Source: a virus (Duplodnaviria; Caudoviricetes). From it: DNA of 64,000 nt. How positions within the stretch are numbered: position 1 is the first letter of the stretch; each line of letters starts with the position of its first letter. The notes beneath the pieces are model-generated. The model saw only the letters and a program-made list of their open reading frames with translations, searched no databases and was not told the DNA's origin. Positions 1 to 64,000 of this stretch are shown piece by piece. Both the position numbers and the translations under genes were made by a program. Where the stretch lies: the IMG/VR virus record IMGVR_UViG_3300023119_000004. One strand, given 5' to 3'.

Positions 1-339
1 GTAAAACATAAAGAAAAAATTAAAGAAGTAAAAGCATCAGAAGAAATTTGCACAATTAAATGTAAAGTAAAAGAAGAACGTGCAATTTACATAGGTGCCA
101 ATGGAAACTTACTTCCTTGTTGTTGGTTAGATCATGATTACATACAACCAACATCGACAAGTAGAATTGATTTTATGAATCATTTTGGAAATTATCCTAA
201 TTTGCATAGTAATACTATGCAAGAAATCTTTTCTTCAAACTTCTTTAATAAAATAGAACAGGGTTGGAAAACTAATCCTTTAAAAGAATGTAAAAAACAA
301 TGTGGAACATATGACGTATTCAAAGAACAATTCAGATAA
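1..339 (+). CDS. 5'-truncated radical SAM protein, C-terminal SPASM-like domain (not in ORF track)
   Basis: Frame 1 is open from base 1 to TAA at 337-339: ...CKVKEERAIYIGANGNLLPCCWL...ECKKQCG, a SPASM-type Cys pattern. Confidence 0.75.
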   Translation, partial: VKHKEKIKEVKASEEICTIKCKVKEERAIYIGANGNLLPCCWLDHDYIQPTSTSRIDFMNHFGNYPNLHSNTMQEIFSSNFFNKIEQGWKTNPLKECKKQCGTYDVFKEQFR

Positions 340-1633
340 GTTTTGTCCGTTACCGTGGATACATTTAGCAACTCGTCCTAACGGCGATGTGCGTGTGTGT
401 TGTACTGCTAATGCTAGTGGTGCGGGTGAAGATGATGATAAAACAGCAGGTCTTGTAAAGAAAGATGGAATTGCTATGAATGTTCGTGATCATACTATTG
501 AAGAAGTTTGGAATAGTGATCATATGCGTAGAACAAGACTACAGATGTTAAACAATAAAGTACCTGAAAGTTGTCGTAAGTGTTTTGAAGAAGAAGCAAA
601 GGGTATCAAGAGTAAACGTAATTGGGAAACAGAAGTATGGAACAGACGTTTAGACATTGATAGTATTGTATCACAAACACAGTTTGATGGAAGTTTGCCT
701 GTAAACATTCCTTATTTTGATTTACGTTTAGGTAATATGTGTAATTTAAAATGTGTAATGTGTTCACCACATGACAGTTCAAGTTGGATTAAAGATTGGA
801 AACTACAATATCCGCAGTATAAAGATCCTTTGTTACTTAAAGATCAAGACTGGGATAGTTCATATGATTATACTTGGTATAAGAAAGGCAGTTTCCTTGA
901 TACGATGAAAAATCAAGCACAGCATATTAAAGAATTGTATTTTGCCGGTGGCGAACCTTTAATGATTCCGGAGCATTATGCTATACTAGAGTTTATGGTT
1001 GCAGAAGGTCACGCAAAGAACTGTATTTTACGTTATAATTCAAATGGTACAGAAATAAGCGAAAAGTTAATAGCATTATGGGAACAGTTTAAAGAAGTAA
1101 AATTTAATTTTAGTTTAGATGCAATAGGCGAACAAAATGATTATATTAGATACCCTAGTAAGTTTGAAACTATAGAAAAGAATCTAAAACTGCTAGATGA
1201 AACATCAGATAATATTACAGTTAATATTGCGTGTGCAGTTCAAGCATTAAACATTTATCGTGTTACAGATCTTGCTGAATGGAAGTTAGCACAAAAATTT
1301 AAAAAAATTAACAAAGCACCATACGGTGCAGGACTTATAGGATTGCATTTGGTATACTTGCCAAGTCATCTAAATGTAAGAGTATTACCTAAAGAACTTA
1401 AAAAAGAAATAACAATCAAACTAGAAACTTTTGCTACTAGTTTTCAACGTGATATGGAATTTGCAATGAATCCATATGGTAGACAACGTTGGTTTGGTCT
1501 TGTAGATTATATGAATTCAGAGGACTGGAGTCATAAACTTCCTGCAATGAAAGAGTATTTAAAAATCAATGACAATACTAGGGAACAAAATTTAACTGAT
1601 GTGTTTCCTGAACTGGAGGCATTATGGAAGTAG
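302..1633 (+). CDS. Radical SAM protein with N-terminal twitch/SPASM-like domain (likely start ATG 311)
   Basis: CNLKCVMC (CxxxCxxC), FAGGEP; N-terminal FCPLPW...VCC and C-x2-C. Confidence 0.9.
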   Translation: MEHMTYSKNNSDKFCPLPWIHLATRPNGDVRVCCTANASGAGEDDDKTAGLVKKDGIAMNVRDHTIEEVWNSDHMRRTRLQMLNNKVPESCRKCFEEEAKGIKSKRNWETEVWNRRLDIDSIVSQTQFDGSLPVNIPYFDLRLGNMCNLKCVMCSPHDSSSWIKDWKLQYPQYKDPLLLKDQDWDSSYDYTWYKKGSFLDTMKNQAQHIKELYFAGGEPLMIPEHYAILEFMVAEGHAKNCILRYNSNGTEISEKLIALWEQFKEVKFNFSLDAIGEQNDYIRYPSKFETIEKNLKLLDETSDNITVNIACAVQALNIYRVTDLAEWKLAQKFKKINKAPYGAGLIGLHLVYLPSHLNVRVLPKELKKEITIKLETFATSFQRDMEFAMNPYGRQRWFGLVDYMNSEDWSHKLPAMKEYLKINDNTREQNLTDVFPELEALWK

Positions 1634-2211
1634 GATTTAAAATTGTTTGCGATGATATTGACCCAAATGAACTACACAAACAAACTATAATTGGTACAGA
1701 CACAGAAAACGGACACTTGGTTGTACGTTCAAGTGCTAACGAACAGTTATTATATCTTGACGGTGCTACAGATGGAAAGTCGCCTATCTTTATTGGACTT
1801 TCTAAATCGCGTGGAGATCAAACTAACAAACTGCCAGTTGAAGCAGGTGATACATTGGGTGGGTTTCAAGTTTACGCAAGAACTAAACCAGGCAATAGTT
1901 TAGGTTACTGTCATAGTGAAAGTCCGTTAACAGGCGCTATCCAATTTTTTGTAGCAGACGATTATAATAAACAAGGTGCAGTTGCTACTGAAATGATTAT
2001 AGCGTTATCTGACAATGACGATATGAGTGCTAGATTAAAACTTGATAGTAAAGGAAATTTAATTACACATGGAAATATTACTAGTGGCAATTTAACTATA
2101 ACAGATAATACTATTGATTCGTGGCACATAGGTCTTGTAGAAAAGTATGTTGAAGTGGAATATGATGGCAAAAAGTTTGCAATGCCGTTATATAAAATTG
2201 AAAATGAATAA
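1624..2211 (+). CDS. Stand-alone tail-fibre-like module protein
   Basis: Shares RGD-x2-N-x5-AGD-x-LG and LDSKGNL motifs with the fibre at 18871-20238. Confidence 0.5.
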   Translation: MEVGFKIVCDDIDPNELHKQTIIGTDTENGHLVVRSSANEQLLYLDGATDGKSPIFIGLSKSRGDQTNKLPVEAGDTLGGFQVYARTKPGNSLGYCHSESPLTGAIQFFVADDYNKQGAVATEMIIALSDNDDMSARLKLDSKGNLITHGNITSGNLTITDNTIDSWHIGLVEKYVEVEYDGKKFAMPLYKIENE

Positions 2212-2887
2212 TATTACGTGGAAAGAAGTAGACTATAAAAATAATAGTCTAAACAATATAGCAAGAAATATTACTGAATTTCACACAGGAAATTGTCAGG
2301 GAGATATTTCATATTCTAAAACAGAAGGCACACCAATTGGTACAATTTTTCTTGAAGAAAAATATACAGTTAAGGATATGGCTATTTTAAATAGTTTATT
2401 AAATTATAATGTTTACTTTAGAAAAAATACAGAACAAACACTTAAAACAGATTTAAAACCAGACTGTGCTGTTGTATTAGCAAGTGGCAATACTGTAGAT
2501 CAAATTGAATCTAAGTATATGTATGTTATTGATATTAGTCCTAAGGCTTTACAAAATCATCAAAAAGCATTTAATATGACATCAACAGAATATTACGAAC
2601 TTGATGTGTTTGATTTAGAAGAAGTGCGTAAGTTTTTGCGTAAGTGCAAAGGTGAAACAGGATTATTTTGTTTAAGTAATATATTTTTATATTTGCCTAA
2701 TTGTATTATGTTTGATGCAAAAGCAAGACTAACAAGGCAAAATAAATTAATGCAAGTACTAGCAGAAGATAAAATTGAATGGTATGTTGATATGTGTACT
2801 GTTAACGGTATATATTTCCAAGCCCCTGCTAGAGAACTAGTTGATATGAAACTTGATGATAAGTTTAAGGTGTTACCATGGATCTAG
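2147..2887 (+). CDS. Hypothetical protein, possible degenerate SAM-dependent methyltransferase fold (likely start 2204)
   Basis: VVLASG...YVIDISPKAL resembles Rossmann motif I/II; similar to the C-terminal half of 11292-12761. Confidence 0.35.
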   Translation: MLKWNMMAKSLQCRYIKLKMNNITWKEVDYKNNSLNNIARNITEFHTGNCQGDISYSKTEGTPIGTIFLEEKYTVKDMAILNSLLNYNVYFRKNTEQTLKTDLKPDCAVVLASGNTVDQIESKYMYVIDISPKALQNHQKAFNMTSTEYYELDVFDLEEVRKFLRKCKGETGLFCLSNIFLYLPNCIMFDAKARLTRQNKLMQVLAEDKIEWYVDMCTVNGIYFQAPARELVDMKLDDKFKVLPWI

Positions 2888-3519
2888 TCGAACAGTTTAA
2901 TTGGATTAGACATGAAAGCGGACTTGCTACATTACGATTAGATGTACCAAAGCCAAGCGGTGCTATGCGAGAAGAAATATTGCAAAGTTTACATCTTGCA
3001 GTACCACATAGAGAAGATTATGGTAAAGGGTGGCGTAGTTTAACACTACACGGTCATAGTTCAACAATGACCGACAGTGATCAAGCATACAAAGAAAAGG
3101 GATTTATGTTAGGAGAAAAAACTTGGACTGATGTTGCAAAGTATTTTCCTTTAACTAAAAAATGGATTACTGAGAATATACCTTTTAAAAAGTACGGTAG
3201 GGTAAGAATAATGATAGTTGACCCGGGTGGGCATATTAGTCCGCATAAAGACTATCCAAATGGACAACTGTTAGCCGGTATTAATGTTGCTATAACGCAT
3301 CCAGAAGGTACAATATTTGATATTGAAAATTATGGTAATGTAGAATGGCAAGAAGGCGAAGCAAGACTAATTGATTTAGGAAGTATGCACCAGGTTATGA
3401 ACAAAAGTAATGAACCAAGGATACATATAATTATACACAGCGAACCAATTGATGATTGGAGCGGTGTTATGCAACTAGTTTGCGACAGTTACGGAAAGGA
3501 ATATAATGGATCAAAATGA
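2878..3519 (+). CDS. AspH-like 2OG-Fe(II) oxygenase
   Basis: GRVRIM...ISPHKD (HxD)...HQVMN...PRIHI. Confidence 0.85.
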   Translation: MDLVEQFNWIRHESGLATLRLDVPKPSGAMREEILQSLHLAVPHREDYGKGWRSLTLHGHSSTMTDSDQAYKEKGFMLGEKTWTDVAKYFPLTKKWITENIPFKKYGRVRIMIVDPGGHISPHKDYPNGQLLAGINVAITHPEGTIFDIENYGNVEWQEGEARLIDLGSMHQVMNKSNEPRIHIIIHSEPIDDWSGVMQLVCDSYGKEYNGSK

Positions 3520-4162
3520 AATAGAAAGAGCGTTGCGTTGGCAAAGCCTAGTTAATCTAGGTAACCAAGTAAAACTCAAATGGCATATTGATCATCATGC
3601 TGTTGAACAGCAGTTAGAACAGTTTAAAAATAACTGGTGTCCTTATAATGTTAAAAAAGACAAGCATAATAATCGTTGGGGATTACCTGTAACTAGTCAT
3701 TCAGGTGATGTAATGGACAATTATCATCTTAATAGTTTTGGCCATATGCAAAAATATCACAATGTTGAAATGAAGGAAGAAAACTTTAATACACCTACAG
3801 AAGTGTATAATAAAATTCCTGAAATTGCAAAACTAGTAGATATATTTTCGCCAGACATCGGGCGTGTACATTTATTACGTATTGATCAAGGTGGATTTTT
3901 CCCACCACATAGAGATTTTCACGGAACTAGTCCAGAATACTTTAGACTATTAGTAGTATTTGGCAGATGCAGTCCTGAGAATTATGTACAGTTAGTTGAC
4001 GGTAAACCTTTATATCCAGAAGCAGGGTATGTTTACTTCACAAACTTCCAATTAGATCATAGTGTGTTTAGTTTTAGTGATAACTTGTATAGTCTTATTT
4101 TAACAGTAAAACTAAATGAGCGTACACAAAAATTAATACTAGACAACACAATGGCAGAATGA
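3506..4162 (+). CDS. AspH-like 2OG-Fe(II) oxygenase
   Basis: GRVHLL...FPPHRD...HSVFS. Confidence 0.8.
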   Translation: MDQNEIERALRWQSLVNLGNQVKLKWHIDHHAVEQQLEQFKNNWCPYNVKKDKHNNRWGLPVTSHSGDVMDNYHLNSFGHMQKYHNVEMKEENFNTPTEVYNKIPEIAKLVDIFSPDIGRVHLLRIDQGGFFPPHRDFHGTSPEYFRLLVVFGRCSPENYVQLVDGKPLYPEAGYVYFTNFQLDHSVFSFSDNLYSLILTVKLNERTQKLILDNTMAE

Positions 4163-5064
4163 AATTAGAGTACCAAAACAAAGCAAAAGAAGAATGGTTT
4201 CTTGTTAGTTGGACATTAAGTAACAAGTGTAACTATCGCTGTTCCTATTGTCCGGATCATTTACACAACGGAAGTACTGGACAACCCCAATGGGAAACAG
4301 TAAAACGTTTTGTTGAAAATTTTAAAGTACCAAAAGAAATCTGTTATAGAGTGAGTGGCGGCGAACCTACATACTGGAAACATTTTTTAGATCTTGCTAA
4401 ACTTGTAAAAAAACAAGGTCACACATTTAGTTTTCTAACTAACGGCAGTCAGCGTGTAAAATATTACAAAGAAATAAGCAAGTACACAGACGGTTATATT
4501 ATTTCATACCATCCAGAGTTTGCTAATCTAGAACATATTAAAGAAGTAATACAAGAAAGTTATTGTCCTGTATTTGTTAATCTAATGTTGTCGCCTGAAA
4601 ACTTTAATGAAATGTTTGACATTGCAGAAGAACTATATTCAAGCAGTGATAATGTTAGTGTATGGCCTAAAATAATTTTAGATAAGTCTAACATAGATGC
4701 AATTACAAATACACCAGCAAACTACACACAAGACCAATTAGACACAATTAAGAATTGGCCTTTCTTTACTAACCTTCCAGACGCACAGTTACACAGAGGA
4801 GAATTGCTGTTAGATGATTCACCTGTAACTGCCAATGATTTAATATCAGAAAGTAAAAATCGTTTTAGGAATTGGAAATGTTGGGCAGGCATTGATGGAA
4901 TTAATATTGATATGTGGGGAAACATATATAGAGCAGACTGTCAATATGGCGGCGCATTAGGAAATCTAGAACGTTACAAATTACCCGAAAAAGAAATTGT
5001 ATGTGGTAAAAGTGTATGTAGTTGTTTGAGCGATATATACATTAGGAAAGAGTTATGCGAATAA
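4159..5064 (+). CDS. Radical SAM protein with C-terminal SPASM-like Cys cluster
   Basis: CNYRCSYC, SGGEP, LTNGS; C-terminal CWAG...CQYG...CGKSVCSC. Confidence 0.9.
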   Translation: MKLEYQNKAKEEWFLVSWTLSNKCNYRCSYCPDHLHNGSTGQPQWETVKRFVENFKVPKEICYRVSGGEPTYWKHFLDLAKLVKKQGHTFSFLTNGSQRVKYYKEISKYTDGYIISYHPEFANLEHIKEVIQESYCPVFVNLMLSPENFNEMFDIAEELYSSSDNVSVWPKIILDKSNIDAITNTPANYTQDQLDTIKNWPFFTNLPDAQLHRGELLLDDSPVTANDLISESKNRFRNWKCWAGIDGINIDMWGNIYRADCQYGGALGNLERYKLPEKEIVCGKSVCSCLSDIYIRKELCE

Positions 5065-5603
5065 TTGTAACAGGAAACCCAAACTACGAAGGCCTTTCTA
5101 AAGGAATCTTTGAAGCATATAATCATAATAATGTTGAGTTTATAGGTAGACACAATGGTTGGGATATGACTGACTTAGATGCTATTGCTGACTATGTTAA
5201 AAATGCAGATGTGTTTGTTAATAGTTTATTAATACCAGACAGCGGACAAGAAAAACTGTTGCATAAAGTTTACAAAACGTTTAAAGGGTTACATATAATT
5301 AACATTTCTAGTACAACAAGTTACTGGCGTGACGGTTATAGTCCAGAAGGTTATCTTGAAAGTAAAACTGCGTTAGACGAAGCAAGTAAAATGTATTCAA
5401 ACTATTGTGCATTTGGGAATAGTAAAGTTCGTGTAAGCAATATTGCTTTTGGTCAACTTGATTCTAAAACAACAAACAATAAAAGTGATAGGAAAAAGAT
5501 TAGTTTGCTTGACGCAGGTAAACTTGTTAAATGGCTAATTGATAGTCCACGTAACATGAACATTCATTATCTTGCTGTTGATCCTATTCAAACAGACTAC
5601 TAA
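5055..5603 (+). CDS. Short-chain dehydrogenase/reductase-like protein
   Basis: IIVTG N-terminus, VFVNS, IINISS, YLESK (YxxxK). Confidence 0.7.
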   Translation: MRIIVTGNPNYEGLSKGIFEAYNHNNVEFIGRHNGWDMTDLDAIADYVKNADVFVNSLLIPDSGQEKLLHKVYKTFKGLHIINISSTTSYWRDGYSPEGYLESKTALDEASKMYSNYCAFGNSKVRVSNIAFGQLDSKTTNNKSDRKKISLLDAGKLVKWLIDSPRNMNIHYLAVDPIQTDY

Positions 5604-6702
5604 GTTCAGGACAATGATCAAGTACGTTTGTATTGCGTAACTTATCGAGATCTTTTGTATACTGTACAAAAGTTTCAGTTAAATTTGTATCATTATTTGT
5701 ATAATTTACAAAATCAAATTTGTGTTCAATGTTTTCTAAAATGCTGTTAGGTAAAACTCTTGGATTTAGATATGGCGGTTGTACAACTACATTATTAAAG
5801 TAGATTGACCAATTATCTTTTTTAACACTATCGTACCATTCTTGAATTTTATGTAAGTGTGCAATATTATACGCCATAACAGTAACAGCAATAATAACTC
5901 TATCAAAATTGTAGTGTTTTAGATTTTCGTTTAATTGCTCAAACGTAAAATTATTTCCACCTCTAATATATTCGTATAGTTTACCAGTTCCTTCAACACT
6001 TACGGTCCATTTTGTATGGCCAAACTGTTTTGCAAGTTCGTGTACTTCATCGTCAACAATGGTTCCATTAGTAGTCCAATCAAGTGTAATGTTTTTAGCA
6101 ATACCTAAGTCAATAAACTTTTTAAGAATAGTTTTGTTTGAAGGTTCCATATACGGTTCCCCGCCTTTGATGCTTAGGTAACGCAAGTTCATAAATGGTG
6201 TAGGATCTTCAAATAGTTTTGCAATAATTTGATCGCTTTTATTTGTATAACCAAACTCTGGATGATCTACTGGCCTATTATAATCTTTGTTTAGTTCAGC
6301 CAATTTCAATTCTTCTTTGACCCAAGCACTTGAACTAATACCATTGCACATACGACATTTCAAATTACAGATATTGCTCATATTGAATTCCAAAAAGTAT
6401 ATGTCATGGAAGTTTTTGGTGTAATCGTAATTGGTATTTTCCAACATTGGATTTAGTATATCACGGAAGAATAAACGCCTGCTATGACCTACTGTAGCCT
6501 CTTTTAAGCGGCATTTATCGCACTCGGGTGGTAACTGACCCTTACGTATAGAATCCTTTGTGTATGACGCTGTAATGCTGTTTAAGACGGTGTTTAAAGA
6601 CGATTCTAGCACGTTACCGTAGCGATTTGCATACACTCCGTCGGGTACAATATCACCATTAAAACGTACCAAAATACTATGCCAAGGTGCGTAACACTTC
6701 AT
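5584..6702 (-). CDS. Radical SAM protein, twitch-type
   Basis: CNLKCRMC, KGGEP, TTNGT. Confidence 0.9.
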   Translation of the reverse strand: MKCYAPWHSILVRFNGDIVPDGVYANRYGNVLESSLNTVLNSITASYTKDSIRKGQLPPECDKCRLKEATVGHSRRLFFRDILNPMLENTNYDYTKNFHDIYFLEFNMSNICNLKCRMCNGISSSAWVKEELKLAELNKDYNRPVDHPEFGYTNKSDQIIAKLFEDPTPFMNLRYLSIKGGEPYMEPSNKTILKKFIDLGIAKNITLDWTTNGTIVDDEVHELAKQFGHTKWTVSVEGTGKLYEYIRGGNNFTFEQLNENLKHYNFDRVIIAVTVMAYNIAHLHKIQEWYDSVKKDNWSIYFNNVVVQPPYLNPRVLPNSILENIEHKFDFVNYTNNDTNLTETFVQYTKDLDKLRNTNVLDHCPELSSLFE

Positions 6703-7835
6703 AGTATAGACACCGTTTCTATGTCTAAACAGTCATTTAATTTTACTAAATTGGAACTGTTATCGTGCGTGTTATATACAATAGTATGTATTTCATCGTT
6801 GTAAATTACAGGTCTTCCAAACATTAAATTATCTGGATATGTTTTTGATATCCAAATACCGTTTGTGTCAATTTTATAAAGGGCACACCCTGGGGTTCCT
6901 GCTGGTAAAAAGTATGCAGACCCTTTATAAGCAATACCACTACGATATCTAAATTTACCACCATAAGATTCTTTTATACTAAATTGAAAACTTTCTTTTG
7001 TAATAGTATCAAAGATTATACCTTTATCGCTATCATTACTATCTTCATCACCGTACGGTAATCCAATAATAACATCATCAACTAATACTTGTGTGTTATA
7101 TTTTTTAGCAAAGTCGTCTACGTTTAATTTCCATAATCTGTATTCTTTTGTTTTTGTATCAAACTCAATTACTTCATTTAATCCTGCTGTTTCGCCAAAT
7201 GGTAAACTAAAAAGTTTGTTACCTACAACAACAGCATCAGTATATTTGCGTGATACTTTAGGTAAATTCAATTTGTGTTTGATTACCTTCTTACCGTCAA
7301 ACTCTAGTATGTTTGAATAATGAACACTTTCACCTCTTGGCATACTGTAATAACTTCCGTTACAATAAACAGTACCCATGTGTGCTTTCTTTTCATTTGT
7401 GTCAACGTCGATAGTTTTAACTTTATTATTGTTAATGTAAATCAAGAATTGCGTATCTTCATAACCTAATGGAAAACTACAAGCGGTATTGCCGTGACTA
7501 GCAACACTATAAAATTGTCCTTTGCCTTTTTTATCTAGTTTATGATAGATAGGCGTTTTATCTTTTATTTGTACTACAACATTTAAGTCATCATAAATGC
7601 CATAAGGTATAAGCCATATGCTATCGTCAGTAACACCGACTGCATTAAATTTGCTAGTTGCATTTGGAACATCAAGTGATACAAGTGTGGTGTGATCTTT
7701 ATAGAATGCACACATATCGTATGACGGATTGTTTTGAGTACCAAATGGAGGACTAACTAATTCGTCCTTGTTTACTTCTAGTACAAGATGTCTAATACGT
7801 GCTTCTTTATAAAAATCTTCAAATGCTTTATACAT
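6699..7835 (-). CDS. Repeat protein, predicted beta-propeller
   Basis: About 6 repeats of aromatic-x-x-P-(Y/F/R)-G-(E/D) spaced 45-55 aa apart. Confidence 0.5.
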   Translation of the reverse strand: MYKAFEDFYKEARIRHLVLEVNKDELVSPPFGTQNNPSYDMCAFYKDHTTLVSLDVPNATSKFNAVGVTDDSIWLIPYGIYDDLNVVVQIKDKTPIYHKLDKKGKGQFYSVASHGNTACSFPLGYEDTQFLIYINNNKVKTIDVDTNEKKAHMGTVYCNGSYYSMPRGESVHYSNILEFDGKKVIKHKLNLPKVSRKYTDAVVVGNKLFSLPFGETAGLNEVIEFDTKTKEYRLWKLNVDDFAKKYNTQVLVDDVIIGLPYGDEDSNDSDKGIIFDTITKESFQFSIKESYGGKFRYRSGIAYKGSAYFLPAGTPGCALYKIDTNGIWISKTYPDNLMFGRPVIYNDEIHTIVYNTHDNSSNLVKLNDCLDIETVSIL

Positions 7836-9084
7836 TGTTTAAGTCTATTGTTTTGATAACTTTTTCTTTAATAGTGTCAAACACTAATATAGTTTGGAAA
7901 CTGTCGCTTTCTCCGTATGGAAAAGCATATATAATATCGTTAATTATAACACATTTATTATATTTTTCAATAGTAGTATTGTCTTTAAAGTATTCACCAA
8001 CATCGACTGTATAGTGTTCTTCTGTATTTGTATCTACTACTAATACTTCTGCTAGGTCGCCTTGACTTTTCCAAGTATCCTCAGGCTCACATACACAGCC
8101 ACCTCTTGGAATAAAATACAATTTACCTTGACTGTTTTCTACCCCAGCAAAATATTTTTTACTTTCTTTGCCTATGCCTAAATCTTTAATGTGCCACTTG
8201 TCTGTGTTACTATCAATAATTAACATTTCACTCCAGTCTTCGTCGTGTCCTGCCGGTGGAAAGAATATTTTGCCATTACTAGCAACAACGTGTGTAAAGT
8301 ACTTTCTGCTAGTAGACGTAATACCAGTTTTTGTAAAAGACCAAGATTCGCTAGTAGCAAAAGATCTAGTTTTATAAGTTGCTAAAATATCAAACCCAGG
8401 ATATTCGCTATACGGCGGAGCGTATAATTTTTTGTTTGCTTTTGCCACAGTAGTAAATTTTTTGTTGCAGTATTTTTCTTTATCGTAGTCTGCCCATTTA
8501 TCAACTAAATTTGTTAGTTCATAAGAATTATCAAAGCAGTCATATACAATGCCGTGATTAAAATGTGTTTCTAAATCTTCTCCACGCGGCAAACCAATTA
8601 TGTATCCGTCTAGCATTTGTGTAGTGTGCCAGCGTTTAGTATCGTCATCTACTTCTAAATAATTTAACTTAACTTCATTAGTATCCATATTGAAATCTAA
8701 TGCCCAGTTATATGACTCGTGTTCGCCGTACGGCAATGCAATTATACGATTATCAAAAATATGTCCTTGGATATATTTTCCTCTTCCTACAACATTTAAT
8801 TCAATATATTCTACACTATCGTCATCTGTGTTTAACACTAATATTTTACTTTCATTATAGGGTAGAAAATAAATTAAGTTACGGTAAACAATACCATTCT
8901 GCCATTTTTCTGTAGAGTTATTAACTTCTAAAGGAATCCGAGTTACTTGATACGTGTTAGGATCAAACTTTATCATGTAATTAATTACATCGTTTAATCC
9001 GTAAGGCGCACAATAGATAAATCCATTGTTTGCAACAGTAGGGTAACTAAAGGCTTGCGGGGTCAAATTTATCTCCAAAGGCAC
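7828..9084 (-). CDS. Repeat protein, predicted beta-propeller
   Basis: 8 repeats: YCAPYG, YFLPYNE, IALPYGE, IGLPRGE, LYAPPYSE, FFPPAG, YFIPRGG, YAFPYGE. Confidence 0.55.
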   Translation of the reverse strand: MPLEINLTPQAFSYPTVANNGFIYCAPYGLNDVINYMIKFDPNTYQVTRIPLEVNNSTEKWQNGIVYRNLIYFLPYNESKILVLNTDDDSVEYIELNVVGRGKYIQGHIFDNRIIALPYGEHESYNWALDFNMDTNEVKLNYLEVDDDTKRWHTTQMLDGYIIGLPRGEDLETHFNHGIVYDCFDNSYELTNLVDKWADYDKEKYCNKKFTTVAKANKKLYAPPYSEYPGFDILATYKTRSFATSESWSFTKTGITSTSRKYFTHVVASNGKIFFPPAGHDEDWSEMLIIDSNTDKWHIKDLGIGKESKKYFAGVENSQGKLYFIPRGGCVCEPEDTWKSQGDLAEVLVVDTNTEEHYTVDVGEYFKDNTTIEKYNKCVIINDIIYAFPYGESDSFQTILVFDTIKEKVIKTIDLNNV

Positions 9085-9502
9085 TTTTTAAATCGTCTTG
9101 CATTTTTTCTAATACCATGTGAGGTGGATATAAGTTTACATTATCCCAATCAACAAGTGTCATTTTGTCACCGTTAATAATAATATTACTTAGTACCCAG
9201 TCACCGTGTGCGTATGGTGATGTTTCGTTAATGTTGTCAATACAGAAGTGATAAATCTTTTTCATAAACTCAGGAGTATGTTGAAATTGACTAGCAGGAG
9301 TACCTTCAATTGGTAGCATATCAATATACATTTCATTGTCGTCACAATGTTGTCCTATAATATATCCTGGATTTACTTCTTCAACTAGATCAACGTGTTC
9401 TTCTAACCAATGTGGATCACTAAAGTGCCAGACCTTTCTATAACGGTCTTCAAGTTTATATACGCTTCTTTTCTTTTGTTTATTTTCTTTAATCAAGTCC
9501 AT
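9047..9502 (-). CDS. Small APH/choline-kinase-like phosphotransferase
   Basis: HGDWVLSNII catalytic loop followed by LVDWD metal-binding motif. Confidence 0.7.
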   Translation of the reverse strand: MDLIKENKQKKRSVYKLEDRYRKVWHFSDPHWLEEHVDLVEEVNPGYIIGQHCDDNEMYIDMLPIEGTPASQFQHTPEFMKKIYHFCIDNINETSPYAHGDWVLSNIIINGDKMTLVDWDNVNLYPPHMVLEKMQDDLKSAFGDKFDPASL

Positions 9503-10523
9503 ATGCTTTTGCCACCGGTAGTAGATAATCTTTAATATGCATATTTCTAAAGTTATCTAATCTTGTTATACATCTTTTAAAGTGTTCAATAATTTCAGGA
9601 TCAGCAGGATCATTAGACCATTTGTCAACTCCTTGGAATTGCTTTTTAAGTTCGTCAGGAGCATTTTTAATATGTAACCAATCAGGTAACATTAATAAGT
9701 TTTCAAAAACTTTCCAACCTTGTTTGTCTGCATACTCTTTAATATCATCATAGAACCATGCGTTTAAAATACTAATTGTTGGACTAATATCAACTTTACA
9801 AAAGTCTGCCCAACGTAGTGCGTTACGTTCTACTTCTTCCCATTTAGAGCCATGACGAATATAATCAATACGTCTATCAGTTGCATCTAAAGAAAAACTC
9901 ATAATAACCATTTTAAATTCTCTTAAAAGTTTTTCAAGTTTAGGATTCCAAATAGTGCAGTTAGTGTTAAATCTAATTGTTACAGATCTATCAAGTTTTT
10001 CTAAAAAAGTAGGCAAGTGTTTTACCATCATAGGTTCGCCACCTGTCATATACACTTCTTGTAAAGGCAAATCTAATAATTTATCAAATGCTTCTTCAGT
10101 ACCCCAGTTAAAATTAGGAACTTCAAGAATACCATGTAATGGTTCAATGCCTGCTTTTTTCATAGCAATGGCTTCTTCAGCAATACTGCTACTGCTCATA
10201 TGCCAACAACTAATACATTTTAAATTACAACTATTACCTACACGAATATCTAAATGACTAAGACCAGGGCCATACCTGCGTGTTTTTTGACGCTGACTTC
10301 CTAGTCCTCGTTCTTCCATATGTTGACAACGTTTACAAGCATCTGGCCATTCATCTCTTTCCATTTGCTCTCTAACGCCTCTATGGAATTCACTGTCGTG
10401 CCATTCTTGTGGAGTATGTGTACGGATGTTATACTTGTTAGGTGGTTCTAAACTCATACAACAAAGACGATACTGACCGTCAGTTCCAACATTAATTTGG
10501 TTATCTAAATATTTGCATCTCAT
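9489..10523 (-). CDS. Radical SAM protein, twitch-type
   Basis: CNLKCISC, TGGEP, FNTN; N-terminal C...LCC...CKRC. Confidence 0.9.
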   Translation of the reverse strand: MRCKYLDNQINVGTDGQYRLCCMSLEPPNKYNIRTHTPQEWHDSEFHRGVREQMERDEWPDACKRCQHMEERGLGSQRQKTRRYGPGLSHLDIRVGNSCNLKCISCWHMSSSSIAEEAIAMKKAGIEPLHGILEVPNFNWGTEEAFDKLLDLPLQEVYMTGGEPMMVKHLPTFLEKLDRSVTIRFNTNCTIWNPKLEKLLREFKMVIMSFSLDATDRRIDYIRHGSKWEEVERNALRWADFCKVDISPTISILNAWFYDDIKEYADKQGWKVFENLLMLPDWLHIKNAPDELKKQFQGVDKWSNDPADPEIIEHFKRCITRLDNFRNMHIKDYLLPVAKAYGLD

Positions 10524-10549
10524 ATTGTTTTGACAGACCCTTCTGTTCT

Positions 10550-10565
10550 GATAAGTATATTTAAC
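10550..10565. promoter_or_regulatory. Back-to-back late-promoter-like motifs in the divergent intergenic region
   Basis: GATAAGTA (+, 10550-10557) and GTTAAATA (-, 10558-10565). Confidence 0.4.
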
Positions 10566-10591
10566 AGATACTTTAATTCAAATGAGGAAAC

Positions 10592-11290
10592 ATGACTGAA
10601 CTTCAAACACTTTTTGAACAACATAAAGACCCAATTAGTGTACAATACCCTGAACAATTTGATCCTAAATGGGTAATAATGGAAAGTGGTTGGCCTTGCT
10701 TTAGGCTAAGTGCGTTAGATAACCAGCCATGGAAAGAAATGCATAAAGAAGCAGAAGCACTTACAGATAAGTTTTTTTCGCATAGAGAAGATACATATGG
10801 TAAAGGTTGGAAAAGTTTAACAATACACGGACTTAATGATGATACACAAAGTCTTGACACTTACGGTGAGCGTAGTGAAATTATTAAAGAACTAAATTGG
10901 ACATACGTAGCAGATAAGTGTCCTGTAACTAAAAAGTTTTTAACAGATGTTTGGCCTGCAGAATACTTAAACCGTGTACGTTTTATGTTGCTCGAACCCG
11001 GCGGATATATTTTACCACATCAAGATAGGCCAGATACAGAAAAACGTTTAAGTGTTTGTAATATTAGTTTGAATAATCCAGAAGGTTGTAAGTTTATTTT
11101 TAAAGACAAAGGCATTGTACCGTTTGAAGATAATGGTAGTGCATTTTTAATGGATATTTCAAATGTTCATAGTGTTTGGAACAATAGTGATAAGCCTCGC
11201 ATTCATATGATTATACATTATGAGTTGGGTAGACGTATTAGAGATTTTTTCTACGTGCTAAGACAAAGTTACTATACTAATAGAGGGTAA
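10592..11290 (+). CDS. AspH-like 2OG-Fe(II) oxygenase
   Basis: NRVRFM...ILPHQD...HSVWN...PRIHM. Confidence 0.85.
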   Translation: MTELQTLFEQHKDPISVQYPEQFDPKWVIMESGWPCFRLSALDNQPWKEMHKEAEALTDKFFSHREDTYGKGWKSLTIHGLNDDTQSLDTYGERSEIIKELNWTYVADKCPVTKKFLTDVWPAEYLNRVRFMLLEPGGYILPHQDRPDTEKRLSVCNISLNNPEGCKFIFKDKGIVPFEDNGSAFLMDISNVHSVWNNSDKPRIHMIIHYELGRRIRDFFYVLRQSYYTNRG

Positions 11291-11291
11291 C

Positions 11292-12761
11292 ATGAAAGAC
11301 TGGAATAGCATTACAGTAGACAGATACTACGAGAATCTAAACATTGATAACAAAGTTGCAATTGGTATTTTAGATATTTCAAGAGATATACCTAATAAAT
11401 TTTTACAAAAACGTACATTTGACATGACATACTTTTATATTAATCGTATGTTAAAGATGGGTATCTGTAATTATGTAGGATTCCATAATAAAGTAGAAAC
11501 AATACTTGAAGAAGCATTAGCAAAAGGAAAAGATTATGCTATGATTGCTTGTCAAGGGTTACTTTTATATCGAGGTCCAAGTTTAGTGCAGAAAAGTGTA
11601 GAATATGCTGAAAAGAATCCGCAGTTTTTTGTAATAGGGCATATTATGGATAAGAAAAAGCAACACTATCTTACAACAGGTGCTTATCCAGGACTACATA
11701 GACAGTATTTGTTTGTTAACATTGCTAAGTGGGTTGAACTAGGCAAACCAGCATTTGATGAAATAGGTGTATACTGGGATCGTAAGCCAACATTACAAAA
11801 TTATGAACTAAGTGAAGAAACAATTCATAGCAATTACACGCCAGCCTGGATTAAAACAGGTAACGGAGAGTCAAAATATGCTACAACAGCAGACGGAAGT
11901 AACTGGATTGATCTAGCATTACGCAATAACATTACCATAGACAACTTAGATAATGATATGCGTGACTGTAAAGTATTTTTATATCCATACATAGAGTCGG
12001 ATAAACTTGCAGAAGCGTGGGTAGATAAAACTAAAGACGAAGGACTTAATCAAAGTCAAGCCGCTTGGATAAGAAAACTAGCATATCAAGAAGATATTGA
12101 AAAAGATAGGGTATATGCTTTTAACACAGAAACACTTTCAGGTGAAGGTGTGCGTACAAACGGAAAGTATATTGATCATTTCTTTACTGCGGCCGCAGGC
12201 TTTAAGCCTCTTGCTATATTAAATGCCAACGGATTCCATAGGGGCACTACTGTACATTACTTTGATTGGTGTGAAGCAAGTTTAAACTATAAAAAGCACT
12301 TACTTGAAACGTGGGATGGCTATGATTTAGATAAATGGTTATTAGAACACGACTTAGAATATAACTTTAGTTCAACATATAGAGGAAACTACAAGCAATT
12401 CTGGGAACAAGAAATGAAAGAACACGGTGGCAGTTTAGCATTCCAGCGTTTATGGTCACGTTATAAAGAACTAAAACACGAGTTCCATCTTGTTGATATT
12501 GTTAACGAGCCAAACCTATTATTTGACCAAATAAATAATGTACATGGTACAAAAGTATTGTGGACTACAAATATATGGTCCAGCGAAATGTTACATTGGA
12601 ACGTTGAACCAGAGCAATTAGAAGAAAAGTGGAAAGTATTTAGACAACTCATACCTGATGACCTAGTGTTATACGGTCATGATTACATTGGAGTTGATCT
12701 ATATGAAAGTGTAAGAAATGGAAACGCAACAACACACCCAAGATTTCAAACGATATATTGA
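11292..12761 (+). CDS. Hypothetical 489-aa protein with methyltransferase-like C-terminal half
   Basis: FTAAAG...HYFDWCEASL; similar to 2147-2887. Confidence 0.35.
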   Translation: MKDWNSITVDRYYENLNIDNKVAIGILDISRDIPNKFLQKRTFDMTYFYINRMLKMGICNYVGFHNKVETILEEALAKGKDYAMIACQGLLLYRGPSLVQKSVEYAEKNPQFFVIGHIMDKKKQHYLTTGAYPGLHRQYLFVNIAKWVELGKPAFDEIGVYWDRKPTLQNYELSEETIHSNYTPAWIKTGNGESKYATTADGSNWIDLALRNNITIDNLDNDMRDCKVFLYPYIESDKLAEAWVDKTKDEGLNQSQAAWIRKLAYQEDIEKDRVYAFNTETLSGEGVRTNGKYIDHFFTAAAGFKPLAILNANGFHRGTTVHYFDWCEASLNYKKHLLETWDGYDLDKWLLEHDLEYNFSSTYRGNYKQFWEQEMKEHGGSLAFQRLWSRYKELKHEFHLVDIVNEPNLLFDQINNVHGTKVLWTTNIWSSEMLHWNVEPEQLEEKWKVFRQLIPDDLVLYGHDYIGVDLYESVRNGNATTHPRFQTIY

Positions 12762-13386
12762 AACTTGTGAACCTTTAGACTTAGGATTCAAAGTTAAAAA
12801 ATTGTTTGAAGTAGATGTAGAAAAAATACAAGAGTGGTATAAAACTCTTGAAGAAAATTATTCTGATTGGAAGTTTGTTATTGGTGAAAATCATCACGTA
12901 TGGAAGTTTCCTATTGTAGATCCTGAAGCAAAGACAGGACATTACTTGCCAGATGATGCGGCATACTATACACTTTGTTGGAACAGTGATGAACCTGGAC
13001 CTAAACCATTTGAACAAGGATGTGCTAAAGAGGAATATCGTGACAACGATAATGATGAATTAAATCCTCGTAAATGTTTTACAGGATACGGATTAGAACT
13101 TGTAAAGCAATTACCTTTTAAAAGTAAAAAGTGGTTGGTAACAATACATACCCCAGGAACAAAATTAATTACACATCAAGATCAACCTGACAAATTGCGT
13201 GTACATATTCCAATTCATACTAATGAAGATAGTAATTGGATTATTGGAGGCGAAGAATTTCATATGGAACCGGGTTGGGCATATCTTGTCAACACAACTA
13301 TTCCGCATAGTGTAGAAAACAAAGGTAGTACAAACAGAATACACTTGTACGGAAAGGTATGGACTGAAGATGTTAGTAGAATATAG
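12718..13386 (+). CDS. AspH-like 2OG-Fe(II) oxygenase
   Basis: LITHQD...RVHIPI...HSVEN...NRIHL. Confidence 0.85.
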   Translation: METQQHTQDFKRYIETCEPLDLGFKVKKLFEVDVEKIQEWYKTLEENYSDWKFVIGENHHVWKFPIVDPEAKTGHYLPDDAAYYTLCWNSDEPGPKPFEQGCAKEEYRDNDNDELNPRKCFTGYGLELVKQLPFKSKKWLVTIHTPGTKLITHQDQPDKLRVHIPIHTNEDSNWIIGGEEFHMEPGWAYLVNTTIPHSVENKGSTNRIHLYGKVWTEDVSRI

Positions 13387-13837
13387 ATCAAAAGAAAGTT
13401 TTATTACCTATGCAAAGTTTAATGACATAGACGACACAACTGTTGATAATAAAAAAGATTTCTTTATTTGTATTGAGCCGTCAGGCGGCCCACATTGTGA
13501 TCCGTATTTTAAAAGACAACATTCAAACGTTATAACATTAAAGTTTGACGATGTTCCCGAGGACACTCGAAAGTGGGGCGGCGACTTTGATATGTGGTTT
13601 GAAGCAAAAGCAATGCGTGGATACCAGGCAGACGAATTAGTAAAATTTATAAAAACTATTCCTGAAGATGCTAATGTTCATGTTTATTGTATAAAAGGAC
13701 AAGTAAGAAGTAAAGCAGTTGCAGACTTTATAAAAGAAACTTTGTTAAATACTGATGAACAAAAGCCTACACCAGGCGCAGTTAATTCTTATTACTATGT
13801 AAAAGAAATGCTAAGGACAACATGGACAGATACATAA
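13370..13837 (+). CDS. Cys-based (PTP/DSP-like) phosphatase
   Basis: VHVYCIKGQVRSKAVA matches the CX5R(S) P-loop. Confidence 0.7.
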   Translation: MLVEYRSKESFITYAKFNDIDDTTVDNKKDFFICIEPSGGPHCDPYFKRQHSNVITLKFDDVPEDTRKWGGDFDMWFEAKAMRGYQADELVKFIKTIPEDANVHVYCIKGQVRSKAVADFIKETLLNTDEQKPTPGAVNSYYYVKEMLRTTWTDT

Positions 13838-14562
13838 CAGATTACAACCCAGAAGATTTTACACCAGAATTTCTTAATAGTTATGACTGGGATATTATTG
13901 AGTTTAAAGCAACTATTGATATTTCGTTGCTTGAAGATTATTATGATGTACTAAAAACTGATCTAGCACATTTAGAATTTCACTTTGGATTAAAAGAATA
14001 CATTAAAAAAGAAATTTTTGAAATGTGGACTGAAACAAATAGGGTAGGAAACTACGAAGGCAACGTTAGCGGTTGGGGAATATCTTGGCCTGCCGAACGT
14101 AACATTCCTTGTGCAGGAAAACGTCATGTTAATCCTATACATTATCCTGAATTAGAAAAATACGATTTAGATGCCGACGGTGATGGGTTTTATGCTGATT
14201 CTAAAATTATGAGTGTATATAAATTTGGTATAGTAAACAAGATGATTAAAGAGTGGGGCGAACCAGCACTAAGACAGTTACTAGCAATTAAGCATCCACC
14301 AGGCACCCGTGTGCATAATCATCATGATGGATCATATAAGAAGTTGCATATTCCAATGCACTCAAATGATCAAGCACTATTCTGTTTTGGTGAAAACGAC
14401 GAGCGTAAGTATGTAATGAAGCCAGGCAAAATATATATGATTAATCCTATAGTAAATCATAGCACAATTAACAACGGAACCACCGAACGAGTGCATTTTT
14501 TAACTAGAATCGACCCAGAATATGTTACCACCTTCGCTGGGATTACCACGCATATTAAATAA
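13822..14562 (+). CDS. AspH-like 2OG-Fe(II) oxygenase
   Basis: VHNHHD...KLHIPM...HSTIN...ERVHF. Confidence 0.85.
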   Translation: MDRYITDYNPEDFTPEFLNSYDWDIIEFKATIDISLLEDYYDVLKTDLAHLEFHFGLKEYIKKEIFEMWTETNRVGNYEGNVSGWGISWPAERNIPCAGKRHVNPIHYPELEKYDLDADGDGFYADSKIMSVYKFGIVNKMIKEWGEPALRQLLAIKHPPGTRVHNHHDGSYKKLHIPMHSNDQALFCFGENDERKYVMKPGKIYMINPIVNHSTINNGTTERVHFLTRIDPEYVTTFAGITTHIK

Positions 14563-14576
14563 ATATAGTATAGAGT

Positions 14577-15830
14577 ATGGAGAAAAATATGTCAAATGTT
14601 TATTATACAAACGTGCTTGACGACCCTTATTACATTGGAAATGGCACATTTTTGTCAGTAGTTACTAACGGTAAGGTCAGAGTTGAGGGCGAAACCGATA
14701 GAGATTACAACAAAGATGCAGGTGCTAAAGCCGGTCTTTTAAAGATTAACACTGATAACGAAACTGTAAAGTTTATTGATTTTAGTGAGCAAAGTGAAGA
14801 CGGTGACAGATATCGTGCTGTTGCTGTAGTAGGCAAGTATGCTTATGTAATGCGTACACAAAAGAAACACGTAGATAGTATTGTGCGTATGGCTAAAGTT
14901 GACCTTGATACTGACACAGTTGAAATGATTCAAGATAAAGCAATTACTATTCATGGTGTTGAAACACCTAAAACATTCTGCGGTCACTTTAACTTTGGTA
15001 GACCTGTAGTTGTTGGTAAAAAAATTATTTACCCACCATTAAACAGTGGTGTTGTAATCATTTATGATACAGAATCAGAAAAAATGATTGCACGTGATGT
15101 TGCTGACGAAACAGCATCTGTACATTGTACATATATTGAAAAGACTAACGAAGTAGCATTTTTCCCATACGGTAATCCAACAGACCAATTGTTAGTTCTT
15201 TCATTAGACGATTACTCTACTAAATTAGTTACTGCTCCAGTTAAAGGTGCATTCTACGGTGCTATTAGTCGCAACGATAAAATTGTAGGCTTACCATTAG
15301 TAATGGGCGAAACTAAAGAATTACATTTTTGGATTTATGATGGCAATGAAATTACTTCAGTACCTTACGTACTTGAAGATTCAGAAAGTGAAGTTGGACA
15401 ACTTGGTTTCAAGAATGGGGTTATTGTTGACAACAGATTAATTGCACATAGTTCTTGGGAAAAGTGTCAAGAACTAATTGATCTAAATTTAGATACACTA
15501 GAAATTAAAAGAACTAGAACAGATAGATCATTAGGGTCTATGCCTGTTGTAGGTGATAGCATTATGTTAATGCCTTCAGTACAGCATCCATCAATGTCTA
15601 ACATTGCACCAGGTGCAGTATTTGATGTTAACGATTCTGGTGTTACAGAAAGTTTCAATCTAAAAACTAATAACATTTATGTAGGTGTTGCTTCTAAAGA
15701 AACAAATAAAGCAGTAACAGTTCCATTTAGATTTGATTTAGTTGACAATGTTCTTAAGTCAGAGATGTTATTTGTTGATCTGAAAAACAAGGAATCTAAG
15801 CAGATTGCATTTGAGTTAGAAATGGAATAA
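14577..15830 (+). CDS. Repeat protein, predicted beta-propeller
   Basis: Repeats IYPPLN, AFFPYGN, VGLPLV, MLMPSV related to 6699-9084. Confidence 0.45.
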   Translation: MEKNMSNVYYTNVLDDPYYIGNGTFLSVVTNGKVRVEGETDRDYNKDAGAKAGLLKINTDNETVKFIDFSEQSEDGDRYRAVAVVGKYAYVMRTQKKHVDSIVRMAKVDLDTDTVEMIQDKAITIHGVETPKTFCGHFNFGRPVVVGKKIIYPPLNSGVVIIYDTESEKMIARDVADETASVHCTYIEKTNEVAFFPYGNPTDQLLVLSLDDYSTKLVTAPVKGAFYGAISRNDKIVGLPLVMGETKELHFWIYDGNEITSVPYVLEDSESEVGQLGFKNGVIVDNRLIAHSSWEKCQELIDLNLDTLEIKRTRTDRSLGSMPVVGDSIMLMPSVQHPSMSNIAPGAVFDVNDSGVTESFNLKTNNIYVGVASKETNKAVTVPFRFDLVDNVLKSEMLFVDLKNKESKQIAFELEME

Positions 15831-16423
15831 TGCCTGAGAACTTTGAAGTCATTGAATTAGATAACTTCAAGTTTTCGTTGGAAGAATTAGAACATTACTA
15901 TCATACAGTTCAATCAAATTTCAGTTACTTGAAGTGGGCGCCTGACGCTGATACAGACACTAAAGATCATAATGTTAGTGAAGTGTACGGTTGGGCAATC
16001 CAAAGTAATTTAAAAGATCCAAAGAAACCCTGTTCCCCATACGATATTTCTAAAGGTGATGATGTTGTAGGAACGTTTGATGTTCCAACAGAATTAATAT
16101 TTGGATTTGCAGAAAAGTTTTTAAAGGCATTGCCTTTTGTAAGACAAACCGTTATTACTGCTCACCCGCCTGAAACTAAGATAAATTTACATAGTGACAA
16201 TGAAGAATTTTACAAGATTCATATGCCAATAACAGCAAACAATGAATCTATGTTTAATTTTGAAGGTAAAGAATATAATTTGCAACCAGGTAAAGCATAC
16301 TTGATTAATACAGAAAAATTACACGGTACATTTAATAAAGGTGAAACAACTCGTGTACATTTCATTACAAAGTTACGTATTGAAGATATGAATAAAGTGG
16401 TTAACAATGAGTACACAATATAA
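15830..16423 (+). CDS. AspH-like 2OG-Fe(II) oxygenase
   Basis: INLHSD...KIHMPI...HGTFN...TRVHF. Confidence 0.85.
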   Translation: MPENFEVIELDNFKFSLEELEHYYHTVQSNFSYLKWAPDADTDTKDHNVSEVYGWAIQSNLKDPKKPCSPYDISKGDDVVGTFDVPTELIFGFAEKFLKALPFVRQTVITAHPPETKINLHSDNEEFYKIHMPITANNESMFNFEGKEYNLQPGKAYLINTEKLHGTFNKGETTRVHFITKLRIEDMNKVVNNEYTI

Positions 16424-17633
16424 AAAAATATGTATCATAGGAGGCGGAACAACTGGTTGGTGGACCGCAGGATACTTAGAAAATAAATTTCCAGACATTG
16501 AAATTACACTAATCGAAAGCAGTGATATTCCTATCATTGGAGTAGGTGAAAGTACATTGCCTATGATAAAATCATTCTTTGAAAGTTTCGGAATGGATGA
16601 AAAAGAATGGATGCCTAAGTGTGATGCTGTACATAAGTTTGGTAATATAAAACAAGGTTGGGATAAACCAGACGGTGAAGAATTTGCATTTACATTTTGG
16701 TACAACGATAATGATGCATTTAATACTTGGTACAAAGAGTTTGAACAAGGTAAAGTAGATAAGCATAGTATTAATGATCTATATGATCGCGATGCTTGGA
16801 GAGCAGTAGCATATCATTTACACGCAGAAGAAGCCGGGCGTATTGTTAAAGATAATTGTAAACGTGTAAAGCACGAAATTGCAACACTAGATACATTACC
16901 AGAAGGTTATGACTTGTATATTGATTGTACAGGACTTCGTAGACAATTTGTTAAAGACAAAACACTTGCAGATTTATCTGAGCATCATCTAGTTAATAGT
17001 GCTTGGGTTTGTCCGTTTGAACTTGACGAAATGGTTCCGTATACTAGAACAATCGCTAGAGATTACGGATGGCAATTTAAAATTGGACTAACAAGTAGAA
17101 CAGGTACAGGATACTGTTTTGCAGATCAATATGTTGACGATGATACAGCATTAGAACAATTTAAAGAATATACTAAAGAACTAACACCCTGGCAAGACAA
17201 AGAGCCGAGACTAATTAAATGGCAACCTGGGTGGTTAGAAAATGCTTGGCAAGACAACGTAGTTGCTATAGGCATGAGTCAAGGATTTATTGATCCGTTA
17301 GAATCAAATGCATTGTTTATGATACAGCATGGTATTACTACTCTTGCTAATTGCATTGAAAGAGGTTACGGTGCTAGAGCATATAACAAAATGGTTAAAC
17401 GTACCTGGAAAGAAAACAGTGATTATATTCTTCATCATTACGGTTTAAGTTCACGTAACGATACAGAGTTTTGGAAGCATTATTCTAAACTAGACTTTTC
17501 TAAAACTTTATGGGAACACTATGCTAAGACTGGAAACAAATACACTAATTTGTATCCTGATGCTATCTGGGCAACACTTGGCTTATACTACGAAAACTTT
17601 ACTTACTATCAAAATAAGCAGAACGCTGTTTAA
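16407..17633 (+). CDS. Tryptophan-halogenase-family flavin-dependent enzyme
   Basis: IIGGGTTG FAD motif, IGVGEST, CDAVHKFG (catalytic Lys position), FIDPLES. Confidence 0.88.
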   Translation: MSTQYKKICIIGGGTTGWWTAGYLENKFPDIEITLIESSDIPIIGVGESTLPMIKSFFESFGMDEKEWMPKCDAVHKFGNIKQGWDKPDGEEFAFTFWYNDNDAFNTWYKEFEQGKVDKHSINDLYDRDAWRAVAYHLHAEEAGRIVKDNCKRVKHEIATLDTLPEGYDLYIDCTGLRRQFVKDKTLADLSEHHLVNSAWVCPFELDEMVPYTRTIARDYGWQFKIGLTSRTGTGYCFADQYVDDDTALEQFKEYTKELTPWQDKEPRLIKWQPGWLENAWQDNVVAIGMSQGFIDPLESNALFMIQHGITTLANCIERGYGARAYNKMVKRTWKENSDYILHHYGLSSRNDTEFWKHYSKLDFSKTLWEHYAKTGNKYTNLYPDAIWATLGLYYENFTYYQNKQNAV

Positions 17634-18186
17634 AATATTCTTCAACATTTACCCTATACAAGTTTTGTTTTGTAAAGTATAGGTCTATATTTTCATATTC
17701 TAAACTTAATAATTTACGTTTGATTAATAACGGAGTCATCATACTAGTAAGTTTATGACTGCTAGGTGCATCGTTATTTTTATCTATGTTTGTGCTTATG
17801 TAAAGTTTTGCTTGTGGGTCTTGTTTTAATATATCGTTAATTTGTGCTTCTAATAAGTAAGTCCAGTGAACAACACTAGCATATACATCTTTACTAAAAG
17901 TATTAGGATTGTATCCTGGGAGTTGAGCACCGCGGAATAACACACGATACGAGTGTTCGTCTATGTTTAATTTATGATATCCTGCAATAGAATAAATTTT
18001 ACTTTCGTCTAATGCCGCAAACCAAGTAGCAGTATCCCACTTCATTCTTTCTAAAGACTTATTATTTTGTAATCCTAATTTGTTACATTCTTCACAAAAA
18101 TCTTTTACAGAAAAGACATCTACTTCAGAAAGTTTTACTATTCTTCTAGTATCGTTATTAAAAATTGTTCTTCCAAGTTCTTCCAT
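17599..18186 (-). CDS. Hypothetical protein, possibly GNAT-like
   Basis: WFAALDESKIYSIAG...YRVLFRG pattern; weak. Confidence 0.3.
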   Translation of the reverse strand: MEELGRTIFNNDTRRIVKLSEVDVFSVKDFCEECNKLGLQNNKSLERMKWDTATWFAALDESKIYSIAGYHKLNIDEHSYRVLFRGAQLPGYNPNTFSKDVYASVVHWTYLLEAQINDILKQDPQAKLYISTNIDKNNDAPSSHKLTSMMTPLLIKRKLLSLEYENIDLYFTKQNLYRVNVEEYFKQRSAYFDSK

Positions 18187-18826
18187 TAGGCTCTTCTATG
18201 CGTGAGTGAAATTCCATTGTTTCAATATTAAATACATCTCCTGTTGCTCTACCGTTAATATGGCATTGACATAATTTGCCATCAGGAGTTACAGGCATAA
18301 ACATTACATGATCGTCTTTTATTGTGTTTAGATCAAATGATGTACTATTATACCCAATCATTACAGGTGGCGGAAATTCTGTCATACCATACCAATTTGC
18401 TACAGTTTGGACACCACGTTCTTTAAATGCATCTATAAAACTTTGTTCTATTTTGGAACTACCAGTAACCATATAACGGACACAACTCATATCCAACTCT
18501 TTAAAGCCTTTGGTCTTTTGTAACAGTTCTAAATGGCGTGGTATTAAACTAATATACGTCGGTTTAACGCGGTTAAACAGTTCAGGGTAGGTATAGGCAT
18601 TAAAGTTACTAGAAACGTGCTGTGCGCCGCTTAAAAACGCAGGAACGGCGGTGATTGTGTAGTGGGCAATAGTGTTTGCTGGAAACACATCTAATACTCT
18701 ATCGTGTTTGGTTAAACCAATTTCTTTTATACTTTTGGTTGCACATTCTTTTATGTATTCCCAAGAATGGACAACTTCTTTTGGTTGCTCTGTAGAGCCT
18801 GATGTATAGAGTGTAAGTGTGCTCAT
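18158..18826 (-). CDS. Minimal AMP-forming (ANL family) adenylation enzyme
   Basis: YTSGSTEQPK (A3), YGMTE (A5), ATGD (A7) in only 222 aa. Confidence 0.75.
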   Translation of the reverse strand: MSTLTLYTSGSTEQPKEVVHSWEYIKECATKSIKEIGLTKHDRVLDVFPANTIAHYTITAVPAFLSGAQHVSSNFNAYTYPELFNRVKPTYISLIPRHLELLQKTKGFKELDMSCVRYMVTGSSKIEQSFIDAFKERGVQTVANWYGMTEFPPPVMIGYNSTSFDLNTIKDDHVMFMPVTPDGKLCQCHINGRATGDVFNIETMEFHSRIEEPNGRTWKNNF

Positions 18827-18870
18827 ACTCTTACTTAGTTGAAATTTACTTAGGAGTTATTAATGCTGAA

Positions 18871-20238
18871 TTAATAGAAAGCGTTCCAAGCATTACCATC
18901 GTAGTACACTGGATAACTTACTGCACCTGCTTTTGATGCAGGATCCCAACTAGTACCGTCTGCGATTGCAATAATACCTTCACTTGCTGTTGGCTCTGCT
19001 GTTTGTGGAGTTAGTTTAGCAAAACCGTTAACATCTAATGTAGCACTTGCAACATAACCAACTGTTCTGTTAACTGCTAGATAGCCACGTGAGTCATATG
19101 ACATAACATTAAGTGACGGAGCAGAACCTGAACCTGCGTTGTTAATGAATAAGATTTTACCATTAGCAATATCTTGTGCTGGAGTTGTATTTTCGTCAAC
19201 GGTCCAACCAATAATACTTGATGGAACATAGTCACCTACATCTGGATCCCATGCTCGTGAACTTAATGCACCAATGAAGTCACCTGCTGTTGCTCTAACA
19301 GGGTTTTGAATATCACCGTGCTTACTTGAAAAGTTTACTTTAGAAATATTACCAATGTTAGTACCTGCAAGTGTAACTAAGTCTAACGGTGGTGAAGCGT
19401 CAACGTTTGTAATTCTAAATGTAGGTCCAGCAACGTCTGTTTCTTTACCAAGTGCCATATAGTCAACACCGCTAAGTTCAATTTGATTACCATCAAATCT
19501 AACAACACCGTTGTTTAAGGTTACTGTATTTCTTACAGCATCTACTAGTGCAGTAGAGTCATCACCGAAAATAGAACCGTTAACATCACCTGTTAAAGAA
19601 CCTGTAAAACTTGGAGCACTAACAGCACCTGTAAATACACCTGCGCCTGCTGTTACTGCTTTTGATGTAGCATTAAAGAACAATGAATTATCTGTTGCAA
19701 GAACATCACCAGTTAGTTGTCCTGTTGCTGTAATAGCACCTGTTGCTACGTTAACAATTACTGTACTGTCATTGCCAACAACATTGGCATTAATATAACC
19801 TGCTTCAATGCTGTCTGTAACACTAATAAAGTTAGAATAAACACTACCAAATCTGTTAGTTGTAGAACCAACATTTCTTGCACCATCAACATCTGGAATT
19901 AGGCTTGATTCGATTTTAGCCGCAAAGTTAACTGTATCTGTATTTGAATCACCAACTGTGATGTTACCGCCAAGAGTGAAGTTACCGTCAACAGTCATAT
20001 TTCCTGTTGCAGTAATATTACCGTCGATATTGATGTTACCTTGTCCGTCAATATCGTAACCTGATAAGTCTAAGTTTGAGCCTAAAAACTGTCCTGCTGT
20101 ATCTACAGCAATACCACCAGCAGTTGTACCATCACCGATATATAGTCGTTTGGTATCTGTAGTGTATATCAGTTCACCTTCTAAAGGTGTTATTAACTGA
20201 CGTTGTTGATCAGTTCCTCTGCGTAATCTTAAAGCCAT
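18871..20238 (-). CDS. Tail fibre/receptor-binding protein with Mtd-N-like N-terminus
   Basis: MALRLRRGT...LEGELIYTTDTKRLYIGDGTTAGG N-terminus; G/N/D/T-rich beta repeats. Confidence 0.7.
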   Translation of the reverse strand: MALRLRRGTDQQRQLITPLEGELIYTTDTKRLYIGDGTTAGGIAVDTAGQFLGSNLDLSGYDIDGQGNINIDGNITATGNMTVDGNFTLGGNITVGDSNTDTVNFAAKIESSLIPDVDGARNVGSTTNRFGSVYSNFISVTDSIEAGYINANVVGNDSTVIVNVATGAITATGQLTGDVLATDNSLFFNATSKAVTAGAGVFTGAVSAPSFTGSLTGDVNGSIFGDDSTALVDAVRNTVTLNNGVVRFDGNQIELSGVDYMALGKETDVAGPTFRITNVDASPPLDLVTLAGTNIGNISKVNFSSKHGDIQNPVRATAGDFIGALSSRAWDPDVGDYVPSSIIGWTVDENTTPAQDIANGKILFINNAGSGSAPSLNVMSYDSRGYLAVNRTVGYVASATLDVNGFAKLTPQTAEPTASEGIIAIADGTSWDPASKAGAVSYPVYYDGNAWNAFY

Positions 20239-20271
20239 CTAAAGCACTCCTAGTGTTCTTCTATTATATAG

Positions 20272-20279
20272 TATTTATG
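20272..20279 (-). promoter_or_regulatory. T4-like late promoter motif upstream of the fibre gene
   Basis: CATAAATA on the minus strand, resembling TATAAATA. Confidence 0.55.
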
Positions 20280-20292
20280 CCAAATAGAAAAA

Positions 20293-20610
20293 TTACTTCT
20301 TCTTCTTTAAAAACTGTTTTGTGCGTTTTTGAACGTCCTCTTTAACTCTATCTGTGTCTACTTTGAAATCAACGTTTTTAATGCTAGAATCATAGGTTTT
20401 AAACATATCATTTAGCGATTTTTCTACGTCTTTGTTAAGCATAGTGTTAGAAGCGTTGCGATTTATAGTGATTTCCCATACTTTGCCATTGTTAAACGTA
20501 ACTTGTACACTTTCCAAGTATTCAAGGGGGATTGCTTTAACCTCCACATCCTTGAATACTTCGGGCCATTTATCTATAACGTCCTGAGAAAGTCCTTTAC
20601 GCTTTGGCAT
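20293..20610 (-). CDS. Hypothetical protein
   Basis: ORF in a co-oriented, tightly packed run. Confidence 0.6.
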   Translation of the reverse strand: MPKRKGLSQDVIDKWPEVFKDVEVKAIPLEYLESVQVTFNNGKVWEITINRNASNTMLNKDVEKSLNDMFKTYDSSIKNVDFKVDTDRVKEDVQKRTKQFLKKKK

Positions 20611-21205
20611 TGGAAGAAGCCTTTTTCTTAGACGGACTTAATTCTTCAGCCTCTTTTCTAAGACGCTCTGCTTCCTTAAACATTCTATCAGCATCTGCTC
20701 TCATATTTTTAGCAAGATCTTCATCTGATAAAGGTTGTTCTTCTACCTGTGCTGTTTGCGCCTGTGCTTCTACAGTACTAGCAGGCATTTCATTTGCTGT
20801 ACCTACTTCTTGTACTGATGAACCGTTTACTGCTAGATCGTTAATACTCACGCCTTTTTGTTCAGCAATGATTGAGTTTAGTTCGGCAAGATTAATAACA
20901 GTCTGCGTATCTGGTGTCATCTCAATATCTTTAGTTGCAACCTTAGTTAGTTTACCATTAGTATGGAAATTTGCTAACATAATACTACCGTCTTGTAACG
21001 GTGTACGTTGCATAGCATCTGCTAATTCTTCAGATACTTGACCAGTGTTAGATTCAACTAATCTCATTAGAGTGTCGTGTTCGTTATCACCTAAGTTCTC
21101 AGTTTGAACTACAAGTGCGTGTTCTGGATCGTTAGGTAGTGTACGAAATACTACTACGCATTTACGACCATTTGATTTAAATCTACCTACGTGCTTAATA
21201 GCCAT
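20597..21205 (-). CDS. Hypothetical protein with C-terminal coiled coil
   Basis: Packed ORF; heptad-like C-terminus. Confidence 0.6.
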   Translation of the reverse strand: MAIKHVGRFKSNGRKCVVVFRTLPNDPEHALVVQTENLGDNEHDTLMRLVESNTGQVSEELADAMQRTPLQDGSIMLANFHTNGKLTKVATKDIEMTPDTQTVINLAELNSIIAEQKGVSINDLAVNGSSVQEVGTANEMPASTVEAQAQTAQVEEQPLSDEDLAKNMRADADRMFKEAERLRKEAEELSPSKKKASSNAKA

Positions 21206-21522
21206 TATGATGCTCCTAGTGCCGCCGCCGCGTCTTCTGATGATACTGGAGTATCTTTTACTTCAGTCTTTGGAGCCGCCGCTGGCGTTGCTGGTGCTTT
21301 TGCTTGTTCACCAACTTGTTGGTTTGATACAGTAGTTAAAAATGTTTCTAACTTGTTGAAAGTTTTGCCTACTGCTTCTAGTTCGTTTGCTTTAAAAGCA
21401 CCACGAGATTGTGCAACCTCAATGATAGTTTTTAAAACACTCAAGTCTTGTACAGTTAGTTCTGCACTAACTTGACCTTGTGGCGGAGTTGCCGCTTGTG
21501 GTGTTTTGTTTTCTTCTGACAT
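21205..21522 (-). CDS. Hypothetical protein
   Basis: SD AAAAGGAG upstream of the start. Confidence 0.6.
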   Translation of the reverse strand: MSEENKTPQAATPPQGQVSAELTVQDLSVLKTIIEVAQSRGAFKANELEAVGKTFNKLETFLTTVSNQQVGEQAKAPATPAAAPKTEVKDTPVSSEDAAAALGAS

Positions 21523-21591
21523 TAATGTCTCCTTTTAAATGATATCATTTGTACTAATTAACATAGCACTTAATTATTTACTGCTATGTAC

Positions 21592-21867
21592 TTATGCATA
21601 CTTCAAATGTGGACAAGCCAACATGAAATAAGATAGTTCTTTGTGGCTTTCAAAACCAATTTTGAGTATTGGATTAAAGTCGTCATTCAACGATCTGCCA
21701 ATATAAAAACGACCTTTAAGATTATGCTTTATCCATTTTCTTATAGAGTCTTCAAGGTTATAACGCATTTCAACTGTAACAAAGTCAAAATGTTTTGGAA
21801 AAGTTCTTAACTCTCTAATGCCAAAGAAGTCTAAGGCATTCGGTTGTCCGTTTTTCAAAACTGTCAT
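21592..21867 (-). CDS. Hypothetical protein
   Basis: ATGA overlap with the upstream VWA gene. Confidence 0.55.
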   Translation of the reverse strand: MTVLKNGQPNALDFFGIRELRTFPKHFDFVTVEMRYNLEDSIRKWIKHNLKGRFYIGRSLNDDFNPILKIGFESHKELSYFMLACPHLKYA

Positions 21868-23141
21868 GCCGCCTTTTCATAGTGAGCAGTTAACCCGAAT
21901 GGTGCCTGCAAGTTTTTGTCATGATGTGAATGAATAACAAATACTGTATCACAGTAATCTTCATCACCCCATGAATCCCATGGATAACCATCTGTAAACA
22001 TAATGAAACGCTTCGGTTGAATATCGTGTTCTTTCATGTATTTCCAGTTAGCCATAAAGTCTGTACCGCCACCGCCAACAACTTGGTAGTCGTCTAAACT
22101 TTCACCACTGTCAGCACGGAAGTCTTGTTCGTTATATACATCAGTATCAAAACACCATACTTTAATATTGTAGTCTTGATACTCTGCCATAATACCTTGT
22201 ATTTCACTTAGGAAATCTTTTGCCTGATCATTACCAATTGACCCTGACATATCTACTGCAACACAAATATCAATTGTTTCGTCGAAGTTCATACCTGGTA
22301 AAATTGCATTAGTGTGCCAGGCCTTACGTGAAGGACGTTGGAATGTAAAATCATTTTTAATAGTAGATTGAATTTGCTGACGTAACAATTCACGCCAGTT
22401 CATTTTAGGTTCTGTAAGTTCTTTAATAATACGTTCTACTTCTTTAGGAATATTACCAGCACCAGCCGCCTGTGCCGCACTAATCATATTCTCTTTAATT
22501 TCGTCACGGATTTTACGTAATTCTTCTTTACTGTAAGACGGCGCCTTGCCTTTACCGTCTTTGCCATCTTTACTTTTAGATTGACCACTACCTTGATTAT
22601 CTTTATCCCAATCAACGTGTTCGTCAAGAAGTTTACCTAGTTGCTCAAGTTGTTCTTGATCATACTTTTCAAAGATATCATCATATACTGCTTCTGAAGT
22701 CCAACCTTCATATTTAAAGTCTTGGAAAATTGGAATGTCTTTAGGCTTTTCGCCAATACGATCTCTAACAAGAGTATTGTTTACAATATAGTCTGCGGCA
22801 ATGTTATGTATTTGCGGATCACGGTCTTCTCTACGTGTCATATGGTCAAATACACAATGCAAAATTTCGTGTGCAATAACGAATTCAATTTCTTTATTTG
22901 ACATTTGAGAAAAGAACGCAACATTATAATATAAGTTACGACCGTCTGTTGCGGCAGTTGGACACCATTCATTTGCTTCTTGTAATACAAGACGTGTAGC
23001 CATATTACCAAAAAACGGATGGCGAAGTAGCAAACCTACTCTTGCTACAATAATTCTGTCTTGAACTTCTGCACGAAGTTCGTCAGTAATTTCAATTTCT
23101 GGTGTTTCTACAGTTTCTGTTGTTGCTACACTCATTGCCAT
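21864..23141 (-). CDS. Metallopeptidase-like + VWA domain protein (DUF2201-like)
   Basis: AHEILH (HExxH), AATDG, VDMSGSI MIDAS motif, GGGTDF, FTDGY. Confidence 0.85.
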   Translation of the reverse strand: MAMSVATTETVETPEIEITDELRAEVQDRIIVARVGLLLRHPFFGNMATRLVLQEANEWCPTAATDGRNLYYNVAFFSQMSNKEIEFVIAHEILHCVFDHMTRREDRDPQIHNIAADYIVNNTLVRDRIGEKPKDIPIFQDFKYEGWTSEAVYDDIFEKYDQEQLEQLGKLLDEHVDWDKDNQGSGQSKSKDGKDGKGKAPSYSKEELRKIRDEIKENMISAAQAAGAGNIPKEVERIIKELTEPKMNWRELLRQQIQSTIKNDFTFQRPSRKAWHTNAILPGMNFDETIDICVAVDMSGSIGNDQAKDFLSEIQGIMAEYQDYNIKVWCFDTDVYNEQDFRADSGESLDDYQVVGGGGTDFMANWKYMKEHDIQPKRFIMFTDGYPWDSWGDEDYCDTVFVIHSHHDKNLQAPFGLTAHYEKAA

Positions 23142-23191
23142 GTTCTCCTTGTGCCTTATTATTTTACTATCAAATTACTATTATAGTAATT

Positions 23192-23220
23192 ATTATAGTA
23201 TATTTAACGGTAAATGTCAA
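23192..23220 (-). promoter_or_regulatory. sigma70-type promoter for the VWA gene
   Basis: TTGACA-N17-TATAAT. Confidence 0.8.
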
Positions 23221-23222
23221 CC

Positions 23223-23258
23223 AAAGAATTGGGGGAGAATCCAAAAACTCTCCCCCAA
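23223..23258 (-). terminator. Intrinsic terminator after the AAA ATPase gene
   Basis: Perfect 10-bp inverted repeat TTGGGGGAGA/TCTCCCCCAA followed by ATTCTTT on the minus strand. Confidence 0.7.
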
Positions 23259-23267
23259 ATGCTCCAA

Positions 23268-24389
23268 TTATGAAGCCTGTGCGGCCTTAATATACTTGCC
23301 AAACTTGTCATGAAACTCGTCAAAGCATTCAACTTCGTCTGGATCGATTGGCAATTGGTATTGAGTGAGGGCAAGTTTAATACCCATTACAACCAATTCA
23401 GTATCGAAGTTATCCATTGCAAAACGTAAGAAGTTATTTACTTTATCGTCAAACTTCTTATCGCCTTTGTCAGACGCTTCTTTAAGTTCATAACACAAAG
23501 ATACTGTTAAGGAATACATGGCACTGATTTCTTTAGTATCAAGTGTTTTAGCCTTACCAGCAAGTACATCAGTTGGGTTAGGCAAGTTTGCGGCAACCTT
23601 ACGGTGTGCCATAAACTTAACAGCCAAACCTTCGCCGACTGCACCACTAACCAAATCGGTAGTGGTATTCTCGTCATCATCATCCTCAAGTAATTCGGAT
23701 ACAAATGACCAAGAACGCGGTGTAGCAAAAGAACGTGACGGAGATTTAGGATCAAAGTCATACAAGTCCTTTTTACTAAAAGTTAAGAAACCAACAACAT
23801 CGTTGTGGATCTTGTTATCAACTGCCCAAGCAAACCAATCATCAAAGTCCACTTTCATTTCCAAGTGTACAAAACGGTTAGCCAATGGAGCCGGCATACG
23901 GTAAGTGACACCTTTGTCTGCTTCACGGTTACCAGCGGCGACAATAAGAACATTGTCTGGCAGTTTGTAAGTACCAACCCTACGGTTAAGTACCAATTGA
24001 TATGCCGCGGCCTGTACTGCCGGCGCGGCTGAATTCATTTCGTCCATAAACAAAACGATGGTCTTATATTTCTTAGCCATCTTTTCGTCTGGAAGTTCTA
24101 CAGGCGGTGCCCATTTCATAGTGTTATCATTTGCCGAATAATATGGCATACCTTTAATATCTGTAGGTTCCCATAATGACAAACGAATATCAATTAGCAG
24201 AGAGTTTTCAAAACTGTCTGTAATTTGTTCAACGATATCGGATTTACCAATACCTGGTGCACCCCAAATAAATATGGGACGCTTTTTACTCATTGCCCTA
24301 ACGATTGCTTTCTTAGCCGCATTAGGACCAACTTGACGGATTGCAATGTTTTCCATTTTGTACTCCTCGTATCTTTGTTTCAGTGCCAT
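23268..24389 (-). CDS. MoxR-like AAA+ ATPase
   Basis: GAPGIGKS Walker A, LFMDE Walker B, AAGN, LANRF. Confidence 0.9.
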   Translation of the reverse strand: MALKQRYEEYKMENIAIRQVGPNAAKKAIVRAMSKKRPIFIWGAPGIGKSDIVEQITDSFENSLLIDIRLSLWEPTDIKGMPYYSANDNTMKWAPPVELPDEKMAKKYKTIVLFMDEMNSAAPAVQAAAYQLVLNRRVGTYKLPDNVLIVAAGNREADKGVTYRMPAPLANRFVHLEMKVDFDDWFAWAVDNKIHNDVVGFLTFSKKDLYDFDPKSPSRSFATPRSWSFVSELLEDDDDENTTTDLVSGAVGEGLAVKFMAHRKVAANLPNPTDVLAGKAKTLDTKEISAMYSLTVSLCYELKEASDKGDKKFDDKVNNFLRFAMDNFDTELVVMGIKLALTQYQLPIDPDEVECFDEFHDKFGKYIKAAQAS

Positions 24390-24412
24390 AGTTAATTTCT
24401 AACTATGTATAT

Positions 24413-24440
24413 AGTATAGCATCACTAGGATAAAAGTCAA
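24413..24440 (-). promoter_or_regulatory. sigma70-type promoter for the AAA ATPase
   Basis: TTGACT-N16-TATACT. Confidence 0.55.
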
Positions 24441-24479
24441 GTCTTTTTTTAATTATTTTGGAAATATTTTTGGTTTTTA

Positions 24480-24875
24480 TTAAGAATCTTCGTGTTCTTC
24501 TGTTCTTTTGAGTGCTTTTGCCAATCCGTACTTGCGTACATCTCCGCTAAAAAGGTGCAATTCCATGCTCTTTTTTTCACTTGTAACTGTAATACTTTTG
24601 TTTGTAATATAGTAAGGACAGTCAATAAATTTATCTAAGAATATTACAACTTGGGTAGTCATTCTAAAATCGGGCGGAAATGGAATTTCGTATGTTGCTA
24701 GTTCTAATGTTTCCATCAAAAACATCATACCTTCGTCTGTAAGACGTAATCCACCCGAAGTCTTTTCTCTAGTATTTTGCCACCAAAGCGGCATATACTC
24801 TTTCATAGTACTTTCGTTAATACTAATACCGGCTTGTTTTAAGAATACCTTTGTATAGGTTTCTTTCCAGTTCAT
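24480..24875 (-). CDS. Hypothetical protein
   Basis: Packed ORF. Confidence 0.6.
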   Translation of the reverse strand: MNWKETYTKVFLKQAGISINESTMKEYMPLWWQNTREKTSGGLRLTDEGMMFLMETLELATYEIPFPPDFRMTTQVVIFLDKFIDCPYYITNKSITVTSEKKSMELHLFSGDVRKYGLAKALKRTEEHEDS

Positions 24876-24876
24876 T

Positions 24877-25167
24877 TTAATCTTCTTTTACTATTTCGCC
24901 TTGGGTGAGTTTGACTACATCAAAATCACTGCAATTAAACATATCGTTTAATTTCTTTGCTAGGTTGTGTGCGTGTCCTGGATTCGAAAAAGACACTTTC
25001 TTATATTTTGGTCCGGGATAGTTAGTTAGCATATTTGCTGACTTTAAATTGAATGGTTTGTTCTGATAAAACACAGCCCAAATGGCTTCAGCCTGAAGCA
25101 CTTGCTCAGTCCTGTATGTTTTTTTATTAACGTGTTCTAAAAGAACTGTTGGTTTTGGTCTACTCAT
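24877..25167 (-). CDS. Hypothetical protein (start refined to MSRPKP at 25167)
   Basis: Late motif GATAAATA at 25187-25194 lies inside the longer ORF call. Confidence 0.55.
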   Translation of the reverse strand: MSRPKPTVLLEHVNKKTYRTEQVLQAEAIWAVFYQNKPFNLKSANMLTNYPGPKYKKVSFSNPGHAHNLAKKLNDMFNCSDFDVVKLTQGEIVKED

Positions 25168-25219
25168 ATCTTTTCTCTCACTAATGTATTTATCCAAAAG
25201 AGAGAGTAATATGCGTAGT

Positions 25220-25465
25220 TTATTTCCAGTCTGTGCTACCGCCGTCGACGGTAACGTTAATGACTTCTTCTGTATTGTTCTTTTCGTAGACTAGTTTCTC
25301 TAGATCACCATGTAATCTAGACATTATAGATCCTAGTGTCAAAGCCAATGCTTTAGCATCTGCTATAGGCAATTTAACTTCAGGTGCTTTACTTGTATCA
25401 GCACCCTTAACACGATCTATAAACTGTTGTAAAGGTATAGTGTTTAATGGTTTAACGGTTGACAC
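25220..25465 (-). CDS. Hypothetical protein
   Basis: Packed ORF. Confidence 0.55.
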   Translation of the reverse strand: MSTVKPLNTIPLQQFIDRVKGADTSKAPEVKLPIADAKALALTLGSIMSRLHGDLEKLVYEKNNTEEVINVTVDGGSTDWK

Positions 25466-25928
25466 GACTTAACTCCGAACGCATTTCCATTTCTGTTTTA
25501 AATGGACCGCTATATTCATATTTTTCAAGTGTTACTAATTTAGGACAAAAACTCTTAACCCAACCCTTTTCAAAATGAATACAAAAATAACCTGCACAAT
25601 ATAAACTTTTAGACTTTTTACTTTTTGTAAATAGTCCAAACTTACGTTTTACATCATACATTTCGTTATATGGTACTGTACTAGTTGGCAATCCATAGAT
25701 TTCTTTTGATGCAGGGTTACTGTCACTAATTGTAGTTTTATTCCAAACAATACCGCCTAGTTTCTTTTCAACTTGTGTTTTATTATCGTACAGATAACTT
25801 CCTGTATCGCAACTGTACATGAATCTATTGTCTGCATCTTTAGACAATGTACCTAATTTATTATCGTTATTATCTTCAATAATCCAAAACTTGTTTTTTA
25901 AAATTTCGTTTGCTTTTAAAGATGTCAT
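25452..25928 (-). CDS. Hypothetical protein
   Basis: ATGA overlap with rnh. Confidence 0.6.
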   Translation of the reverse strand: MTSLKANEILKNKFWIIEDNNDNKLGTLSKDADNRFMYSCDTGSYLYDNKTQVEKKLGGIVWNKTTISDSNPASKEIYGLPTSTVPYNEMYDVKRKFGLFTKSKKSKSLYCAGYFCIHFEKGWVKSFCPKLVTLEKYEYSGPFKTEMEMRSELSRVNR

Positions 25929-26911
25929 ACTGGATACCTCGCTTGTAATGGTTCAGCATATTGTTGTGCATTATCTGAAATTCTTTGCATATCGTAAATA
26001 GCACAGAACTTCATTAATCTAAGTCCAACCTGCTGAATAGTTTTTGGTTGTGCGTTTTCTTGTATAGTGTTCTTAATCTTTTCTTTAATGTTCTCAGGTT
26101 GTGCCCTAAGATCACAAAGTAATACGTTACGATTATAATCATCAAGAACTCTATGTTCAACGCCTTCATGATCAACCCAACGTTGTAACATTAGGTTGTT
26201 CCAATTGTATCCTTTTGTACTCTTATCTGCAAATGCTTCAAGCATACCTACTTTGTTCTTAGTACCTTTTTTACGTACACCTGGATAAGCACTAAACACG
26301 TTATCGCTTGTATCACCACGCATACATTTTTCAAATAATAGCCATTCAGGATTAGGTGCTTCTTTAGGTTCACCTGTCTTTTTATCAACAATAGGCTCTC
26401 GCTTCTTGTCGTCAAAATAACCTTCGTGTGTAATAATTGTATTACTTACACCGTTGTATTGTGTAACTTTGGGACTAATAAGTTGTGCAAAGTCACCATC
26501 AGTAGAAATAATTACGTGTTCGTCATCAGGATGATAATCAATCCAACCAGCAATTAAATCATCTGCTTCTAGTTCAGGGTGTTGTAATACTGTACAGTTT
26601 GTTTTTGTAGTTACAAAGTCTTTAAACTCGTCAAAGGTTTCCCAAAAGACTTTTTCTTCTTCTTGTTGTGATTCTGTAAGTGCATCACGAGATTCTTGTC
26701 TATTACGTTTATAAGGCTCGTAAAAATCTTTACGCCAACTACGACCTTCTAGACAAAATACAATATGATCAGCATCAAAGTCATTCCATGCCTTTTTAAT
26801 GCTGTTTAATGTAATATGAAAAGCCATACCTACTTTAGTATCAAGATCGCCTCTAATGACGTGTCTTGCACGAAAGAAAGTGTTTGCTGTGTCTACTAGT
26901 ACATACTTCAT
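25925..26911 (-). CDS. rnh: T4 RNase H-like 5'-3' exonuclease
   Basis: LVDTAN, LEADDLI, ISTDGDF, GDTSDNV acidic motifs of the FEN/5'-nuclease family. Confidence 0.88.
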   Translation of the reverse strand: MKYVLVDTANTFFRARHVIRGDLDTKVGMAFHITLNSIKKAWNDFDADHIVFCLEGRSWRKDFYEPYKRNRQESRDALTESQQEEEKVFWETFDEFKDFVTTKTNCTVLQHPELEADDLIAGWIDYHPDDEHVIISTDGDFAQLISPKVTQYNGVSNTIITHEGYFDDKKREPIVDKKTGEPKEAPNPEWLLFEKCMRGDTSDNVFSAYPGVRKKGTKNKVGMLEAFADKSTKGYNWNNLMLQRWVDHEGVEHRVLDDYNRNVLLCDLRAQPENIKEKIKNTIQENAQPKTIQQVGLRLMKFCAIYDMQRISDNAQQYAEPLQARYPV

Positions 26912-26912
26912 T

Positions 26913-27950
26913 TTAAACCCATGTGCTGTTAAATATTAAATGACTTGCCCAAAGCATATGATAACTTTCTTTAGGATGAAATCCGTTAATGCTACTTCTA
27001 TTAAGTAGATCTGTTGATTCATTTAGTTTATCTAGATCCTTCGTCATGATTTCTGTATTGTATTCAAAGTTACCAAATCTCTTATAGTGTTGGGTCCACC
27101 AACCTGCTTCGTTACACCAGGGTAATTCAATTTGTTTACCATGCATCATAGCACAATGTCTTACCCATGGACATTTTACTATTATAAACGAATCGCTAGA
27201 AAAGTCAACCAGAAATTCGTTAAAGTTTTTCCAAATTAACCCATCTACATTTACGTATGATTTTAAAATTCGATCGAATTCTTCCAGCATCATTTGGTCA
27301 TAAAGTTCAAACCATTCCTTTGTTGATGCTTTTGGATCTACTTGAATTTTACTTGTAAATAAAAAATCATATCCTTTAAGGTTTGAGTACCAATCGTAAG
27401 TTTCAGAACTATCTCTTCCTGGACTAGTTAATTGAAATATAACACGTATTGTTTCATATTTGGTATTATATTCTTCTAATAACCTATCAAGGTCGTGCAT
27501 CATATTTTGATTACAGTTGCCCGGAACTGCCGACAGCAAAAGATCAGCATCGAGCATCTTTGCACAATAGCCTGCGAAACAATTATTAAGTCTATAAAAA
27601 GGATCATCTATGCCTTGCCCACTTTGTACGTGTGGAGCAAAGTTATCTCCATAAGTCCAACTTTCGCCAATACAGATTAGTAAAGTAGATTTTCTTCTTT
27701 TAACAAATAATTCTGTATTTTTTGCAGATATCCAATTTGGCTTGGTAGGACATTCTCTAGCATAAATTTTAGCACCATCTGTTACATTGGTGCTTTGATG
27801 TTTATGTCCTATACCGTTTCTTGAACCTGTATCGCTTATAATTTTAAAACTAGGATGCTTCACTTTTACCGTCTTCTCTTGAAACAATTTTAATGTGTCC
27901 TGCACCTCTGTTAGGATCATATCCTCCTTCTTGAAGTACATTTCTAGCAA
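26913..27950 (-). CDS. SGNH-hydrolase-like protein
   Basis: CIGESWTYG block I; FHP near the C-terminus. Confidence 0.45.
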   Translation of the reverse strand: MLEMYFKKEDMILTEVQDTLKLFQEKTVKVKHPSFKIISDTGSRNGIGHKHQSTNVTDGAKIYARECPTKPNWISAKNTELFVKRRKSTLLICIGESWTYGDNFAPHVQSGQGIDDPFYRLNNCFAGYCAKMLDADLLLSAVPGNCNQNMMHDLDRLLEEYNTKYETIRVIFQLTSPGRDSSETYDWYSNLKGYDFLFTSKIQVDPKASTKEWFELYDQMMLEEFDRILKSYVNVDGLIWKNFNEFLVDFSSDSFIIVKCPWVRHCAMMHGKQIELPWCNEAGWWTQHYKRFGNFEYNTEIMTKDLDKLNESTDLLNRSSINGFHPKESYHMLWASHLIFNSTWV

Positions 27951-28215
27951 CGTCTTTAAACCAACCGTCTACAATTTCTTCTTGCGATTCGCCTTTATAT
28001 CCTGCATCAATAAGTTGCTCAATAAATTCATTATTCCAATCAAGTTCGAAGAAGCCGTTCTTGATATCATTGTTATTAACTTGTGTATCAATTACACCAA
28101 CCCAAGGTTTTTTTGCCTTAGTTGCTGATTTCTTTTCTTCTTCTAATGCTTCACGGTGTGTAAGTTTTTTATCTTTTGTTTTGCCTTTAAAAAGGTTTTT
28201 TAGTTTTTCCATCAT
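27850..28215 (-). CDS. Hypothetical protein
   Basis: Packed ORF. Confidence 0.55.
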   Translation of the reverse strand: MMEKLKNLFKGKTKDKKLTHREALEEEKKSATKAKKPWVGVIDTQVNNNDIKNGFFELDWNNEFIEQLIDAGYKGESQEEIVDGWFKDVARNVLQEGGYDPNRGAGHIKIVSREDGKSEAS

Positions 28216-28254
28216 AGTCCTGCCTTTCTTGCTTTTTCGTCTAGTGTTTCTGGC

Positions 28255-29148
28255 TTATGTTCCCCAGGCGTTTCCGAAGATGTCGACGTGTAGTCTGGGT
28301 GTATAGCGCCAGCCTCGCTCCATTGCCAGTGTTGCGACTCCTCTTGTGTTGAGGCTGTATTCTTCTGACCTACCCCCAAGCGGCATAACATAGACCGGAA
28401 CATCGATTCCTTCTGCTCTGTATTGTTCAACTGCTTTTGTAACTTCATCCACATCTTCTTCGGTAGCCACAACAAACTTGAAATACATACTACTATTAGG
28501 TACATCGTAGTACTGCCTAGCAATGTCAGGCTTGATAGCAGTATCCCAAGGCTCTCCGCTAACGGAAAGTTTCGGACTGCACGACCAAGTGATATGAAAT
28601 GATCTTTCGTTGTTGAGATACTCTCGGAAATCATCTCTGAGAGACTGTGTTGTATTTGTTTCAAACGTAACATTTTTCAAATCCTCCATACGAGGGTGTT
28701 TAAATAGGTCCATATATAACCTCTGCCACCCTAGCAAAGGTTCACCGCCTGTTAGTATAAAATGAACATCCTGTCCATTATCCATCGTCCACTTACCTTG
28801 TGGAGTAAGACTTAGCACATAGTCAACTACTTCGTCAACTGTGTGGTCTTTCATATACTTCTTAAATTCTGGATAGATACTTGCATAGGTATCGCAACCT
28901 GTATGCACAATAGGTAAATCTTCAAACTTATTTACCTTGTCTAAAATACCATCATCAAGTAATTGTTTTACTTCTGGATTATACTTAATACCTTGTTCTA
29001 GTTTTTCTGCTCTATTAGGGTGCTTGTCTAGACCAAAGTTCATACAACGAAAGTTACAACCAAATGTACGCAAGAAAACAGAAGGTACGCCAACAAAACG
29101 TCCTTCGCCTTGTACACTATAAAATGCTTCACTATATCGTAACTTCAT
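28255..29148 (-). CDS. queE: 7-carboxy-7-deazaguanine synthase (radical SAM)
   Basis: YSEAFYSVQGEG, FLRTFGCNFRC...CDT, TGGEP, SPKL, PRLH. Confidence 0.92.
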   Translation of the reverse strand: MKLRYSEAFYSVQGEGRFVGVPSVFLRTFGCNFRCMNFGLDKHPNRAEKLEQGIKYNPEVKQLLDDGILDKVNKFEDLPIVHTGCDTYASIYPEFKKYMKDHTVDEVVDYVLSLTPQGKWTMDNGQDVHFILTGGEPLLGWQRLYMDLFKHPRMEDLKNVTFETNTTQSLRDDFREYLNNERSFHITWSCSPKLSVSGEPWDTAIKPDIARQYYDVPNSSMYFKFVVATEEDVDEVTKAVEQYRAEGIDVPVYVMPLGGRSEEYSLNTRGVATLAMERGWRYTPRLHVDIFGNAWGT

Positions 29149-29339
29149 TAAACAATCTCCTCTGCAATACCAAGGAACTCAGCAACAGCAAAAAATAATG
29201 CTAGTGCTACCACTGATCCTGTGTAAGCGGCTACTAAGCAACCTGCTAAACGTAATCCGCTTTTAATTAAACTTACATAAAAATGTCCTTTGCCTGGATC
29301 TTTAGGTGCCGGAACAAATACTTTTTCTGGAATAGGCAT
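29148..29339 (-). CDS. Small membrane protein
   Basis: Two hydrophobic segments; translationally coupled. Confidence 0.55.
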   Translation of the reverse strand: MPIPEKVFVPAPKDPGKGHFYVSLIKSGLRLAGCLVAAYTGSVVALALFFAVAEFLGIAEEIV

Positions 29340-30022
29340 TAGCAGGCAAACTCCTGTTGTAATTTGATATTGTCCATAAATTCTTTCTTAGTACCTGCAT
29401 CGTCTTTAAAAGCACCTTTTAGTACTGTAGTTTGTGTTAAACTACTAGTTGCCATAATACCACGATTCTCACAACAACCATGTGTTGCTTGAATATACAC
29501 ACCTAAGTGTTCGGCATCAGTTGCTTTCTGTATTTCACGAGCAATATCATTTGCAAGTTCTTCTTGCAGAGTACCACGTCTAGCACACCATTGTGCAATA
29601 CGTGTATACTTAGATAGTCCAATAAGTTTATTAGCGGCAATAATACCAATGTATGCTACACCAGTTACTGGTTGATGATGATGTGAACATACACTCTTAA
29701 GTTCGCTACGAACTACAAGCATACCTTCATATCTATCTTCGCTATCATTAGGAAATGCAGTTGCTGGTGGAATTGGATCATAACGTCCTTGCATTAATTC
29801 GTTAAAGTACATCTTTGCAAGACGTCTTGCGGTACCTTTTGAATTAGGATCATTATGACGATCAATTACCAATGTATCAAGAACATTTTCAAATGCTAGT
29901 GTAGCCTCTTCAATTAGTTCTTCTTTATCGCCTTTTTGTAAGACTTCGGAGATGTTGTCACCTGCCCAATAGCGGATGCCAGCATCTTCTAATTTTTGTT
30001 TTACTTGTTTACTTTTGCTCAA
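29339..30022 (-). CDS. folE: GTP cyclohydrolase I (TTG start)
   Basis: SVCSHHHQP, IGLSKYTR, LQEEL, HGCCENRG. Confidence 0.95.
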   Translation of the reverse strand: MSKSKQVKQKLEDAGIRYWAGDNISEVLQKGDKEELIEEATLAFENVLDTLVIDRHNDPNSKGTARRLAKMYFNELMQGRYDPIPPATAFPNDSEDRYEGMLVVRSELKSVCSHHHQPVTGVAYIGIIAANKLIGLSKYTRIAQWCARRGTLQEELANDIAREIQKATDAEHLGVYIQATHGCCENRGIMATSSLTQTTVLKGAFKDDAGTKKEFMDNIKLQQEFAC

Positions 30023-30066
30023 TTTATCTCTCCGAGTTATAGACGTGGATGTCTAATATAGTTTAC

Positions 30067-30095
30067 ATTATATACTTTATTTAGGTTTTTGTCAA
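30067..30095 (-). promoter_or_regulatory. sigma70-type promoter for folE-queE
   Basis: TTGACA-N17-TATAAT with CTAAATA in the spacer. Confidence 0.8.
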
Positions 30096-30113
30096 GTATA
30101 TTATACACGAATA

Positions 30114-30323
30114 TTAAAAATATTTGTTCAATACTTCTAACTGATCATGATATTCTGCAATAACTTTCAGTTCTTTTTCAATGGCTTCCAAAACGTCCGG
30201 ATGCTCACCTACGCCTGCTGAATTTTTCAAATACACTTCTACATTCATTGCGTGTTTGGCAATGTGTCCTTTTGCGTGTTCTTTGATTGCTTCAATCATG
30301 TTTTCTCTGTTATATTCTGGCAT
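30114..30323 (-). CDS. Small hypothetical protein
   Basis: SD and packed ORF; GVGEHPD motif. Confidence 0.6.
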   Translation of the reverse strand: MPEYNRENMIEAIKEHAKGHIAKHAMNVEVYLKNSAGVGEHPDVLEAIEKELKVIAEYHDQLEVLNKYF

Positions 30324-30335
30324 TGTTTTTCCTTT

Positions 30336-31196
30336 CTACTTAAATTGGTCTTTCATATAGTCTGTGCCAATAATTTGATGAATATCAACATCATAATGTT
30401 CATCATCAATTGTTTTGGTTCCTACATTAATATCTTTGTGTTGTAGAAACCAATCTTCTACGTTATCTTTTGCAACTTCAACCAAATCAAAATTAAAATA
30501 ATCATTTAAGTTGTCTGGAATCCAAGTCCATTTGTTTAACGCAAAAATTTTCAGTTTCGCATTGTTATTGCGACAAAGTTCTTGTAAGATATATAGTTCT
30601 TTTAAAAACTCACGTTGTGCTTTTAGGTTCATTAACTCCATCCAAGTCTTTACAGTCATGTATGGTTGTGTTCTTAGATCGGGATCGCCCATCATAAACC
30701 TTGGATGAAATTTAACTGTAAATTGACAATTTTTTTGGAAGTCTTGAGCATAACTTTGCATAGGTATATCAAATACATCTTGTGCTTCGTTGTGTATTCG
30801 TTTAATCCAGCAATCAATATTTCCTTTTGTAGTTTCTAATTCATATAGTTCATCTAAAGGAATCATCTTTTCGTAGTGTTGTGGGTACTGCATACATAGT
30901 CTAAAACGATTCCAATATGTTTGTTGTACAACTACTTCTTCAATATCGTCATACGTTTTAAAAAGATGTGAAAGCCATTCGCTATATTCCCACCAGCCGT
31001 TTGATGGATTTGCAAAGATGGCACCATCTTTACCTTTGCTGTTAATATAAAACTCTGCCCAGTTGTTGTCGTTCCATTTACCAGAAAACTTCCAGTTTTC
31101 TAAATTCCAGTCTTGTTCATTAGGAGGCAAGTCGCCAATATGGTAACCTGATGTATGACTACACCCTAGTGCAACAATTCTACTCATTAAACACAA
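30336..31196 (-). CDS. SGNH-hydrolase-like protein
   Basis: VALGCSHTSG block I; DDEHY near the C-terminus. Confidence 0.45.
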   Translation of the reverse strand: MCLMSRIVALGCSHTSGYHIGDLPPNEQDWNLENWKFSGKWNDNNWAEFYINSKGKDGAIFANPSNGWWEYSEWLSHLFKTYDDIEEVVVQQTYWNRFRLCMQYPQHYEKMIPLDELYELETTKGNIDCWIKRIHNEAQDVFDIPMQSYAQDFQKNCQFTVKFHPRFMMGDPDLRTQPYMTVKTWMELMNLKAQREFLKELYILQELCRNNNAKLKIFALNKWTWIPDNLNDYFNFDLVEVAKDNVEDWFLQHKDINVGTKTIDDEHYDVDIHQIIGTDYMKDQFK

Positions 31197-31606
31197 TCTC
31201 CCATATCTTGAAATAAACTTGGTTGTTTAGGATCTCTTGTTTGGTATTTTTGTTTTGTGGGAAGAACGCCTCGAACACCACCTTTAGGATCGTCCATATC
31301 ACCGTCACGTCTAAAAATTAAATGAACGTGTGGATACATACAAGTTTGGCCTGCACTAGCACCAATGTTAATACCAATGTTATATCCTGTGATGTCGTTG
31401 TCTGCTTCTACATTTTGTTTACCCATTGCTAGTGCAAATTTAAAACAACGTAGTATTTCTTCGTCTAAGTTTTCCTTAGGTACAACTAAAGTGTGTCCTG
31501 GTGTTACAGGAAATTTGTCGTTATATACTACAAAATCTCTTGTATCATAAACAACATCTGACCACGGTGCTCTACCGTCTGCTTGTGCTTTTTCTAAAGT
31601 ATCCAT
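31187..31606 (-). CDS. HIT family nucleotide hydrolase
   Basis: DKFPVTPGHTLVVPK, GYNIGIN, AGQT..YPHVHLI. Confidence 0.9.
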   Translation of the reverse strand: MDTLEKAQADGRAPWSDVVYDTRDFVVYNDKFPVTPGHTLVVPKENLDEEILRCFKFALAMGKQNVEADNDITGYNIGINIGASAGQTCMYPHVHLIFRRDGDMDDPKGGVRGVLPTKQKYQTRDPKQPSLFQDMGDCV

Positions 31607-31607
31607 A

Positions 31608-32330
31608 TTATTTCACCACCTTAATTAATCGTTTTGGTCTAAGTTTAAGTGCTCGACGCATTAAGTTTATTATACCACCTTTTTTAAACTGTGTCAAGTA
31701 GTCTTTTCGTTCAAGTTCTTTTATAACTTCTGGGGTAAGTTCACACTCAACCAATTTAATATTTTCAGTTAATTTTGGTGTAGTAAACTTAACATAACAT
31801 AGTGGGTCTCCTCTTTTTATTTCTAAAGTTTCACCAACTTTATTAAAAACATATCCCCAACTAATACTTCTAATCCAACTATGTATATTGTAACTACCGC
31901 CTACAACACCATCTTTATAATCATTTCGATGTAAGAAAGGCGGAGTAATTTCCATCAAGCAAGGTTCGTCTGCAATAAACAAGTATCTTAAATTAAATTG
32001 AAACATAGGTTTATTTAGATCATACATATCATTACTATTATGAAATGTAACTAAACTTTGCAAGTGTTGTGTATCTACTTCGTCGCTGTTAATTTCAATA
32101 CCGTCTTTGGTACTTGTAGCAGTAAAGTTAACAGGACTTTTTAGAACATAATAAGAGTTATACCAAGAAGCAAACGATGGGCAATCAATTACACCTCGTT
32201 TATTGTAGTCTTTATTCTTTACTGTTAACTTAGGTAGTTTTTCAGGTTCTAGAATTAATAACTCTGGAATAGGACCTGTCCAACACCAACCGACTGTAGT
32301 CATTAAAACTCCTGCTTGTAAAAATAGCAA
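31608..32330 (-). CDS. Hypothetical protein
   Basis: Packed ORF. Confidence 0.55.
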   Translation of the reverse strand: MLFLQAGVLMTTVGWCWTGPIPELLILEPEKLPKLTVKNKDYNKRGVIDCPSFASWYNSYYVLKSPVNFTATSTKDGIEINSDEVDTQHLQSLVTFHNSNDMYDLNKPMFQFNLRYLFIADEPCLMEITPPFLHRNDYKDGVVGGSYNIHSWIRSISWGYVFNKVGETLEIKRGDPLCYVKFTTPKLTENIKLVECELTPEVIKELERKDYLTQFKKGGIINLMRRALKLRPKRLIKVVK

Positions 32331-33076
32331 TAGTAACCTTTGCCGTTAGTATCGCCACCGTCGTTGCTTAATTCTTCACCATCATACTTTATAGCATATA
32401 CAAGATCTTCACCATTAGGTGCTTCGCCAATACAGAACTTTAATTTTTTTGGATCAAACAATCCAGGTGTAGTAAACCCTGCATCGAAGAATGTGCCTTT
32501 TTCTGCACTATAAAATTGACAAATATAATCACCCTTTTCAGGATATCTATCTCCATAATCGTGATTGTCATCGTAGCATTCTACATATTCATCATCAGTA
32601 GAAAACTTTTCTGATGTTTCTTCCATCCACTCACTTAGGTCTTGTCCTTCAACAATATCTTCAATAAACTTTGAACGATACTCATCACTCTCTACTTTTT
32701 CGATAGTAAGATATGCACCATCAAGTGTTGGCCCCCATGTATGATCAAATTCATCAAGCGGTTCATACCAACTAGCACCTACTTCGCCTGTATCATCGTG
32801 CATGAACATTGCTTCTTTAGGAATGTCTTTTGCTTTAACTTCTTCGTAGTGATCATCTTCATTTACTTCTTTTACTGATTTATCTTCAGCACTTGTAATG
32901 TAATGAATGGCATCGCTGTCACCATGATCTTTTGTATGTGGATACCAAAAATCAAATGCTTCTTTTGAAATACGCATATATGAACATTCGGCACCATAAC
33001 CACTTAATGAAAGTCTATAGTGATGTGGACCTTTTATTTCTTCAACTAGTTCTTGTTTTTCTTCTGAAGTAGCCAT
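32303..33076 (-). CDS. Acidic hypothetical protein
   Basis: Packed ORF, D/E-rich. Confidence 0.6.
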   Translation of the reverse strand: MATSEEKQELVEEIKGPHHYRLSLSGYGAECSYMRISKEAFDFWYPHTKDHGDSDAIHYITSAEDKSVKEVNEDDHYEEVKAKDIPKEAMFMHDDTGEVGASWYEPLDEFDHTWGPTLDGAYLTIEKVESDEYRSKFIEDIVEGQDLSEWMEETSEKFSTDDEYVECYDDNHDYGDRYPEKGDYICQFYSAEKGTFFDAGFTTPGLFDPKKLKFCIGEAPNGEDLVYAIKYDGEELSNDGGDTNGKGYYCYFYKQEF

Positions 33077-33318
33077 TATCTTTTTCCTTGATTATTAATA
33101 CAAACTGCTTGTGTTCCAGGTGGAAAATATTCAGTACCTGTGCCTAGTTCGTTTAGTAAAATATCACGACCTATAAAGCACTCTTCCATAGTGTCAAACT
33201 CGTAGTATGCTTCGATATAAGGCTCATCGTAACCTGCTTGGGCATTAAACATTATATTGATAAAAACTAAAAACCACATTAGTATTGACCAACATTTTCC
33301 CAAGGATAAACAAGCCAA
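33076..33318 (-). CDS. Small exported/membrane protein
   Basis: Hydrophobic N-terminus. Confidence 0.45.
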   Translation of the reverse strand: MACLSLGKCWSILMWFLVFINIMFNAQAGYDEPYIEAYYEFDTMEECFIGRDILLNELGTGTEYFPPGTQAVCINNQGKR

Positions 33319-33824
33319 ACATCTTCTTCAAACTTATTAACCGTGTCGCAATGATAGTTAACACACCCATCAAACTTTGATGAAAGGTTATCTGTTAATA
33401 CTGCGAAACGAACGTTATTACCCCATACCTTCTCCCATTTAGGATCGTTAGGTAAACAACCTGAACGCCAGTCGTCCTTGATCCAATTAAATGTAGCACC
33501 AGTATCGTTGATATCGTCTACAATAAGAATTTTCTTTTCTAGTGGTCCGCCTGTAACACGGTCTTCTTCTTTTTCACGATATCCAAAGGCATCTTCTGCC
33601 ATCCAAAAATTGCTTTCACTTTCTCTGTTATCATCACGCAGGCTTACCTTAAGTGCTTCGCAACGAATGCCGGTCATGTTTGAAATGATAGTAGCAGGCA
33701 CATTACCGCCTCGTGTAATACCTACAATGTAATCAGGCTTCCAATTATCATAATACATTTGTAAAACAATGTTATTACACATACGTTCTACATCTGCCCA
33801 ACTGTAATATTTCTTTTTAATCAT
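33279..33824 (-). CDS. Purine (xanthine/guanine-type) phosphoribosyltransferase
   Basis: VGITRGG, ILIVDDINDTGAT PRPP loop, WLVYPWE. Confidence 0.88.
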   Translation of the reverse strand: MIKKKYYSWADVERMCNNIVLQMYYDNWKPDYIVGITRGGNVPATIISNMTGIRCEALKVSLRDDNRESESNFWMAEDAFGYREKEEDRVTGGPLEKKILIVDDINDTGATFNWIKDDWRSGCLPNDPKWEKVWGNNVRFAVLTDNLSSKFDGCVNYHCDTVNKFEEDVWLVYPWENVGQY

Positions 33825-34990
33825 GATGATTTCCTCTTGAAGTTACCGCTAATAGAATATCTATCCTTTCCTGATAAATTTTTTCCTGTGTAGTGCGGTA
33901 TGCTACTAGGAAAAATAAACATCGTCCCTGTGCTTGGGTGTACAGTCTTTTCATATGATTCTGTATTTGCAAATAGTTTAAAATGCAGATCACCTTGATT
34001 GTCAAGTACACGTGGATAATATACAAAAGATATATCACTACCGTGATGATTATGAAAATTAGTACTACCGTTTGGCTCAGTTTTATGAACCCAAATACCT
34101 GTTAGTTCTAAATCATCTCCATAGTACTCTTGTACAGTTCTTTCTAGTTCTGCTTGTAAATGTGTGCAACCTGCAGAACTAGGATAAACTAAATCTTCGT
34201 AATGTGTGTCATTAGGGTCATTATCAATTCTGTTATCACAAACTTCAATTTCTTCAACGATTTTATCGTGAATAACATTTGTAATAGCAGTTTCTAGTAC
34301 ATCAATTCTAGCAACAGTATGTACGGTTTCTTTTTGAGGCATAGGAGGAACATACTCTTTTGTCCAAGGATAGGTTTCTGGATATCCCATTCTAATAGCA
34401 CCTTCTCCTTTACCATGCCTATCTGGTTCGTATTTTACAAATTTAAATGTAGGCGTAAATCTATGTTCATTCCTTAAAGGAGTAGCAGTATGTAGGATAT
34501 TGCTTTTCCAAATAAGCATACGTCCTGGAATAGGAGGTATTGCCCAAATAGTTGGATAGTCGCCTGTTCCTTCTAAGTTACCTTTTTCTTGTTTGTTAAT
34601 AATAAACTTAGTTTCGCCACCGTCATTGATATCCCAGTTATTATTTGCATAAAACATAAATGTCCAAGCATCATCGTTTTCGTCATCTACATGATAATAT
34701 GCTTGTTCTCTTGGAGCAAAAATGTTTGCGTGTGATCTTTTTAAAATACAACCATGAACCTCTGGTACATACTTTTCACAAAACTCCCATAAAGCATGGA
34801 ATATTTTTGTGCCTAAGTAATCACCAGTACTCATTCCAGTTGGCGGTAAGTCAACATTATCAACTTCACCATACATATATAACATATTCTTAACGTCTAA
34901 AACAAGTTCGTTAAGGTGTGGCGGCGACCACACGTCATCAAAAATTTTCATTCTACCATCTAGTAGAGTTTGTACTTTAGGCTCCTGCAT
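33821..34990 (-). CDS. Tandem two-domain 2OG-Fe(II) oxygenase
   Basis: Domain 1 YHVD...HTAT..RF; domain 2 FHNH...HYTG...RYSISGN. Confidence 0.75.
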   Translation of the reverse strand: MQEPKVQTLLDGRMKIFDDVWSPPHLNELVLDVKNMLYMYGEVDNVDLPPTGMSTGDYLGTKIFHALWEFCEKYVPEVHGCILKRSHANIFAPREQAYYHVDDENDDAWTFMFYANNNWDINDGGETKFIINKQEKGNLEGTGDYPTIWAIPPIPGRMLIWKSNILHTATPLRNEHRFTPTFKFVKYEPDRHGKGEGAIRMGYPETYPWTKEYVPPMPQKETVHTVARIDVLETAITNVIHDKIVEEIEVCDNRIDNDPNDTHYEDLVYPSSAGCTHLQAELERTVQEYYGDDLELTGIWVHKTEPNGSTNFHNHHGSDISFVYYPRVLDNQGDLHFKLFANTESYEKTVHPSTGTMFIFPSSIPHYTGKNLSGKDRYSISGNFKRKSS

Positions 34991-35492
34991 CTTTTTCTTT
35001 CAAATACTCCTCATTATGGATCCAACGATATCCTTCGTTTCTAACCCAACGCATAAATCCCCATTCTTGAACTTTACGTCCCATAAAGAATAAACTCCAA
35101 CAAGGGATTTCATTTCCGTTTTCATCCTTTTGTAATTCTAACCAATGCAAGTCGTCTGCTTTACGCATACGAAAATGCCCAGGTCCTCTCCAAACTCTTG
35201 TACTACCACATACGTGACCTTCTTGTGCAAAGATTGGAATATGTTCCCAATAACCACCTTTAAGAATAAAAGTTGCATAACTCCATGGGTGGTCATGTAG
35301 TGTGGGCTCATCACTTACAAGAACTTTGTGTAGTGTGATATTAAAAGGAAAGTGTTTTCTATTTTTAAGAAATAGGTAATAACGGATAAGGTAAGGCACC
35401 TTTCCGTCTCTGTCTGTAATTACTCGACGCCTGCCGAGTTTGTCCATAATTTTAGAAAGGAACATCATCATCTTTCCTACTGTTATAATCAT
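34977..35492 (-). CDS. Cupin-like hypothetical protein
   Basis: LHDHPW...E...H pattern. Confidence 0.5.
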   Translation of the reverse strand: MIITVGKMMMFLSKIMDKLGRRRVITDRDGKVPYLIRYYLFLKNRKHFPFNITLHKVLVSDEPTLHDHPWSYATFILKGGYWEHIPIFAQEGHVCGSTRVWRGPGHFRMRKADDLHWLELQKDENGNEIPCWSLFFMGRKVQEWGFMRWVRNEGYRWIHNEEYLKEKDAGA

Positions 35493-35835
35493 CCTTACAC
35501 AAGTTATATATTTCTAAAAACTTTTCATACTGTAGTTTTAGGGCAGGGTATAACTTAATCATATCTTCGATCTTATATTCTGCCGGCCAATTATCGCCAT
35601 ACTCTCCAAGTGTTATACTAGATGGAAAATCACCAGTATCAAAAGTTGTATCAAAACTTGTGTCAACATTAACAGTATAAGTGCCATCGCTTTGTACGTA
35701 ACTTGTATCTATTGGATATGTAGTTGAATCCATTGTTGAATACGATGTAATTCCGCCTACAGTTGCACCTGGGCCTGTATAATCGATATTAGTATTATCT
35801 AGTGTAATAGTAAATTTCTTTTCATCATCGTCCAT
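35452..35835 (-). CDS. Hypothetical protein
   Basis: Packed ORF, T/D-rich. Confidence 0.5.
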   Translation of the reverse strand: MDDDEKKFTITLDNTNIDYTGPGATVGGITSYSTMDSTTYPIDTSYVQSDGTYTVNVDTSFDTTFDTGDFPSSITLGEYGDNWPAEYKIEDMIKLYPALKLQYEKFLEIYNLCKDDYNSRKDDDVPF

Positions 35836-36892
35836 TATTAATCACCTTGTAAAGTGCTTGACCTGAAAAGAAGTCTTCTTTTAATTTTGTAACTTGTTTA
35901 AGTAACACTGGAAGATAATTGTCATAGTTTTCCATGTAATCAGTAATTCTGTCAACTAAGACTCTTCTATATTTCTTGTAAGCAAAGAAGTCTTCTGTCC
36001 ATTCGCTTGGATACTTAAATTCATCTAATCCCATTTCGCTATAACTTAAACGATCCGGAACCATCGGAATAGCATTAACTAGTGCGCCTTCATACCAACT
36101 AATACCAAGTGTTTCTTGTAAGTTAGCACTAAACACTAGTTTTGCTTTACCTAGTAGGTTATGATACTCATTCTTTGTTAACGATTGTTCTTGACAAATA
36201 ATAAGTTCATAGTTAGGTAAATGTTCTTTTAAGTCTCTAAATATTTCTGGTTGTTTCTCTGGAGCAACTCTATGCGGAAACAGAATAATATTTTCTTTAG
36301 GCATACCTTTGTAAGAGTCTAAACTATTTTTTAGATACTCCATAGGCCATCCTACACGATGAAATTCTGTTTTATAATCGCCATATGCATATGGCTTCAA
36401 TTGGAATGCTTTTTTAAACATTTCAATATGGAATTCTGTAGCAAAGAAGTTATCATGATAACATTCTAGCATACTTTGTTCTGCAAGACGTACCCAAGGT
36501 TTATCACCAATTAGTCTGCCCAAGAAATCTTGTGGGTCATAACTACCAGCGTGCCAGAGGCCACCAACGCGAATATTAACACCAAGTAACTCTGCCATGT
36601 AACGTAGTTGTATAACTGTAGGATTCCAGGCATCGGTATAGAGAAAATAATCACCGTCCTTAATTTTACCATTGCAGAACATCTCTCCAATTTGTTCTAG
36701 TTGTTTACTCTTGTAAACATTAGTACCGCCAAAGTTAAGAAATGCCCCAGGCGTAGTAGCCTGAGGCGTCTCTCCTCCACTGATAACAGTGACTTCGCTA
36801 TTAGTAGCACGTTGTAACTGCTTAGGAAGATGTTCCTTCCACTGCTTAGTATAACGTGTATCTACTGCTTCGATGTCAACTATATAAATCAA
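35825..36892 (-). CDS. GT-B fold glycosyltransferase
   Basis: HRVAPEKQP and QETLGISWYE (ExxGxxxxE) motifs of GT4-like enzymes. Confidence 0.75.
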   Translation of the reverse strand: MIYIVDIEAVDTRYTKQWKEHLPKQLQRATNSEVTVISGGETPQATTPGAFLNFGGTNVYKSKQLEQIGEMFCNGKIKDGDYFLYTDAWNPTVIQLRYMAELLGVNIRVGGLWHAGSYDPQDFLGRLIGDKPWVRLAEQSMLECYHDNFFATEFHIEMFKKAFQLKPYAYGDYKTEFHRVGWPMEYLKNSLDSYKGMPKENIILFPHRVAPEKQPEIFRDLKEHLPNYELIICQEQSLTKNEYHNLLGKAKLVFSANLQETLGISWYEGALVNAIPMVPDRLSYSEMGLDEFKYPSEWTEDFFAYKKYRRVLVDRITDYMENYDNYLPVLLKQVTKLKEDFFSGQALYKVINNGR

Positions 36893-37095
36893 TGAAACTT
36901 CCTTTTATTAAATTTTCGCTTTGGCTTTCGCGAAATTTTTGAAGGATCTAAATAACTTTGGTAAGTGCGAGACTTTTTATTATAAAGATCTGCTTCGTTA
37001 AAAATAAACCCGTTGAAACGGCAAAAGTCACGATAACTATCTAAGTCATCGAAAATTTGAACCACGTCAGGGCGTTTATCCCAATACTTGCTCAT
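36889..37095 (-). CDS. Small basic hypothetical protein (start refined to MSKYW at 37095)
   Basis: SD AAGGAAG upstream of 37095. Confidence 0.55.
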   Translation of the reverse strand: MSKYWDKRPDVVQIFDDLDSYRDFCRFNGFIFNEADLYNKKSRTYQSYLDPSKISRKPKRKFNKRKFH

Positions 37096-37108
37096 TTTAA
37101 TGCTTCCT

Positions 37109-37564
37109 TTAGTTTCTAGCATATTCAATGTGGGCACCGTTCTCTCCATCTTCGGAGACATCGATGTGGACTTCACGTCCAGGGTGTTTAGCACGGATTT
37201 GTTCATACAAATCATCTGCCATCATTTCACAACTCTTATAATCTAGTTCAAGGGTTTTCTCCTCATAAAGTTTTTCTAACCATCTTTTGAATTGAATAAA
37301 TTCGATATCTCTGTCGTTGTGTGTAACTGAGATAGCGACTTTGAAATGGAATATGTGTCTGTGGGGATATCCCAAAAACGAAACATCATATTCATCACCT
37401 GTTGCAAGACTAGGATCATCTAGTGCCGCAGGATACTTGTGGATTCCTTCCTTTCGGAATGTTACCCAAATCATTCTCTTTGCGTTTTCCATAATTGCCT
37501 TTTCGTTATCTTCTCTCATCATTCTCAACATATAATTGTGATAAGATTCTCTTACTGTTTCCAT
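37109..37564 (-). CDS. dpdL: QueD-like T-fold protein, DpdL candidate
   Basis: LGYPHRHIF (LxxxHRHxF), SCE, VSEDGENGA; located in the folE/queE/dpdA locus. Confidence 0.65.
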   Translation of the reverse strand: METVRESYHNYMLRMMREDNEKAIMENAKRMIWVTFRKEGIHKYPAALDDPSLATGDEYDVSFLGYPHRHIFHFKVAISVTHNDRDIEFIQFKRWLEKLYEEKTLELDYKSCEMMADDLYEQIRAKHPGREVHIDVSEDGENGAHIEYARN

Positions 37565-37566
37565 TT

Positions 37567-37595
37567 ATTATAACTTCTTTCTTAGTCATTGTCAA
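37567..37595 (-). promoter_or_regulatory. sigma70-type promoter
   Basis: TTGACA-N17-TATAAT. Confidence 0.75.
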
Positions 37596-38121
37596 CCGGA
37601 TTATCGTTTTCATATTTGGACCAATCTGTAAATTTTGAACGGTCTTGTAAATCGTGTACCTGATGAATCCAAACACCGGCATTAGTTGCTTTAAAATCTT
37701 TGTCGTCAATTTTGATACACGCATTATAATTAAGTTGATCAATGTAAGGAATTTTTACACTAATCTGACTAATAAAGTTTGTTTTTTCGTTGTAACCGCT
37801 TTCTAACACCCACTCATGATATTTTACATCATAATCAAGTGTTACATGATATCCTTCTTTAAGCAAACCGTAAATTAGTGTATCCCAAGCCTTGTTAGTT
37901 TCTTCTTCACCATTTGGTAAAACTATTTCAAAACTTTGATTAGCACCCAAGTAAATATGGTCTACGTGCTTTGCTTTTGCTTGTTCTAATACTTCATCTA
38001 ACGGACGACATCCAACTACAAATAGTGTATCCATATCGTATGCTGGTGTTTTCTCTACTTCATATCCAGTAAAATAAACAACATCATCTTTTACAATGCC
38101 GTCTGAGTAATCACGTTTCAT
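37582..38121 (-). CDS. Uncharacterised protein of the deazaguanine locus
   Basis: Between dpdA and dpdL; HIYLGANQSF motif. Confidence 0.6.
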   Translation of the reverse strand: MKRDYSDGIVKDDVVYFTGYEVEKTPAYDMDTLFVVGCRPLDEVLEQAKAKHVDHIYLGANQSFEIVLPNGEEETNKAWDTLIYGLLKEGYHVTLDYDVKYHEWVLESGYNEKTNFISQISVKIPYIDQLNYNACIKIDDKDFKATNAGVWIHQVHDLQDRSKFTDWSKYENDNPVDND

Positions 38122-38279
38122 GATTGTAATCTCTCAATTTCCTGTTTAACTATTAATTTCTCTTGTTTCATTTTCTTAAGTGCCGCATCATCTATATAAT
38201 TACTATAACCTCTTTGGATCTCTTTGTCAAGTGTTTTATGCTTGATTATTAGTGCTTCCAATCTGTTTTCTTTAGTCAT
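38118..38279 (-). CDS. 53-aa DUF465/YdcH-like coiled-coil protein (not in ORF track)
   Basis: MTKENRLEALIIKHKTLDKEI...LKKMKQEKLIVKQEIERLQS; SD AAGGAG; ATGA overlap with the next gene. Confidence 0.7.
   Translation of the reverse strand: MTKENRLEALIIKHKTLDKEIQRGYSNYIDDAALKKMKQEKLIVKQEIERLQS
38202..38230 (-). promoter_or_regulatory. sigma70-type promoter
   Basis: TTGACA-N17-TATAGT. Confidence 0.55.
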
Positions 38280-38299
38280 ATGCTCTCCTTAATATAACA

Positions 38300-38890
38300 T
38301 TATAGTGTGTCGTTGTCAAGTCCAAATCCTTCAATATCGCCATTAAATGCAATACTAATCCTATCTTTCTTGCTCCAATTTTCTTTAACTTGATGATTAA
38401 TCCAACCTGGGAAAGAAACTAATTTACCAGTTTGTGGAATAACTGTAAATCTACAACCGTTATAAGAATTGGCCGCTTGAATTAGTTTAGGTGGTAGAGC
38501 ATAGTCTACGATATTAGATGGGGGGAATAAAACTAAATCTCCGCAGTTTTGTTCGGCTTGTGGATAGTATACACAGGCTACGAAGTGTTTAGGGTGTAGA
38601 TGTGTTTCTACAATGTTTGATGTTTGTTCTAAAGGCTTTTGTACATTTAGCCAAGCCTGTGTGGGTTTAATTTCATACCCATCAACCAAGTTCCACAGTT
38701 GTGTGAGCATTTTAAAATGTTCTCTTACCGCTTCTACTAGCGGTTGAAGAACAGGCTCGGCTAAATTTAAATGATTACTTTGACCTCTGTGCTTAACATT
38801 CTTGTATGCAAACTTAATAAGTTCGTCATTGTTAATGTCGCTAAGGTGCTCGTCTGAGAACGGAGTAGTAAACAAGTCAACTATTGCCAT
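38300..38890 (-). CDS. 2OG-Fe(II) oxygenase (TIGR02466-like)
   Basis: AWLNV, HLHP, ACVYY, FPGWINHQV, RISIAFN. Confidence 0.85.
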   Translation of the reverse strand: MAIVDLFTTPFSDEHLSDINNDELIKFAYKNVKHRGQSNHLNLAEPVLQPLVEAVREHFKMLTQLWNLVDGYEIKPTQAWLNVQKPLEQTSNIVETHLHPKHFVACVYYPQAEQNCGDLVLFPPSNIVDYALPPKLIQAANSYNGCRFTVIPQTGKLVSFPGWINHQVKENWSKKDRISIAFNGDIEGFGLDNDTL

Positions 38891-38903
38891 TCTCTGATCT
38901 CCT

Positions 38904-39092
38904 TTAAATTTTATTTTTAAATTTTAAAATAGCATCTTTTAGTGCTAGTTTGATTTTCTTATGCCTTTGCAAAAGTTCTTTTGAAGTCCATGAACGATCT
39001 CCGTCACGTTCCTGTTCCATCTCTGTAACTTTTTTATCGTAATATTGATGCTCTTCTTCTAAACGTTTTAGTTGCTTATTAGATTTGCTCAT
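38904..39092 (-). CDS. DUF465/YdcH-like small coiled-coil protein
   Basis: LKRLEEEH..YDKKV...LQRHKKIKLALKDAI. Confidence 0.6.
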   Translation of the reverse strand: MSKSNKQLKRLEEEHQYYDKKVTEMEQERDGDRSWTSKELLQRHKKIKLALKDAILKFKNKI

Positions 39093-40635
39093 CTTCTAAC
39101 TCCTCGAGTTTATGTTCTTGTTCTTCAGTAAATTCACTGTCACTTGAGTCATCTGAAGTTGTTGTGTCTGCTTCTTCAAATAAATTAGCAAACTGTGTAC
39201 TAGCATTAACTGTCTTTTTACCAGTAGCACCTCTAGTGCCAATAACTGACATCCAGAATCTTGAAAATTCTTCTATGACCGCATTCGCTTCGTCTCTGTT
39301 GTCAGTTGCAAATATCGCTTCCACAACATCTCTAAAAAATAACCTGTCAAAACGTTCTTCGACAAGCATCGCTGGAATTCTGCCTGCGTCATATTCTCTG
39401 TTTGCTTCTTGTACTGCATTAATGTGACTCCATACATTATGACCCATTTGGATCGCATATGAAAAACTATCCCAAGATGTTTTTCCTTCTTTACCTACTT
39501 TATTTAGATCGCCTGGTGCATAGATACAAACATCTTTGGCTGTTAGTCCTGTTGTAATAGGCGAGTCTTTAAAACTTCCGTGTTTGTTTTCACGTACAAA
39601 TGCTTGACCAAACGGTGTAAGGTCTTGTGCTAAACCTTTGTCGTCAATGCTAGGTACCATTCTGTATACCCATTTACTTCTATCTTTTGTTTCAAGTTCA
39701 CAATAGATTTGACCATTTGCTGTTGCTAAGAATGGACTAGCACAGTCAAATGTAATTGTAAAGTTTTCGTTATGATGTTTACGAACTGCTCTTTGTACAT
39801 CAGTTAGTAGTGTTGCCCACTCTAGTTTACTTGTACCCAAGAAGTGCATAAAGTCATGTTTGCCTTTTTCAAGTAATCCATCAAAACGTAGTGCAACAAT
39901 ACGTTTTAATGCTAGGTGAATATCACACATATTCTGACCACCCATTGACCACCCATTAAAGTGATCAGTATACTTTTTAGGATCGCAATAGTCTTTCATT
40001 TGCTGATACCAATCTTCTGCATCAGCATGATTCTCACCTTGTAGTACATTTAAGAATTTACAATTACCATTACGATTTTTCATAAAGTAATCGTTATTAA
40101 TACGTGTGGCATTTACTGCTTCTTGGTATGTACTAATACCAGTTGCTTTAACACCTTGTGGACTACGAGCAACCCAAGCCGGAATATCAAGGATCATACC
40201 GTAATCCATATATTCGTCCATCCAACGTAAAACTTGTTCACGTTTCTTTTTCGCCTTAGGACAGTTAGGATCTTTCCAATCACCTTCCCATACACCTTTA
40301 CCAATCTGGAATCCTCCAGAGTCGCCAAGCAACCAACTAGTATTGCGATCTCTGTTTCGGATCATATCTTCTTTAGGTGAGTCTTTGTTAATATCTAATT
40401 CAGCGTGACCTGCGGAATACAATGACCAATTATATTGAAACATACCGTCATTGCGATTTAACCAGTTCAGACTTTCAACGTCATTAGGAAAGTTACTAGG
40501 AATTCTAGTTCTTTCAACATATTCTTCACGACGCTGTTTACCAATGAATGTAGCATAGAAGCCACTAATCGCTGGTAGGAAGATTGCGTAATCCTTTTGC
40601 TGTGCTGTTAAGTCCGTATTCAAATTATTCTCCAA
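39079..40635 (-). CDS. dpdA: TGT-fold transglycosylase, DpdA-like DNA 7-deazaguanine insertase
   Basis: GDSGGFQ, LDIP, VLQG, SMGG, HFLG, FDCAS catalytic/substrate motifs; no CxCxxC zinc site; in the folE/queE locus. Confidence 0.82.
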   Translation of the reverse strand: MENNLNTDLTAQQKDYAIFLPAISGFYATFIGKQRREEYVERTRIPSNFPNDVESLNWLNRNDGMFQYNWSLYSAGHAELDINKDSPKEDMIRNRDRNTSWLLGDSGGFQIGKGVWEGDWKDPNCPKAKKKREQVLRWMDEYMDYGMILDIPAWVARSPQGVKATGISTYQEAVNATRINNDYFMKNRNGNCKFLNVLQGENHADAEDWYQQMKDYCDPKKYTDHFNGWSMGGQNMCDIHLALKRIVALRFDGLLEKGKHDFMHFLGTSKLEWATLLTDVQRAVRKHHNENFTITFDCASPFLATANGQIYCELETKDRSKWVYRMVPSIDDKGLAQDLTPFGQAFVRENKHGSFKDSPITTGLTAKDVCIYAPGDLNKVGKEGKTSWDSFSYAIQMGHNVWSHINAVQEANREYDAGRIPAMLVEERFDRLFFRDVVEAIFATDNRDEANAVIEEFSRFWMSVIGTRGATGKKTVNASTQFANLFEEADTTTSDDSSDSEFTEEQEHKLEELEDEQI

Positions 40636-40870
40636 ATGCCTTAAATGCTAAGAGAGGAACAAGCCAAGGATAAACCAAATGCTCAACCAACTCATATACA
40701 ACCAAAATAGTGAGCAACACGGCCCATAGTTTTGATGTTTTTGCTTTGTTGCTAACATATTCAAATATCCTCGAATGCCACTTTCCTAAACGTTCTATTA
40801 TACCTGGTTTCGGCATAAACTCCTTACTTAGATTGTGCTGGAAGAATATAATCGTACTCAACCATTCCAC
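40625..40870 (-). CDS. Small membrane protein
   Basis: Hydrophobic C-terminal segment. Confidence 0.4.
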   Translation of the reverse strand: MEWLSTIIFFQHNLSKEFMPKPGIIERLGKWHSRIFEYVSNKAKTSKLWAVLLTILVVYELVEHLVYPWLVPLLAFKAFGE

Positions 40871-41555
40871 TATCTACTGTGATTTGCATAGCACCTTGAT
40901 CTGAAATCTTCATGTTTAATTTACCATCAAGATTTAGAATTGCTTGTACTTGTGCTACAGGCCATGCCCAAGTGTGTTGTAATGCACCAGTTACACCTGT
41001 TTGGAAATTAAACTTACCAGCGTGTGTACTGTGATCACCAAAACTAAACACTAGGTTATCACCGTTAGTTGAAACATTAAAAGTTGGCTCTTCTGAATGC
41101 GCCGCACTTTGTAGTTTCATTCTATTAATACTTGCAACAGTTGGCTCAAACTCTACTTCCCAACTTGCACCTTTAAACTTAACACTCTTTAGTTTTTCTT
41201 CAATGATTTGTTTGTTCATAAAACGATAATCATTTTGGAAGTCACCTGCTTCGTTTTCAAAGTGAATGTGTGTTGGAACAGTTTCGCCATTACGTTCTGC
41301 TTTCTCTACAGAAAGTTTTGCGTTCTTTTGATACTCAGGATTCTTTAAGTGTAGTGCTAACTTGTCTAAGTTAGGCATACCAAAAGTACCATTGAACTCG
41401 CCTACGGAATTCTTTGCTTTTGCAGTTAAGATAACACTTCTATCTTCTGCCATACTTTCGATTGTTGTTGATTGATCATCGCCACTTACTTTAACTAGAT
41501 TAAGAAAACCTAGTGAATGTGTGTGTGCGACAACGTCTTGTAAAATGTCTTTCAT
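40824..41555 (-). CDS. DNA polymerase sliding clamp (gp45/PCNA-like)
   Basis: 243 aa, beta-rich two-domain pattern ending YDYILPA; near polB. Confidence 0.65.
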   Translation of the reverse strand: MKDILQDVVAHTHSLGFLNLVKVSGDDQSTTIESMAEDRSVILTAKAKNSVGEFNGTFGMPNLDKLALHLKNPEYQKNAKLSVEKAERNGETVPTHIHFENEAGDFQNDYRFMNKQIIEEKLKSVKFKGASWEVEFEPTVASINRMKLQSAAHSEEPTFNVSTNGDNLVFSFGDHSTHAGKFNFQTGVTGALQHTWAWPVAQVQAILNLDGKLNMKISDQGAMQITVDSGMVEYDYILPAQSK

Positions 41556-41569
41556 TGGTTGCTTCTCCT

Positions 41570-42325
41570 TTATATTACATTATATTTAGGTTTTTGCGAA
41601 AAGTCAAGTTCTTTATTGGTCTCAATAAAGTCAAAAATATTAACTTTCGGCTTCCACCCTAAATTCTTTAAGACAGTTATATCGGCTGTATTGTCCATAC
41701 GTTCATTGTCCTTAGTTGTTTGTTCAGGATCAATGTTTGCCAATTTAGTTAAATCTGTAAGTGCTACAGACGTTCCTGTACCAATATCAATTATTCCTTT
41801 GGTATCTGTTTTGATTAATAGTAGAATTGCGTTTACAATATCACTGACGTGAATAAAATCTCTTTTATGGTTGGTAACGTAGGGGACATCGTTTCTTAGT
41901 AATCGAGGTATAAACATATTGGGCCTTGTCTGCTTGTTATTATATATAGTTGTAAATCGCATACCTAAACTGTTATCTGGCGCAATTTCTTCCATAACCT
42001 TTTTAGTCATCGCATAAGGATTTAAAAAAGGTTCTTTGGCTGTGCTAGAACTAGCATACAAAATTCTTGTGTTTGGAAAACTTTGAAAAATCTTTTTAGA
42101 TGCTATAACATTATTTTCCCAAAACAGTTTTGGATTATCAATGCTTCTTCGTAGTCCTGATTCTCCGGCAAGATGAATTACTAAATCAACATCAAAGTTT
42201 ATTTCTAGATCAAGTATATCATTACCTTCTAGTCTATCAATACCAATTACAAAATGTTCTTTTACTAACTCTGCATATAGTTCTTGACCTACTAAACCTT
42301 TATGTCCTGTTAGTAAAATTTTCAT
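41570..42325 (-). CDS. NAD-dependent epimerase/dehydratase
   Basis: LLTGHKGLVG, IHLAG, YASSS, YAMTK. Confidence 0.9.
   Translation of the reverse strand: MKILLTGHKGLVGQELYAELVKEHFVIGIDRLEGNDILDLEINFDVDLVIHLAGESGLRRSIDNPKLFWENNVIASKKIFQSFPNTRILYASSSTAKEPFLNPYAMTKKVMEEIAPDNSLGMRFTTIYNNKQTRPNMFIPRLLRNDVPYVTNHKRDFIHVSDIVNAILLLIKTDTKGIIDIGTGTSVALTDLTKLANIDPEQTTKDNERMDNTADITVLKNLGWKPKVNIFDFIETNKELDFSQKPKYNVI
41579..41607 (-). promoter_or_regulatory. sigma70-type promoter for clamp-dpdA
   Basis: TTGACT-N17-TATAAT. Confidence 0.75.
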
Positions 42326-42711
42326 ACTAATTCCTCAGCAATGTATCTTTTTAATTCTTTGTCTTGCACATCTGTAGGTATTTCATTTTTATAAAAAAGT
42401 CTATAACTGTCAGAACCGTACTTACCAATACCGTATAATTGTGTAGCATCTTCTCCATCCCAATCTTCAAATTGTTCGCTCATTCGATACAGTCTTTCTG
42501 CTCGAACACGTTGCATACCTAACGGCTTTAGCACATCTTCAATTTCTTTTTTAGTAGCATATAGCAAACTACTATGTGTAGGCCAACGTCTAAAGAACTC
42601 TGTAAGTACAGGTTTAGTTTGACGCCTGTTTACCTGATTAAGACATATAACGCCAACCATATGTTGCCATACATTGTCGACTTGCTGTTGAACCATTAGA
42701 TCATCACGCAT
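42322..42711 (-). CDS. MBD4-like HhH DNA glycosylase (start refined to MRDDL at 42711)
   Basis: ICLNQ, LKPLGM..VRA, LYGIGKYGSDSY. Confidence 0.8.
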   Translation of the reverse strand: MRDDLMVQQQVDNVWQHMVGVICLNQVNRRQTKPVLTEFFRRWPTHSSLLYATKKEIEDVLKPLGMQRVRAERLYRMSEQFEDWDGEDATQLYGIGKYGSDSYRLFYKNEIPTDVQDKELKRYIAEELV

Positions 42712-43033
42712 CGTATCTCTTTCCATCAAACACACAAACAAAGTATAATTCTTCATCACCTGCGTGTACACGATGAAATACTCCGTCTTGAATTAGTACT
42801 GTATCGCCTGGATAAACACTAAACGTTTCATCATCAAGTTGCATATTACCTGTACCTTCGATAAACAAGTAAACTTCTTCTTGACCTTCGTGTTTATGTC
42901 CTGTTGTACTTTTATTAGGTCTTAATCTAGTACTACTTACAATAAGATTTTTTAATCCTTTATTATCTTTTACAGTATAGCGGTCATCTTGTTTAACAAC
43001 TTCACCGCCTATATCCCAGTTACCGAATTTCAT
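42704..43033 (-). CDS. Cupin domain protein
   Basis: GHKHEGQEEVY...G...PGD...HRV. Confidence 0.85.
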   Translation of the reverse strand: MKFGNWDIGGEVVKQDDRYTVKDNKGLKNLIVSSTRLRPNKSTTGHKHEGQEEVYLFIEGTGNMQLDDETFSVYPGDTVLIQDGVFHRVHAGDEELYFVCVFDGKRYDA

Positions 43034-43572
43034 TTTTTCACTCCAAAATGTTTAAAGGTTGATTGGACACACTTTGCTTGATAATAACAATCTGCTAGTG
43101 CGTTGTGAGCCTCTTCTTGTATTGCCTTACGTGGATCACTTGGCATCATACTAAATAGAGTTCTGCTGTCTCTAATTTGCCAATAGTTCCATGGGCAAGG
43201 TTTTCCTACTTGTTTGTATAAATTTTGTAGAATAGCGTAGTCAAACAACGGACCTTGACACCAAAGTTGGTCAAGTCCAACACACCATTTATTAATTGCT
43301 TTTGTAAGTGTATCCATGTTTACTCTATTCTCATGATCACCAAATGCTTCGTCTTGAATATTTTGTTCTTGTCTACCCCACCAAGCAAGAGTATTATCAT
43401 CAATTGAACGATTATACTTTTCTGATTGCTCTTCGATATCACAACGTAGATATAATCCATCATGTGGCTCTGTATCAGAGTATGGATCAAACTTAATAGC
43501 ACCAAGTGTAATAACTACACTATCTGGTTCTACACCAAGTGTTTCTAAGTCTATCATTCCGTGAGTAGCCAT
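43030..43572 (-). CDS. DEDDh 3'-5' exonuclease (Rv2179c-like)
   Basis: MIDLETLG, GPLFD, HNALADC. Confidence 0.85.
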   Translation of the reverse strand: MATHGMIDLETLGVEPDSVVITLGAIKFDPYSDTEPHDGLYLRCDIEEQSEKYNRSIDDNTLAWWGRQEQNIQDEAFGDHENRVNMDTLTKAINKWCVGLDQLWCQGPLFDYAILQNLYKQVGKPCPWNYWQIRDSRTLFSMMPSDPRKAIQEEAHNALADCYYQAKCVQSTFKHFGVKK

Positions 43573-46242
43573 TTATTCTCCAAAGTCAAATAAATTGTTA
43601 AACGTATTTTTCTGTTGTGTACTACTTAGATCATAATCCAACACACCGATAAGGTTATCTAGTTTATTATCAATAATAGTACCTTCCATAGCATCGTCAT
43701 CAAATGGAAGTTCTTTAAACCAGTCCGGCAAACGTAGTTCATCTGTAGGATATGCAACACTTGTATACCCTAATGGATTCTGTTTTAGTTTACAAACAAT
43801 AACTTTCATACCATCTACAATTTCTTGCGAGTATTTGTCACCGTTCATTTTCTTCAGTGTATTCCAATTGATACTTGCTCGAACGTGACCAGGCATATTT
43901 GTTTTGCCATCACGTTGTTCTTTTCGTAAGTATTCACCAATCTTGTTTGCACGTTTAGGCGAACCTTTTTCAAAGCCAGGACGTATTTTAAATTCAGTTC
44001 TAAATTCTGTAATACGATCTAATACTTCTTTTTCAGATGCTTCTTTTAAAACCATAAGTAATAGTTCACTTAAAAATTCCTGCATAAACACAGGAGTATC
44101 TGAACGTTTAAGATCAAGACCCATTGCTTTTACTTTACCTGGCTTGCCATCAACATCTTTACGTTCACCTTCTTCATCATATACAAGTGCCGCATAACGT
44201 TTCTTTGTAATGTATAATCCTGTTTCAGCAACAATTTCTCTACCTGCCGCAATAACATCTGAACGACTCTTTGGACAGTGAAATGCCTTTGCCATAAAGG
44301 CTTCAAAAGAACTGTTTGCTTCATCGCATACTTGGTCATAAAGTTTAATTACACTTTCTTTAGTCCACGGTATTTGACCTTCTTCAATTTCTTTCTTAAG
44401 AACTGGATATGCACTAAAGTACACAGAGTCAGTATCACCATAGATAACACTTTCGCCTACGTGATCATATGTACCTGTAATAACTTTGTTTACTTCAGCG
44501 GCCATATGTTTTGCAATTTGTCTACCTGTTAGTGTAGTTGATTGTCCTATCCTCGGGTCAAAAAATCTGCAACCAGGATTAAGAATGGCCCCGTAAAGAG
44601 AGTTAAGATTAATCTTTTTAACAAGTTGCCTTTTGTCCCAAAATGCAATTTCAATTTTGTTTCCTGCATCAATTGCCTTCTTCTTCATTGCTTGGAGTTC
44701 TTTACGTTCAGCATACCAACGTTTTAGTAGTCCTGGAATAACACCATCAAACTCGGTTGTAAGTATTGTTCCGTTTGCTGTAAGCATCCAAGGGTTATTG
44801 CTATCAAAGATAATTTTATGAACTTCTGCCGCACTATATACTTCAGGTTCTTTACCTTCCCAGTCTACAGTAATGTCAAAGTCTTTTCTCTTTTCCATAA
44901 CTGCATCATATTCTAATGTTCCAAACTTACCTTCCCAAGCACCTGCAAATGATTTCTTTTGCAATGTCATTGCTTCTTCTAAGTATGCTTGTGTGTGATC
45001 AGGACGTAGTTGTCCAACGATAGTTGCTGGATCCATATTCAATGCACGAATCACAGATGGATATAGTGAATTCAAGTCCATCGAACCAATCCACTTGTGT
45101 ACACCTTTTTTAGGAAATGCAACATAAGCACCTGCCGCAGGATCACTACCTGGTTCACGTTTTGTCCTGTTAGGAACTTGTAGTCCTCTGTGATGTGCTT
45201 CGTTAATAATTGCTTGTTCTGTAACTGCTACCGCACCCATTGTGGTCTGTAGCAAAACCGTATTTGCGTGTGCTAGTTCATTTGATAGGTCAATGAACTT
45301 TAGTTTTTGGTCCAACTTGTCCAGTAGTGCAACGTCTTGTCGGTTGTATTCGATGAACTTTCTGAAATCATTGTTATAAAGTTGATCGAGCGTACCTTCG
45401 TAAACAGTTTTGTTTTCGCCGACTTCCATTTCACCAATGGCATCAAGTCTGTAAGTATGTCTTTCTTCATATGTGTATTTACGATATAATTCCAAACTAT
45501 CTAAATGCACTCTGCCTACTAGGTCATAGGTTTGTGCTGTTTTACCAAACTTTTCATACTCACGTTTTTTAGGAAGTTGTTTCCATAAACAAAAACGTCT
45601 TGTATCATCTTTGCTTAGTACACGAGCAACACGATTAACTGTGTAAGGAATATCATAACCTTCACTGTTCCAACCACTTAGTATATCTGCATCTTGAATA
45701 ATATCTAAGAATGCTTCAAGCATATCGCCTTCGTTATCATACAAGTATGTGTTTGGAAATTCTTTTACTTCTTCTTTTGCTTGTTCCATTGTCAAACCTT
45801 TAGGCGGCATTGCAAATGTAACAAGACTATCTAGCCATTGTAAGTGTACTGTAATTGCAGTAATTGGCATAAATGGATCGCTTGGATCTGCGAATCCACG
45901 TTCTGGATCAAAGTCAGTCTCAATGTCAAAGAAGCAAACATTTAGTTTTGGAGCATCAACGTTTAAATAATTTTCACTTAAACATTGGAATATAGGATTA
46001 ATATCACTTTCAAACAGTTCTTTGTTTTGATTAATAGCAAGTTCTTTTCTAAATTGCTTTGTATTTTTTGCTACAATACGTGATAACGGATCGCCAAAGA
46101 TACTTTTATACTTTCCTCTTTGGTCTTTATAATAGAATGTATATTTAATTGGATATTCTGTAAGGTGTCGCTTACCGTCTTTTCGTTCTACTACACGAAT
46201 AATATCTTGGTCGCGATCAAAGATTGCATCTACATAACTCAT
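43573..46242 (-). CDS. polB: Family B DNA polymerase
   Basis: DIETD exonuclease, DLNSLYPS, KINLNSLYG, YGDTDS, KKRY motifs. Confidence 0.97.
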   Translation of the reverse strand: MSYVDAIFDRDQDIIRVVERKDGKRHLTEYPIKYTFYYKDQRGKYKSIFGDPLSRIVAKNTKQFRKELAINQNKELFESDINPIFQCLSENYLNVDAPKLNVCFFDIETDFDPERGFADPSDPFMPITAITVHLQWLDSLVTFAMPPKGLTMEQAKEEVKEFPNTYLYDNEGDMLEAFLDIIQDADILSGWNSEGYDIPYTVNRVARVLSKDDTRRFCLWKQLPKKREYEKFGKTAQTYDLVGRVHLDSLELYRKYTYEERHTYRLDAIGEMEVGENKTVYEGTLDQLYNNDFRKFIEYNRQDVALLDKLDQKLKFIDLSNELAHANTVLLQTTMGAVAVTEQAIINEAHHRGLQVPNRTKREPGSDPAAGAYVAFPKKGVHKWIGSMDLNSLYPSVIRALNMDPATIVGQLRPDHTQAYLEEAMTLQKKSFAGAWEGKFGTLEYDAVMEKRKDFDITVDWEGKEPEVYSAAEVHKIIFDSNNPWMLTANGTILTTEFDGVIPGLLKRWYAERKELQAMKKKAIDAGNKIEIAFWDKRQLVKKINLNSLYGAILNPGCRFFDPRIGQSTTLTGRQIAKHMAAEVNKVITGTYDHVGESVIYGDTDSVYFSAYPVLKKEIEEGQIPWTKESVIKLYDQVCDEANSSFEAFMAKAFHCPKSRSDVIAAGREIVAETGLYITKKRYAALVYDEEGERKDVDGKPGKVKAMGLDLKRSDTPVFMQEFLSELLLMVLKEASEKEVLDRITEFRTEFKIRPGFEKGSPKRANKIGEYLRKEQRDGKTNMPGHVRASINWNTLKKMNGDKYSQEIVDGMKVIVCKLKQNPLGYTSVAYPTDELRLPDWFKELPFDDDAMEGTIIDNKLDNLIGVLDYDLSSTQQKNTFNNLFDFGE

Positions 46243-46252
46243 TTTTTCTCCT

Positions 46253-46276
46253 GTTTGTCACTTCAGGCTGACAAAT
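46253..46276 (-). promoter_or_regulatory. Hairpin abutting the polB Shine-Dalgarno (candidate translational operator)
   Basis: mRNA UUUGUCA-GCCUGAAG-UGACAAA immediately followed by C-AGGAG-AAAAA-AUG. Confidence 0.5.
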
Positions 46277-46289
46277 ACCAACTAATCGT

Positions 46290-46565
46290 TTACTGGCCGA
46301 TAACACCATACAAATGTTTAAAAATGCCTACTAAGTATATAATTGTTAGTACGCCGTTTAAAACTATTAATGACTTCTCTTTCCAAAGTATTCCAACTAC
46401 TGTCCAAATAGTAGATGCAATACCAAATCCGTATGTAGCATAAACTTGATTATCTAAAGCAGATAACGTAGTTGCCGCTAATAGCAAGACAGCAGTTGCC
46501 ACCCATGCTAACGGTTGGTAGGGTTTAGTCTGTACTTCCTTGTTGTTTAAAGTATTCTTTATCAT
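46290..46565 (-). CDS. Small multi-TM membrane protein
   Basis: Three hydrophobic segments. Confidence 0.6.
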   Translation of the reverse strand: MIKNTLNNKEVQTKPYQPLAWVATAVLLLAATTLSALDNQVYATYGFGIASTIWTVVGILWKEKSLIVLNGVLTIIYLVGIFKHLYGVIGQ

Positions 46566-46836
46566 TTATTGCCTTATCATCTATCCAAATATCATAATGT
46601 GGTTTGCCAAATCTTACACTAGTAAATTTAACTCCCCAGCCTTTAAGTTGTTTCATTGTAAAGTCTTGCCAATCTTTGCCTGATACTGCACCTCGTGCAG
46701 TCCAATAATGAATGTCATGGCCTTCATCAAACAACTTATTAAAGTGAGCGATTCTATCTAAATCGGGTTCACTTTTTTCATAATTACTATCGTTAGTATA
46801 GCAGATTGTGTTGTCAATGTCAACCATATATTTCAT
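46525..46836 (-). CDS. Minimal HAD-family phosphatase
   Basis: DIDNT, WTARG, GKP, IDDK. Confidence 0.85.
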   Translation of the reverse strand: MKYMVDIDNTICYTNDSNYEKSEPDLDRIAHFNKLFDEGHDIHYWTARGAVSGKDWQDFTMKQLKGWGVKFTSVRFGKPHYDIWIDDKAINDKEYFKQQGSTD

Positions 46837-46841
46837 CTATT

Positions 46842-47123
46842 TTACCACCATCCCATTGCTACGCCAAATCCAAAAATGTTTACACTAAGAAAGTAGTAAA
46901 CCATTACTAATGGCCATGCAAGTTTTCGTCTTGTATATGTAAAAATTGCTAGTGCTGAACCTAGCATAAATCCTGGATAAACAATACGCATATCCGGGTC
47001 AGCGGCATTAATGGCTAGAGTCATACTTGCACCTATAGTAACTAAGGTACCTATCATTTCTAACCAAAATGCTAAAGGGTCTTGTTTTTTTGCTTCTTTC
47101 CAGAAGTTGATAATTTTATTCAT
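46842..47123 (-). CDS. Small multi-TM membrane protein
   Basis: Three hydrophobic segments. Confidence 0.6.
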   Translation of the reverse strand: MNKIINFWKEAKKQDPLAFWLEMIGTLVTIGASMTLAINAADPDMRIVYPGFMLGSALAIFTYTRRKLAWPLVMVYYFLSVNIFGFGVAMGWW

Positions 47124-47386
47124 TATAGTTTATCACGTCCTACAGTAACAATCAATGTTTCTAGGTCGTCAAAATCATCAGCAACTTTACCCCATTCACC
47201 TTTTTGTGCAATCTTAATTGCTTTGTTAATTAGTGATGGTTTAATGTTTAGTTCTTCTGCAACTGCTTTAACAGTATCTTTCAAACCTTCTTGTAAGTCT
47301 GAAATTTCTTGAAGTACTGTTACGCCTTCGTTAACCAATCTTTCTAGTTTGGCTTTTTCGTCTGCGCCGTAAGTTCGGTCACTCAT
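47123..47386 (-). CDS. T4 DsbA/GapR-like dsDNA-binding protein
   Basis: Helical pattern EISDLQEGLKDTVKAVAEELNIKPSLINKAIK. Confidence 0.55.
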   Translation of the reverse strand: MSDRTYGADEKAKLERLVNEGVTVLQEISDLQEGLKDTVKAVAEELNIKPSLINKAIKIAQKGEWGKVADDFDDLETLIVTVGRDKL

Positions 47387-47411
47387 TTGTTTCTCCTATG
47401 TTATAATGTGT

Positions 47412-47440
47412 ATTATATATTCGTTTGTTCTTAATGTCAA
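47412..47440 (-). promoter_or_regulatory. sigma70-type promoter
   Basis: TTGACA-N17-TATAAT. Confidence 0.8.
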
Positions 47441-47973
47441 GTCGCTTGTGGTCTTTCCATAGTCAAATTGCCACTAACAATAACTCGTTCAAAATCTGTT
47501 TCTTGAATTGGTACCATGTGTGTTACCCAACCAGGAAAAATAACAATAAGACCTGGTTCGGGTTGAATGGCTCTTTCAGCAGTTGGAAATACTAAAGGAG
47601 CACATTCTTCCGAAGCATCAACATAATAACAAAAACTCCAAAGTGCTGGATGATGGGCGTGTGGTAGGGTTTCACCTCCTCTTTTATAAATTGCACCCCA
47701 GCAATCTGTTGCATAAAAATTTCCTTGTGGTACTGGATCTAATCCTTCTTCCAAAAGTTCTATAGCAAAGTCAATAATTTTTTTGAAATGCGGATTGTCA
47801 TACATAGTCCAACGTGTCATATCCGCTTTGACATTTGTTTTATGGTATTGTTGATCACCTTGTTCCTTAATACAAGAAATAAGGTCTGCTTTGATAGATT
47901 CCTTTTCGTGGAACATACCAGTAAAAATATTCGCTCGTTCTTTAAACTCAAAAGTTTGAATATGTGGTACCAT
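47437..47973 (-). CDS. 2OG-Fe(II) oxygenase (TIGR02466-like)
   Basis: WGAIY, HAHHP, SFCYY, FPGWVTHMV, RVIVSGN. Confidence 0.85.
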   Translation of the reverse strand: MVPHIQTFEFKERANIFTGMFHEKESIKADLISCIKEQGDQQYHKTNVKADMTRWTMYDNPHFKKIIDFAIELLEEGLDPVPQGNFYATDCWGAIYKRGGETLPHAHHPALWSFCYYVDASEECAPLVFPTAERAIQPEPGLIVIFPGWVTHMVPIQETDFERVIVSGNLTMERPQAT

Positions 47974-47991
47974 GCAAATATTTATGATATG

Positions 47992-48642
47992 CTAGGTGTC
48001 TAAGGTTTCGTTGCGGTCCTTGTAGTGCCACTCGTCTGTGTGTCCTACACTCCACTTAGGAGTATTTTCAACTGTGTAGTTTTGGGTGCATACTTTGAAG
48101 TCTGGTGTTTTACGATCAGTTGGAACAAGACTTTGATCTGTAAACACTACTCTGTTATTTGGTTGTGCGGCAAATTGTCCGTTGTCTAATTTAATTACAT
48201 TAAATGATTTGTGTTCTGGATCGTGTTCTGCAAAGTTTTGATTAAGAGCAGTTTTATCTCTATGACAATTATCAATAGTAAAAAGATATTCACCTTTATG
48301 CATTTTACGATCTTTGCCAAAAAATTCACAATCACTTAGCATAGGCTTTTTAATTACTGTAATATCGTAATCAAAGCAATCCCAAATCTGTAGTGTATCT
48401 AAAGGAAGTTGTTCGCTATGTAAGTAATCTTCTTTCCAAACAAACGCACTAAGAGGTAATTTATCGTATAATGCACCGTACTCTGTTAGTAGTGTTTCAA
48501 AATATAATGCTCTACCTTCTATACTTTTAACACTAATCCATAACCCAGGAGTAACTTCTCCGTGACCTTTTTGATGGTCATATAAGAATTCCTTCTTTAC
48601 AAAAACTTCGATAGGTGGTAGGTTATGAACTAAAAAGGCCAT
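47992..48642 (-). CDS. Hypothetical phage protein
   Basis: SD AGGAG; late-like CTAAATA upstream. Confidence 0.6.
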   Translation of the reverse strand: MAFLVHNLPPIEVFVKKEFLYDHQKGHGEVTPGLWISVKSIEGRALYFETLLTEYGALYDKLPLSAFVWKEDYLHSEQLPLDTLQIWDCFDYDITVIKKPMLSDCEFFGKDRKMHKGEYLFTIDNCHRDKTALNQNFAEHDPEHKSFNVIKLDNGQFAAQPNNRVVFTDQSLVPTDRKTPDFKVCTQNYTVENTPKWSVGHTDEWHYKDRNETLDT

Positions 48643-48671
48643 ATGTTCTCCTAGGTTAATACTAGAGTTAT

Positions 48672-48980
48672 TTAGTTATTTTTGCTTTGAACTTTTGCTA
48701 GATAGTCACGAAACAGTGAGCCATGTTCACCGCGAATATCTTCTGGTTCTTTTGGAGAGTGCATACCGCCACCAGCGTCAGTAGTAACTGCTTCAATGTC
48801 AGCATACTGTTCTTTTGGTGCATTTGCAACAGATCCACATCCGCAATCATCGTCGGGAATTAAATCCTTTACTTGATCAAAACGTCGGTCATCATCTGTT
48901 TTGTTAATAGTAATATCTATTTTAGGTTGTTCAGCATCGATAATATCTAAAAAGCCTCTAATAAGATCTGCTATTCTCAT
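48672..48980 (-). CDS. Hypothetical protein, possible virion-internal
   Basis: MRIADLIR N-terminus like its neighbours. Confidence 0.5.
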   Translation of the reverse strand: MRIADLIRGFLDIIDAEQPKIDITINKTDDDRRFDQVKDLIPDDDCGCGSVANAPKEQYADIEAVTTDAGGGMHSPKEPEDIRGEHGSLFRDYLAKVQSKNN

Positions 48981-49927
48981 TGTTGCCCACCCTTATTTGC
49001 TTGTTTCATTAATTGTTTAAACTTGCCCATAAGTTGTGGATCTTGCATTATAGTCATAATGCTTTGAGCATACGGTGAAATTGCTTTAAGCACATTTGGT
49101 GGAACAGTTTGGCCTTGTGCAACTTTATCTAGTCCTTTAGCAACTTGAGCACCACTTGCTGTTGATCCTGTAACACCTTTAAGTGCTGTTGCTTTTTGTG
49201 CAACCTTTTGCGTATCTGCACCACCGGCCATTCCAGCAACTTTACCTGCAAGTCCGCCTTGTTGTTGTGCCGCCGCTTTAACTTCATCAGGTGTCGCACC
49301 AGCCGCTTTTGCTACTGCACCTACAGCCATATTAGCACCTTTTTGTGCTACTTTACCAGCCGCTTTTTTTAACATTCCTACACCCGGAGGTGCTTCGCTA
49401 ATAGAAGGATTAAAGTAAGGATTAGTTTCCTTTTCTTTAACCATTGCTTGACCTTTTGCCAGTGCTTTATTAAATTGTTTTAAACCTGTTTGTGGATCTT
49501 GTGTATTCTTACCGTCACTCCATTGTGTTCCGTCCCATTGCCAAGTAGTATTGCCATCGTTAAATGCACTACCGGGTTTTAGTTTACCGACATCTTTAAT
49601 TGGTTGTGGTTTTGTTGGAGCAGGAGCAGGAGCAGGTTCTGCTTTTGGTGCAGGTTTCTCTTTAGCAGGTTTGTCAAAGTCTTTGCCTTTAACATAAGCA
49701 TCTATATCTTTACCGTGATCAATACCACCATCTGGAACATTAGGATCGATTTGATAATTTGATGCGTATTTCTTATTAACTGCTTTATTTAATTTACTAA
49801 GCCAGTTACCTACTGCACCTGTACGTAGTTTGTTATCTGCTCTGTCTAATGATGCTTTAGGATTGAATCCGCCTGGAGGTGCTTCATTTAAGCCTTCGAA
49901 CTCTTCTGTGATGTCCGAAAGTTTCAT
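48977..49927 (-). CDS. Low-complexity A/G/K/Q-rich protein, candidate internal head protein
   Basis: MKLSDITEE leader; LNE-APPG and ISE-APPG; PA linker. Confidence 0.55.
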   Translation of the reverse strand: MKLSDITEEFEGLNEAPPGGFNPKASLDRADNKLRTGAVGNWLSKLNKAVNKKYASNYQIDPNVPDGGIDHGKDIDAYVKGKDFDKPAKEKPAPKAEPAPAPAPTKPQPIKDVGKLKPGSAFNDGNTTWQWDGTQWSDGKNTQDPQTGLKQFNKALAKGQAMVKEKETNPYFNPSISEAPPGVGMLKKAAGKVAQKGANMAVGAVAKAAGATPDEVKAAAQQQGGLAGKVAGMAGGADTQKVAQKATALKGVTGSTASGAQVAKGLDKVAQGQTVPPNVLKAISPYAQSIMTIMQDPQLMGKFKQLMKQANKGGQQ

Positions 49928-49928
49928 A

Positions 49929-50336
49929 TTACTCTCCTAGTGATTCTGATAGTCTTTGTTCTAGTTTTGAAATGTAAGAATCTTTGTTTTCGTTCTTTTC
50001 TGCTTTAGCGGCGTGTACTGCTTTGCGTTGTGCATCGTTTTTGTACTTGCCTTCAGTAGCAACTTCGTCGAATTTTGTTTGATAATCCATATGATGATAA
50101 ACAGAACCTAAATAGTCAGCGGCTTTGGTAATCTTAGCCTGTACCCACCCTTCTAAGCCTTCTTGCTCAGATACGCTTTTAAGCATTTCGTGTAACTTGA
50201 TTGAATACTTTGCTAACTTGTATAAATCTGCACGTGCCATTTGTACTTCATGATCACGTTCGGCCATATCAGCCATGTCGGCTAAGCCTTCGTTAAGTAA
50301 TTTTTCTGCTTCAATCATTAGTTTGTCCTGTTTCAT
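49929..50336 (-). CDS. Candidate internal head protein
   Basis: Late motif 5 nt before ATG; LLNE and ATE sites. Confidence 0.55.
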   Translation of the reverse strand: MKQDKLMIEAEKLLNEGLADMADMAERDHEVQMARADLYKLAKYSIKLHEMLKSVSEQEGLEGWVQAKITKAADYLGSVYHHMDYQTKFDEVATEGKYKNDAQRKAVHAAKAEKNENKDSYISKLEQRLSESLGE

Positions 50337-50341
50337 ACTAG

Positions 50342-50349
50342 TATTTATC
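50342..50349 (-). promoter_or_regulatory. Late promoter motif, apparently leaderless
   Basis: GATAAATA-N5-ATG, no SD. Confidence 0.6.
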
Positions 50350-50575
50350 TTTTAACTGTTTTGCCACCCATCAAATTGTTATCAATGTCGAGGGCGTTTT
50401 TAGCAGTTCCATCTGGATTTTTCTTTTGCGGAGCCTTAGGCAGTCCTTTTGAATCCTTAGGACGCTGTCCATATGCTTGTGCTGGATTAACTACTGTAGC
50501 AATAGCACCGGCACTTGTAGCACCCGCTGTTGCTGTTTCGTCTACTTTTCTATTAAATATTTCTCTTATTAGCAT
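50345..50575 (-). CDS. Small candidate internal head protein
   Basis: MLIREIF...VDE leader. Confidence 0.55.
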   Translation of the reverse strand: MLIREIFNRKVDETATAGATSAGAIATVVNPAQAYGQRPKDSKGLPKAPQKKNPDGTAKNALDIDNNLMGGKTVKR

Positions 50576-50579
50576 AGTA

Positions 50580-52718
50580 TTATTTATCTTGCATTAAACT
50601 AATTATTTCACGCAATGACCCTTTCATTATTCTAACTTTAGCGTCTGTTTCGCCCATAAATCTAAGTGCATCATATCTGTGATGACCATTAACAATATAT
50701 CCTGTATTATCAATTACTATAGGAGCATAGTTGCCTTCTTTTACACGAGTCATTTGCTTGTGTAGTTTATCCCAGGATCTATTACGTTGTACAGGTTTTA
50801 TTAATGAAATATCCATATATACTTCTTCATTAGTAAACTCTTGTAAATCTTCTTCACGTACTTGCGGTGGAGCCATGCCGTTTGTTATATAAAAGTATGA
50901 AGGATCTTCATATCCAGTTTCAGTTAGATCATAACCTTCTTTAGCCAACTTAGTTGCAGTTGCATACATAACTGCTTTCCAGTTATCTCCATAACGCTTT
51001 TTAAAGTCTGCTGAACCTTTTTTCATTCCTTTAACAATACGCTCTTTGTCTTTTTCTTCGCCTTTAGTAAGTTCACGCTCGTCATACTGTGCATCATCAC
51101 CTGGCTTATCAGCATCTTGTATATCATATCCAAGACGCTTTAATTGTTTCATCATGTATTTCTTTTCTTTTTCGCCACCCCAAAATTGAAGCATAATATC
51201 AGGATCGTTAGGATTTACATCTTCAGGATCAACATCTTTGACATTGGCTATATTAGTACCAAGTTTCATAAAGTCATAGTCTGAATCTGATTTAACTAAA
51301 GAAGTATTTTTAGGATTAGGAATTAATTCACCTTCGTCTTTTTTGTGTGGATCAAAGTCAGGATCTTGTATTACAATACGATCCTTTTTAACATAAACTT
51401 CTTTACCTAGTTTACGTGCAATATCCATTAAGTCTTTTGTTCTATTAGGATCAAGATTTTTAACCATATCTGAAACAAATGATGGTAGTTTAGATGCTGG
51501 AATACTTAACGCACCTTCTTCTATATCTTCAGTTGCAAATTTATCTTCAAGTCCTTGCATTTTATAAACAGCCTTAATACCAAACTGTCTAATTTTTGCA
51601 AACAATTTATCTAGTAATGGTTTCTTACCTTGGTTATGTTTTATCAAAAGCATTAACATACCAAAGTCGTTTGGATCTTTGATTAAATCTCTTAATTCTT
51701 CTGCATATGGTTTCAATATTTTTTCAACTTCAGCCCAAGCCATCTCGTGTGCATTGACTTGTTTGTTCCACCATTTTTCCATTTTGCCTAATATTTTATC
51801 AGCAAATCCAGATAGTTTATCAGTAATACCTTCGTCCATTACTTCTTCTGCAGGTTTTTTAAAGTAGTCTTTCAAATTACCAGCCGTCCTTTCAAACTTA
51901 TGATCTTTGTGTTTAAATCCAACACCACCTTTTGATTCCCAATTTCTAATGTTACTACCAAAGTCATCAATTAATATGTTTGGTGTTCCATCTGCTTGTT
52001 TAGCAAACTTCCATTTGTCTGCTGTAATAATAACTTCTTTAGGCGGAAAGAAACTTAAATTATCTTTAACCCATTCTCTTTTGTGTGGCTCTGCTTTAGG
52101 ATCATTTGCTAGAGGAGCACTTAGTATTTTATATTCGCCTTTAAGATCCTTAATAATATTTAGTAATCCTTTGGCGTTAGGTGTTAAAGGCAAAGACAAC
52201 CAAAAGTCTTCTTTGTCTCTAATTTTTTGTAGTGCATCTTCAATATCTTTAATTTCTCTCCAATCAGCACCAACAAGTTTTTTCCAAGCAGGAAAGAAAT
52301 CTGCAAGGACACCGTCCATGTCTACAAAAATTTCTGTAGCACTAGACAGTTCTTTACCCATACGTTCGTCTACGTTTTTATACTTTTGTTTGCGGGGAAT
52401 AATTTTTGACTTGTCTTTATGCGATCCAGCGGCACCACTTTTGCGTAATGCTTCCATATCTTTCCAATTTGGATCTCTTGCTTTAATTGGTTTCTTTATA
52501 TCTTTTTTACTCTCTGCCATTCCTAAATTAAACAATGTGTTTGGATCGCTATTCTTATGTGCTTTCTTGTGCATAGTATATAACGGTTTGCCTTGTTTGT
52601 CAACCGAATTTCCAAATTTCTTTGCTTGTTTAGGGATTTCATTAGGGCCTACATCAACAGTAGTATTAACTCCTGGTACAATTAATCCGCCGTTTTCTTT
52701 TAATTCTCTAAATCTCAT
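50580..52718 (-). CDS. Mosaic protein: HAD 5'(3')-nucleotidase domain, several small modules and a C-terminal ParB/Srx-like domain
   Basis: IFVDMDGVLADF and ILIDD (HAD); PIVIDNTGYIVNGHHRY (ParB-like); MRFRELKE leader. Confidence 0.75.
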   Translation of the reverse strand: MRFRELKENGGLIVPGVNTTVDVGPNEIPKQAKKFGNSVDKQGKPLYTMHKKAHKNSDPNTLFNLGMAESKKDIKKPIKARDPNWKDMEALRKSGAAGSHKDKSKIIPRKQKYKNVDERMGKELSSATEIFVDMDGVLADFFPAWKKLVGADWREIKDIEDALQKIRDKEDFWLSLPLTPNAKGLLNIIKDLKGEYKILSAPLANDPKAEPHKREWVKDNLSFFPPKEVIITADKWKFAKQADGTPNILIDDFGSNIRNWESKGGVGFKHKDHKFERTAGNLKDYFKKPAEEVMDEGITDKLSGFADKILGKMEKWWNKQVNAHEMAWAEVEKILKPYAEELRDLIKDPNDFGMLMLLIKHNQGKKPLLDKLFAKIRQFGIKAVYKMQGLEDKFATEDIEEGALSIPASKLPSFVSDMVKNLDPNRTKDLMDIARKLGKEVYVKKDRIVIQDPDFDPHKKDEGELIPNPKNTSLVKSDSDYDFMKLGTNIANVKDVDPEDVNPNDPDIMLQFWGGEKEKKYMMKQLKRLGYDIQDADKPGDDAQYDERELTKGEEKDKERIVKGMKKGSADFKKRYGDNWKAVMYATATKLAKEGYDLTETGYEDPSYFYITNGMAPPQVREEDLQEFTNEEVYMDISLIKPVQRNRSWDKLHKQMTRVKEGNYAPIVIDNTGYIVNGHHRYDALRFMGETDAKVRIMKGSLREIISLMQDK
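50581..50588 (-). promoter_or_regulatory. Late promoter motif, apparently leaderless
   Basis: GATAAATA-N5-ATG. Confidence 0.6.
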
Positions 52719-52933
52719 TTCTTACGGCCTCTGAATTGTGGCATACCTGTCATAAATGGTTTTGAAAACCAAAGTTTAAACCATTCTGGATCACCAGGCT
52801 TAACACCCATGTCACGTTCTTTTTGTTTAATAGCAGTAGCAGTTAAACTAGGATTCTCATCTATTTTGTATTCTGTGTATCCTTTAAATTCACCAATACC
52901 TGCTAGTTTTTGTAATTGCTTTATATCGTCCAT
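52715..52933 (-). CDS. Small hypothetical protein
   Basis: Packed ORF; ATGA overlap with the downstream gene. Confidence 0.6.
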   Translation of the reverse strand: MDDIKQLQKLAGIGEFKGYTEYKIDENPSLTATAIKQKERDMGVKPGDPEWFKLWFSKPFMTGMPQFRGRKK

Positions 52934-53136
52934 TACTTCTTACCGCCCTTCATATTAGCACACCAGTGATACATTTTACCTTTCTCACCACTGTACTTTT
53001 TAGCCTTAGCACGTAATGAACTAACACTTCCTTTACAACTTGCGCCAGCCTTCTTTACACGACCAGGACGACTTTTGCCTTTCTTTTTACCATCAGCAAA
53101 GTTTTCGTATACGGATTCTATCTCAGCAAATCTCAT
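52933..53136 (-). CDS. Small basic Cys-containing protein with acidic leader
   Basis: MRFAEIESVYE followed by a K/G-rich body. Confidence 0.6.
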   Translation of the reverse strand: MRFAEIESVYENFADGKKKGKSRPGRVKKAGASCKGSVSSLRAKAKKYSGEKGKMYHWCANMKGGKK

Positions 53137-53906
53137 TTGCCACTCCGTGCCATACTAATAAACCATTCTGCTAGGTCTTCGTCTTTTTTATTAAACTTGT
53201 GTGTGAATGCGTCTTTGTCGCCTTTAGCCGCCGCGGCTCTTCTTGCTTTTAATTTATCCTGTACACTTGGCTCTTCCGGAGCACGTTTCTTTTTAATAGT
53301 TGTACGCGGAACATTGCGAGTAGTAAACCCTAGTATTTCGTTTTTAATGCCCATGCCTTGTTTAACTGCATCAAACATTTCTTTTGCTAGATTTTCGTCT
53401 CCAGCAACACCTTGTTTAAATGTATCAAAGTCATCTTGTGCGGCCGCCGCCTTTAATTTACTAGCACTCATTCCTTCTGCACCTTCTGCATCAGGATCAC
53501 GTTCACCAGCATTCACAACTTCGATTACATCAAATGTATAATCATCACCGCCATTATATTTTTTAAGTAATTGATCAAAACTATCAACTCTGTCACTACC
53601 AGCAACATAAATTACTTTTGTATAACCTAGTGTGTATAGTTTTTTCATAGCATCGATAATAGTTCTAACATCGGGCGAACCAATAGTTATATCTGTACCG
53701 AAACTTTTTTGTGCAAAGTAAACTTTTTCTTTGTGTGATAAAGGATCTGTTTTAGGTTTTACAGTATGTGATAAAAAAAGAAAGTGGTCACCTGGAATAG
53801 AAGTTATTTTATCAACTAATTTCTTATGCCCAATGGTAGGCGGATTCATTCTGCCAAAAGCAAAAACAGCAATCTTTTGGTTTTCCGTAAGGTGACGAAG
53901 TAACAT
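53133..53906 (-). CDS. HIGH-superfamily (cytidylyltransferase-like) nucleotidyltransferase
   Basis: FGRMNPPTIGH, YVAGSDR, MSASK. Confidence 0.85.
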   Translation of the reverse strand: MLLRHLTENQKIAVFAFGRMNPPTIGHKKLVDKITSIPGDHFLFLSHTVKPKTDPLSHKEKVYFAQKSFGTDITIGSPDVRTIIDAMKKLYTLGYTKVIYVAGSDRVDSFDQLLKKYNGGDDYTFDVIEVVNAGERDPDAEGAEGMSASKLKAAAAQDDFDTFKQGVAGDENLAKEMFDAVKQGMGIKNEILGFTTRNVPRTTIKKKRAPEEPSVQDKLKARRAAAAKGDKDAFTHKFNKKDEDLAEWFISMARSGK

Positions 53907-54241
53907 TAATACTCCCCGTTTCTCAATAACTCCTCTTCTTCTCCGAAGATTAATTCTGCAAGAGACATTTTTTCTTCTTTGGATAAAAGTTCTTCAGGAC
54001 GTTTAGGAATATCATATTTTGAACAGTAATGTTTTACACCTGTTTCGATCATTTTTTCTAAATCAATTGGACCAATTGAATTACCATTCTTAATTTTATT
54101 TTGACAATCACACATTGTTGGATAGTAAGACTTCCTATAAAAGATAGGATCGTTCTTCATATGTGTTTGAAGGTCTTGAACTACACTATAAGGTAATTCT
54201 GTTTTTTCAGGTTTGCTATCAAAATCTACTGCTTTTACCAT
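53906..54241 (-). CDS. Hypothetical protein
   Basis: Packed ORF. Confidence 0.55.
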   Translation of the reverse strand: MVKAVDFDSKPEKTELPYSVVQDLQTHMKNDPIFYRKSYYPTMCDCQNKIKNGNSIGPIDLEKMIETGVKHYCSKYDIPKRPEELLSKEEKMSLAELIFGEEEELLRNGEY

Positions 54242-54996
54242 TTTCTACAACTCCAGTATCTTGCTTTTGTTCTTGGCCCTGGATTATCACAATTATGTCT
54301 AGCACGGAATGAACGTCTACGTGCTGGATTAGATTTTTTAATCTTCATATTAGGATCGCCAAAGTTAACTTTCTTTACGTTACCTGTTTTAGGATCCTTT
54401 ACGTATACTTTAAACTTTTTAACATCGCCACGCATAGGCTTGCCTAGTTTAACTTTACGTCCTTGGTATTCTGCTTCGTCAACAATGTCATCTTCGTTAA
54501 ACCACAAATCACCGTATGCTTCATAGAAGTCATCACCATCATATGTTTCTTCAAAAACGTTAGATAGTGTTTTTAATCTTGCTAATTCGTCTGACTCATT
54601 TTCATCTTCAGGTACAGCCTCTGCCATTTCTTGACAATCAGTACATCTTCCTACACCGTCATAAACATCTGCAATAGCCGCTCCGCAACAGTTGCTTACC
54701 ATGTCTGGTTCGTTCTCATCGCCTGGAGAATAAGATTCTTTTTTAGCCCAGTCGCCTGAAGAAAATGCAAGTCCTAAATCGGCTATAAACTTATCAATAG
54801 CGTCTTTATCAAGTGGGTTACTATCTGGAAGGATTGTTGTAAATTCTTGTCCAAAAGCACTAGGTTCTGTTTTCCAACCTAGTTGTTGAGCCGCTGTTGG
54901 TATTTTAGTATTATTGCCTTTAACAACTACCTTGGAATAGTTTCCTTCGCCTAAGGCTACTTCAGCAAGATAATCTTTAAATGTTTTATTAGTCAT
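54235..54996 (-). CDS. Candidate internal head protein with T4-like capsid-targeting leader and basic C-terminal domain
   Basis: MTNKTFKDYLAE resembles T4 CTS MKTYQEFIAE; C-terminal FRARHNC...YWSCRKW. Confidence 0.6.
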   Translation of the reverse strand: MTNKTFKDYLAEVALGEGNYSKVVVKGNNTKIPTAAQQLGWKTEPSAFGQEFTTILPDSNPLDKDAIDKFIADLGLAFSSGDWAKKESYSPGDENEPDMVSNCCGAAIADVYDGVGRCTDCQEMAEAVPEDENESDELARLKTLSNVFEETYDGDDFYEAYGDLWFNEDDIVDEAEYQGRKVKLGKPMRGDVKKFKVYVKDPKTGNVKKVNFGDPNMKIKKSNPARRRSFRARHNCDNPGPRTKARYWSCRKW

Positions 54997-55028
54997 ATGA
55001 TAGCACCTTCATAATACGTATTATAAAG

Positions 55029-55036
55029 TATTTATC
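55029..55036 (-). promoter_or_regulatory. Late promoter motif
   Basis: GATAAATA upstream of 54996. Confidence 0.55.
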
Positions 55037-55044
55037 AATAATTG

Positions 55045-55368
55045 TTAGATGCTGATTTCGATATCGAAGTTGCTGTAGCCTAGATCAAACAGTTTGTTTG
55101 CTACTCTTTCTGCTACAACATTAGATTCTGACTCTGATAGTGCTTTATGTAGTCCTACAGTAAGCACAATACCGTCATTTACAGTATTATATGACTCATA
55201 CATAGTTTCGTCTTCTAGTAATCCTTCGTCAGCACATTCAAGAATAGCATCAACGAGATACTCGTCTACTTCTGCTACTTGCTTTTTATTCCATACAATG
55301 CTAATAAAATTTTCCATGTTACTTCCTAATGATTTAGTAAGACGCTGTTTATTGTACCGTCTGTCCAA
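55045..55368 (-). CDS. Acidic hypothetical protein
   Basis: Packed ORF. Confidence 0.55.
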   Translation of the reverse strand: MDRRYNKQRLTKSLGSNMENFISIVWNKKQVAEVDEYLVDAILECADEGLLEDETMYESYNTVNDGIVLTVGLHKALSESESNVVAERVANKLFDLGYSNFDIEISI

Positions 55369-55676
55369 TTTTCAATTACTGCTCTAACCCACACAAAATT
55401 ACCAGTAAAATTCTTAAAATCTACACCATCTTGTGAGTATGTTGTAGTAATATCAGTACCAGTAATGTCAAACCAATCACCTGCAACTGGATTGGTAGCA
55501 AGTGTGCCTTGCAATTTAACAGTTCCTAAGAACCCTGTGTAGTTAAATTGTGCTGTGTGAAAGCCGTCTGATCTACCGTAGTAGCCATCACCCTGATATT
55601 TGTCACCCGTATGAGTCTGTACAGAACTGTCTCCTACGTGTGTTTGTGCTGATAATATTGTAGTACTTGTGGACAT
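55326..55676 (-). CDS. Probable structural (beta-rich) protein
   Basis: T/G/D-rich; late motif GATAAATA-N5-ATG at 55682-55689. Confidence 0.5.
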   Translation of the reverse strand: MSTSTTILSAQTHVGDSSVQTHTGDKYQGDGYYGRSDGFHTAQFNYTGFLGTVKLQGTLATNPVAGDWFDITGTDITTTYSQDGVDFKNFTGNFVWVRAVIENWTDGTINSVLLNH

Positions 55677-55680
55677 AGTA

Positions 55681-56337
55681 TTATTTATCTGTTTTTTCTA
55701 TTGTTAGGACTTTGTCTGTACGTAGCACATTCTTGTTTAAAAATAGGCTAATCATAGTAAATGTTTGCTCATCTTTAACAAAAATATAACGTCCTTTTAG
55801 ATTATATCCCTTTTCAATATCTTCTAATACTGCATGACCAACACGTACTTTATCTGGATTCTTTTTACAATAATTTGCTAGGTTAGGGTCAGCAGTACCG
55901 TTAAGTGTAATCTTTAGTTGGTAAGTATCGTCCTCGCTAATAATAGTGTTAGCATCAAGATCTATACCTTCGGGCGGTTCAAATAGTGTGCTATTTGGAT
56001 TCTTTAATTTGCTATCTAAAAGTAACAACCAATCTTTGTTATTAGAATAAACTCCTAAATACGAACCTTCGCAACGTAATGAGTATTCTTGATCAGCAAA
56101 CGTAAAGTGATTAAGAAGTACTTTTAGATCTTCAACTTGTGAATCAGTTAAAGGCCTTTCGTGCATTCGTGTTTTTAAAAAATACGAGTTACCTTGTTTA
56201 CTATTAATAATATTATCAATAGCAGACCTAGCATATTCTAATTTTTTATTACGAAAGATATGAGCAATAGGACAGATTACACCTAATTTGAACTTATACT
56301 TATCGTAGAATAGTTTATTTGTTGTTTTATACTTCAT
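55681..56337 (-). CDS. Hypothetical protein
   Basis: Packed ORF downstream of clpA. Confidence 0.6.
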   Translation of the reverse strand: MKYKTTNKLFYDKYKFKLGVICPIAHIFRNKKLEYARSAIDNIINSKQGNSYFLKTRMHERPLTDSQVEDLKVLLNHFTFADQEYSLRCEGSYLGVYSNNKDWLLLLDSKLKNPNSTLFEPPEGIDLDANTIISEDDTYQLKITLNGTADPNLANYCKKNPDKVRVGHAVLEDIEKGYNLKGRYIFVKDEQTFTMISLFLNKNVLRTDKVLTIEKTDK

Positions 56338-58573
56338 TGGTTACGACTTCTTTGCTTTTGATATTTAACAAGAATTCTCCATCTTTAATATCAATATTTA
56401 AGTCGCCACCGTTTTTAAGTTCACCAAACAACAATTTTTTAGATAGTGGTGTTTTAATCTGATCGTCAATAACACGTTGTAACGGTCTTGCACCCATCTT
56501 AGCATCGAACCCTTTGTCTACCAATAAGTCTATTGCTTCGTCTGTAATAGTTGTATTAACATTTTTCTCTTTTAACATATTTTTAAGATCAAGCAAGAAC
56601 TTGCCAACAATCTTAAGCATAGTATTTTTATCTAGTTTACCAAACAACATAATTCCGTCAAGTCTGTTACGGAACTCTGGAGGGAAAAACTTCTTAAGTT
56701 CTTTGTCTTCATATTCTTTTTCAAGAGTATCACCAAACCCAATTGAATTTTGTTCTGCTTCTTGTGAACCTAAGTTAGTTGTTAAAATAAGAACAACATT
56801 TCTACAGTCTGCTTGTTTACCATTAGATCCTGTAACAAATCCGTTGTCCATAATTTGTAATAGCAACGAACTTACATCAGGATGTGCCTTTTCAATCTCA
56901 TCTAATAGTAATACAGCATTAGGATTTTCTTGTAACTTAGTAATTAATAGTCCTGCGTTTTCTTCAAATCCCACATAACCTGGAGGTGAACCAATTAGTT
57001 TAGCAACTGAATGCTTTTCTTGATATTCTGACATATCAAAACGTATAAGTTTAACACCCAAGTTGTCTGCTAGTTGTTTTGCAGTTTCTGTTTTACCTAC
57101 ACCAGTTGGTCCCATAAACACAAACGAACCAATAGGTTTATTTTCTGTCTTAAGTCCTGCTTGGGCAACATGAATTTTATCAACAATGCTTTCTAACGAT
57201 GCATCTTGACCAAATACAACTGCTTTGAGGTTCTTTTCTAAGTTTGCAAGATTGCTTGTTTCTGTTTCAGCAATTTGCTCTTTAGGTAGGTCGACTGCTT
57301 TTGCAAGTTCAAATTGAATTTCTGCAACGTCAACAATTTTTTCTTCTGCTTTTTTCAATTTAAATCTTGAACAAGCACAATCAAGTAAGTCAATTGCTTT
57401 ATCTGGAAGTTTCTTATCACTTTGATATTTTACACTTAATTTAATAGCAGAGTCAACTGCTTCTTCTGTAATAACAACACCGTGAAATTCTTCGTAGTAT
57501 TTCTTAATACCTAGCAAAATACTCTTAGCAATTTCTTTACTTGGTTCGTCTACGGTTACTCTTGCAAATCTACGCATTAATGCACGATCTTTTTCAAAGT
57601 ACTTGCGATATTCTTCCCAAGTAGTTGATGCTACAACTTTAATATTTCCTTTTGTAAGAACAGGCTTTAACATATTAGCAAGATCGTTTGAACTTTGGCT
57701 TCCGCCAGCACCAGCACCACTAATCATATGTGCTTCATCGATAAACACAATAGTTTTGCCACGCTTCTTTAACCCAGCAATAACTAATTTAAAACGTTCT
57801 TCAAAGTCGCCTCGATATTTACTACCAGCCAACATACTACCAATGTCTAAATTATATACCGAATACTCTTTTAAGAATTCTGGTACAGCACCGTTTACAA
57901 TATTCCATGCAAGTCCTTCTGCAATAGCAGTTTTACCTACACCTGGATCACCTACAAGTAACACATTGTTTTTACTACGGCGACCTAGTGCAAGTGCAAT
58001 ACTTTCTAGTTCTTCGTGTCTGCCAATTACAGGATCAATTTTACCTGTTTCGGCATCTTTGTTTAAGTTAGTTGTGTATGAACGCAATGCTCTTGCCGCC
58101 ATACCTGCCATTTCCTCATCTTCAAATGACTGTTCAATTTCGTTATTCAAGTAATCTGCAAACTTCTCTTTTTCAATATCTGATTGTGCAATATAATAAT
58201 GTGCCCAAGATTTCTTTTCACTAAACATACTTAAAAATACATCTTGTATTTCAATAGTACTTCTTCCGCTAAACAATACTTGTGTAAATGCTCTGTTAAG
58301 AACACGCTCTACTGCTTGTGTCTTTTTAGGCTTGTATTTTTTATCAGCGGCTTCTCTAATAATATCTTCACATTTAGTTTTTAAATGATGTTCAACATTC
58401 TTTTTGAGATACTCAGGATCTGTTCCAAACCCGTTTACAATATTAACAAAACCGTCATCGCATAACATAGCAAACAACAAGTGCTCCAATGTTACATAGT
58501 CATGATTAAGTTTCTTAGCATCGTTAACTGCTTTGTCAAAAACTCCTTGTAAACTTTCGCTAGGTTCTACCAC
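56327..58573 (-). CDS. clpA: ATP-dependent Clp protease ATPase subunit ClpA
   Basis: Clp N-domain, GDPGVGKT and GPTGVGKT Walker A motifs, IDEAH/LDEIEK, IGF loop, MGARPL. Confidence 0.95.
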   Translation of the reverse strand: MVEPSESLQGVFDKAVNDAKKLNHDYVTLEHLLFAMLCDDGFVNIVNGFGTDPEYLKKNVEHHLKTKCEDIIREAADKKYKPKKTQAVERVLNRAFTQVLFSGRSTIEIQDVFLSMFSEKKSWAHYYIAQSDIEKEKFADYLNNEIEQSFEDEEMAGMAARALRSYTTNLNKDAETGKIDPVIGRHEELESIALALGRRSKNNVLLVGDPGVGKTAIAEGLAWNIVNGAVPEFLKEYSVYNLDIGSMLAGSKYRGDFEERFKLVIAGLKKRGKTIVFIDEAHMISGAGAGGSQSSNDLANMLKPVLTKGNIKVVASTTWEEYRKYFEKDRALMRRFARVTVDEPSKEIAKSILLGIKKYYEEFHGVVITEEAVDSAIKLSVKYQSDKKLPDKAIDLLDCACSRFKLKKAEEKIVDVAEIQFELAKAVDLPKEQIAETETSNLANLEKNLKAVVFGQDASLESIVDKIHVAQAGLKTENKPIGSFVFMGPTGVGKTETAKQLADNLGVKLIRFDMSEYQEKHSVAKLIGSPPGYVGFEENAGLLITKLQENPNAVLLLDEIEKAHPDVSSLLLQIMDNGFVTGSNGKQADCRNVVLILTTNLGSQEAEQNSIGFGDTLEKEYEDKELKKFFPPEFRNRLDGIMLFGKLDKNTMLKIVGKFLLDLKNMLKEKNVNTTITDEAIDLLVDKGFDAKMGARPLQRVIDDQIKTPLSKKLLFGELKNGGDLNIDIKDGEFLLNIKSKEVVTNEV

Positions 58574-59094
58574 TATACATTACTCCTACTAAATTTCTTT
58601 ATTAATTTTTGTTGTTTCTTCTTAGCCAAATCAAGTTTTAGTTTGCTTACTCTGTCAATATAATTAATTCCATATAGATGATCATATTCATGACCAAAGA
58701 TTCTTGCATTCCAACCTGTTAATTCTATTGTACACTCTTTTCCGCTAGAGTCAAGACACTCTGTTACCAAACCAAATGGTCGTTTTACTTTTAGATATAG
58801 TAAAGGAAAACTTAAACAGCCTTCTTCACCTTCAATCATCTCTTCGGACACGGCTGTAATTTTAGGATTAATAATTGCAAAAGGTTTTTCATCTTCGTAA
58901 CCTTTTAATCCTGTTGGTTTAATAATAAAGATTTGTCCGTTAAACTCGACCTGATTAGCCGCCAAACCTACACCCTGATGCTTTTCCATAATTTCAATCA
59001 TATCTTTTTCAATTTGTTTAGCATCTTGTGTTTCGAAGTCAAAAGGATCAACCCTTTTCTCTAAGAAATCATTAGGATAAGTTATCAGTTTCAT
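58573..59094 (-). CDS. def: Peptide deformylase
   Basis: GVGLAANQ, EGCLS, HEYDHL. Confidence 0.95.
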   Translation of the reverse strand: MKLITYPNDFLEKRVDPFDFETQDAKQIEKDMIEIMEKHQGVGLAANQVEFNGQIFIIKPTGLKGYEDEKPFAIINPKITAVSEEMIEGEEGCLSFPLLYLKVKRPFGLVTECLDSSGKECTIELTGWNARIFGHEYDHLYGINYIDRVSKLKLDLAKKKQQKLIKKFSRSNV

Positions 59095-59923
59095 TCTTAA
59101 TCTTTCTCAATTGTTCAATAATGTCAGTATCTTGTATCTTAGGAGTATCACCATAAATCTTAACAAATAGGTTACCAGTTTGCCCAGTACGTCTATCCGG
59201 AAGACCCTGTCCGTGCATACTAAAAGTTGTTCCACTATTAGTTCCAGGAGGTATTTTTAAACTTACTTCTTTGCCTTGGATAGTACGTATGTGTATACTA
59301 GAACCAATCATAAGATCAAAAACATTTACTCTCTCGTCTACATATAAATTTATGCCATCTACGGTATAACGTGGGTGCCTTCTGACTCTTACAATTACAA
59401 ATAAATCACCTCTAGGAGCATTAGGAATTTGGTCGCCGCCCATTCCGGAATATCGTATTTTATCTCCTGGTCTTACGCCTGACGGTAATGTAACATTTAC
59501 ACTTTGTTCTTTACCACTAGGTAGTCTATACGTAATTAAAAAGTCTTTACCAAACACAATATCTTCAATATCAATATCTGCGGCCAATGTAATATCTTGG
59601 TTACGCATTTGTCTTTGTCCAAATGGTGAACGATGTCCAAAAAATGAACCAAAAATATCTTCCATATCACTAGCATTGAAATGAAAACTCGAACCACCAT
59701 GCCCTCTTGCGTGTGCCTGTTGAGGATCAGCAGTTCCGTATTGATCATACATACGTTTCTTTTCAGGATTACTTAGTGTTTGGTATGCTTCGTTTAACTG
59801 TGTAAACAATTTATGATCACCACCCTTATCGGGGTGCTGAGTCGCCGCCTTTTTTCTAAAGGCAGTTTTAATTTCTTTTTCGGATGCGTTTCGTGAGACG
59901 CCTAATAATTCATAATAATCCAT
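59072..59923 (-). CDS. dnaJ: DnaJ/CbpA-type J-domain chaperone (no zinc finger)
   Basis: DYYELLGV, HPD, G/F-rich linker, GDLFV C-terminal domains. Confidence 0.92.
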   Translation of the reverse strand: MDYYELLGVSRNASEKEIKTAFRKKAATQHPDKGGDHKLFTQLNEAYQTLSNPEKKRMYDQYGTADPQQAHARGHGGSSFHFNASDMEDIFGSFFGHRSPFGQRQMRNQDITLAADIDIEDIVFGKDFLITYRLPSGKEQSVNVTLPSGVRPGDKIRYSGMGGDQIPNAPRGDLFVIVRVRRHPRYTVDGINLYVDERVNVFDLMIGSSIHIRTIQGKEVSLKIPPGTNSGTTFSMHGQGLPDRRTGQTGNLFVKIYGDTPKIQDTDIIEQLRKIKNETDNLS

Positions 59924-59929
59924 AGTACT

Positions 59930-59958
59930 ATTATATACTTAGTTTAGGCGAAAGTCAA
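59930..59958 (-). promoter_or_regulatory. sigma70-type promoter giving a leaderless dnaJ-def-clpA transcript
   Basis: TTGACT-N17-TATAAT-N6-ATG. Confidence 0.75.
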
Positions 59959-59961
59959 CGG

Positions 59962-60285
59962 CTACTTGTCTGACTTTTTACTCGAACCTGTATAAAGACC
60001 GAACCAAGCCGCACCAGCACCAACTACAATACTAACCAACCCTGATTGTTCCATAGTAGGATTTGGAAGTGCCATATACCAAACTACAACTTTGTATAAT
60101 AAAATAATATATGTTGAAATAAAGAATCTTGGGAAAATTCTCCAACTATCAACGGCACGTGCCATATGAATCCATTTTGCGTATGGATTAACTCCTAAGT
60201 CTTTTGCTGAAGCATCAACTTCTAACTCAAGATTAACTTTCTTTTTATGTTCTGTACTTTGAACTTTTACTTCTGTATCAGCCAT
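59962..60285 (-). CDS. Two-TM membrane protein, holin candidate
   Basis: Two hydrophobic helices, basic C-terminus; at the end of the lysis cassette. Confidence 0.45.
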   Translation of the reverse strand: MADTEVKVQSTEHKKKVNLELEVDASAKDLGVNPYAKWIHMARAVDSWRIFPRFFISTYIILLYKVVVWYMALPNPTMEQSGLVSIVVGAGAAWFGLYTGSSKKSDK

Positions 60286-60566
60286 TATTTTTTACCCTCT
60301 AATTTTCTGATTCGAGATTCTAACTCGTCAATCTTCTTAGTAACATGGGGATATTTTGTACGCCAAGCATTAGGATCGTTTTGTAACCAAGTCCAGCCCC
60401 AACGATTAACTAGATATTCAAGAGTGGCATCAAATTTACCTACCGCCCATATTGCCATTTTTGTGTCTTTAAACCAGAACAAAAATGCGGCACCAAATAA
60501 AGATCCTGCTAAGGCTGTGTAAATCCACAGTCTATCGGATGCCATTCTTTCTATCATTTCCCACAT
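60285..60566 (-). CDS. Single-TM membrane protein (holin/antiholin candidate)
   Basis: N-terminal TM, C-terminal coiled coil; late motif AATAAATA at 60594-60601. Confidence 0.45.
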   Translation of the reverse strand: MWEMIERMASDRLWIYTALAGSLFGAAFLFWFKDTKMAIWAVGKFDATLEYLVNRWGWTWLQNDPNAWRTKYPHVTKKIDELESRIRKLEGKK

Positions 60567-60599
60567 ATAAATCCCTCGTTTTGTTTATATGTGTATTTA

Positions 60600-60764
60600 T
60601 TAGAAATTACAGCGAATTTCGCCTTTGGGTATTACTTTTTCTTGGATGGTTTCGCCCTTGCTAATGTTTATATCAGCGCCAGGGTGTGCGGTACAATTAG
60701 ATCTAGCAGAACAACTACTGACTATCAGTGCCGTCAGTAGCAGTATCGCCTTCGTAATAGTCAC
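60600..60764 (-). CDS. 54-aa lipoprotein (not in ORF track)
   Basis: GTG start; MTITKAILLLTALIVSS-C lipobox; overlaps the 3' end of the o-spanin gene. Confidence 0.6.
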   Translation of the reverse strand: MTITKAILLLTALIVSSCSARSNCTAHPGADINISKGETIQEKVIPKGEIRCNF

Positions 60765-61107
60765 GATATTTCTCTATAATCAATTGTTGCTGTATCATGT
60801 ACGCACGAATTTGTGCAAAGTTTTTAGCAAGTGTTTCGTAGTCGTCATCGCTTAAACCAAACAGCACAGGATCTTTACCTTGCTCTTTCATTTTAGCAAA
60901 CACTTCTTCTGCATTGTTGCTGTGTATGATAATGAACTTTAGTTCTTCCATTTTTGGAGTCGCAGGATTCTCTAGATTCAGAGGTGCTCTTTTAACCTCA
61001 GTCTTGAAAATATCTAACTTGGATACCGTACTACAACTAGTAAGGAACGTAGTTAGGATTAGCAAGGCTAGGACATTCTGAATTGATTTCAGACTTCTTA
61101 GTTGCAT
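60715..61107 (-). CDS. Outer-membrane spanin (Rz1-like lipoprotein)
   Basis: Signal peptide with LTS-C lipobox; overlaps the i-spanin 3' end. Confidence 0.7.
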   Translation of the reverse strand: MQLRSLKSIQNVLALLILTTFLTSCSTVSKLDIFKTEVKRAPLNLENPATPKMEELKFIIIHSNNAEEVFAKMKEQGKDPVLFGLSDDDYETLAKNFAQIRAYMIQQQLIIEKYRDYYEGDTATDGTDSQ

Positions 61108-61522
61108 TTCGCTCTTTCTCCGTTAATGGACTGCCCATGGCAATCTCTACACATCTCATTGCTTTCTTAGATGCATTGTTTATAATACGTTCTACTGCAC
61201 GATCTTTATCAATGGCAAGTTTGCCGATATCTCTAACTTCACCTTTGCCATTAATTTTGTTAAAACGTTCATCAAGCGATTTAAATTCTGCTTGTAGAAC
61301 TCTATTTTTCTCTTCAAGTTCTTTATTTGCGGCTAGTATAGCAGTAAAATCTTTTTGCTGTTGTTCTATAACTGCTTTTTGGTCTGCTACACTTTCTTGT
61401 AATTTAGCATTGTTGGCTTCACTAATAGCAAGATCACTTTTAAGTGTTTTTACATACATAAAACCACCGCCGGCACCTGCCAACATAAACAATACTAACG
61501 CAATTTTAATTGAACTAAACAT
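61037..61522 (-). CDS. Inner-membrane spanin (Rz-like; start refined to MFSSIK at 61522)
   Basis: N-terminal TM, long coiled coil, two C-terminal Cys. Confidence 0.7.
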   Translation of the reverse strand: MFSSIKIALVLFMLAGAGGGFMYVKTLKSDLAISEANNAKLQESVADQKAVIEQQQKDFTAILAANKELEEKNRVLQAEFKSLDERFNKINGKGEVRDIGKLAIDKDRAVERIINNASKKAMRCVEIAMGSPLTEKERNATKKSEINSECPSLANPNYVPY

Positions 61523-61649
61523 TTTCTTCCTCTGTATAACGCGGTTGTTCGCAAACAACTATGTCGATAGGCTTATTGTCACCATCTGTGAAAGTTTCAA
61601 TTAGCCTACCTTCGTGTTCTCTACCGCAGTTTAAACAGGTTTGACTCAT
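61515..61649 (-). CDS. 44-aa CxxC protein (not in ORF track)
   Basis: MSQTCLNCGREH...VVCEQP; ATGA overlap with the endolysin stop. Confidence 0.55.
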   Translation of the reverse strand: MSQTCLNCGREHEGRLIETFTDGDNKPIDIVVCEQPRYTEEENV

Positions 61650-62158
61650 ACCATTTTAAGTGCGAGTTCAGTAGTTTCTGTTACTCTGCGAGTCCATCCT
61701 CTACCGAAAGTTTCAAAAGTACTTAATTGTTCATAGTATGATTGACGTGCTTCTTGGAAATTTTTAATAGCAGTCTCAACACCTTCTGAATCAACATAAG
61801 TTGCTAATGCTTTTAATGTATTTGGACCAATACCGCCGTCAGCAACAGTACCAATCATACGTTGTAAGTACTTTGCAGAACGACCAGTGCCTGCATTGAC
61901 ACCAAAGTCAAATACACATAAGTCAAGACCTGCTGGAATGTCATCGCACTTCATACGGTCCCAATAATTTTTTCTGTAAATGGGAGCAACATCTTCAACT
62001 AAAAGATCTTTCATGTCTTTAGTTCCGCCCCATTCTTCGTAAACCCTTTTTGTAACACCTAAGTTAGTTTCCCCACCTGGATCTTTCGGATGGTTTACAT
62101 ATCCGCCTTCGTGATGAAGGATGGTTTCTAAACACTTATCGTAGTTTTCACTTGCCAT
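61646..62158 (-). CDS. Endolysin, glycoside hydrolase family 108 + PG-binding domain
   Basis: HEGGYVNHPKDPGGETNLGVT, FDFGVNAG, DGGIGP, FGRGW. Confidence 0.92.
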   Translation of the reverse strand: MASENYDKCLETILHHEGGYVNHPKDPGGETNLGVTKRVYEEWGGTKDMKDLLVEDVAPIYRKNYWDRMKCDDIPAGLDLCVFDFGVNAGTGRSAKYLQRMIGTVADGGIGPNTLKALATYVDSEGVETAIKNFQEARQSYYEQLSTFETFGRGWTRRVTETTELALKMV

Positions 62159-62170
62159 ATTTTAATAATC

Positions 62171-62887
62171 CTATCTTTTTGTTAACACTAATGAATAATC
62201 ATTGTGTTCGATTAGAAACTTATCACCGTATTTTTCGATATCAAAGTCTCCAATATATTTAGTTAGGAAAACTATTTCAGGAAAAGAATTGATATTGTAT
62301 GACTCGGTAACTGTTTTATTAACATCTGATGATTTACCAAAATCTACAATATTAAATTTTAATGTATCAGCATATTGCTTCTTCATTATAAGGATAGTTT
62401 CGTTGATAATATCAATGCTATCAACATAACTTTTGCTAAAGAAGTTTTTAACATTATCCATATTACTTTCGTTAACTTTAACTTCATAAGCATCTTTGTC
62501 TAACGGAATAGTTTCACCTAATTGCTCTTCTGATGAAGGCAAACTTTTAAAACTCTTATAATATCTAAACTTCATATCTTCAATGCCTGATACTTTTTTC
62601 ACACCGTCAATAATTTCTAAAATTTGTGCAGGAACATCTTTCATTCTTTCTAGTTCAACAAACACTTTATAAGTACCATCGCTTTGTTCACCTGATGTAA
62701 CATCAGCATCTAGTACAAATGGATATCCTTTTTCAATAAAGTTCATTAAATCTCTGCCTGAAGTTTCAGTCATAGTGGAAAAACTTAGGACAACAATATC
62801 TTTATCTTCTCCCATCTTAGATTTAAATGAATCAATTTCGTAAATTCTGTAAACTAGATCTTTAAGATCGTCTGCTCTTAGTCCCAT
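62171..62887 (-). CDS. Hypothetical phage protein
   Basis: Packed ORF. Confidence 0.65.
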   Translation of the reverse strand: MGLRADDLKDLVYRIYEIDSFKSKMGEDKDIVVLSFSTMTETSGRDLMNFIEKGYPFVLDADVTSGEQSDGTYKVFVELERMKDVPAQILEIIDGVKKVSGIEDMKFRYYKSFKSLPSSEEQLGETIPLDKDAYEVKVNESNMDNVKNFFSKSYVDSIDIINETILIMKKQYADTLKFNIVDFGKSSDVNKTVTESYNINSFPEIVFLTKYIGDFDIEKYGDKFLIEHNDYSLVLTKR

Positions 62888-63405
62888 TATAAGCCACCTT
62901 CTGCCGCAACGTCTGCTTCTTGTGGAGCCGCCGCATCGCCACCTGGATTAGTTTCAGCAACTGCTGGTTCTTTTAAGTAATCTAGTTGTTCTGCGTAACC
63001 ACTGTAGATGTTAAGAATTAATTCTTTAGGCATTTTAATTTTAACAACCCAAATAGGATGTCTATCTAGTTTTCCTTTTTTAGTACCAGGACGAACATCG
63101 TCTGGTTCTTTAATTTTTCTTGGTTTAATAATCTGTGTTTTTTCGTATGATACTTGACAATCATAATCTAGTAAACGTTTACCACCTTGTGGATCAGGCA
63201 TTCTATCTCTAGGCCACATAAACGAGCAACTAACCCAATGTCTTTCAATATCAGGACCTGAAACTAATTCACCGTCCTCCCAATTATCATATACATATAG
63301 GTCTAGTTCATCTAAAACTCTTTCAAAGTCTTTTAAAACTGAAAGAGCAGAATCACTATCGTAAATGTTTTCAATATTTTTAACTAGATCTAAAACGTCA
63401 TACAT
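62887..63405 (-). CDS. Hypothetical phage protein
   Basis: SD AGGTGA; late motif GATAAATA at 63433-63440. Confidence 0.65.
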   Translation of the reverse strand: MYDVLDLVKNIENIYDSDSALSVLKDFERVLDELDLYVYDNWEDGELVSGPDIERHWVSCSFMWPRDRMPDPQGGKRLLDYDCQVSYEKTQIIKPRKIKEPDDVRPGTKKGKLDRHPIWVVKIKMPKELILNIYSGYAEQLDYLKEPAVAETNPGGDAAAPQEADVAAEGGL

Positions 63406-63575
63406 ATTATTATCACCTATGCTTTATATACTTATTTATCCGGTTTGCGTTTATAAGTATGCAGTTTTGTCTCTGCAAAATCGACTAAATATTTTTAGTA
63501 AGCACTAAAACAAGTGTGTTTACGGACATACTAAGTGCCTACTATGACTACTTATAACTCATGAAGGAGGACTTA

Positions 63576-64000
63576 ATGGGTGCAAAAAGAGCCAAACGGC
63601 AAAACTACTCTAATAACGGTTCAAATGTTATTAGTTTTAATCAATCTAAAAAACAAGTTAACATACTTCCAAGAAATAAATCACAAGAAACATATATGCT
63701 AAAACTGTTGGATAACAAGAAGGACATAGTCTTCGGTGTAGGTCCAGCGGGAACCGGTAAAACGCTTCTAGCAGTACAGGTGGCTATTAAAGCATTTAAA
63801 GAAGGAGTTGTTGACAAGATTGTAATCACGAGGCCAGCAGTTTCTGTTGATGAAGATTTAGGGTTTTTACCAGGATCAATGGAAGAAAAAATGGCACCGT
63901 GGACCCGACCGATCTTTGATGTATTAAAGGAGTACTATAATAAGAAAGAAATAGAAAATATGATTTACGATGGTGTTGTAGAAATTGCACCACTAAGTTA
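63576..64000 (+). CDS. phoH: PhoH-like ATPase, 3'-truncated (not in ORF track)
   Basis: SD AAGGAGG; GPAGTGKT, ITRPAV, LGFLPG. Confidence 0.92.
   Translation, partial: MGAKRAKRQNYSNNGSNVISFNQSKKQVNILPRNKSQETYMLKLLDNKKDIVFGVGPAGTGKTLLAVQVAIKAFKEGVVDKIVITRPAVSVDEDLGFLPGSMEEKMAPWTRPIFDVLKEYYNKKEIENMIYDGVVEIAPLS

Follow-up and report, generated by a model that had tools for sequence, protein, structure and literature searches.

A GT4-type glycosyltransferase gene linked to a putative 7-deazaguanine DNA-modification module in jumbo phages

Overview

The window analyzed here, a 64,000-nucleotide stretch of DNA (IMGVR_UViG_3300023119_000004) from a salt-marsh jumbo phage, very probably carries a 7-deazaguanine DNA-modification module. 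Besides genes for deazaguanine synthesis and a transglycosylase, the locus encodes a GT4-type retaining glycosyltransferase (GT), which we tentatively place in the deazaguanine pathway because of its conserved gene neighbourhood. Judged from gene content and context, the chances are about even that the GT belongs to this pathway and that the final base is a glycosylated 7-deazaguanine. Such a base would be, to our knowledge, the first case of a purine in DNA that carries a sugar.

Organization of the locus

The deazaguanine genes lie on the minus strand, with DNA polymerase and clamp genes on one side and an RNase H gene on the other. This placement in a replication module was common to every cluster examined. 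All genes named in a preliminary description of this DNA were found where it had put them, on the minus strand, among them the 179-aa ORF and the genes for the epimerase and for two 2OG oxygenases. The coordinates of genes given below all refer to the minus strand.

The product of queE (28255..29148; 7-carboxy-7-deazaguanine synthase, radical SAM) matches phrog_2076 over its full length (8.5e-53), and the Pfam Radical_SAM and NCBIfam QueE models partially, below their cut-offs. FolE, GTP cyclohydrolase I (29339..30022), was identified by PF01227 (3.4e-38, above cut-off), and a HIT-family (HinT-like) nucleotide hydrolase/transferase is encoded at 31187..31606 (PF01230, 4e-11; HinT model, 2e-14). 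The gene at 33279..33824 encodes a Gpt/XPRT-like purine phosphoribosyltransferase (PRTase; PF00156, 1.2e-11; best NCBIfam model xanthine PRTase, 7e-11). It is kept at 70 of the 82 related loci and has a weak homologue at the same place in the cluster of phage PA5oct; the clusters of ACP17 and X1 are devoid of it, and in the lineage L097 it accompanies a NUDIX gene adjacent to the GT. A 171-aa cupin-like protein (34977..35492; phrog_4786 "cysteine dioxygenase", 1.9e-34) is conserved in the clade (70/82 loci).

Two small genes accompany dpdL. The 179-aa protein u179 (37582..38121) is encoded by a conserved partner gene, present at 76/82 related loci, and has no match in Pfam, PHROG, PDB or Atlas. 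In ACP17 its homologue is located between folE and dpdA, and PA5oct has another one elsewhere. The second, annotated as 108 aa (36889..37215), lies between dpdL and the GT gene and overlaps the 3' end of dpdL; Pfam and PHROG searches gave no family match for its product, and homologues occur at 73/82 related loci.

The remaining genes are more variable. A two-domain 2OG-Fe(II) oxygenase (33821..34990; PF13759 and PF13640) was present at only 26/82 related loci, a second 2OG-Fe(II) oxygenase of 196 aa (38300..38890; PF13759, 5.6e-17) at only 14/82, and a short NAD-dependent sugar epimerase/dehydratase (41570..42325; PF01370, 1e-19) at 55/82. Neither the oxygenases nor the epimerase occur in the corresponding clusters of PA5oct, ACP17 and X1, and the Phosso cluster likewise has no epimerase. 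Since these accessory genes are clade-specific or variable, and not conserved outside the clade, they do not belong to the core of any sugar or hydroxyl chemistry, and the earlier view of them as pointers to hypermodification was not supported. It is possible that the epimerase supplies the donor sugar. The last gene, for a small HhH-GPD (EndoIII-like) protein (42322..42771; PF00730, 2e-7), was found at 39/82 loci, and its position within the cluster varies among relatives.

Five perfect sigma-70 promoter matches were found in the window, all on the coding strand, compared to 0.02 expected. They include promoters ahead of folE (30067-30095) and the HIT gene (31669-31697), and a TTGACA-17-TATAAT promoter ahead of dpdL and the GT gene (37567..37595, minus strand). 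Because of the position of the latter and the lengths of homologues, the true start of dpdL (annotated at 37109..37564) is probably Met25 (37492).

DpdL and the type of pathway

DpdL is a QueD-paralogous T-fold protein and a proposed decarboxylase of 7-carboxy-7-deazaguanine (CDG). It was identified by phrog_17812 (8e-36) and by its motif FLGYPHRHIFHF (L64-GYP-H68-R-H-I-F72), located where QueD has CxxxHGH and aligned with the DpdL proteins of phiST, ACP17 and PA5oct. The pattern LxxxHRHxF was defined as the DpdL motif in PMC10516641; the preliminary description had given it, and its tie to 2'-deoxy-7-deazaguanine (dDG) in phiST, exactly as published. The protein is 38% identical to DpdL of phiST (CGPG_00067; tblastn 2e-9, phmmer 3e-16), 55% to that of ACP17 and 57% to that of PA5oct. 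The conversion of CDG to 7-deazaguanine is a proposal made for phiST, and expression of dpdL plus dpdA from ACP17 or phiST in Escherichia coli yielded no dDG, which led Cui et al. to suggest that further enzymes may be required (PMC10516641).

Neither QueD nor QueC was found in the window by tblastn, in agreement with the preliminary description, which had called the gene set atypical for want of a canonical QueD. This characterization is probably not right for the phage. All five related whole records contain a PF01242 member elsewhere, and queD of the relatives lies ∼50-60 kb away, outside the extent of the window, so the lack of QueD is probably a property of the window rather than of the phage. 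QueC is also missing from PA5oct and Phosso, whose genomes are complete, and from three large relatives. The predicted gene set matches a QueC-less, DpdL-type pathway, and this assignment is supported.

A divergent TGT-fold transglycosylase

The 518-aa protein encoded at 39079..40635 had no match among Pfam, PHROG and NCBIfam models. Its AlphaFold (AF2) model (pTM 0.81) was compared with PDB by Foldseek, and the top 50 matches were all tRNA-guanine transglycosylases (TGT; probability 1.0, E about 2e-7). The family invariants are D105SGGFQ, D150, Q199G200, G232G233 and FDC (D297C), and include both catalytic aspartates, D105 and D297; no CxCxxC...H zinc motif is present. These features indicate a DpdA-like DNA transglycosylase of a divergent TGT-fold subfamily. 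Membership in the DpdA3 subfamily was rejected (BLASTP E 1.8 and hhalign probability 2.3% against phiST CGPG_00065), and similarity to the ACP17-type DpdA was weak (E 0.029, probability 12.6%).

The protein is 35.7% identical to its PA5oct homologue, which is the sole TGT-like protein detectable in the PA5oct genome. The DNA of PA5oct withstands restriction enzymes whose sites contain G (PMC12191111), which favours a modification of DNA. The Pfam TGT model revealed no other TGT in the genomes of PA5oct, Phosso and the large relatives. Across related loci the TGT-fold protein is as conserved as the GT.

The glycosyltransferase and its linkage with deazaguanine genes

The GT (355 aa; 35825..36892) was modelled with a pLDDT of 94.7 as a two-Rossmann-domain GT-B fold. 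The nearest folds are BshA, MshA and glycogen synthase (GlgA), at TM 0.66-0.70, together with PimB'; for BshA and MshA the TM is about 0.66-0.69 and sequence identity only 10-14%. The family profile matches 8xsg at 3e-5, and PF00534 (Glycos_transf_1) is matched by 32 of 53 family members, the protein of the window itself falling below threshold. The donor site, with R208/K213 and the EX7E motif (E260-x7-E268), is conserved. T4-type DNA glucosyltransferases (GT63/GT72) were absent from the top 50 PDB and BFVD matches and the top 30 Swiss-Prot matches. Identity with QTMAN (GTDC1) was also rejected: none of the 53 family members matched PF12038 (QTMAN_N) at E≤0.01, and GTDC1 was missing from the top fold matches in Swiss-Prot. 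No paper on this GT was found in the literature.

The co-occurrence of the GT with dpdL across phages was clearly positive. In the phage database the GT was present in 22 records, DpdL in 28 and both in 17 (about 0.01 expected), always within about 4 kb of each other; the 17 records represent five lineages, and since many loci come from related jumbo phages, such counts are higher than the true number of independent events. In IMG/VR, the GT was found at 43 of 46 well-flanked dpdL loci (median distance 1.1 kb). It adjoins dpdL and/or dpdA in PA5oct-like phages (DpdA-GT-DpdL), Phosso (DpdL-GT-FolE), ACP17 (QueD-FolE-u179-DpdA-GT-DpdL-QueE), X1/BUDD (GT-DpdA-DpdL-QueE in X1), BCSR5 and several metagenomic lineages, with similar linkage in L094, L096 and L100.

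The sugar-tailoring neighbours of the GT vary with lineage. They comprise a CE4 deacetylase and a methyltransferase in L096, a dTDP-sugar isomerase and a UDP-GlcNAc 2-epimerase in L100, and a PIG-L deacetylase with a GFO/IDH/MocA oxidoreductase in PhiXhv-12. We consider it quite conceivable, though somewhat short of an even chance, that a very abundant group of environmental jumbo phages, together with PA5oct, ACP17, Phosso, X1 and BCSR5, has DNA with a glycosylated 7-deazaguanine. The sugar, which may be an amino-sugar, would differ from lineage to lineage through the action of deacetylases, epimerases and methyltransferases. The five named phages are already cultured, so this reading is open to testing.

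Proposed mechanism and alternative explanations

FolE, QueD encoded elsewhere and QueE would convert GTP to CDG by established enzymology. Following the literature, DpdL would then convert CDG to 7-deazaguanine, as proposed for phiST, and the TGT-fold enzyme would exchange guanine in DNA for the deazapurine. We propose that the GT, using a UDP-sugar, may add a hexose or amino-sugar, either to the base prior to insertion or to the base already in DNA. DNA with the glycosylated base could resist restriction enzymes as well as glycosylases and nucleases that are specific for deazaguanine. The Gpt-like PRTase probably recycles guanine released by the exchange to GMP, and on to GTP for FolE. The module, embedded among replication genes, would be driven by the consensus early promoters.

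A less likely alternative is that the DNA contains plain dDG (or dCDG), as in phiST, and that the GT serves another acceptor that merely shares regulation or precursors. This could be a free deazapurine or pterin intermediate that is kept soluble as a glycoside, or else a target on a protein or at the cell surface. 7-Deazaguanine has no hydroxyl and thus no obvious O-acceptor, and the closest folds, BshA and MshA, are small-molecule GT4 enzymes that do not work on DNA; both points count against a sugar on the DNA base. Moreover, the GT was not found in phiST, RHph_I1_18 and others, and phiST reaches 100% dDG with FolE, QueD, QueE, DpdL and DpdA3 alone (PMC10516641), which places the GT outside the core pathway. 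Against this alternative, the GT stays within or beside dpdA, dpdL and queE despite rearrangements in at least eight lineages, always in replication modules and never in structural ones, and in the DpdL-less phage PhiXhv-12 it adjoins Gat-QueC.

It is improbable that the base enters DNA by a nucleotide route likened to toyocamycin/tubercidin-type chemistry, in which the PRTase would make 7-deaza-GMP, the HIT protein and others would process it, and the polymerase would incorporate the modified dNTP, leaving the TGT-fold protein a minor or different role. The recurrence of the PRTase described above, including its place near NUDIX and GT genes in L097, favours this route, and full replacement of G would be easier before replication. 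However, the TGT-fold protein retains all catalytic residues and its conservation matches that of the GT, DpdA is reportedly used by every deazaguanine phage studied to date (PMC10516641), and the ACP17 and X1 clusters do without the PRTase.

More improbable still is a different product of these genes: either a glycosylated pterin, made by FolE and the T-fold protein with the GT, or a glycosyl-queuosine-like base in tRNA rather than in DNA, produced by the TGT-fold enzyme together with the GT. Against this, the GT is always accompanied by QueE and a DpdA-like enzyme, the cluster sits in a replication module and the QTMAN signatures are missing as noted. In its favour, a gene set of FolE, a PTPS-like enzyme and a GT4 transferase resembles pteridine glycoside synthesis (cyanobacterial biopterin glucoside), and glycosylated queuosine occurs in animal tRNA. 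Both versions are also at odds with the restriction resistance of PA5oct DNA (PMC12191111).

Comparison with known systems

Among the closest counterparts of the module are those of PA5oct (Wroclawvirus) and Acidovorax phage ACP17, whose genes are annotated mostly as hypothetical. They share the GT (43% and 40% identity, respectively), DpdL, QueE, u179 and the replication-module position, while a homologous DpdA is present in PA5oct only, ACP17 having another DpdA subfamily (phrog_10773). Both clusters differ from the present one in lacking 2OG oxygenases and the epimerase. The phiST dDG system (Cui, Hutinet et al., NAR 2023, PMC10516641) likewise combines FolE, QueD, QueE, DpdL and a TGT-superfamily transglycosylase without QueC, and its module also adjoins a DNA polymerase gene. 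Unlike in phiST, the transglycosylase cannot be aligned with DpdA3, queD of the relatives is far from the module, and the GT, u179, the Gpt-like PRTase and the HIT protein are added.

BshA and MshA, of bacillithiol and mycothiol synthesis, are alike in fold and in the pairing of a GT with a GlcNAc de-N-acetylase, as in PhiXhv-12 (PIG-L) and L096 (CE4), but their low identity, unrelated acceptors and the absence of thiol chemistry here set them apart. The QTMAN/QTGAL enzymes of animal tRNA place a hexose on a 7-deazaguanine within nucleic acid, but act on RNA, the sugar being attached to the cyclopentenediol side chain, and the search of this GT family revealed no QTMAN_N. Glucosylation of hmC in T-even phages concerns a pyrimidine with a hydroxymethyl acceptor, and its alpha- and beta-glucosyltransferases (GT63 and GT72) are not GT4-like. 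The logic is nevertheless similar, with a GT-B enzyme putting a sugar on a modified base and the sugar varying by lineage, and if the proposed glycosylation of 7-deazaguanine is correct, these phages would possess its purine counterpart.

Organization, relatives and transcription of the cluster

Between positions 46.2 and 25.9 kb of the window every real gene lies on the minus strand, and the genes of the cluster are mostly tightly packed, with start and stop codons that overlap or nearly abut. Along the direction of transcription this strand carries, in turn: family-B DNA polymerase, Rv2179c-like exonuclease, small cupin, HhH-GPD protein, short NAD-dependent epimerase, 243-aa clamp-like protein, 518-aa DpdA-like protein (39079-40635), 196-aa 2OG oxygenase, the conserved partner protein u179 (179 aa; 37582-38121), 151-aa QueD-like protein (37109-37564), small ORF, 355-aa glycosyltransferase (GT; 35825-36892), 127-aa protein, 171-aa protein, two-domain 2OG oxygenase, phosphoribosyltransferase (PRTase), three unknown genes, HIT protein, 286-aa protein, FolE, QueE, two more genes and an RNase H-like gene. 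Comparison with 82 related loci defined a conserved set for the clade, comprised of DpdA, u179, DpdL, the small ORF, GT, the 171-aa cupin-like protein, the Gpt-like PRTase, HIT, FolE and QueE. The 243-aa protein (40824-41555), located between the epimerase and dpdA, is phrog_12062; its syntenic counterparts are annotated as "sliding clamp" (Phosso) and "structural protein" (PA5oct).

No near match to the window DNA was found in the phage database. Among cultured phages, protein similarity places the polymerase nearest to its counterparts in jumbo phages (Phosso, Atu_ph07 and the Rak2-like group) and the modification genes nearest to those of Phosso, the PA5oct-like Wroclawviruses and ACP17. 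At least 24 salt-marsh metagenome runs contain the window sequence, and the contigs bearing it reach 312 kb.

Five perfect TTGACA-N17-TATAAT promoters were identified in the window (23192-23220, 30067-30095, 31669-31697, 37567-37595 and 47412-47440; all on the minus, coding strand), compared to 0.02 expected by shuffling. They probably mark early transcription units of the jumbo phage served by the host RNA polymerase. Three of them directly precede dpdL, HIT and folE, so that the host polymerase probably transcribes these genes early; such timing would be expected of a role in DNA protection. Upstream of dpdL, the promoter ends 3 bases from the annotated ATG, which, together with the lengths of the homologues (114-127 aa), suggests that the true start of dpdL is Met25.

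Core deazaguanine enzymes

FolE is a clear member of PF01227, and QueE gave a full-length match to the phage QueE family. In DpdL, the CxxxHGH motif of QueD is replaced by LxxxHRHxF (Cui et al., PMC10516641); this published signature agrees with the one given in the preliminary description, and the 151-aa protein bears it as L-GYP-HRH-I-F. Over its whole length the protein can be aligned with DpdL of phiST (38% identity), ACP17 (55%) and PA5oct (58%), and canonical QueD differs from it by an insert of ∼25 residues.

The DpdA-like protein, GT and u179 of the window had no match in Pfam, PHROGs or NCBIfam. Sequence-only PDB searches with the DpdA-like protein, GT and DpdL returned nothing, nor did a profile of the DpdA-like family. 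The AlphaFold model of the DpdA-like protein (pTM 0.81) matched tRNA-guanine transglycosylases (TGT) only among its top 50 PDB hits, the residues of TGT chemistry (DSGGFQ, a second Asp, QG, GG, and FDC as the nucleophile) do not vary among 26 relatives, and the CxCxxC...H zinc site is absent, all of which bears out the earlier reading of a TGT-fold dpdA devoid of the zinc site. Neither assignment of the protein, to the DpdA3 or to the ACP17-type subfamily, was possible by sequence and profile comparison.

In the case of u179, there was no Atlas match, the sole PDB profile match was at chance level (E 0.6), and a profile search recovered only close marine relatives, none with domains. No role could be assigned to u179 or the small proteins of the cluster. 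Isoelectric points did not separate DNA-binding proteins from the others, because all of the proteins are acidic.

QueD and QueC in the window and its relatives

The gene set had been described as lacking both QueC and canonical QueD in the window. Neither was found there by tblastn, but the lack of QueD is probably a property of the window only: PF01242 QueD is encoded elsewhere in the genome in all five whole records searched, those of PA5oct and Phosso and of three relatives from IMG/VR (157-268 kb). In the whole record of one relative (G001) queD lies ∼50-60 kb from GT, and in several more distant relatives it lies inside the cluster. QueC was absent from all five records, in none of which did the Pfam TGT model detect a TGT. 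Since the relatives have queD elsewhere and lack QueC, the phage probably has the QueC-less set tied to DpdL by Cui et al.

A search with Rfam found no preQ1 riboswitch near queD of five relatives. The QueD motif is CxxxHGY, not the canonical CxxxHGH, in the marine relatives, in Phosso and in one PA5oct copy of two (L084-L088, compared with L083); the two PTPS paralogues of PA5oct, one of them canonical, are ∼2 kb apart. In the deazaguanine cluster of Xanthomonas phage X1 (L092), a PP-loop ATPase of the PAPS-reductase family (OQ427096.1, 70090-70623) adjoins folE and may be a QueC analogue.

Linkage of the glycosyltransferase to deazaguanine genes

The model of GT (pLDDT 94.7) has the GT-B fold, with BshA, MshA, glycogen synthase and PimB' as nearest folds. 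The protein retains the R/K pair and the EX7E donor motif, and 32 of 53 family members reach PF00534. A QTMAN-like reading of the family found no support: none of the 53 members matched QTMAN_N (PF12038) at E<=0.01, and GTDC1 did not appear among the top Swiss-Prot fold neighbors.

Among 50,697 phage records, GT was found in 22, DpdL in 28 and both in 17, compared to ∼0.01 under independence. The reverse test used the 80 IMG/VR dpdL loci most like that of ACP17; GT was present in 43 of the 46 with at least 4 kb on both sides, at a distance of 0.4-3.8 kb (median 1.1 kb). The test of co-occurrence of GT with dpdL across phages, proposed in the preliminary description, is thus positive in both directions. 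Related jumbo phages account for many of the loci, and the independent events are therefore fewer than the counts, but the association is kept in at least eight lineages despite rearranged gene orders. The order is DpdA-GT-DpdL...PRT-like-QueE in PA5oct, DpdL-GT-x-FolE in Phosso, QueD-x-FolE-u179-DpdA-GT-DpdL-QueE in ACP17, FolE-...-GT-DpdA-DpdL-QueE in X1, and DpdL-...-GT-DpdA-x-QueE in BCSR5. Distant GT representatives (25-35% identity) showed the same pattern on their contigs (L094, DpdL-GT-x-DpdA; L096, QueE-FolE-x-DpdL-x-x-GT-DpdA; L100, FolE-DpdL-GT-x-QueE).

The only GT-positive phages without DpdL form the PhiXhv-12 group. The gene beside GT in PhiXhv-12 (L104; PV764601.1, 120910-122433) is a Gat-QueC fusion (PF06508, 2e-49), 33% identical to 9g gp06. 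Its annotation as "GlmS" or "L-glutamine-D-fructose-6-phosphate aminotransferase" was rejected, as QueC and GATase domains were found, as in phage 9g. By its sequence, this neighbor of GT is another deazaguanine enzyme.

A single-protein search of cellular genomes with GT yielded only two MAG contigs, binned as Neomarinimicrobiota (PBPT01000016.1, 335 kb; L188) and Legionellales (PBLX01000022.1, 61 kb; L189), with GT at 70-73% identity. These are probably mis-binned jumbo-phage contigs and not evidence for a host. In Rhizobium phage RHph_I1_18 (L105; MN988519.1, 41144-44075), which has no GT, a macro-domain (Appr-1-p processing) gene directly follows dpdL, and the ACP17-type DpdA has a C-terminal DUF3310/kinase-like extension.

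Proposed pathway and its significance

FolE converts GTP to H2NTP, QueD converts this to CPH4, and QueE forms 7-carboxy-7-deazaguanine (CDG). Beyond gene identity, the functions proposed below for the cluster are drawn from gene context. FolE, QueD and QueE would lead from GTP to CDG by this base pathway, which is already known (PMC10516641), and DpdL may then decarboxylate CDG to 7-deazaguanine, as proposed in the literature. The link of DpdL to the unsubstituted base is as published: phiST, with DpdL and without QueC, contains 100% 2'-deoxy-7-deazaguanine (dDG) (PMC10516641). The 518-aa enzyme would exchange G in DNA for the deazapurine; its PA5oct homologue is the sole TGT-like protein detected in that phage, whose DNA resists enzymes cutting G-containing sites (PMC12191111). 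The PRTase, for which a xanthine/guanine PRTase was the best-scoring model, would recycle the guanine freed. GT, given its conserved neighborhood, would glycosylate the deazapurine, either ahead of its insertion or afterwards.

Plain dDG in the DNA, with GT acting on another acceptor, is a less likely alternative; it agrees with phiST and is at odds with the persistence of GT beside DpdL. Modification at the nucleotide level by way of the PRTase is improbable beside the invariant TGT residues of the DpdA-like family. A pterin glycoside or a tRNA target is still more unlikely, given the restriction resistance of PA5oct DNA.

If a sugar is indeed added to the deazapurine, the resulting glycosylated 7-deazaguanine would constitute a novel class of hypermodified purine. 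To our knowledge, the 7-deazaguanine derivatives described from phage DNA number eight, none of them sugar-bearing. We found no paper tying a glycosyltransferase to deazaguanine DNA, and the PA5oct study predicts just a 7-deaza-G (PMC12191111). A glycosylated form could explain why dpdL and dpdA of ACP17 and phiST gave no dDG in E. coli (Cui et al., PMC10516641). It would also bear on phage escape from the recently described deazaguanine-specific Dag glycosylases and from END nucleases, likewise recently described; a 2025 preprint describes glycosylases that target dDG phages, which offers a plausible selective reason for sugar addition. With at least 8000 clusters at 90% identity, and with 346 or more IMG/VR contigs, the gene family is very abundant; it is also found in culturable phages. 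DNA-modifying glycosyltransferases with new acceptors have value as tools.

Accessory and sugar-tailoring genes

The 2OG oxygenases, earlier counted among the possible hypermodification genes, were rejected as core genes: the two are variable in the clade (26 and 14 of the 82 related loci) and missing from the PA5oct, ACP17 and X1 clusters. The HhH-GPD (EndoIII-like) small protein (42322-42771) was found in 39 of the 82 loci (among them L009, L015, L017, L033 and L043), at variable places inside the modification cluster; the GTG annotated as its start codon overlaps the cupin gene. The protein may act as a glycosylase, or as a decoy with a relation to END-nuclease sensors. The 286-aa protein (30336-31196) has no family match; with GCSHTSG at its start and D..H at its end it resembles, by eye, an SGNH hydrolase, and is possibly a sugar esterase. 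On an ENA contig (k141_1617686; L097), the GT-family gene adjoins a second, ordinary GT4 gene, and the opposite strand carries a PurT-like ATP-grasp gene, a PRTase and a NUDIX gene, a combination that recalls deazapurine nucleoside pathways.

The short epimerase, present in 55 of the 82 loci, is the sugar-tailoring candidate of the window's clade. Other GT lineages have other neighbors: a CE4 polysaccharide deacetylase and a methyltransferase on L096, and a dTDP-sugar isomerase and a UDP-GlcNAc 2-epimerase on L100. In PhiXhv-12, Gat-QueC is followed by a PIG-L GlcNAc de-N-acetylase, the GT-family member and a GFO/IDH/MocA oxidoreductase, with a GNAT-containing protein also nearby. Across the GT lineages the tailoring enzymes are thus variable and the transferase is constant, which is the pattern of the hmC sugars of T-even phages.

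What the first reader, a model, noticed from the sequence alone, without database searches (positions are those of the whole stretch)
48672..54996. Cluster of late genes with T4-like capsid-targeting leaders and Glu cleavage sites: protease-processed injected cargo
N-termini MKLSDITEE, MLIREIF..VDE, MRFRELKE, MRFAEIE..YE, MLLRHLTE and MTNKTFKDYLAE resemble the T4 internal-protein CTS (MKTYQEFIAE), which gp21 cuts after (I/L)-x-E. Internal hydrophobic-x-E sites fall at module boundaries, and LNE-APPG / ISE-APPG recur within one protein. Inference: this is an arsenal of proteins packaged in the head, matured by the prohead protease and ejected with the DNA.
Basis: partly seen in the sequence, partly recalled or inferred. 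Interest (0 to 1): 0.75.

Follow-up and report, generated by a model that had tools for sequence, protein, structure and literature searches.

The report
Capsid-targeting leaders on phage cargo genes
Ten neighbouring genes of an uncultured giant marine T4-related phage carry short N-terminal tags like those phage T4 uses to load proteins into its head and then cut off, so these enzymes and small basic proteins are probably carried inside the virus particle, though no experiment on this phage shows it.

Summary
A scoring matrix built only from the leaders of outside homologues of the cytidylyltransferase ranks that enzyme, the 712-aa protein and the 76-aa protein as the top three of 634 ATG starts in the window. 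A T4 internal-protein-type pattern hits only the 253-aa protein. The leaders are conserved across hundreds of metagenomic homologues and in three syntenic giant-phage relatives.

Run on T4, the same two models pick out IPII and IPIII (plus the hypothetical gp61.1) and rank Alt second to fourth. In cyanophage S-CREM2 the internal-protein-type pattern hits four ORFs, and all four are in its published virion proteome. One is the cytidylyltransferase homologue.

Conserved modules sit directly after Glu, either behind a leader or fused inside larger proteins. The basic module follows Glu in 38 of 38 contexts, and LAG(I/V)xE and (L/I)xE-APPG junctions recur. This fits gp21-type cutting.

Not shown for this phage:
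- presence of the proteins in virions
- cleavage after Glu
- ejection into the host
- its own prohead protease gene, which I could not reach

I class it as a new variant of the T4 CTS and internal-protein system. I found no open paper describing such leaders in marine phages. This scan has already noted similar leader clusters on other phage DNA.

The parts
55029..55036 (-). GATAAATA, a T4-type late-promoter-like motif 33 nt upstream of the first gene (p253). A sigma70-like match overlaps it at 55048-55020.
   Evidence: ATAAATA occurs 12 times in the window against 34 expected, so it is avoided elsewhere. Its position is shown. The same motif stands before the p253 homologue in relative L013.
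55045..55317 (-). 90-aa ORF starting MENFISIV, just upstream of the flagged range. It is probably part of the same module set.
   Evidence: In many metagenomic proteins this N-terminal module is fused to the same C-terminal basic domain that ends p253. L011 and L012 have it as 183-198-aa proteins in the same position.
54235..54996 (-). p253. It has an internal-protein-type leader MTNKTFKDYLAE (residues 1-12), a variable acidic middle, VFE149, and then a conserved, very basic C-terminal domain (150-253; phrog_7595, weakly DUF5754-like).
   Evidence: It is the only hit of the internal-protein-type pattern in the window. Homologues start MKTFKDYLAE, MKTFQEYLKE or MAKTFKDYLQE. The C-domain is found in 3,985 representative clusters, at the C-terminus in all but one of the 150 listed, with the match starting at query residue 146-149 in most. 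PHROG hit.
53906..54241 (-). p111, function unknown, with no clear leader here (MVKAVDFD).
   Evidence: Homologues in relatives do carry leader-like starts: MLLNEIFNN in L013 and MRIDELG in L012. No family hit.
53133..53906 (-). p257, an HxGH-type nucleotidyltransferase ('cytidylyltransferase', NMNAT/PPAT-like fold). It has the leader MLLRHLTE ahead of strand beta-1 and a disordered basic tail.
   Evidence: phrog_3041, E 1.2e-52. Among the 120 nearest homologues, 116 have a 15-20-residue N-terminal extension, with only 24 distinct 8-residue leaders, consensus MxLRELFEA. In the AlphaFold model residues 1-10 have pLDDT 55 against 95 for the next block. The nearest solved folds are PPAT and archaeal NMNAT at about 14% identity.
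52933..53136 (-). p67: an 11-residue leader MRFAEIESVYE followed by a very basic 56-aa module starting NFADGKKKG and ending HWCANMKGGKK.
   Evidence: In relatives the same module is the C-terminal end of the CT (L011), of a 340-aa protein (L012) and of the p712 homologue (L013). It follows Glu in 38 of 38 distinct contexts. The leader itself scores poorly on the CT-derived matrix (-4.5).
52715..52933 (-). p72, which starts MDDIKQLQKLAGIGE and then FKGYTEY. It carries the LAG(I/V)xE junction motif at residues 10-15.
   Evidence: The motif is conserved in the L011-L013 homologues. LAG(I/V)xE occurs 17 times against 2.2 expected in the collected homologues, directly before four other conserved modules.
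50580..52718 (-). p712, a multi-module protein. Order: leader MRFRELKE; N-module with GVNTTVDVG ending LGMAE69; 5'(3')-deoxyribonucleotidase domain (about 125-278); an unassigned middle; ParB/Srx-like domain (about 620-707).
   Evidence: Pfam NT5C. PHROG 2643 and ParB-like 620. Matrix score 12.4. Nearly all of about 120 homologues start M[RK]-hydrophobic-x-x-hydrophobic-x-[ED]. The N-module stands alone in L011 (101 aa) and in Phosso (64 aa). Break-point analysis.
50345..50575 (-). p76: leader MLIREIFNRKVDE followed by a Gly/Ala/Thr/Ser-rich module (TATAGATSAG) and a basic tail. GATAAATA lies 5 nt before its ATG (50581-50588).
   Evidence: Matrix score 8.6. The module forms the C-terminal end of a 248-aa protein in L012, and a related Gly/Ala-rich segment lies near the end of a 190-aa protein in L011. 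It follows LAGIxE in other homologues. phrog_17311. Promoter motif.
49929..50336 (-). p135, a helical protein with conserved core RDHEVQMARADL after DMAE. GATAAATA lies 5 nt before its ATG (50342-50349).
   Evidence: Homologues are HTVC008M gp132 and Melnitz gene 20, both starting MTRYxKTM(A/S)EA. In one homologue the core follows LAGVAE. The public assemblies' own gene calls start this gene at the second Met.
48977..49927 (-). p316: leader MKLSDITEEFEGLNE, then APPGG, an N-domain, a second ISE-APPG site at 179-185, a low-complexity linker and a conserved C-domain.
   Evidence: Alignment A1 of 16 homologues shows E-A-P-P-G-G nearly invariant, a 7-residue indel in the leader, and the second site as NPS(I/L)xE-APPG or (F/K)VKE-APG. 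Matrix score 3.0.
48672..48980 (-). p102, an acidic protein starting MRIADLIRG. It is a weak leader candidate and the last gene of the run.
   Evidence: It fits the loose pattern only, with matrix score -1.6. No family hit.

Best explanation
The cluster encodes cargo for the phage head. Each separate polypeptide starts with a short propeptide of one of two kinds.
- One kind is like the T4 internal-protein CTS: MKTYQEFIAE in T4, MTNKTFKDYLAE on p253 here.
- The other is like the N-terminus of T4 Alt and of marine T4-type prohead proteases: MELITELFDE and MKLITEELTD, against MxLRELFEA, MRFRELKE and MLIREIF here.

I infer the following mechanism. The tag docks the protein onto the scaffolding core while the prohead assembles. 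A gp21-type (Peptidase S77) prohead protease then cuts after Glu in hydrophobic-x-Glu sites. This removes the tag and, in multi-module proteins such as p712, p316 and p253, releases enzymes and small, very basic modules that stay in the head with the DNA.

Shown here:
- The leaders are real, portable and conserved.
- They match T4's experimentally defined signals.
- Homologues are found in purified virions of related phages.
- Modules are bounded by conserved Glu junctions.

Inferred:
- docking
- cleavage
- ejection into the host, and any early role of the nucleotidyltransferase, nucleotidase and ParB-like domains
For: 1. Independent models single out the cluster.

2. Leaders are conserved family-wide. 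The CT has only 24 distinct 8-residue leaders among 116 of its nearest homologues, consensus MxLRELFEA. The p712 family, the p316 family and p253 relatives show the same.

3. Three syntenic relatives repeat the pattern on partly different proteins.

4. T4 control over 161 kb and 1,505 ATG starts. The internal-protein-type pattern hits only ipII, ipIII and gp61.1. The marine CT-leader matrix ranks Alt.-1 and Alt second to fourth (Alt sequence).

5. T4 cleavage contexts FLTE-A (gp23), LIE-A (gp67) and IAE-A (gp22) resemble LFE-A, LTE-N and LNE-APPG here. I read the T4 contexts from the sequences and placed the cuts from my own knowledge plus the review's statements.

6. In S-CREM2 the pattern hits only ORF6, 13, 14 and 154 in the whole genome, and all four are in the 52-protein virion proteome (P = 0.003). 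Late-promoter-type ATAAATA motifs precede ORF6, ORF13 and ORF154.

7. NMNAT-like homologues are reported in other cyanophage virions.

8. The CT leader lies outside the confident fold, with pLDDT 55, yet M1, R4, L6 and E8 are 90% or more conserved.

9. Fission and fusion: modules that stand alone behind a leader here are C-terminal parts of larger proteins elsewhere, always directly after Glu.

10. Leader codons differ between genes, for example Leu as TTA, CTT or CTA and Arg as AGA or CGT, so selection acts on the protein.

11. S77 proteases are encoded by HTVC008M and Phosso, and their N-termini look like the leaders.
Against: - There are no virion, cleavage or ejection data for this phage or its giant-phage relatives.
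- Its own S77 protease, scaffold and capsid genes were not reached. They are known to me only from unchecked first-stage notes.
- The cluster lies between clpA and polB, not in the head module.
- A sigma70-like promoter match overlaps the late motif.
- The S-CREM2 authors themselves warn that abundant late proteins may co-purify with virions. My strict pattern was written after I had seen those N-termini.
- Hydrophobic-x-Glu is a common tripeptide. In p712 its match to module borders is only suggestive.
- The Glu before a module could simply be the module's first residue.
- The p67, p102, p111 and p135 leaders are weak or absent.
Confidence: 0.62

Rival explanations
1. The tags do load the proteins into the head, but the cargo works inside the particle. 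It would act as scaffold-core accessories or as basic DNA-condensing internal proteins, and would not be injected as effectors acting on the host.
For: Several released modules would be small and extremely basic: the p67 module, the p253 C-domain and the p76 tail. In S-CREM2 and Syn9 the p76-like proteins copy the N-arm of their own major capsid protein. ORF160 matches the MCP at 17 of 24 residues with 0 of 500 shuffles as good, which points to contacts within the shell. T4 IPIII mutants disturb head assembly (PMC9026906).
Against: Enzyme domains such as the nucleotidyltransferase, the 5'-nucleotidase and the ParB-like domain have no obvious job inside a capsid. T4 Alt and the IPs are ejected. 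The match of p76 itself to a capsid N-arm is not significant with foreign capsid proteins.
Confidence: 0.15
2. The leader is a handle for the phage's own proteostasis genes next door (DnaJ, deformylase, ClpA). It would act as a chaperone-binding or degradation signal that times the life of late cytoplasmic enzymes, and would have nothing to do with packaging.
For: In this phage and three relatives the cluster always lies directly downstream of dnaJ-def-clpA. N-terminal linear motifs are typical Clp recognition signals (my own knowledge).
Against: T4-like cyanophages, the pelagiphage and the Methylophilales phage have the same cluster and leaders without a neighbouring clpA. The leaders match T4 signals with a proven packaging role. 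Leader-bearing proteins are in purified virions.
Confidence: 0.08
3. There is no targeting function. The shared starts reflect common descent or recombination cassettes at gene starts, or selection for efficient translation initiation. The proteins are ordinary late cytoplasmic nucleotide-metabolism enzymes, and their detection in virion preparations is carry-over.
For: T4-type phages shuffle genes through conserved cassettes at gene borders (titles found: PMC2839356, PMC4122927). The starts are AT-rich, as in highly expressed genes. The authors caution about carry-over.
Against: Conservation is at the amino-acid level with different codons. It holds across homologues only 46-72% identical. 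The same motif marks the T4 proteins whose packaging depends on it. The conserved Glu junctions inside proteins are not explained by this reading.
Confidence: 0.1

Closest known systems
[quoted passage not shown]
   Same: A 10-12-residue N-terminal leader with aromatic residues at the positions equivalent to 4 and 7, Leu/Ile at 8 and Glu at 10. It sits on otherwise unrelated, often basic proteins whose genes have late-type promoters. The pattern derived here finds ipII and ipIII in T4.
   Different: The cargo is a conserved, syntenic cluster shared from pelagiphages and cyanophages to giant marine phages, not a hypervariable locus. It includes enzymes and a 712-aa multi-module protein. p253 has two extra residues after Met. 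Nothing has been tested experimentally.
Phage T4 Alt, the packaged, gp21-processed, injected ADP-ribosyltransferase (NC_000866; PMC5512222, PMC9026906)
   Same: A large enzyme (682 aa) with the N-terminus MELITELFDE. The matrix built from marine cytidylyltransferase leaders ranks it second to fourth of 1,505 T4 ATG starts. The core (E/D)-L-F-(E/D) is shared with MxLRELFEA.
   Different: The catalytic domains differ: nucleotidyltransferase, 5'-nucleotidase and ParB-like here, with no ADP-ribosyltransferase. The register differs by one residue.
Virion-associated NMNAT-like or cytidylyltransferase proteins of T4-like cyanophages: S-CREM2 ORF154, S-SCSM1 ORF91, S-CBWM1 (PMC10665884, PMC9602691)
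   Same: These are homologues of p257 (about 40% identity to cyanophage members) detected by mass spectrometry in CsCl-purified virions. S-CREM2 ORF154 starts MKNFSSFLTEA behind a TATAAATA motif.
   Different: As far as I read them, those papers give no loading mechanism and mention no leader. Here the enzyme carries the Alt-type leader rather than the internal-protein type.
Polyvalent proteins of phages and conjugative elements (Iyer et al. 2017, PMC5512222)
   Same: Several unrelated enzymatic domains, including a ParB-like domain, lie in one phage polypeptide predicted to travel with the DNA, with proteolytic release of parts.
   Different: p712 has no MuF, metallopeptidase or other signature domain of that class found here. 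Processing would be by the head protease at Glu sites, not by a built-in peptidase. The gene is not next to packaging genes.
Ejection and inner-body proteins of phiKZ-like giant phages such as SPN3US (PMC5694885, PMC7411985)
   Same: Many head-internal proteins are cut by a prohead protease after Glu and delivered into the cell.
   Different: That is a different phage lineage, and from my own knowledge a different site rule (small residue-x-Glu). No CTS-type N-terminal decapeptide is known there. I did not compare sequences.

Membership tests
T4-type CTS-bearing head cargo (IP/Alt class) | An N-terminal leader of about 8-19 residues, with hydrophobic or aromatic residues at the targeting positions (4 and 7 in IPIII) and a (L/I)-x-E processing site (8 and 10). 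| tested here: met
   p253 fits with a two-residue offset and is the only such start in the window. CT, p712 and p76 match the Alt-like matrix at 8.6-12.7. The same models recover ipII, ipIII and Alt in T4. p316 matches weakly, and p67 and p102 fail the strict matrix.
T4-type CTS-bearing head cargo (IP/Alt class) | The same leader sits on otherwise unrelated proteins, that is, it is portable. | tested here: met
   The leaders precede a nucleotidyltransferase, the GVNTT N-module, the TATAGATS module, the APPG protein and the basic-domain protein. In relatives they sit on further proteins.
T4-type CTS-bearing head cargo (IP/Alt class) | Late transcription. | tested here: inconclusive
   GATAAATA lies 33 nt before p253 and directly before p76 and p135. 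The heptamer is three-fold depleted overall and recurs in relatives. There are no expression data, and a sigma70-like site overlaps.
T4-type CTS-bearing head cargo (IP/Alt class) | The phage encodes a gp21-type (Peptidase S77) prohead protease and a scaffolding core. | not testable with these tools
   No whole genome is held. Walking along the contig stopped at a 4,928-aa gene. S77 is present in HTVC008M and Phosso and is annotated in S-CREM2. For this genome there are only unchecked first-stage notes.
T4-type CTS-bearing head cargo (IP/Alt class) | The protein is physically present in purified virions. | not testable with these tools
   Only homologues are documented: S-CREM2 ORF154, 155, 156 and 160, and S-SCSM1 ORF91.
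T4-type CTS-bearing head cargo (IP/Alt class) | The leader is removed by cleavage after Glu, and the protein is ejected with the DNA. | not testable with these tools
   The evidence is indirect only: conserved Glu junctions.
Polyvalent proteins (Iyer et al. 2017) | Two to fifteen effector-type domains in one polypeptide, typically with MuF, a metallopeptidase, ParB or similar, encoded beside packaging or transfer genes. | tested here: inconclusive
   p712 combines NT5C and a ParB-like domain with unassigned parts. No MuF or peptidase hit was seen. Its neighbours are clpA and polB, not packaging genes.
HxGH nucleotidyltransferase superfamily (PPAT, NMNAT, cytidylyltransferase) | A Rossmann-like fold with the (H/T)xGH motif after strand beta-1. 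| tested here: met
   The motif GRMNPPTIGH is at residues 18-27 and is invariant in the alignment. phrog_3041, E 1e-52. Foldseek matches PPAT and NMNAT at E about 1e-6 and 14% identity. The substrate is not determined.

The most novel reading that the evidence does not exclude
Marine T4-superfamily phages, from pelagiphages and cyanophages to giant phages of about 300 kb or more, may share a sequence-readable loading code. It would consist of two leader classes plus Glu cut sites such as LAG(I/V)xE and (L/I)xE-APPG. Polyprotein cargo would be docked on the prohead core and diced into enzymes and small basic modules. The conserved set of nucleotidyltransferase, 5'-nucleotidase and ParB-like domains would be injected with the DNA as a first-minute kit. 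That kit would act on host nucleotide or NAD pools or on nucleotide-based defence signals before any phage gene is expressed.
Probability: 0.3. Interest if true: 0.75.

Novelty: new variant of a known kind. Interest (0 to 1): 0.6.

Why it matters
If the leaders work as in T4, the packaged and possibly injected protein set of abundant ocean phages could be read from sequence alone. That includes uncultured phages.

It would explain a repeated, unexplained result: NMNAT-like enzymes, kinases and a SAM hydrolase turn up in cyanophage virion proteomes.

It would assign a role to a widely conserved cluster of hypothetical genes in T4-like marine phages.

It would extend T4's CTS and gp21 system from small internal proteins to modular polyproteins.

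It also gives direct tests: neo-N-termini after Glu in existing MS data, and leader-reporter fusions.

Tried and rejected
- **Whole genome.** None is held, and the public contig behind the window cannot be searched.
- **Exact-match scans.** Scans of viral and metagenome contigs found nothing.
- **Walking to the head genes.** Walking from the window start by exact-protein look-ups reached about 28 kb upstream. It stopped at a 4,928-aa fibre gene whose full product I do not hold. The phage's own protease, scaffold and capsid cut sites remain unseen.
- **S77 in an IMG/VR relative.** The search of G001 was negative, but that record is a 44%-complete fragment.
- **Pfam.** It gave almost nothing beyond NT5C.
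- **tblastn of the p712 N-terminus.** Against isolated phages it found only Phosso.
- **p76 as a copy of a capsid N-arm.** This is not significant against S-CREM2 MCP or T4 gp23 (328 and 185 of 500 shuffles as good). It holds only for S-CREM2 ORF160 and Syn9 gp190.
- **p712 break-points against hydrophobic-x-Glu sites.** Suggestive only.
- **Class II matrix in S-CREM2.** Its best hit at an annotated start is the prohead protease. Otherwise it hits non-start positions, so that phage mainly uses the internal-protein-type leader.
- **No complex prediction.** The partner proteins of this phage are unknown.

Full report
**What the window is.** The window is AT-rich (33-38% GC). Its family-B DNA polymerase is closest to those of jumbo phages: Sinorhizobium phage Phosso at 51%, Atu_ph07 at 47% and the 121Q group at 43%. 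The same sequence lies on a 272,735-bp JGI metagenome contig and in dozens of other assemblies. No whole genome is held for the window. This is an uncultured giant marine phage of the T4 superfamily.

**Anatomy of the cluster.** On the minus strand, ten ORFs run from 54996 to 48672 with overlapping or nearly touching stop and start codons. No terminator-like site lies on that strand.

| Protein | Content |
|---|---|
| p253 | basic C-terminal domain, phrog_7595 |
| p111 | no family hit |
| p257 | HxGH nucleotidyltransferase ('cytidyltransferase', phrog_3041, E 1e-52); nearest solved folds PPAT and archaeal NMNAT |
| p67 | no family hit |
| p72 | no family hit |
| p712 | NT5C deoxyribonucleotidase domain about 125-278; ParB-like domain about 620-707 |
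| p76 | phrog_17311 |
| p135 | no family hit |
| p316 | no family hit |
| p102 | no family hit |

Upstream lie dnaJ, a deformylase and clpA. Downstream lies polB.

**Promoters.** The heptamer ATAAATA, the core of the T4 late promoter, occurs 12 times against 34 expected. One copy (GATAAATA) lies 33 nt before p253. Two more lie 5 nt before the ATGs of p76 and p135. Relatives show the same motif before cluster genes. A sigma70-like match overlaps the first site. 'Late genes' is therefore supported by motif only.

**Is the leader more than chance?**
- A loose pattern fits 6 of 10 cluster ORFs and 0 of 83 others (P = 2.8e-7). It was written after seeing the cluster.
- For an independent test I took the nearest homologues of p257 from a 5.8-billion-protein search. 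Of these, 116 carry a 15-20-residue extension before beta-1, with only 24 distinct 8-residue leaders, consensus M-x-L-R-E-L-F-E-A.
- A matrix built from those leaders, excluding the window's protein and its near copies, ranks the window's 634 ATG starts as follows: p257 12.7, p712 12.4, p76 8.6. p316 scores 3.0. Scores of 8 or more occur in 0.027% of internal 8-mers.
- An internal-protein-type pattern, allowing up to two extra residues after Met, hits only p253.
- p67 and p102 fail the strict matrix.
- The codons of the leaders differ from gene to gene, so the constraint is on the peptide.

**Conservation and portability.**
- The p712 family (about 120 proteins) almost always starts M-(R/K)-hydrophobic-x-x-hydrophobic-x-(E/D), followed by the GVNTT module.
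- That module with its leader stands alone in Phosso (64 aa, MRYAEIL...) and in relative L011.
- The p316 family keeps (L/I)-x-E-A-P-P-G-G almost invariant, while the leader before it has a 7-residue indel.
- The C-domain of p253 occurs in 3,985 representative clusters behind very different N-terminal parts. Many of those start MKTFKDYLAE, MKTFQEYLKE or MKINEIITE.
- Three syntenic giant-phage contigs (117-339 kb) have the cluster in the same clpA-to-polB slot. Their leaders sit on partly different proteins: MRYREFKILTEA, MKIDDLFED, MRLRETFKA, MNLRQLFER, MLLNEIFNN, MAKTFKDYLQEA, MRYVEFKQ and MLIRELFRE.
- The cluster is also syntenic with HTVC008M gp126-134, Syn9 gp182-191, Melnitz genes 15-22 and S-CREM2 ORF154-160. 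There the cytidylyltransferases start MKTLKELL, MKKFSAFLSEA, MKKFSEIIEA and MKNFSSFLTEA.

**Comparison with T4, as a control.**
- The T4 CTS is MKTYQEFIAE (PMC8442874). Residues 4 and 7 serve targeting, and residues 8 and 10 serve processing (PMC9026906).
- I read 161 of T4's 169 kb.
- The internal-protein-type pattern hits only ipII, ipIII and the 54-aa gp61.1.
- The matrix from marine CT leaders ranks Alt.-1 and Alt (MELITELFDE) second to fourth of 1,505 ATG starts.
- T4 head proteins show the cut contexts FLTE-A (gp23), LIE-A (gp67) and IAE-A (gp22). I read these and placed the cuts from my own knowledge and the review.
- The prohead proteases of HTVC008M, S-CREM2 and Phosso start MKLITEELTD, MKLIREEIE and MANFLTEA. 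The leaders here therefore look like the N-termini of proteins known to sit in T4-type prohead cores.

**Evidence from published proteomes.**
- S-CREM2 virion mass spectrometry found 52 of 219 ORFs. Among them were the cytidylyltransferase ORF154, its neighbours 155, 156 and 160, and ORFs 6, 12, 13, 14 and 15 (PMC10665884).
- Across the whole S-CREM2 genome, the strict pattern occurs only at the starts of ORF6, 13, 14 and 154. All four are in the proteome (P = 0.003).
- Caveat: I wrote the pattern after seeing these N-termini. The informative part is that no other ORF has it.
- NMNAT-like homologues were also reported in S-SCSM1 and S-CBWM1 virions (PMC9602691).
- The authors note possible carry-over of abundant late proteins.
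- Searches of open literature found no paper linking a CTS to cyanophages or other marine phages.

**Is the leader part of the enzyme fold?** In an AlphaFold model of p257 built on 25 homologues, residues 1-10 have mean pLDDT 55. The next block has 95, and beta-1 starts at residue 12. M1, R4, L6 and E8 are nonetheless 90% or more conserved. That is the signature of a linear signal.

**Module junctions.**
- The basic module of p67 (NFADGKKKG...) forms the C-terminal end of the CT in L011, of a 340-aa protein in L012 and of the p712 homologue in L013.
- In 38 distinct sequence contexts it is always preceded by Glu. A hydrophobic residue is often at -3.
- LAG(I/V)xE occurs 17 times against 2.2 expected in the collected homologues. 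It stands directly before four other conserved modules, including the cores of p76, p135 and the p253 C-domain. It also lies near the start of p72.
- In this phage the matching positions read VDE, DMAE and VFE.
- For p712, alignment break-points coincide with hydrophobic-x-Glu at 69, 401 and 547 and lie near 118 and 296. Two clear borders have none, so this is suggestive only.

**What could not be done.** The phage's own S77 protease was not reached. Virion presence, cleavage and ejection cannot be tested here.

**Verdict.** The best reading is that these are head-cargo proteins with T4-type targeting propeptides and Glu cut sites (0.62). Ejection and any host-directed role are inferred. The system is a new variant of a known kind. 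This scan has recorded similar leader clusters on other phage genomes. Those records agree with this reading but are not independent evidence.

Noticed in passing
window 50581-50588, 50342-50349, 55682-55688, 47979-47985 (minus strand): (G)ATAAATA lies exactly 5 nt before the ATG of four genes, and a TATATAAT box lies 6 nt before dnaJ at 59923, with no room for a Shine-Dalgarno site. This suggests leaderless mRNAs, late ones at the four genes. The heptamer is three-fold depleted in the window overall.
   Followed up: partly
L020 (T4 NC_000866) 18966-19130, gene 61.1: The 54-aa hypothetical T4 protein gp61.1 starts MKTFKEFIKE. Besides ipII and ipIII, it is the only T4 start matching the internal-protein-type pattern. 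It might be an unrecognised packaged protein.
   Followed up: no
L008 6343-7236 (S-CREM2 ORF160); L009 1496-2020 (Syn9 gp190): These p76-like virion proteins carry a close copy of the N-arm of the mature major capsid protein. ORF160 matches its own MCP at 17 of 24 residues with 0 of 500 shuffles as good. This probably explains why RefSeq calls Syn9 gp190 a 'major head protein'. The match for the window's own p76 is not significant.
   Followed up: partly
L013 14038-14359: In this relative the p76 homologue is split into two overlapping ORFs of 70 and 52 aa. The cause could be a frameshift, an assembly error or programmed shifting.
   Followed up: no
L027 1-7320 (about 21-28 kb upstream of the window start on the JGI contig): A 4,928-aa gene with faint carbohydrate-binding and FG-GAP hits is followed by a Collar-domain protein. 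This is a giant fibre gene ahead of the radical-SAM island.
   Followed up: no
window 56327-59923 and L011-L013: The order dnaJ-(def)-clpA, then the cargo cluster, then DsbA-like, then polB is conserved in the window and in three relatives of 117-339 kb. L013 lacks the deformylase.
   Followed up: partly
L024 2073-2588 (Phosso, just after its S77 protease gene): A 171-aa ORF directly downstream of the Phosso prohead protease starts MRASELFEF. This is the same Alt-like leader class, in a soil rhizobiophage.
   Followed up: no
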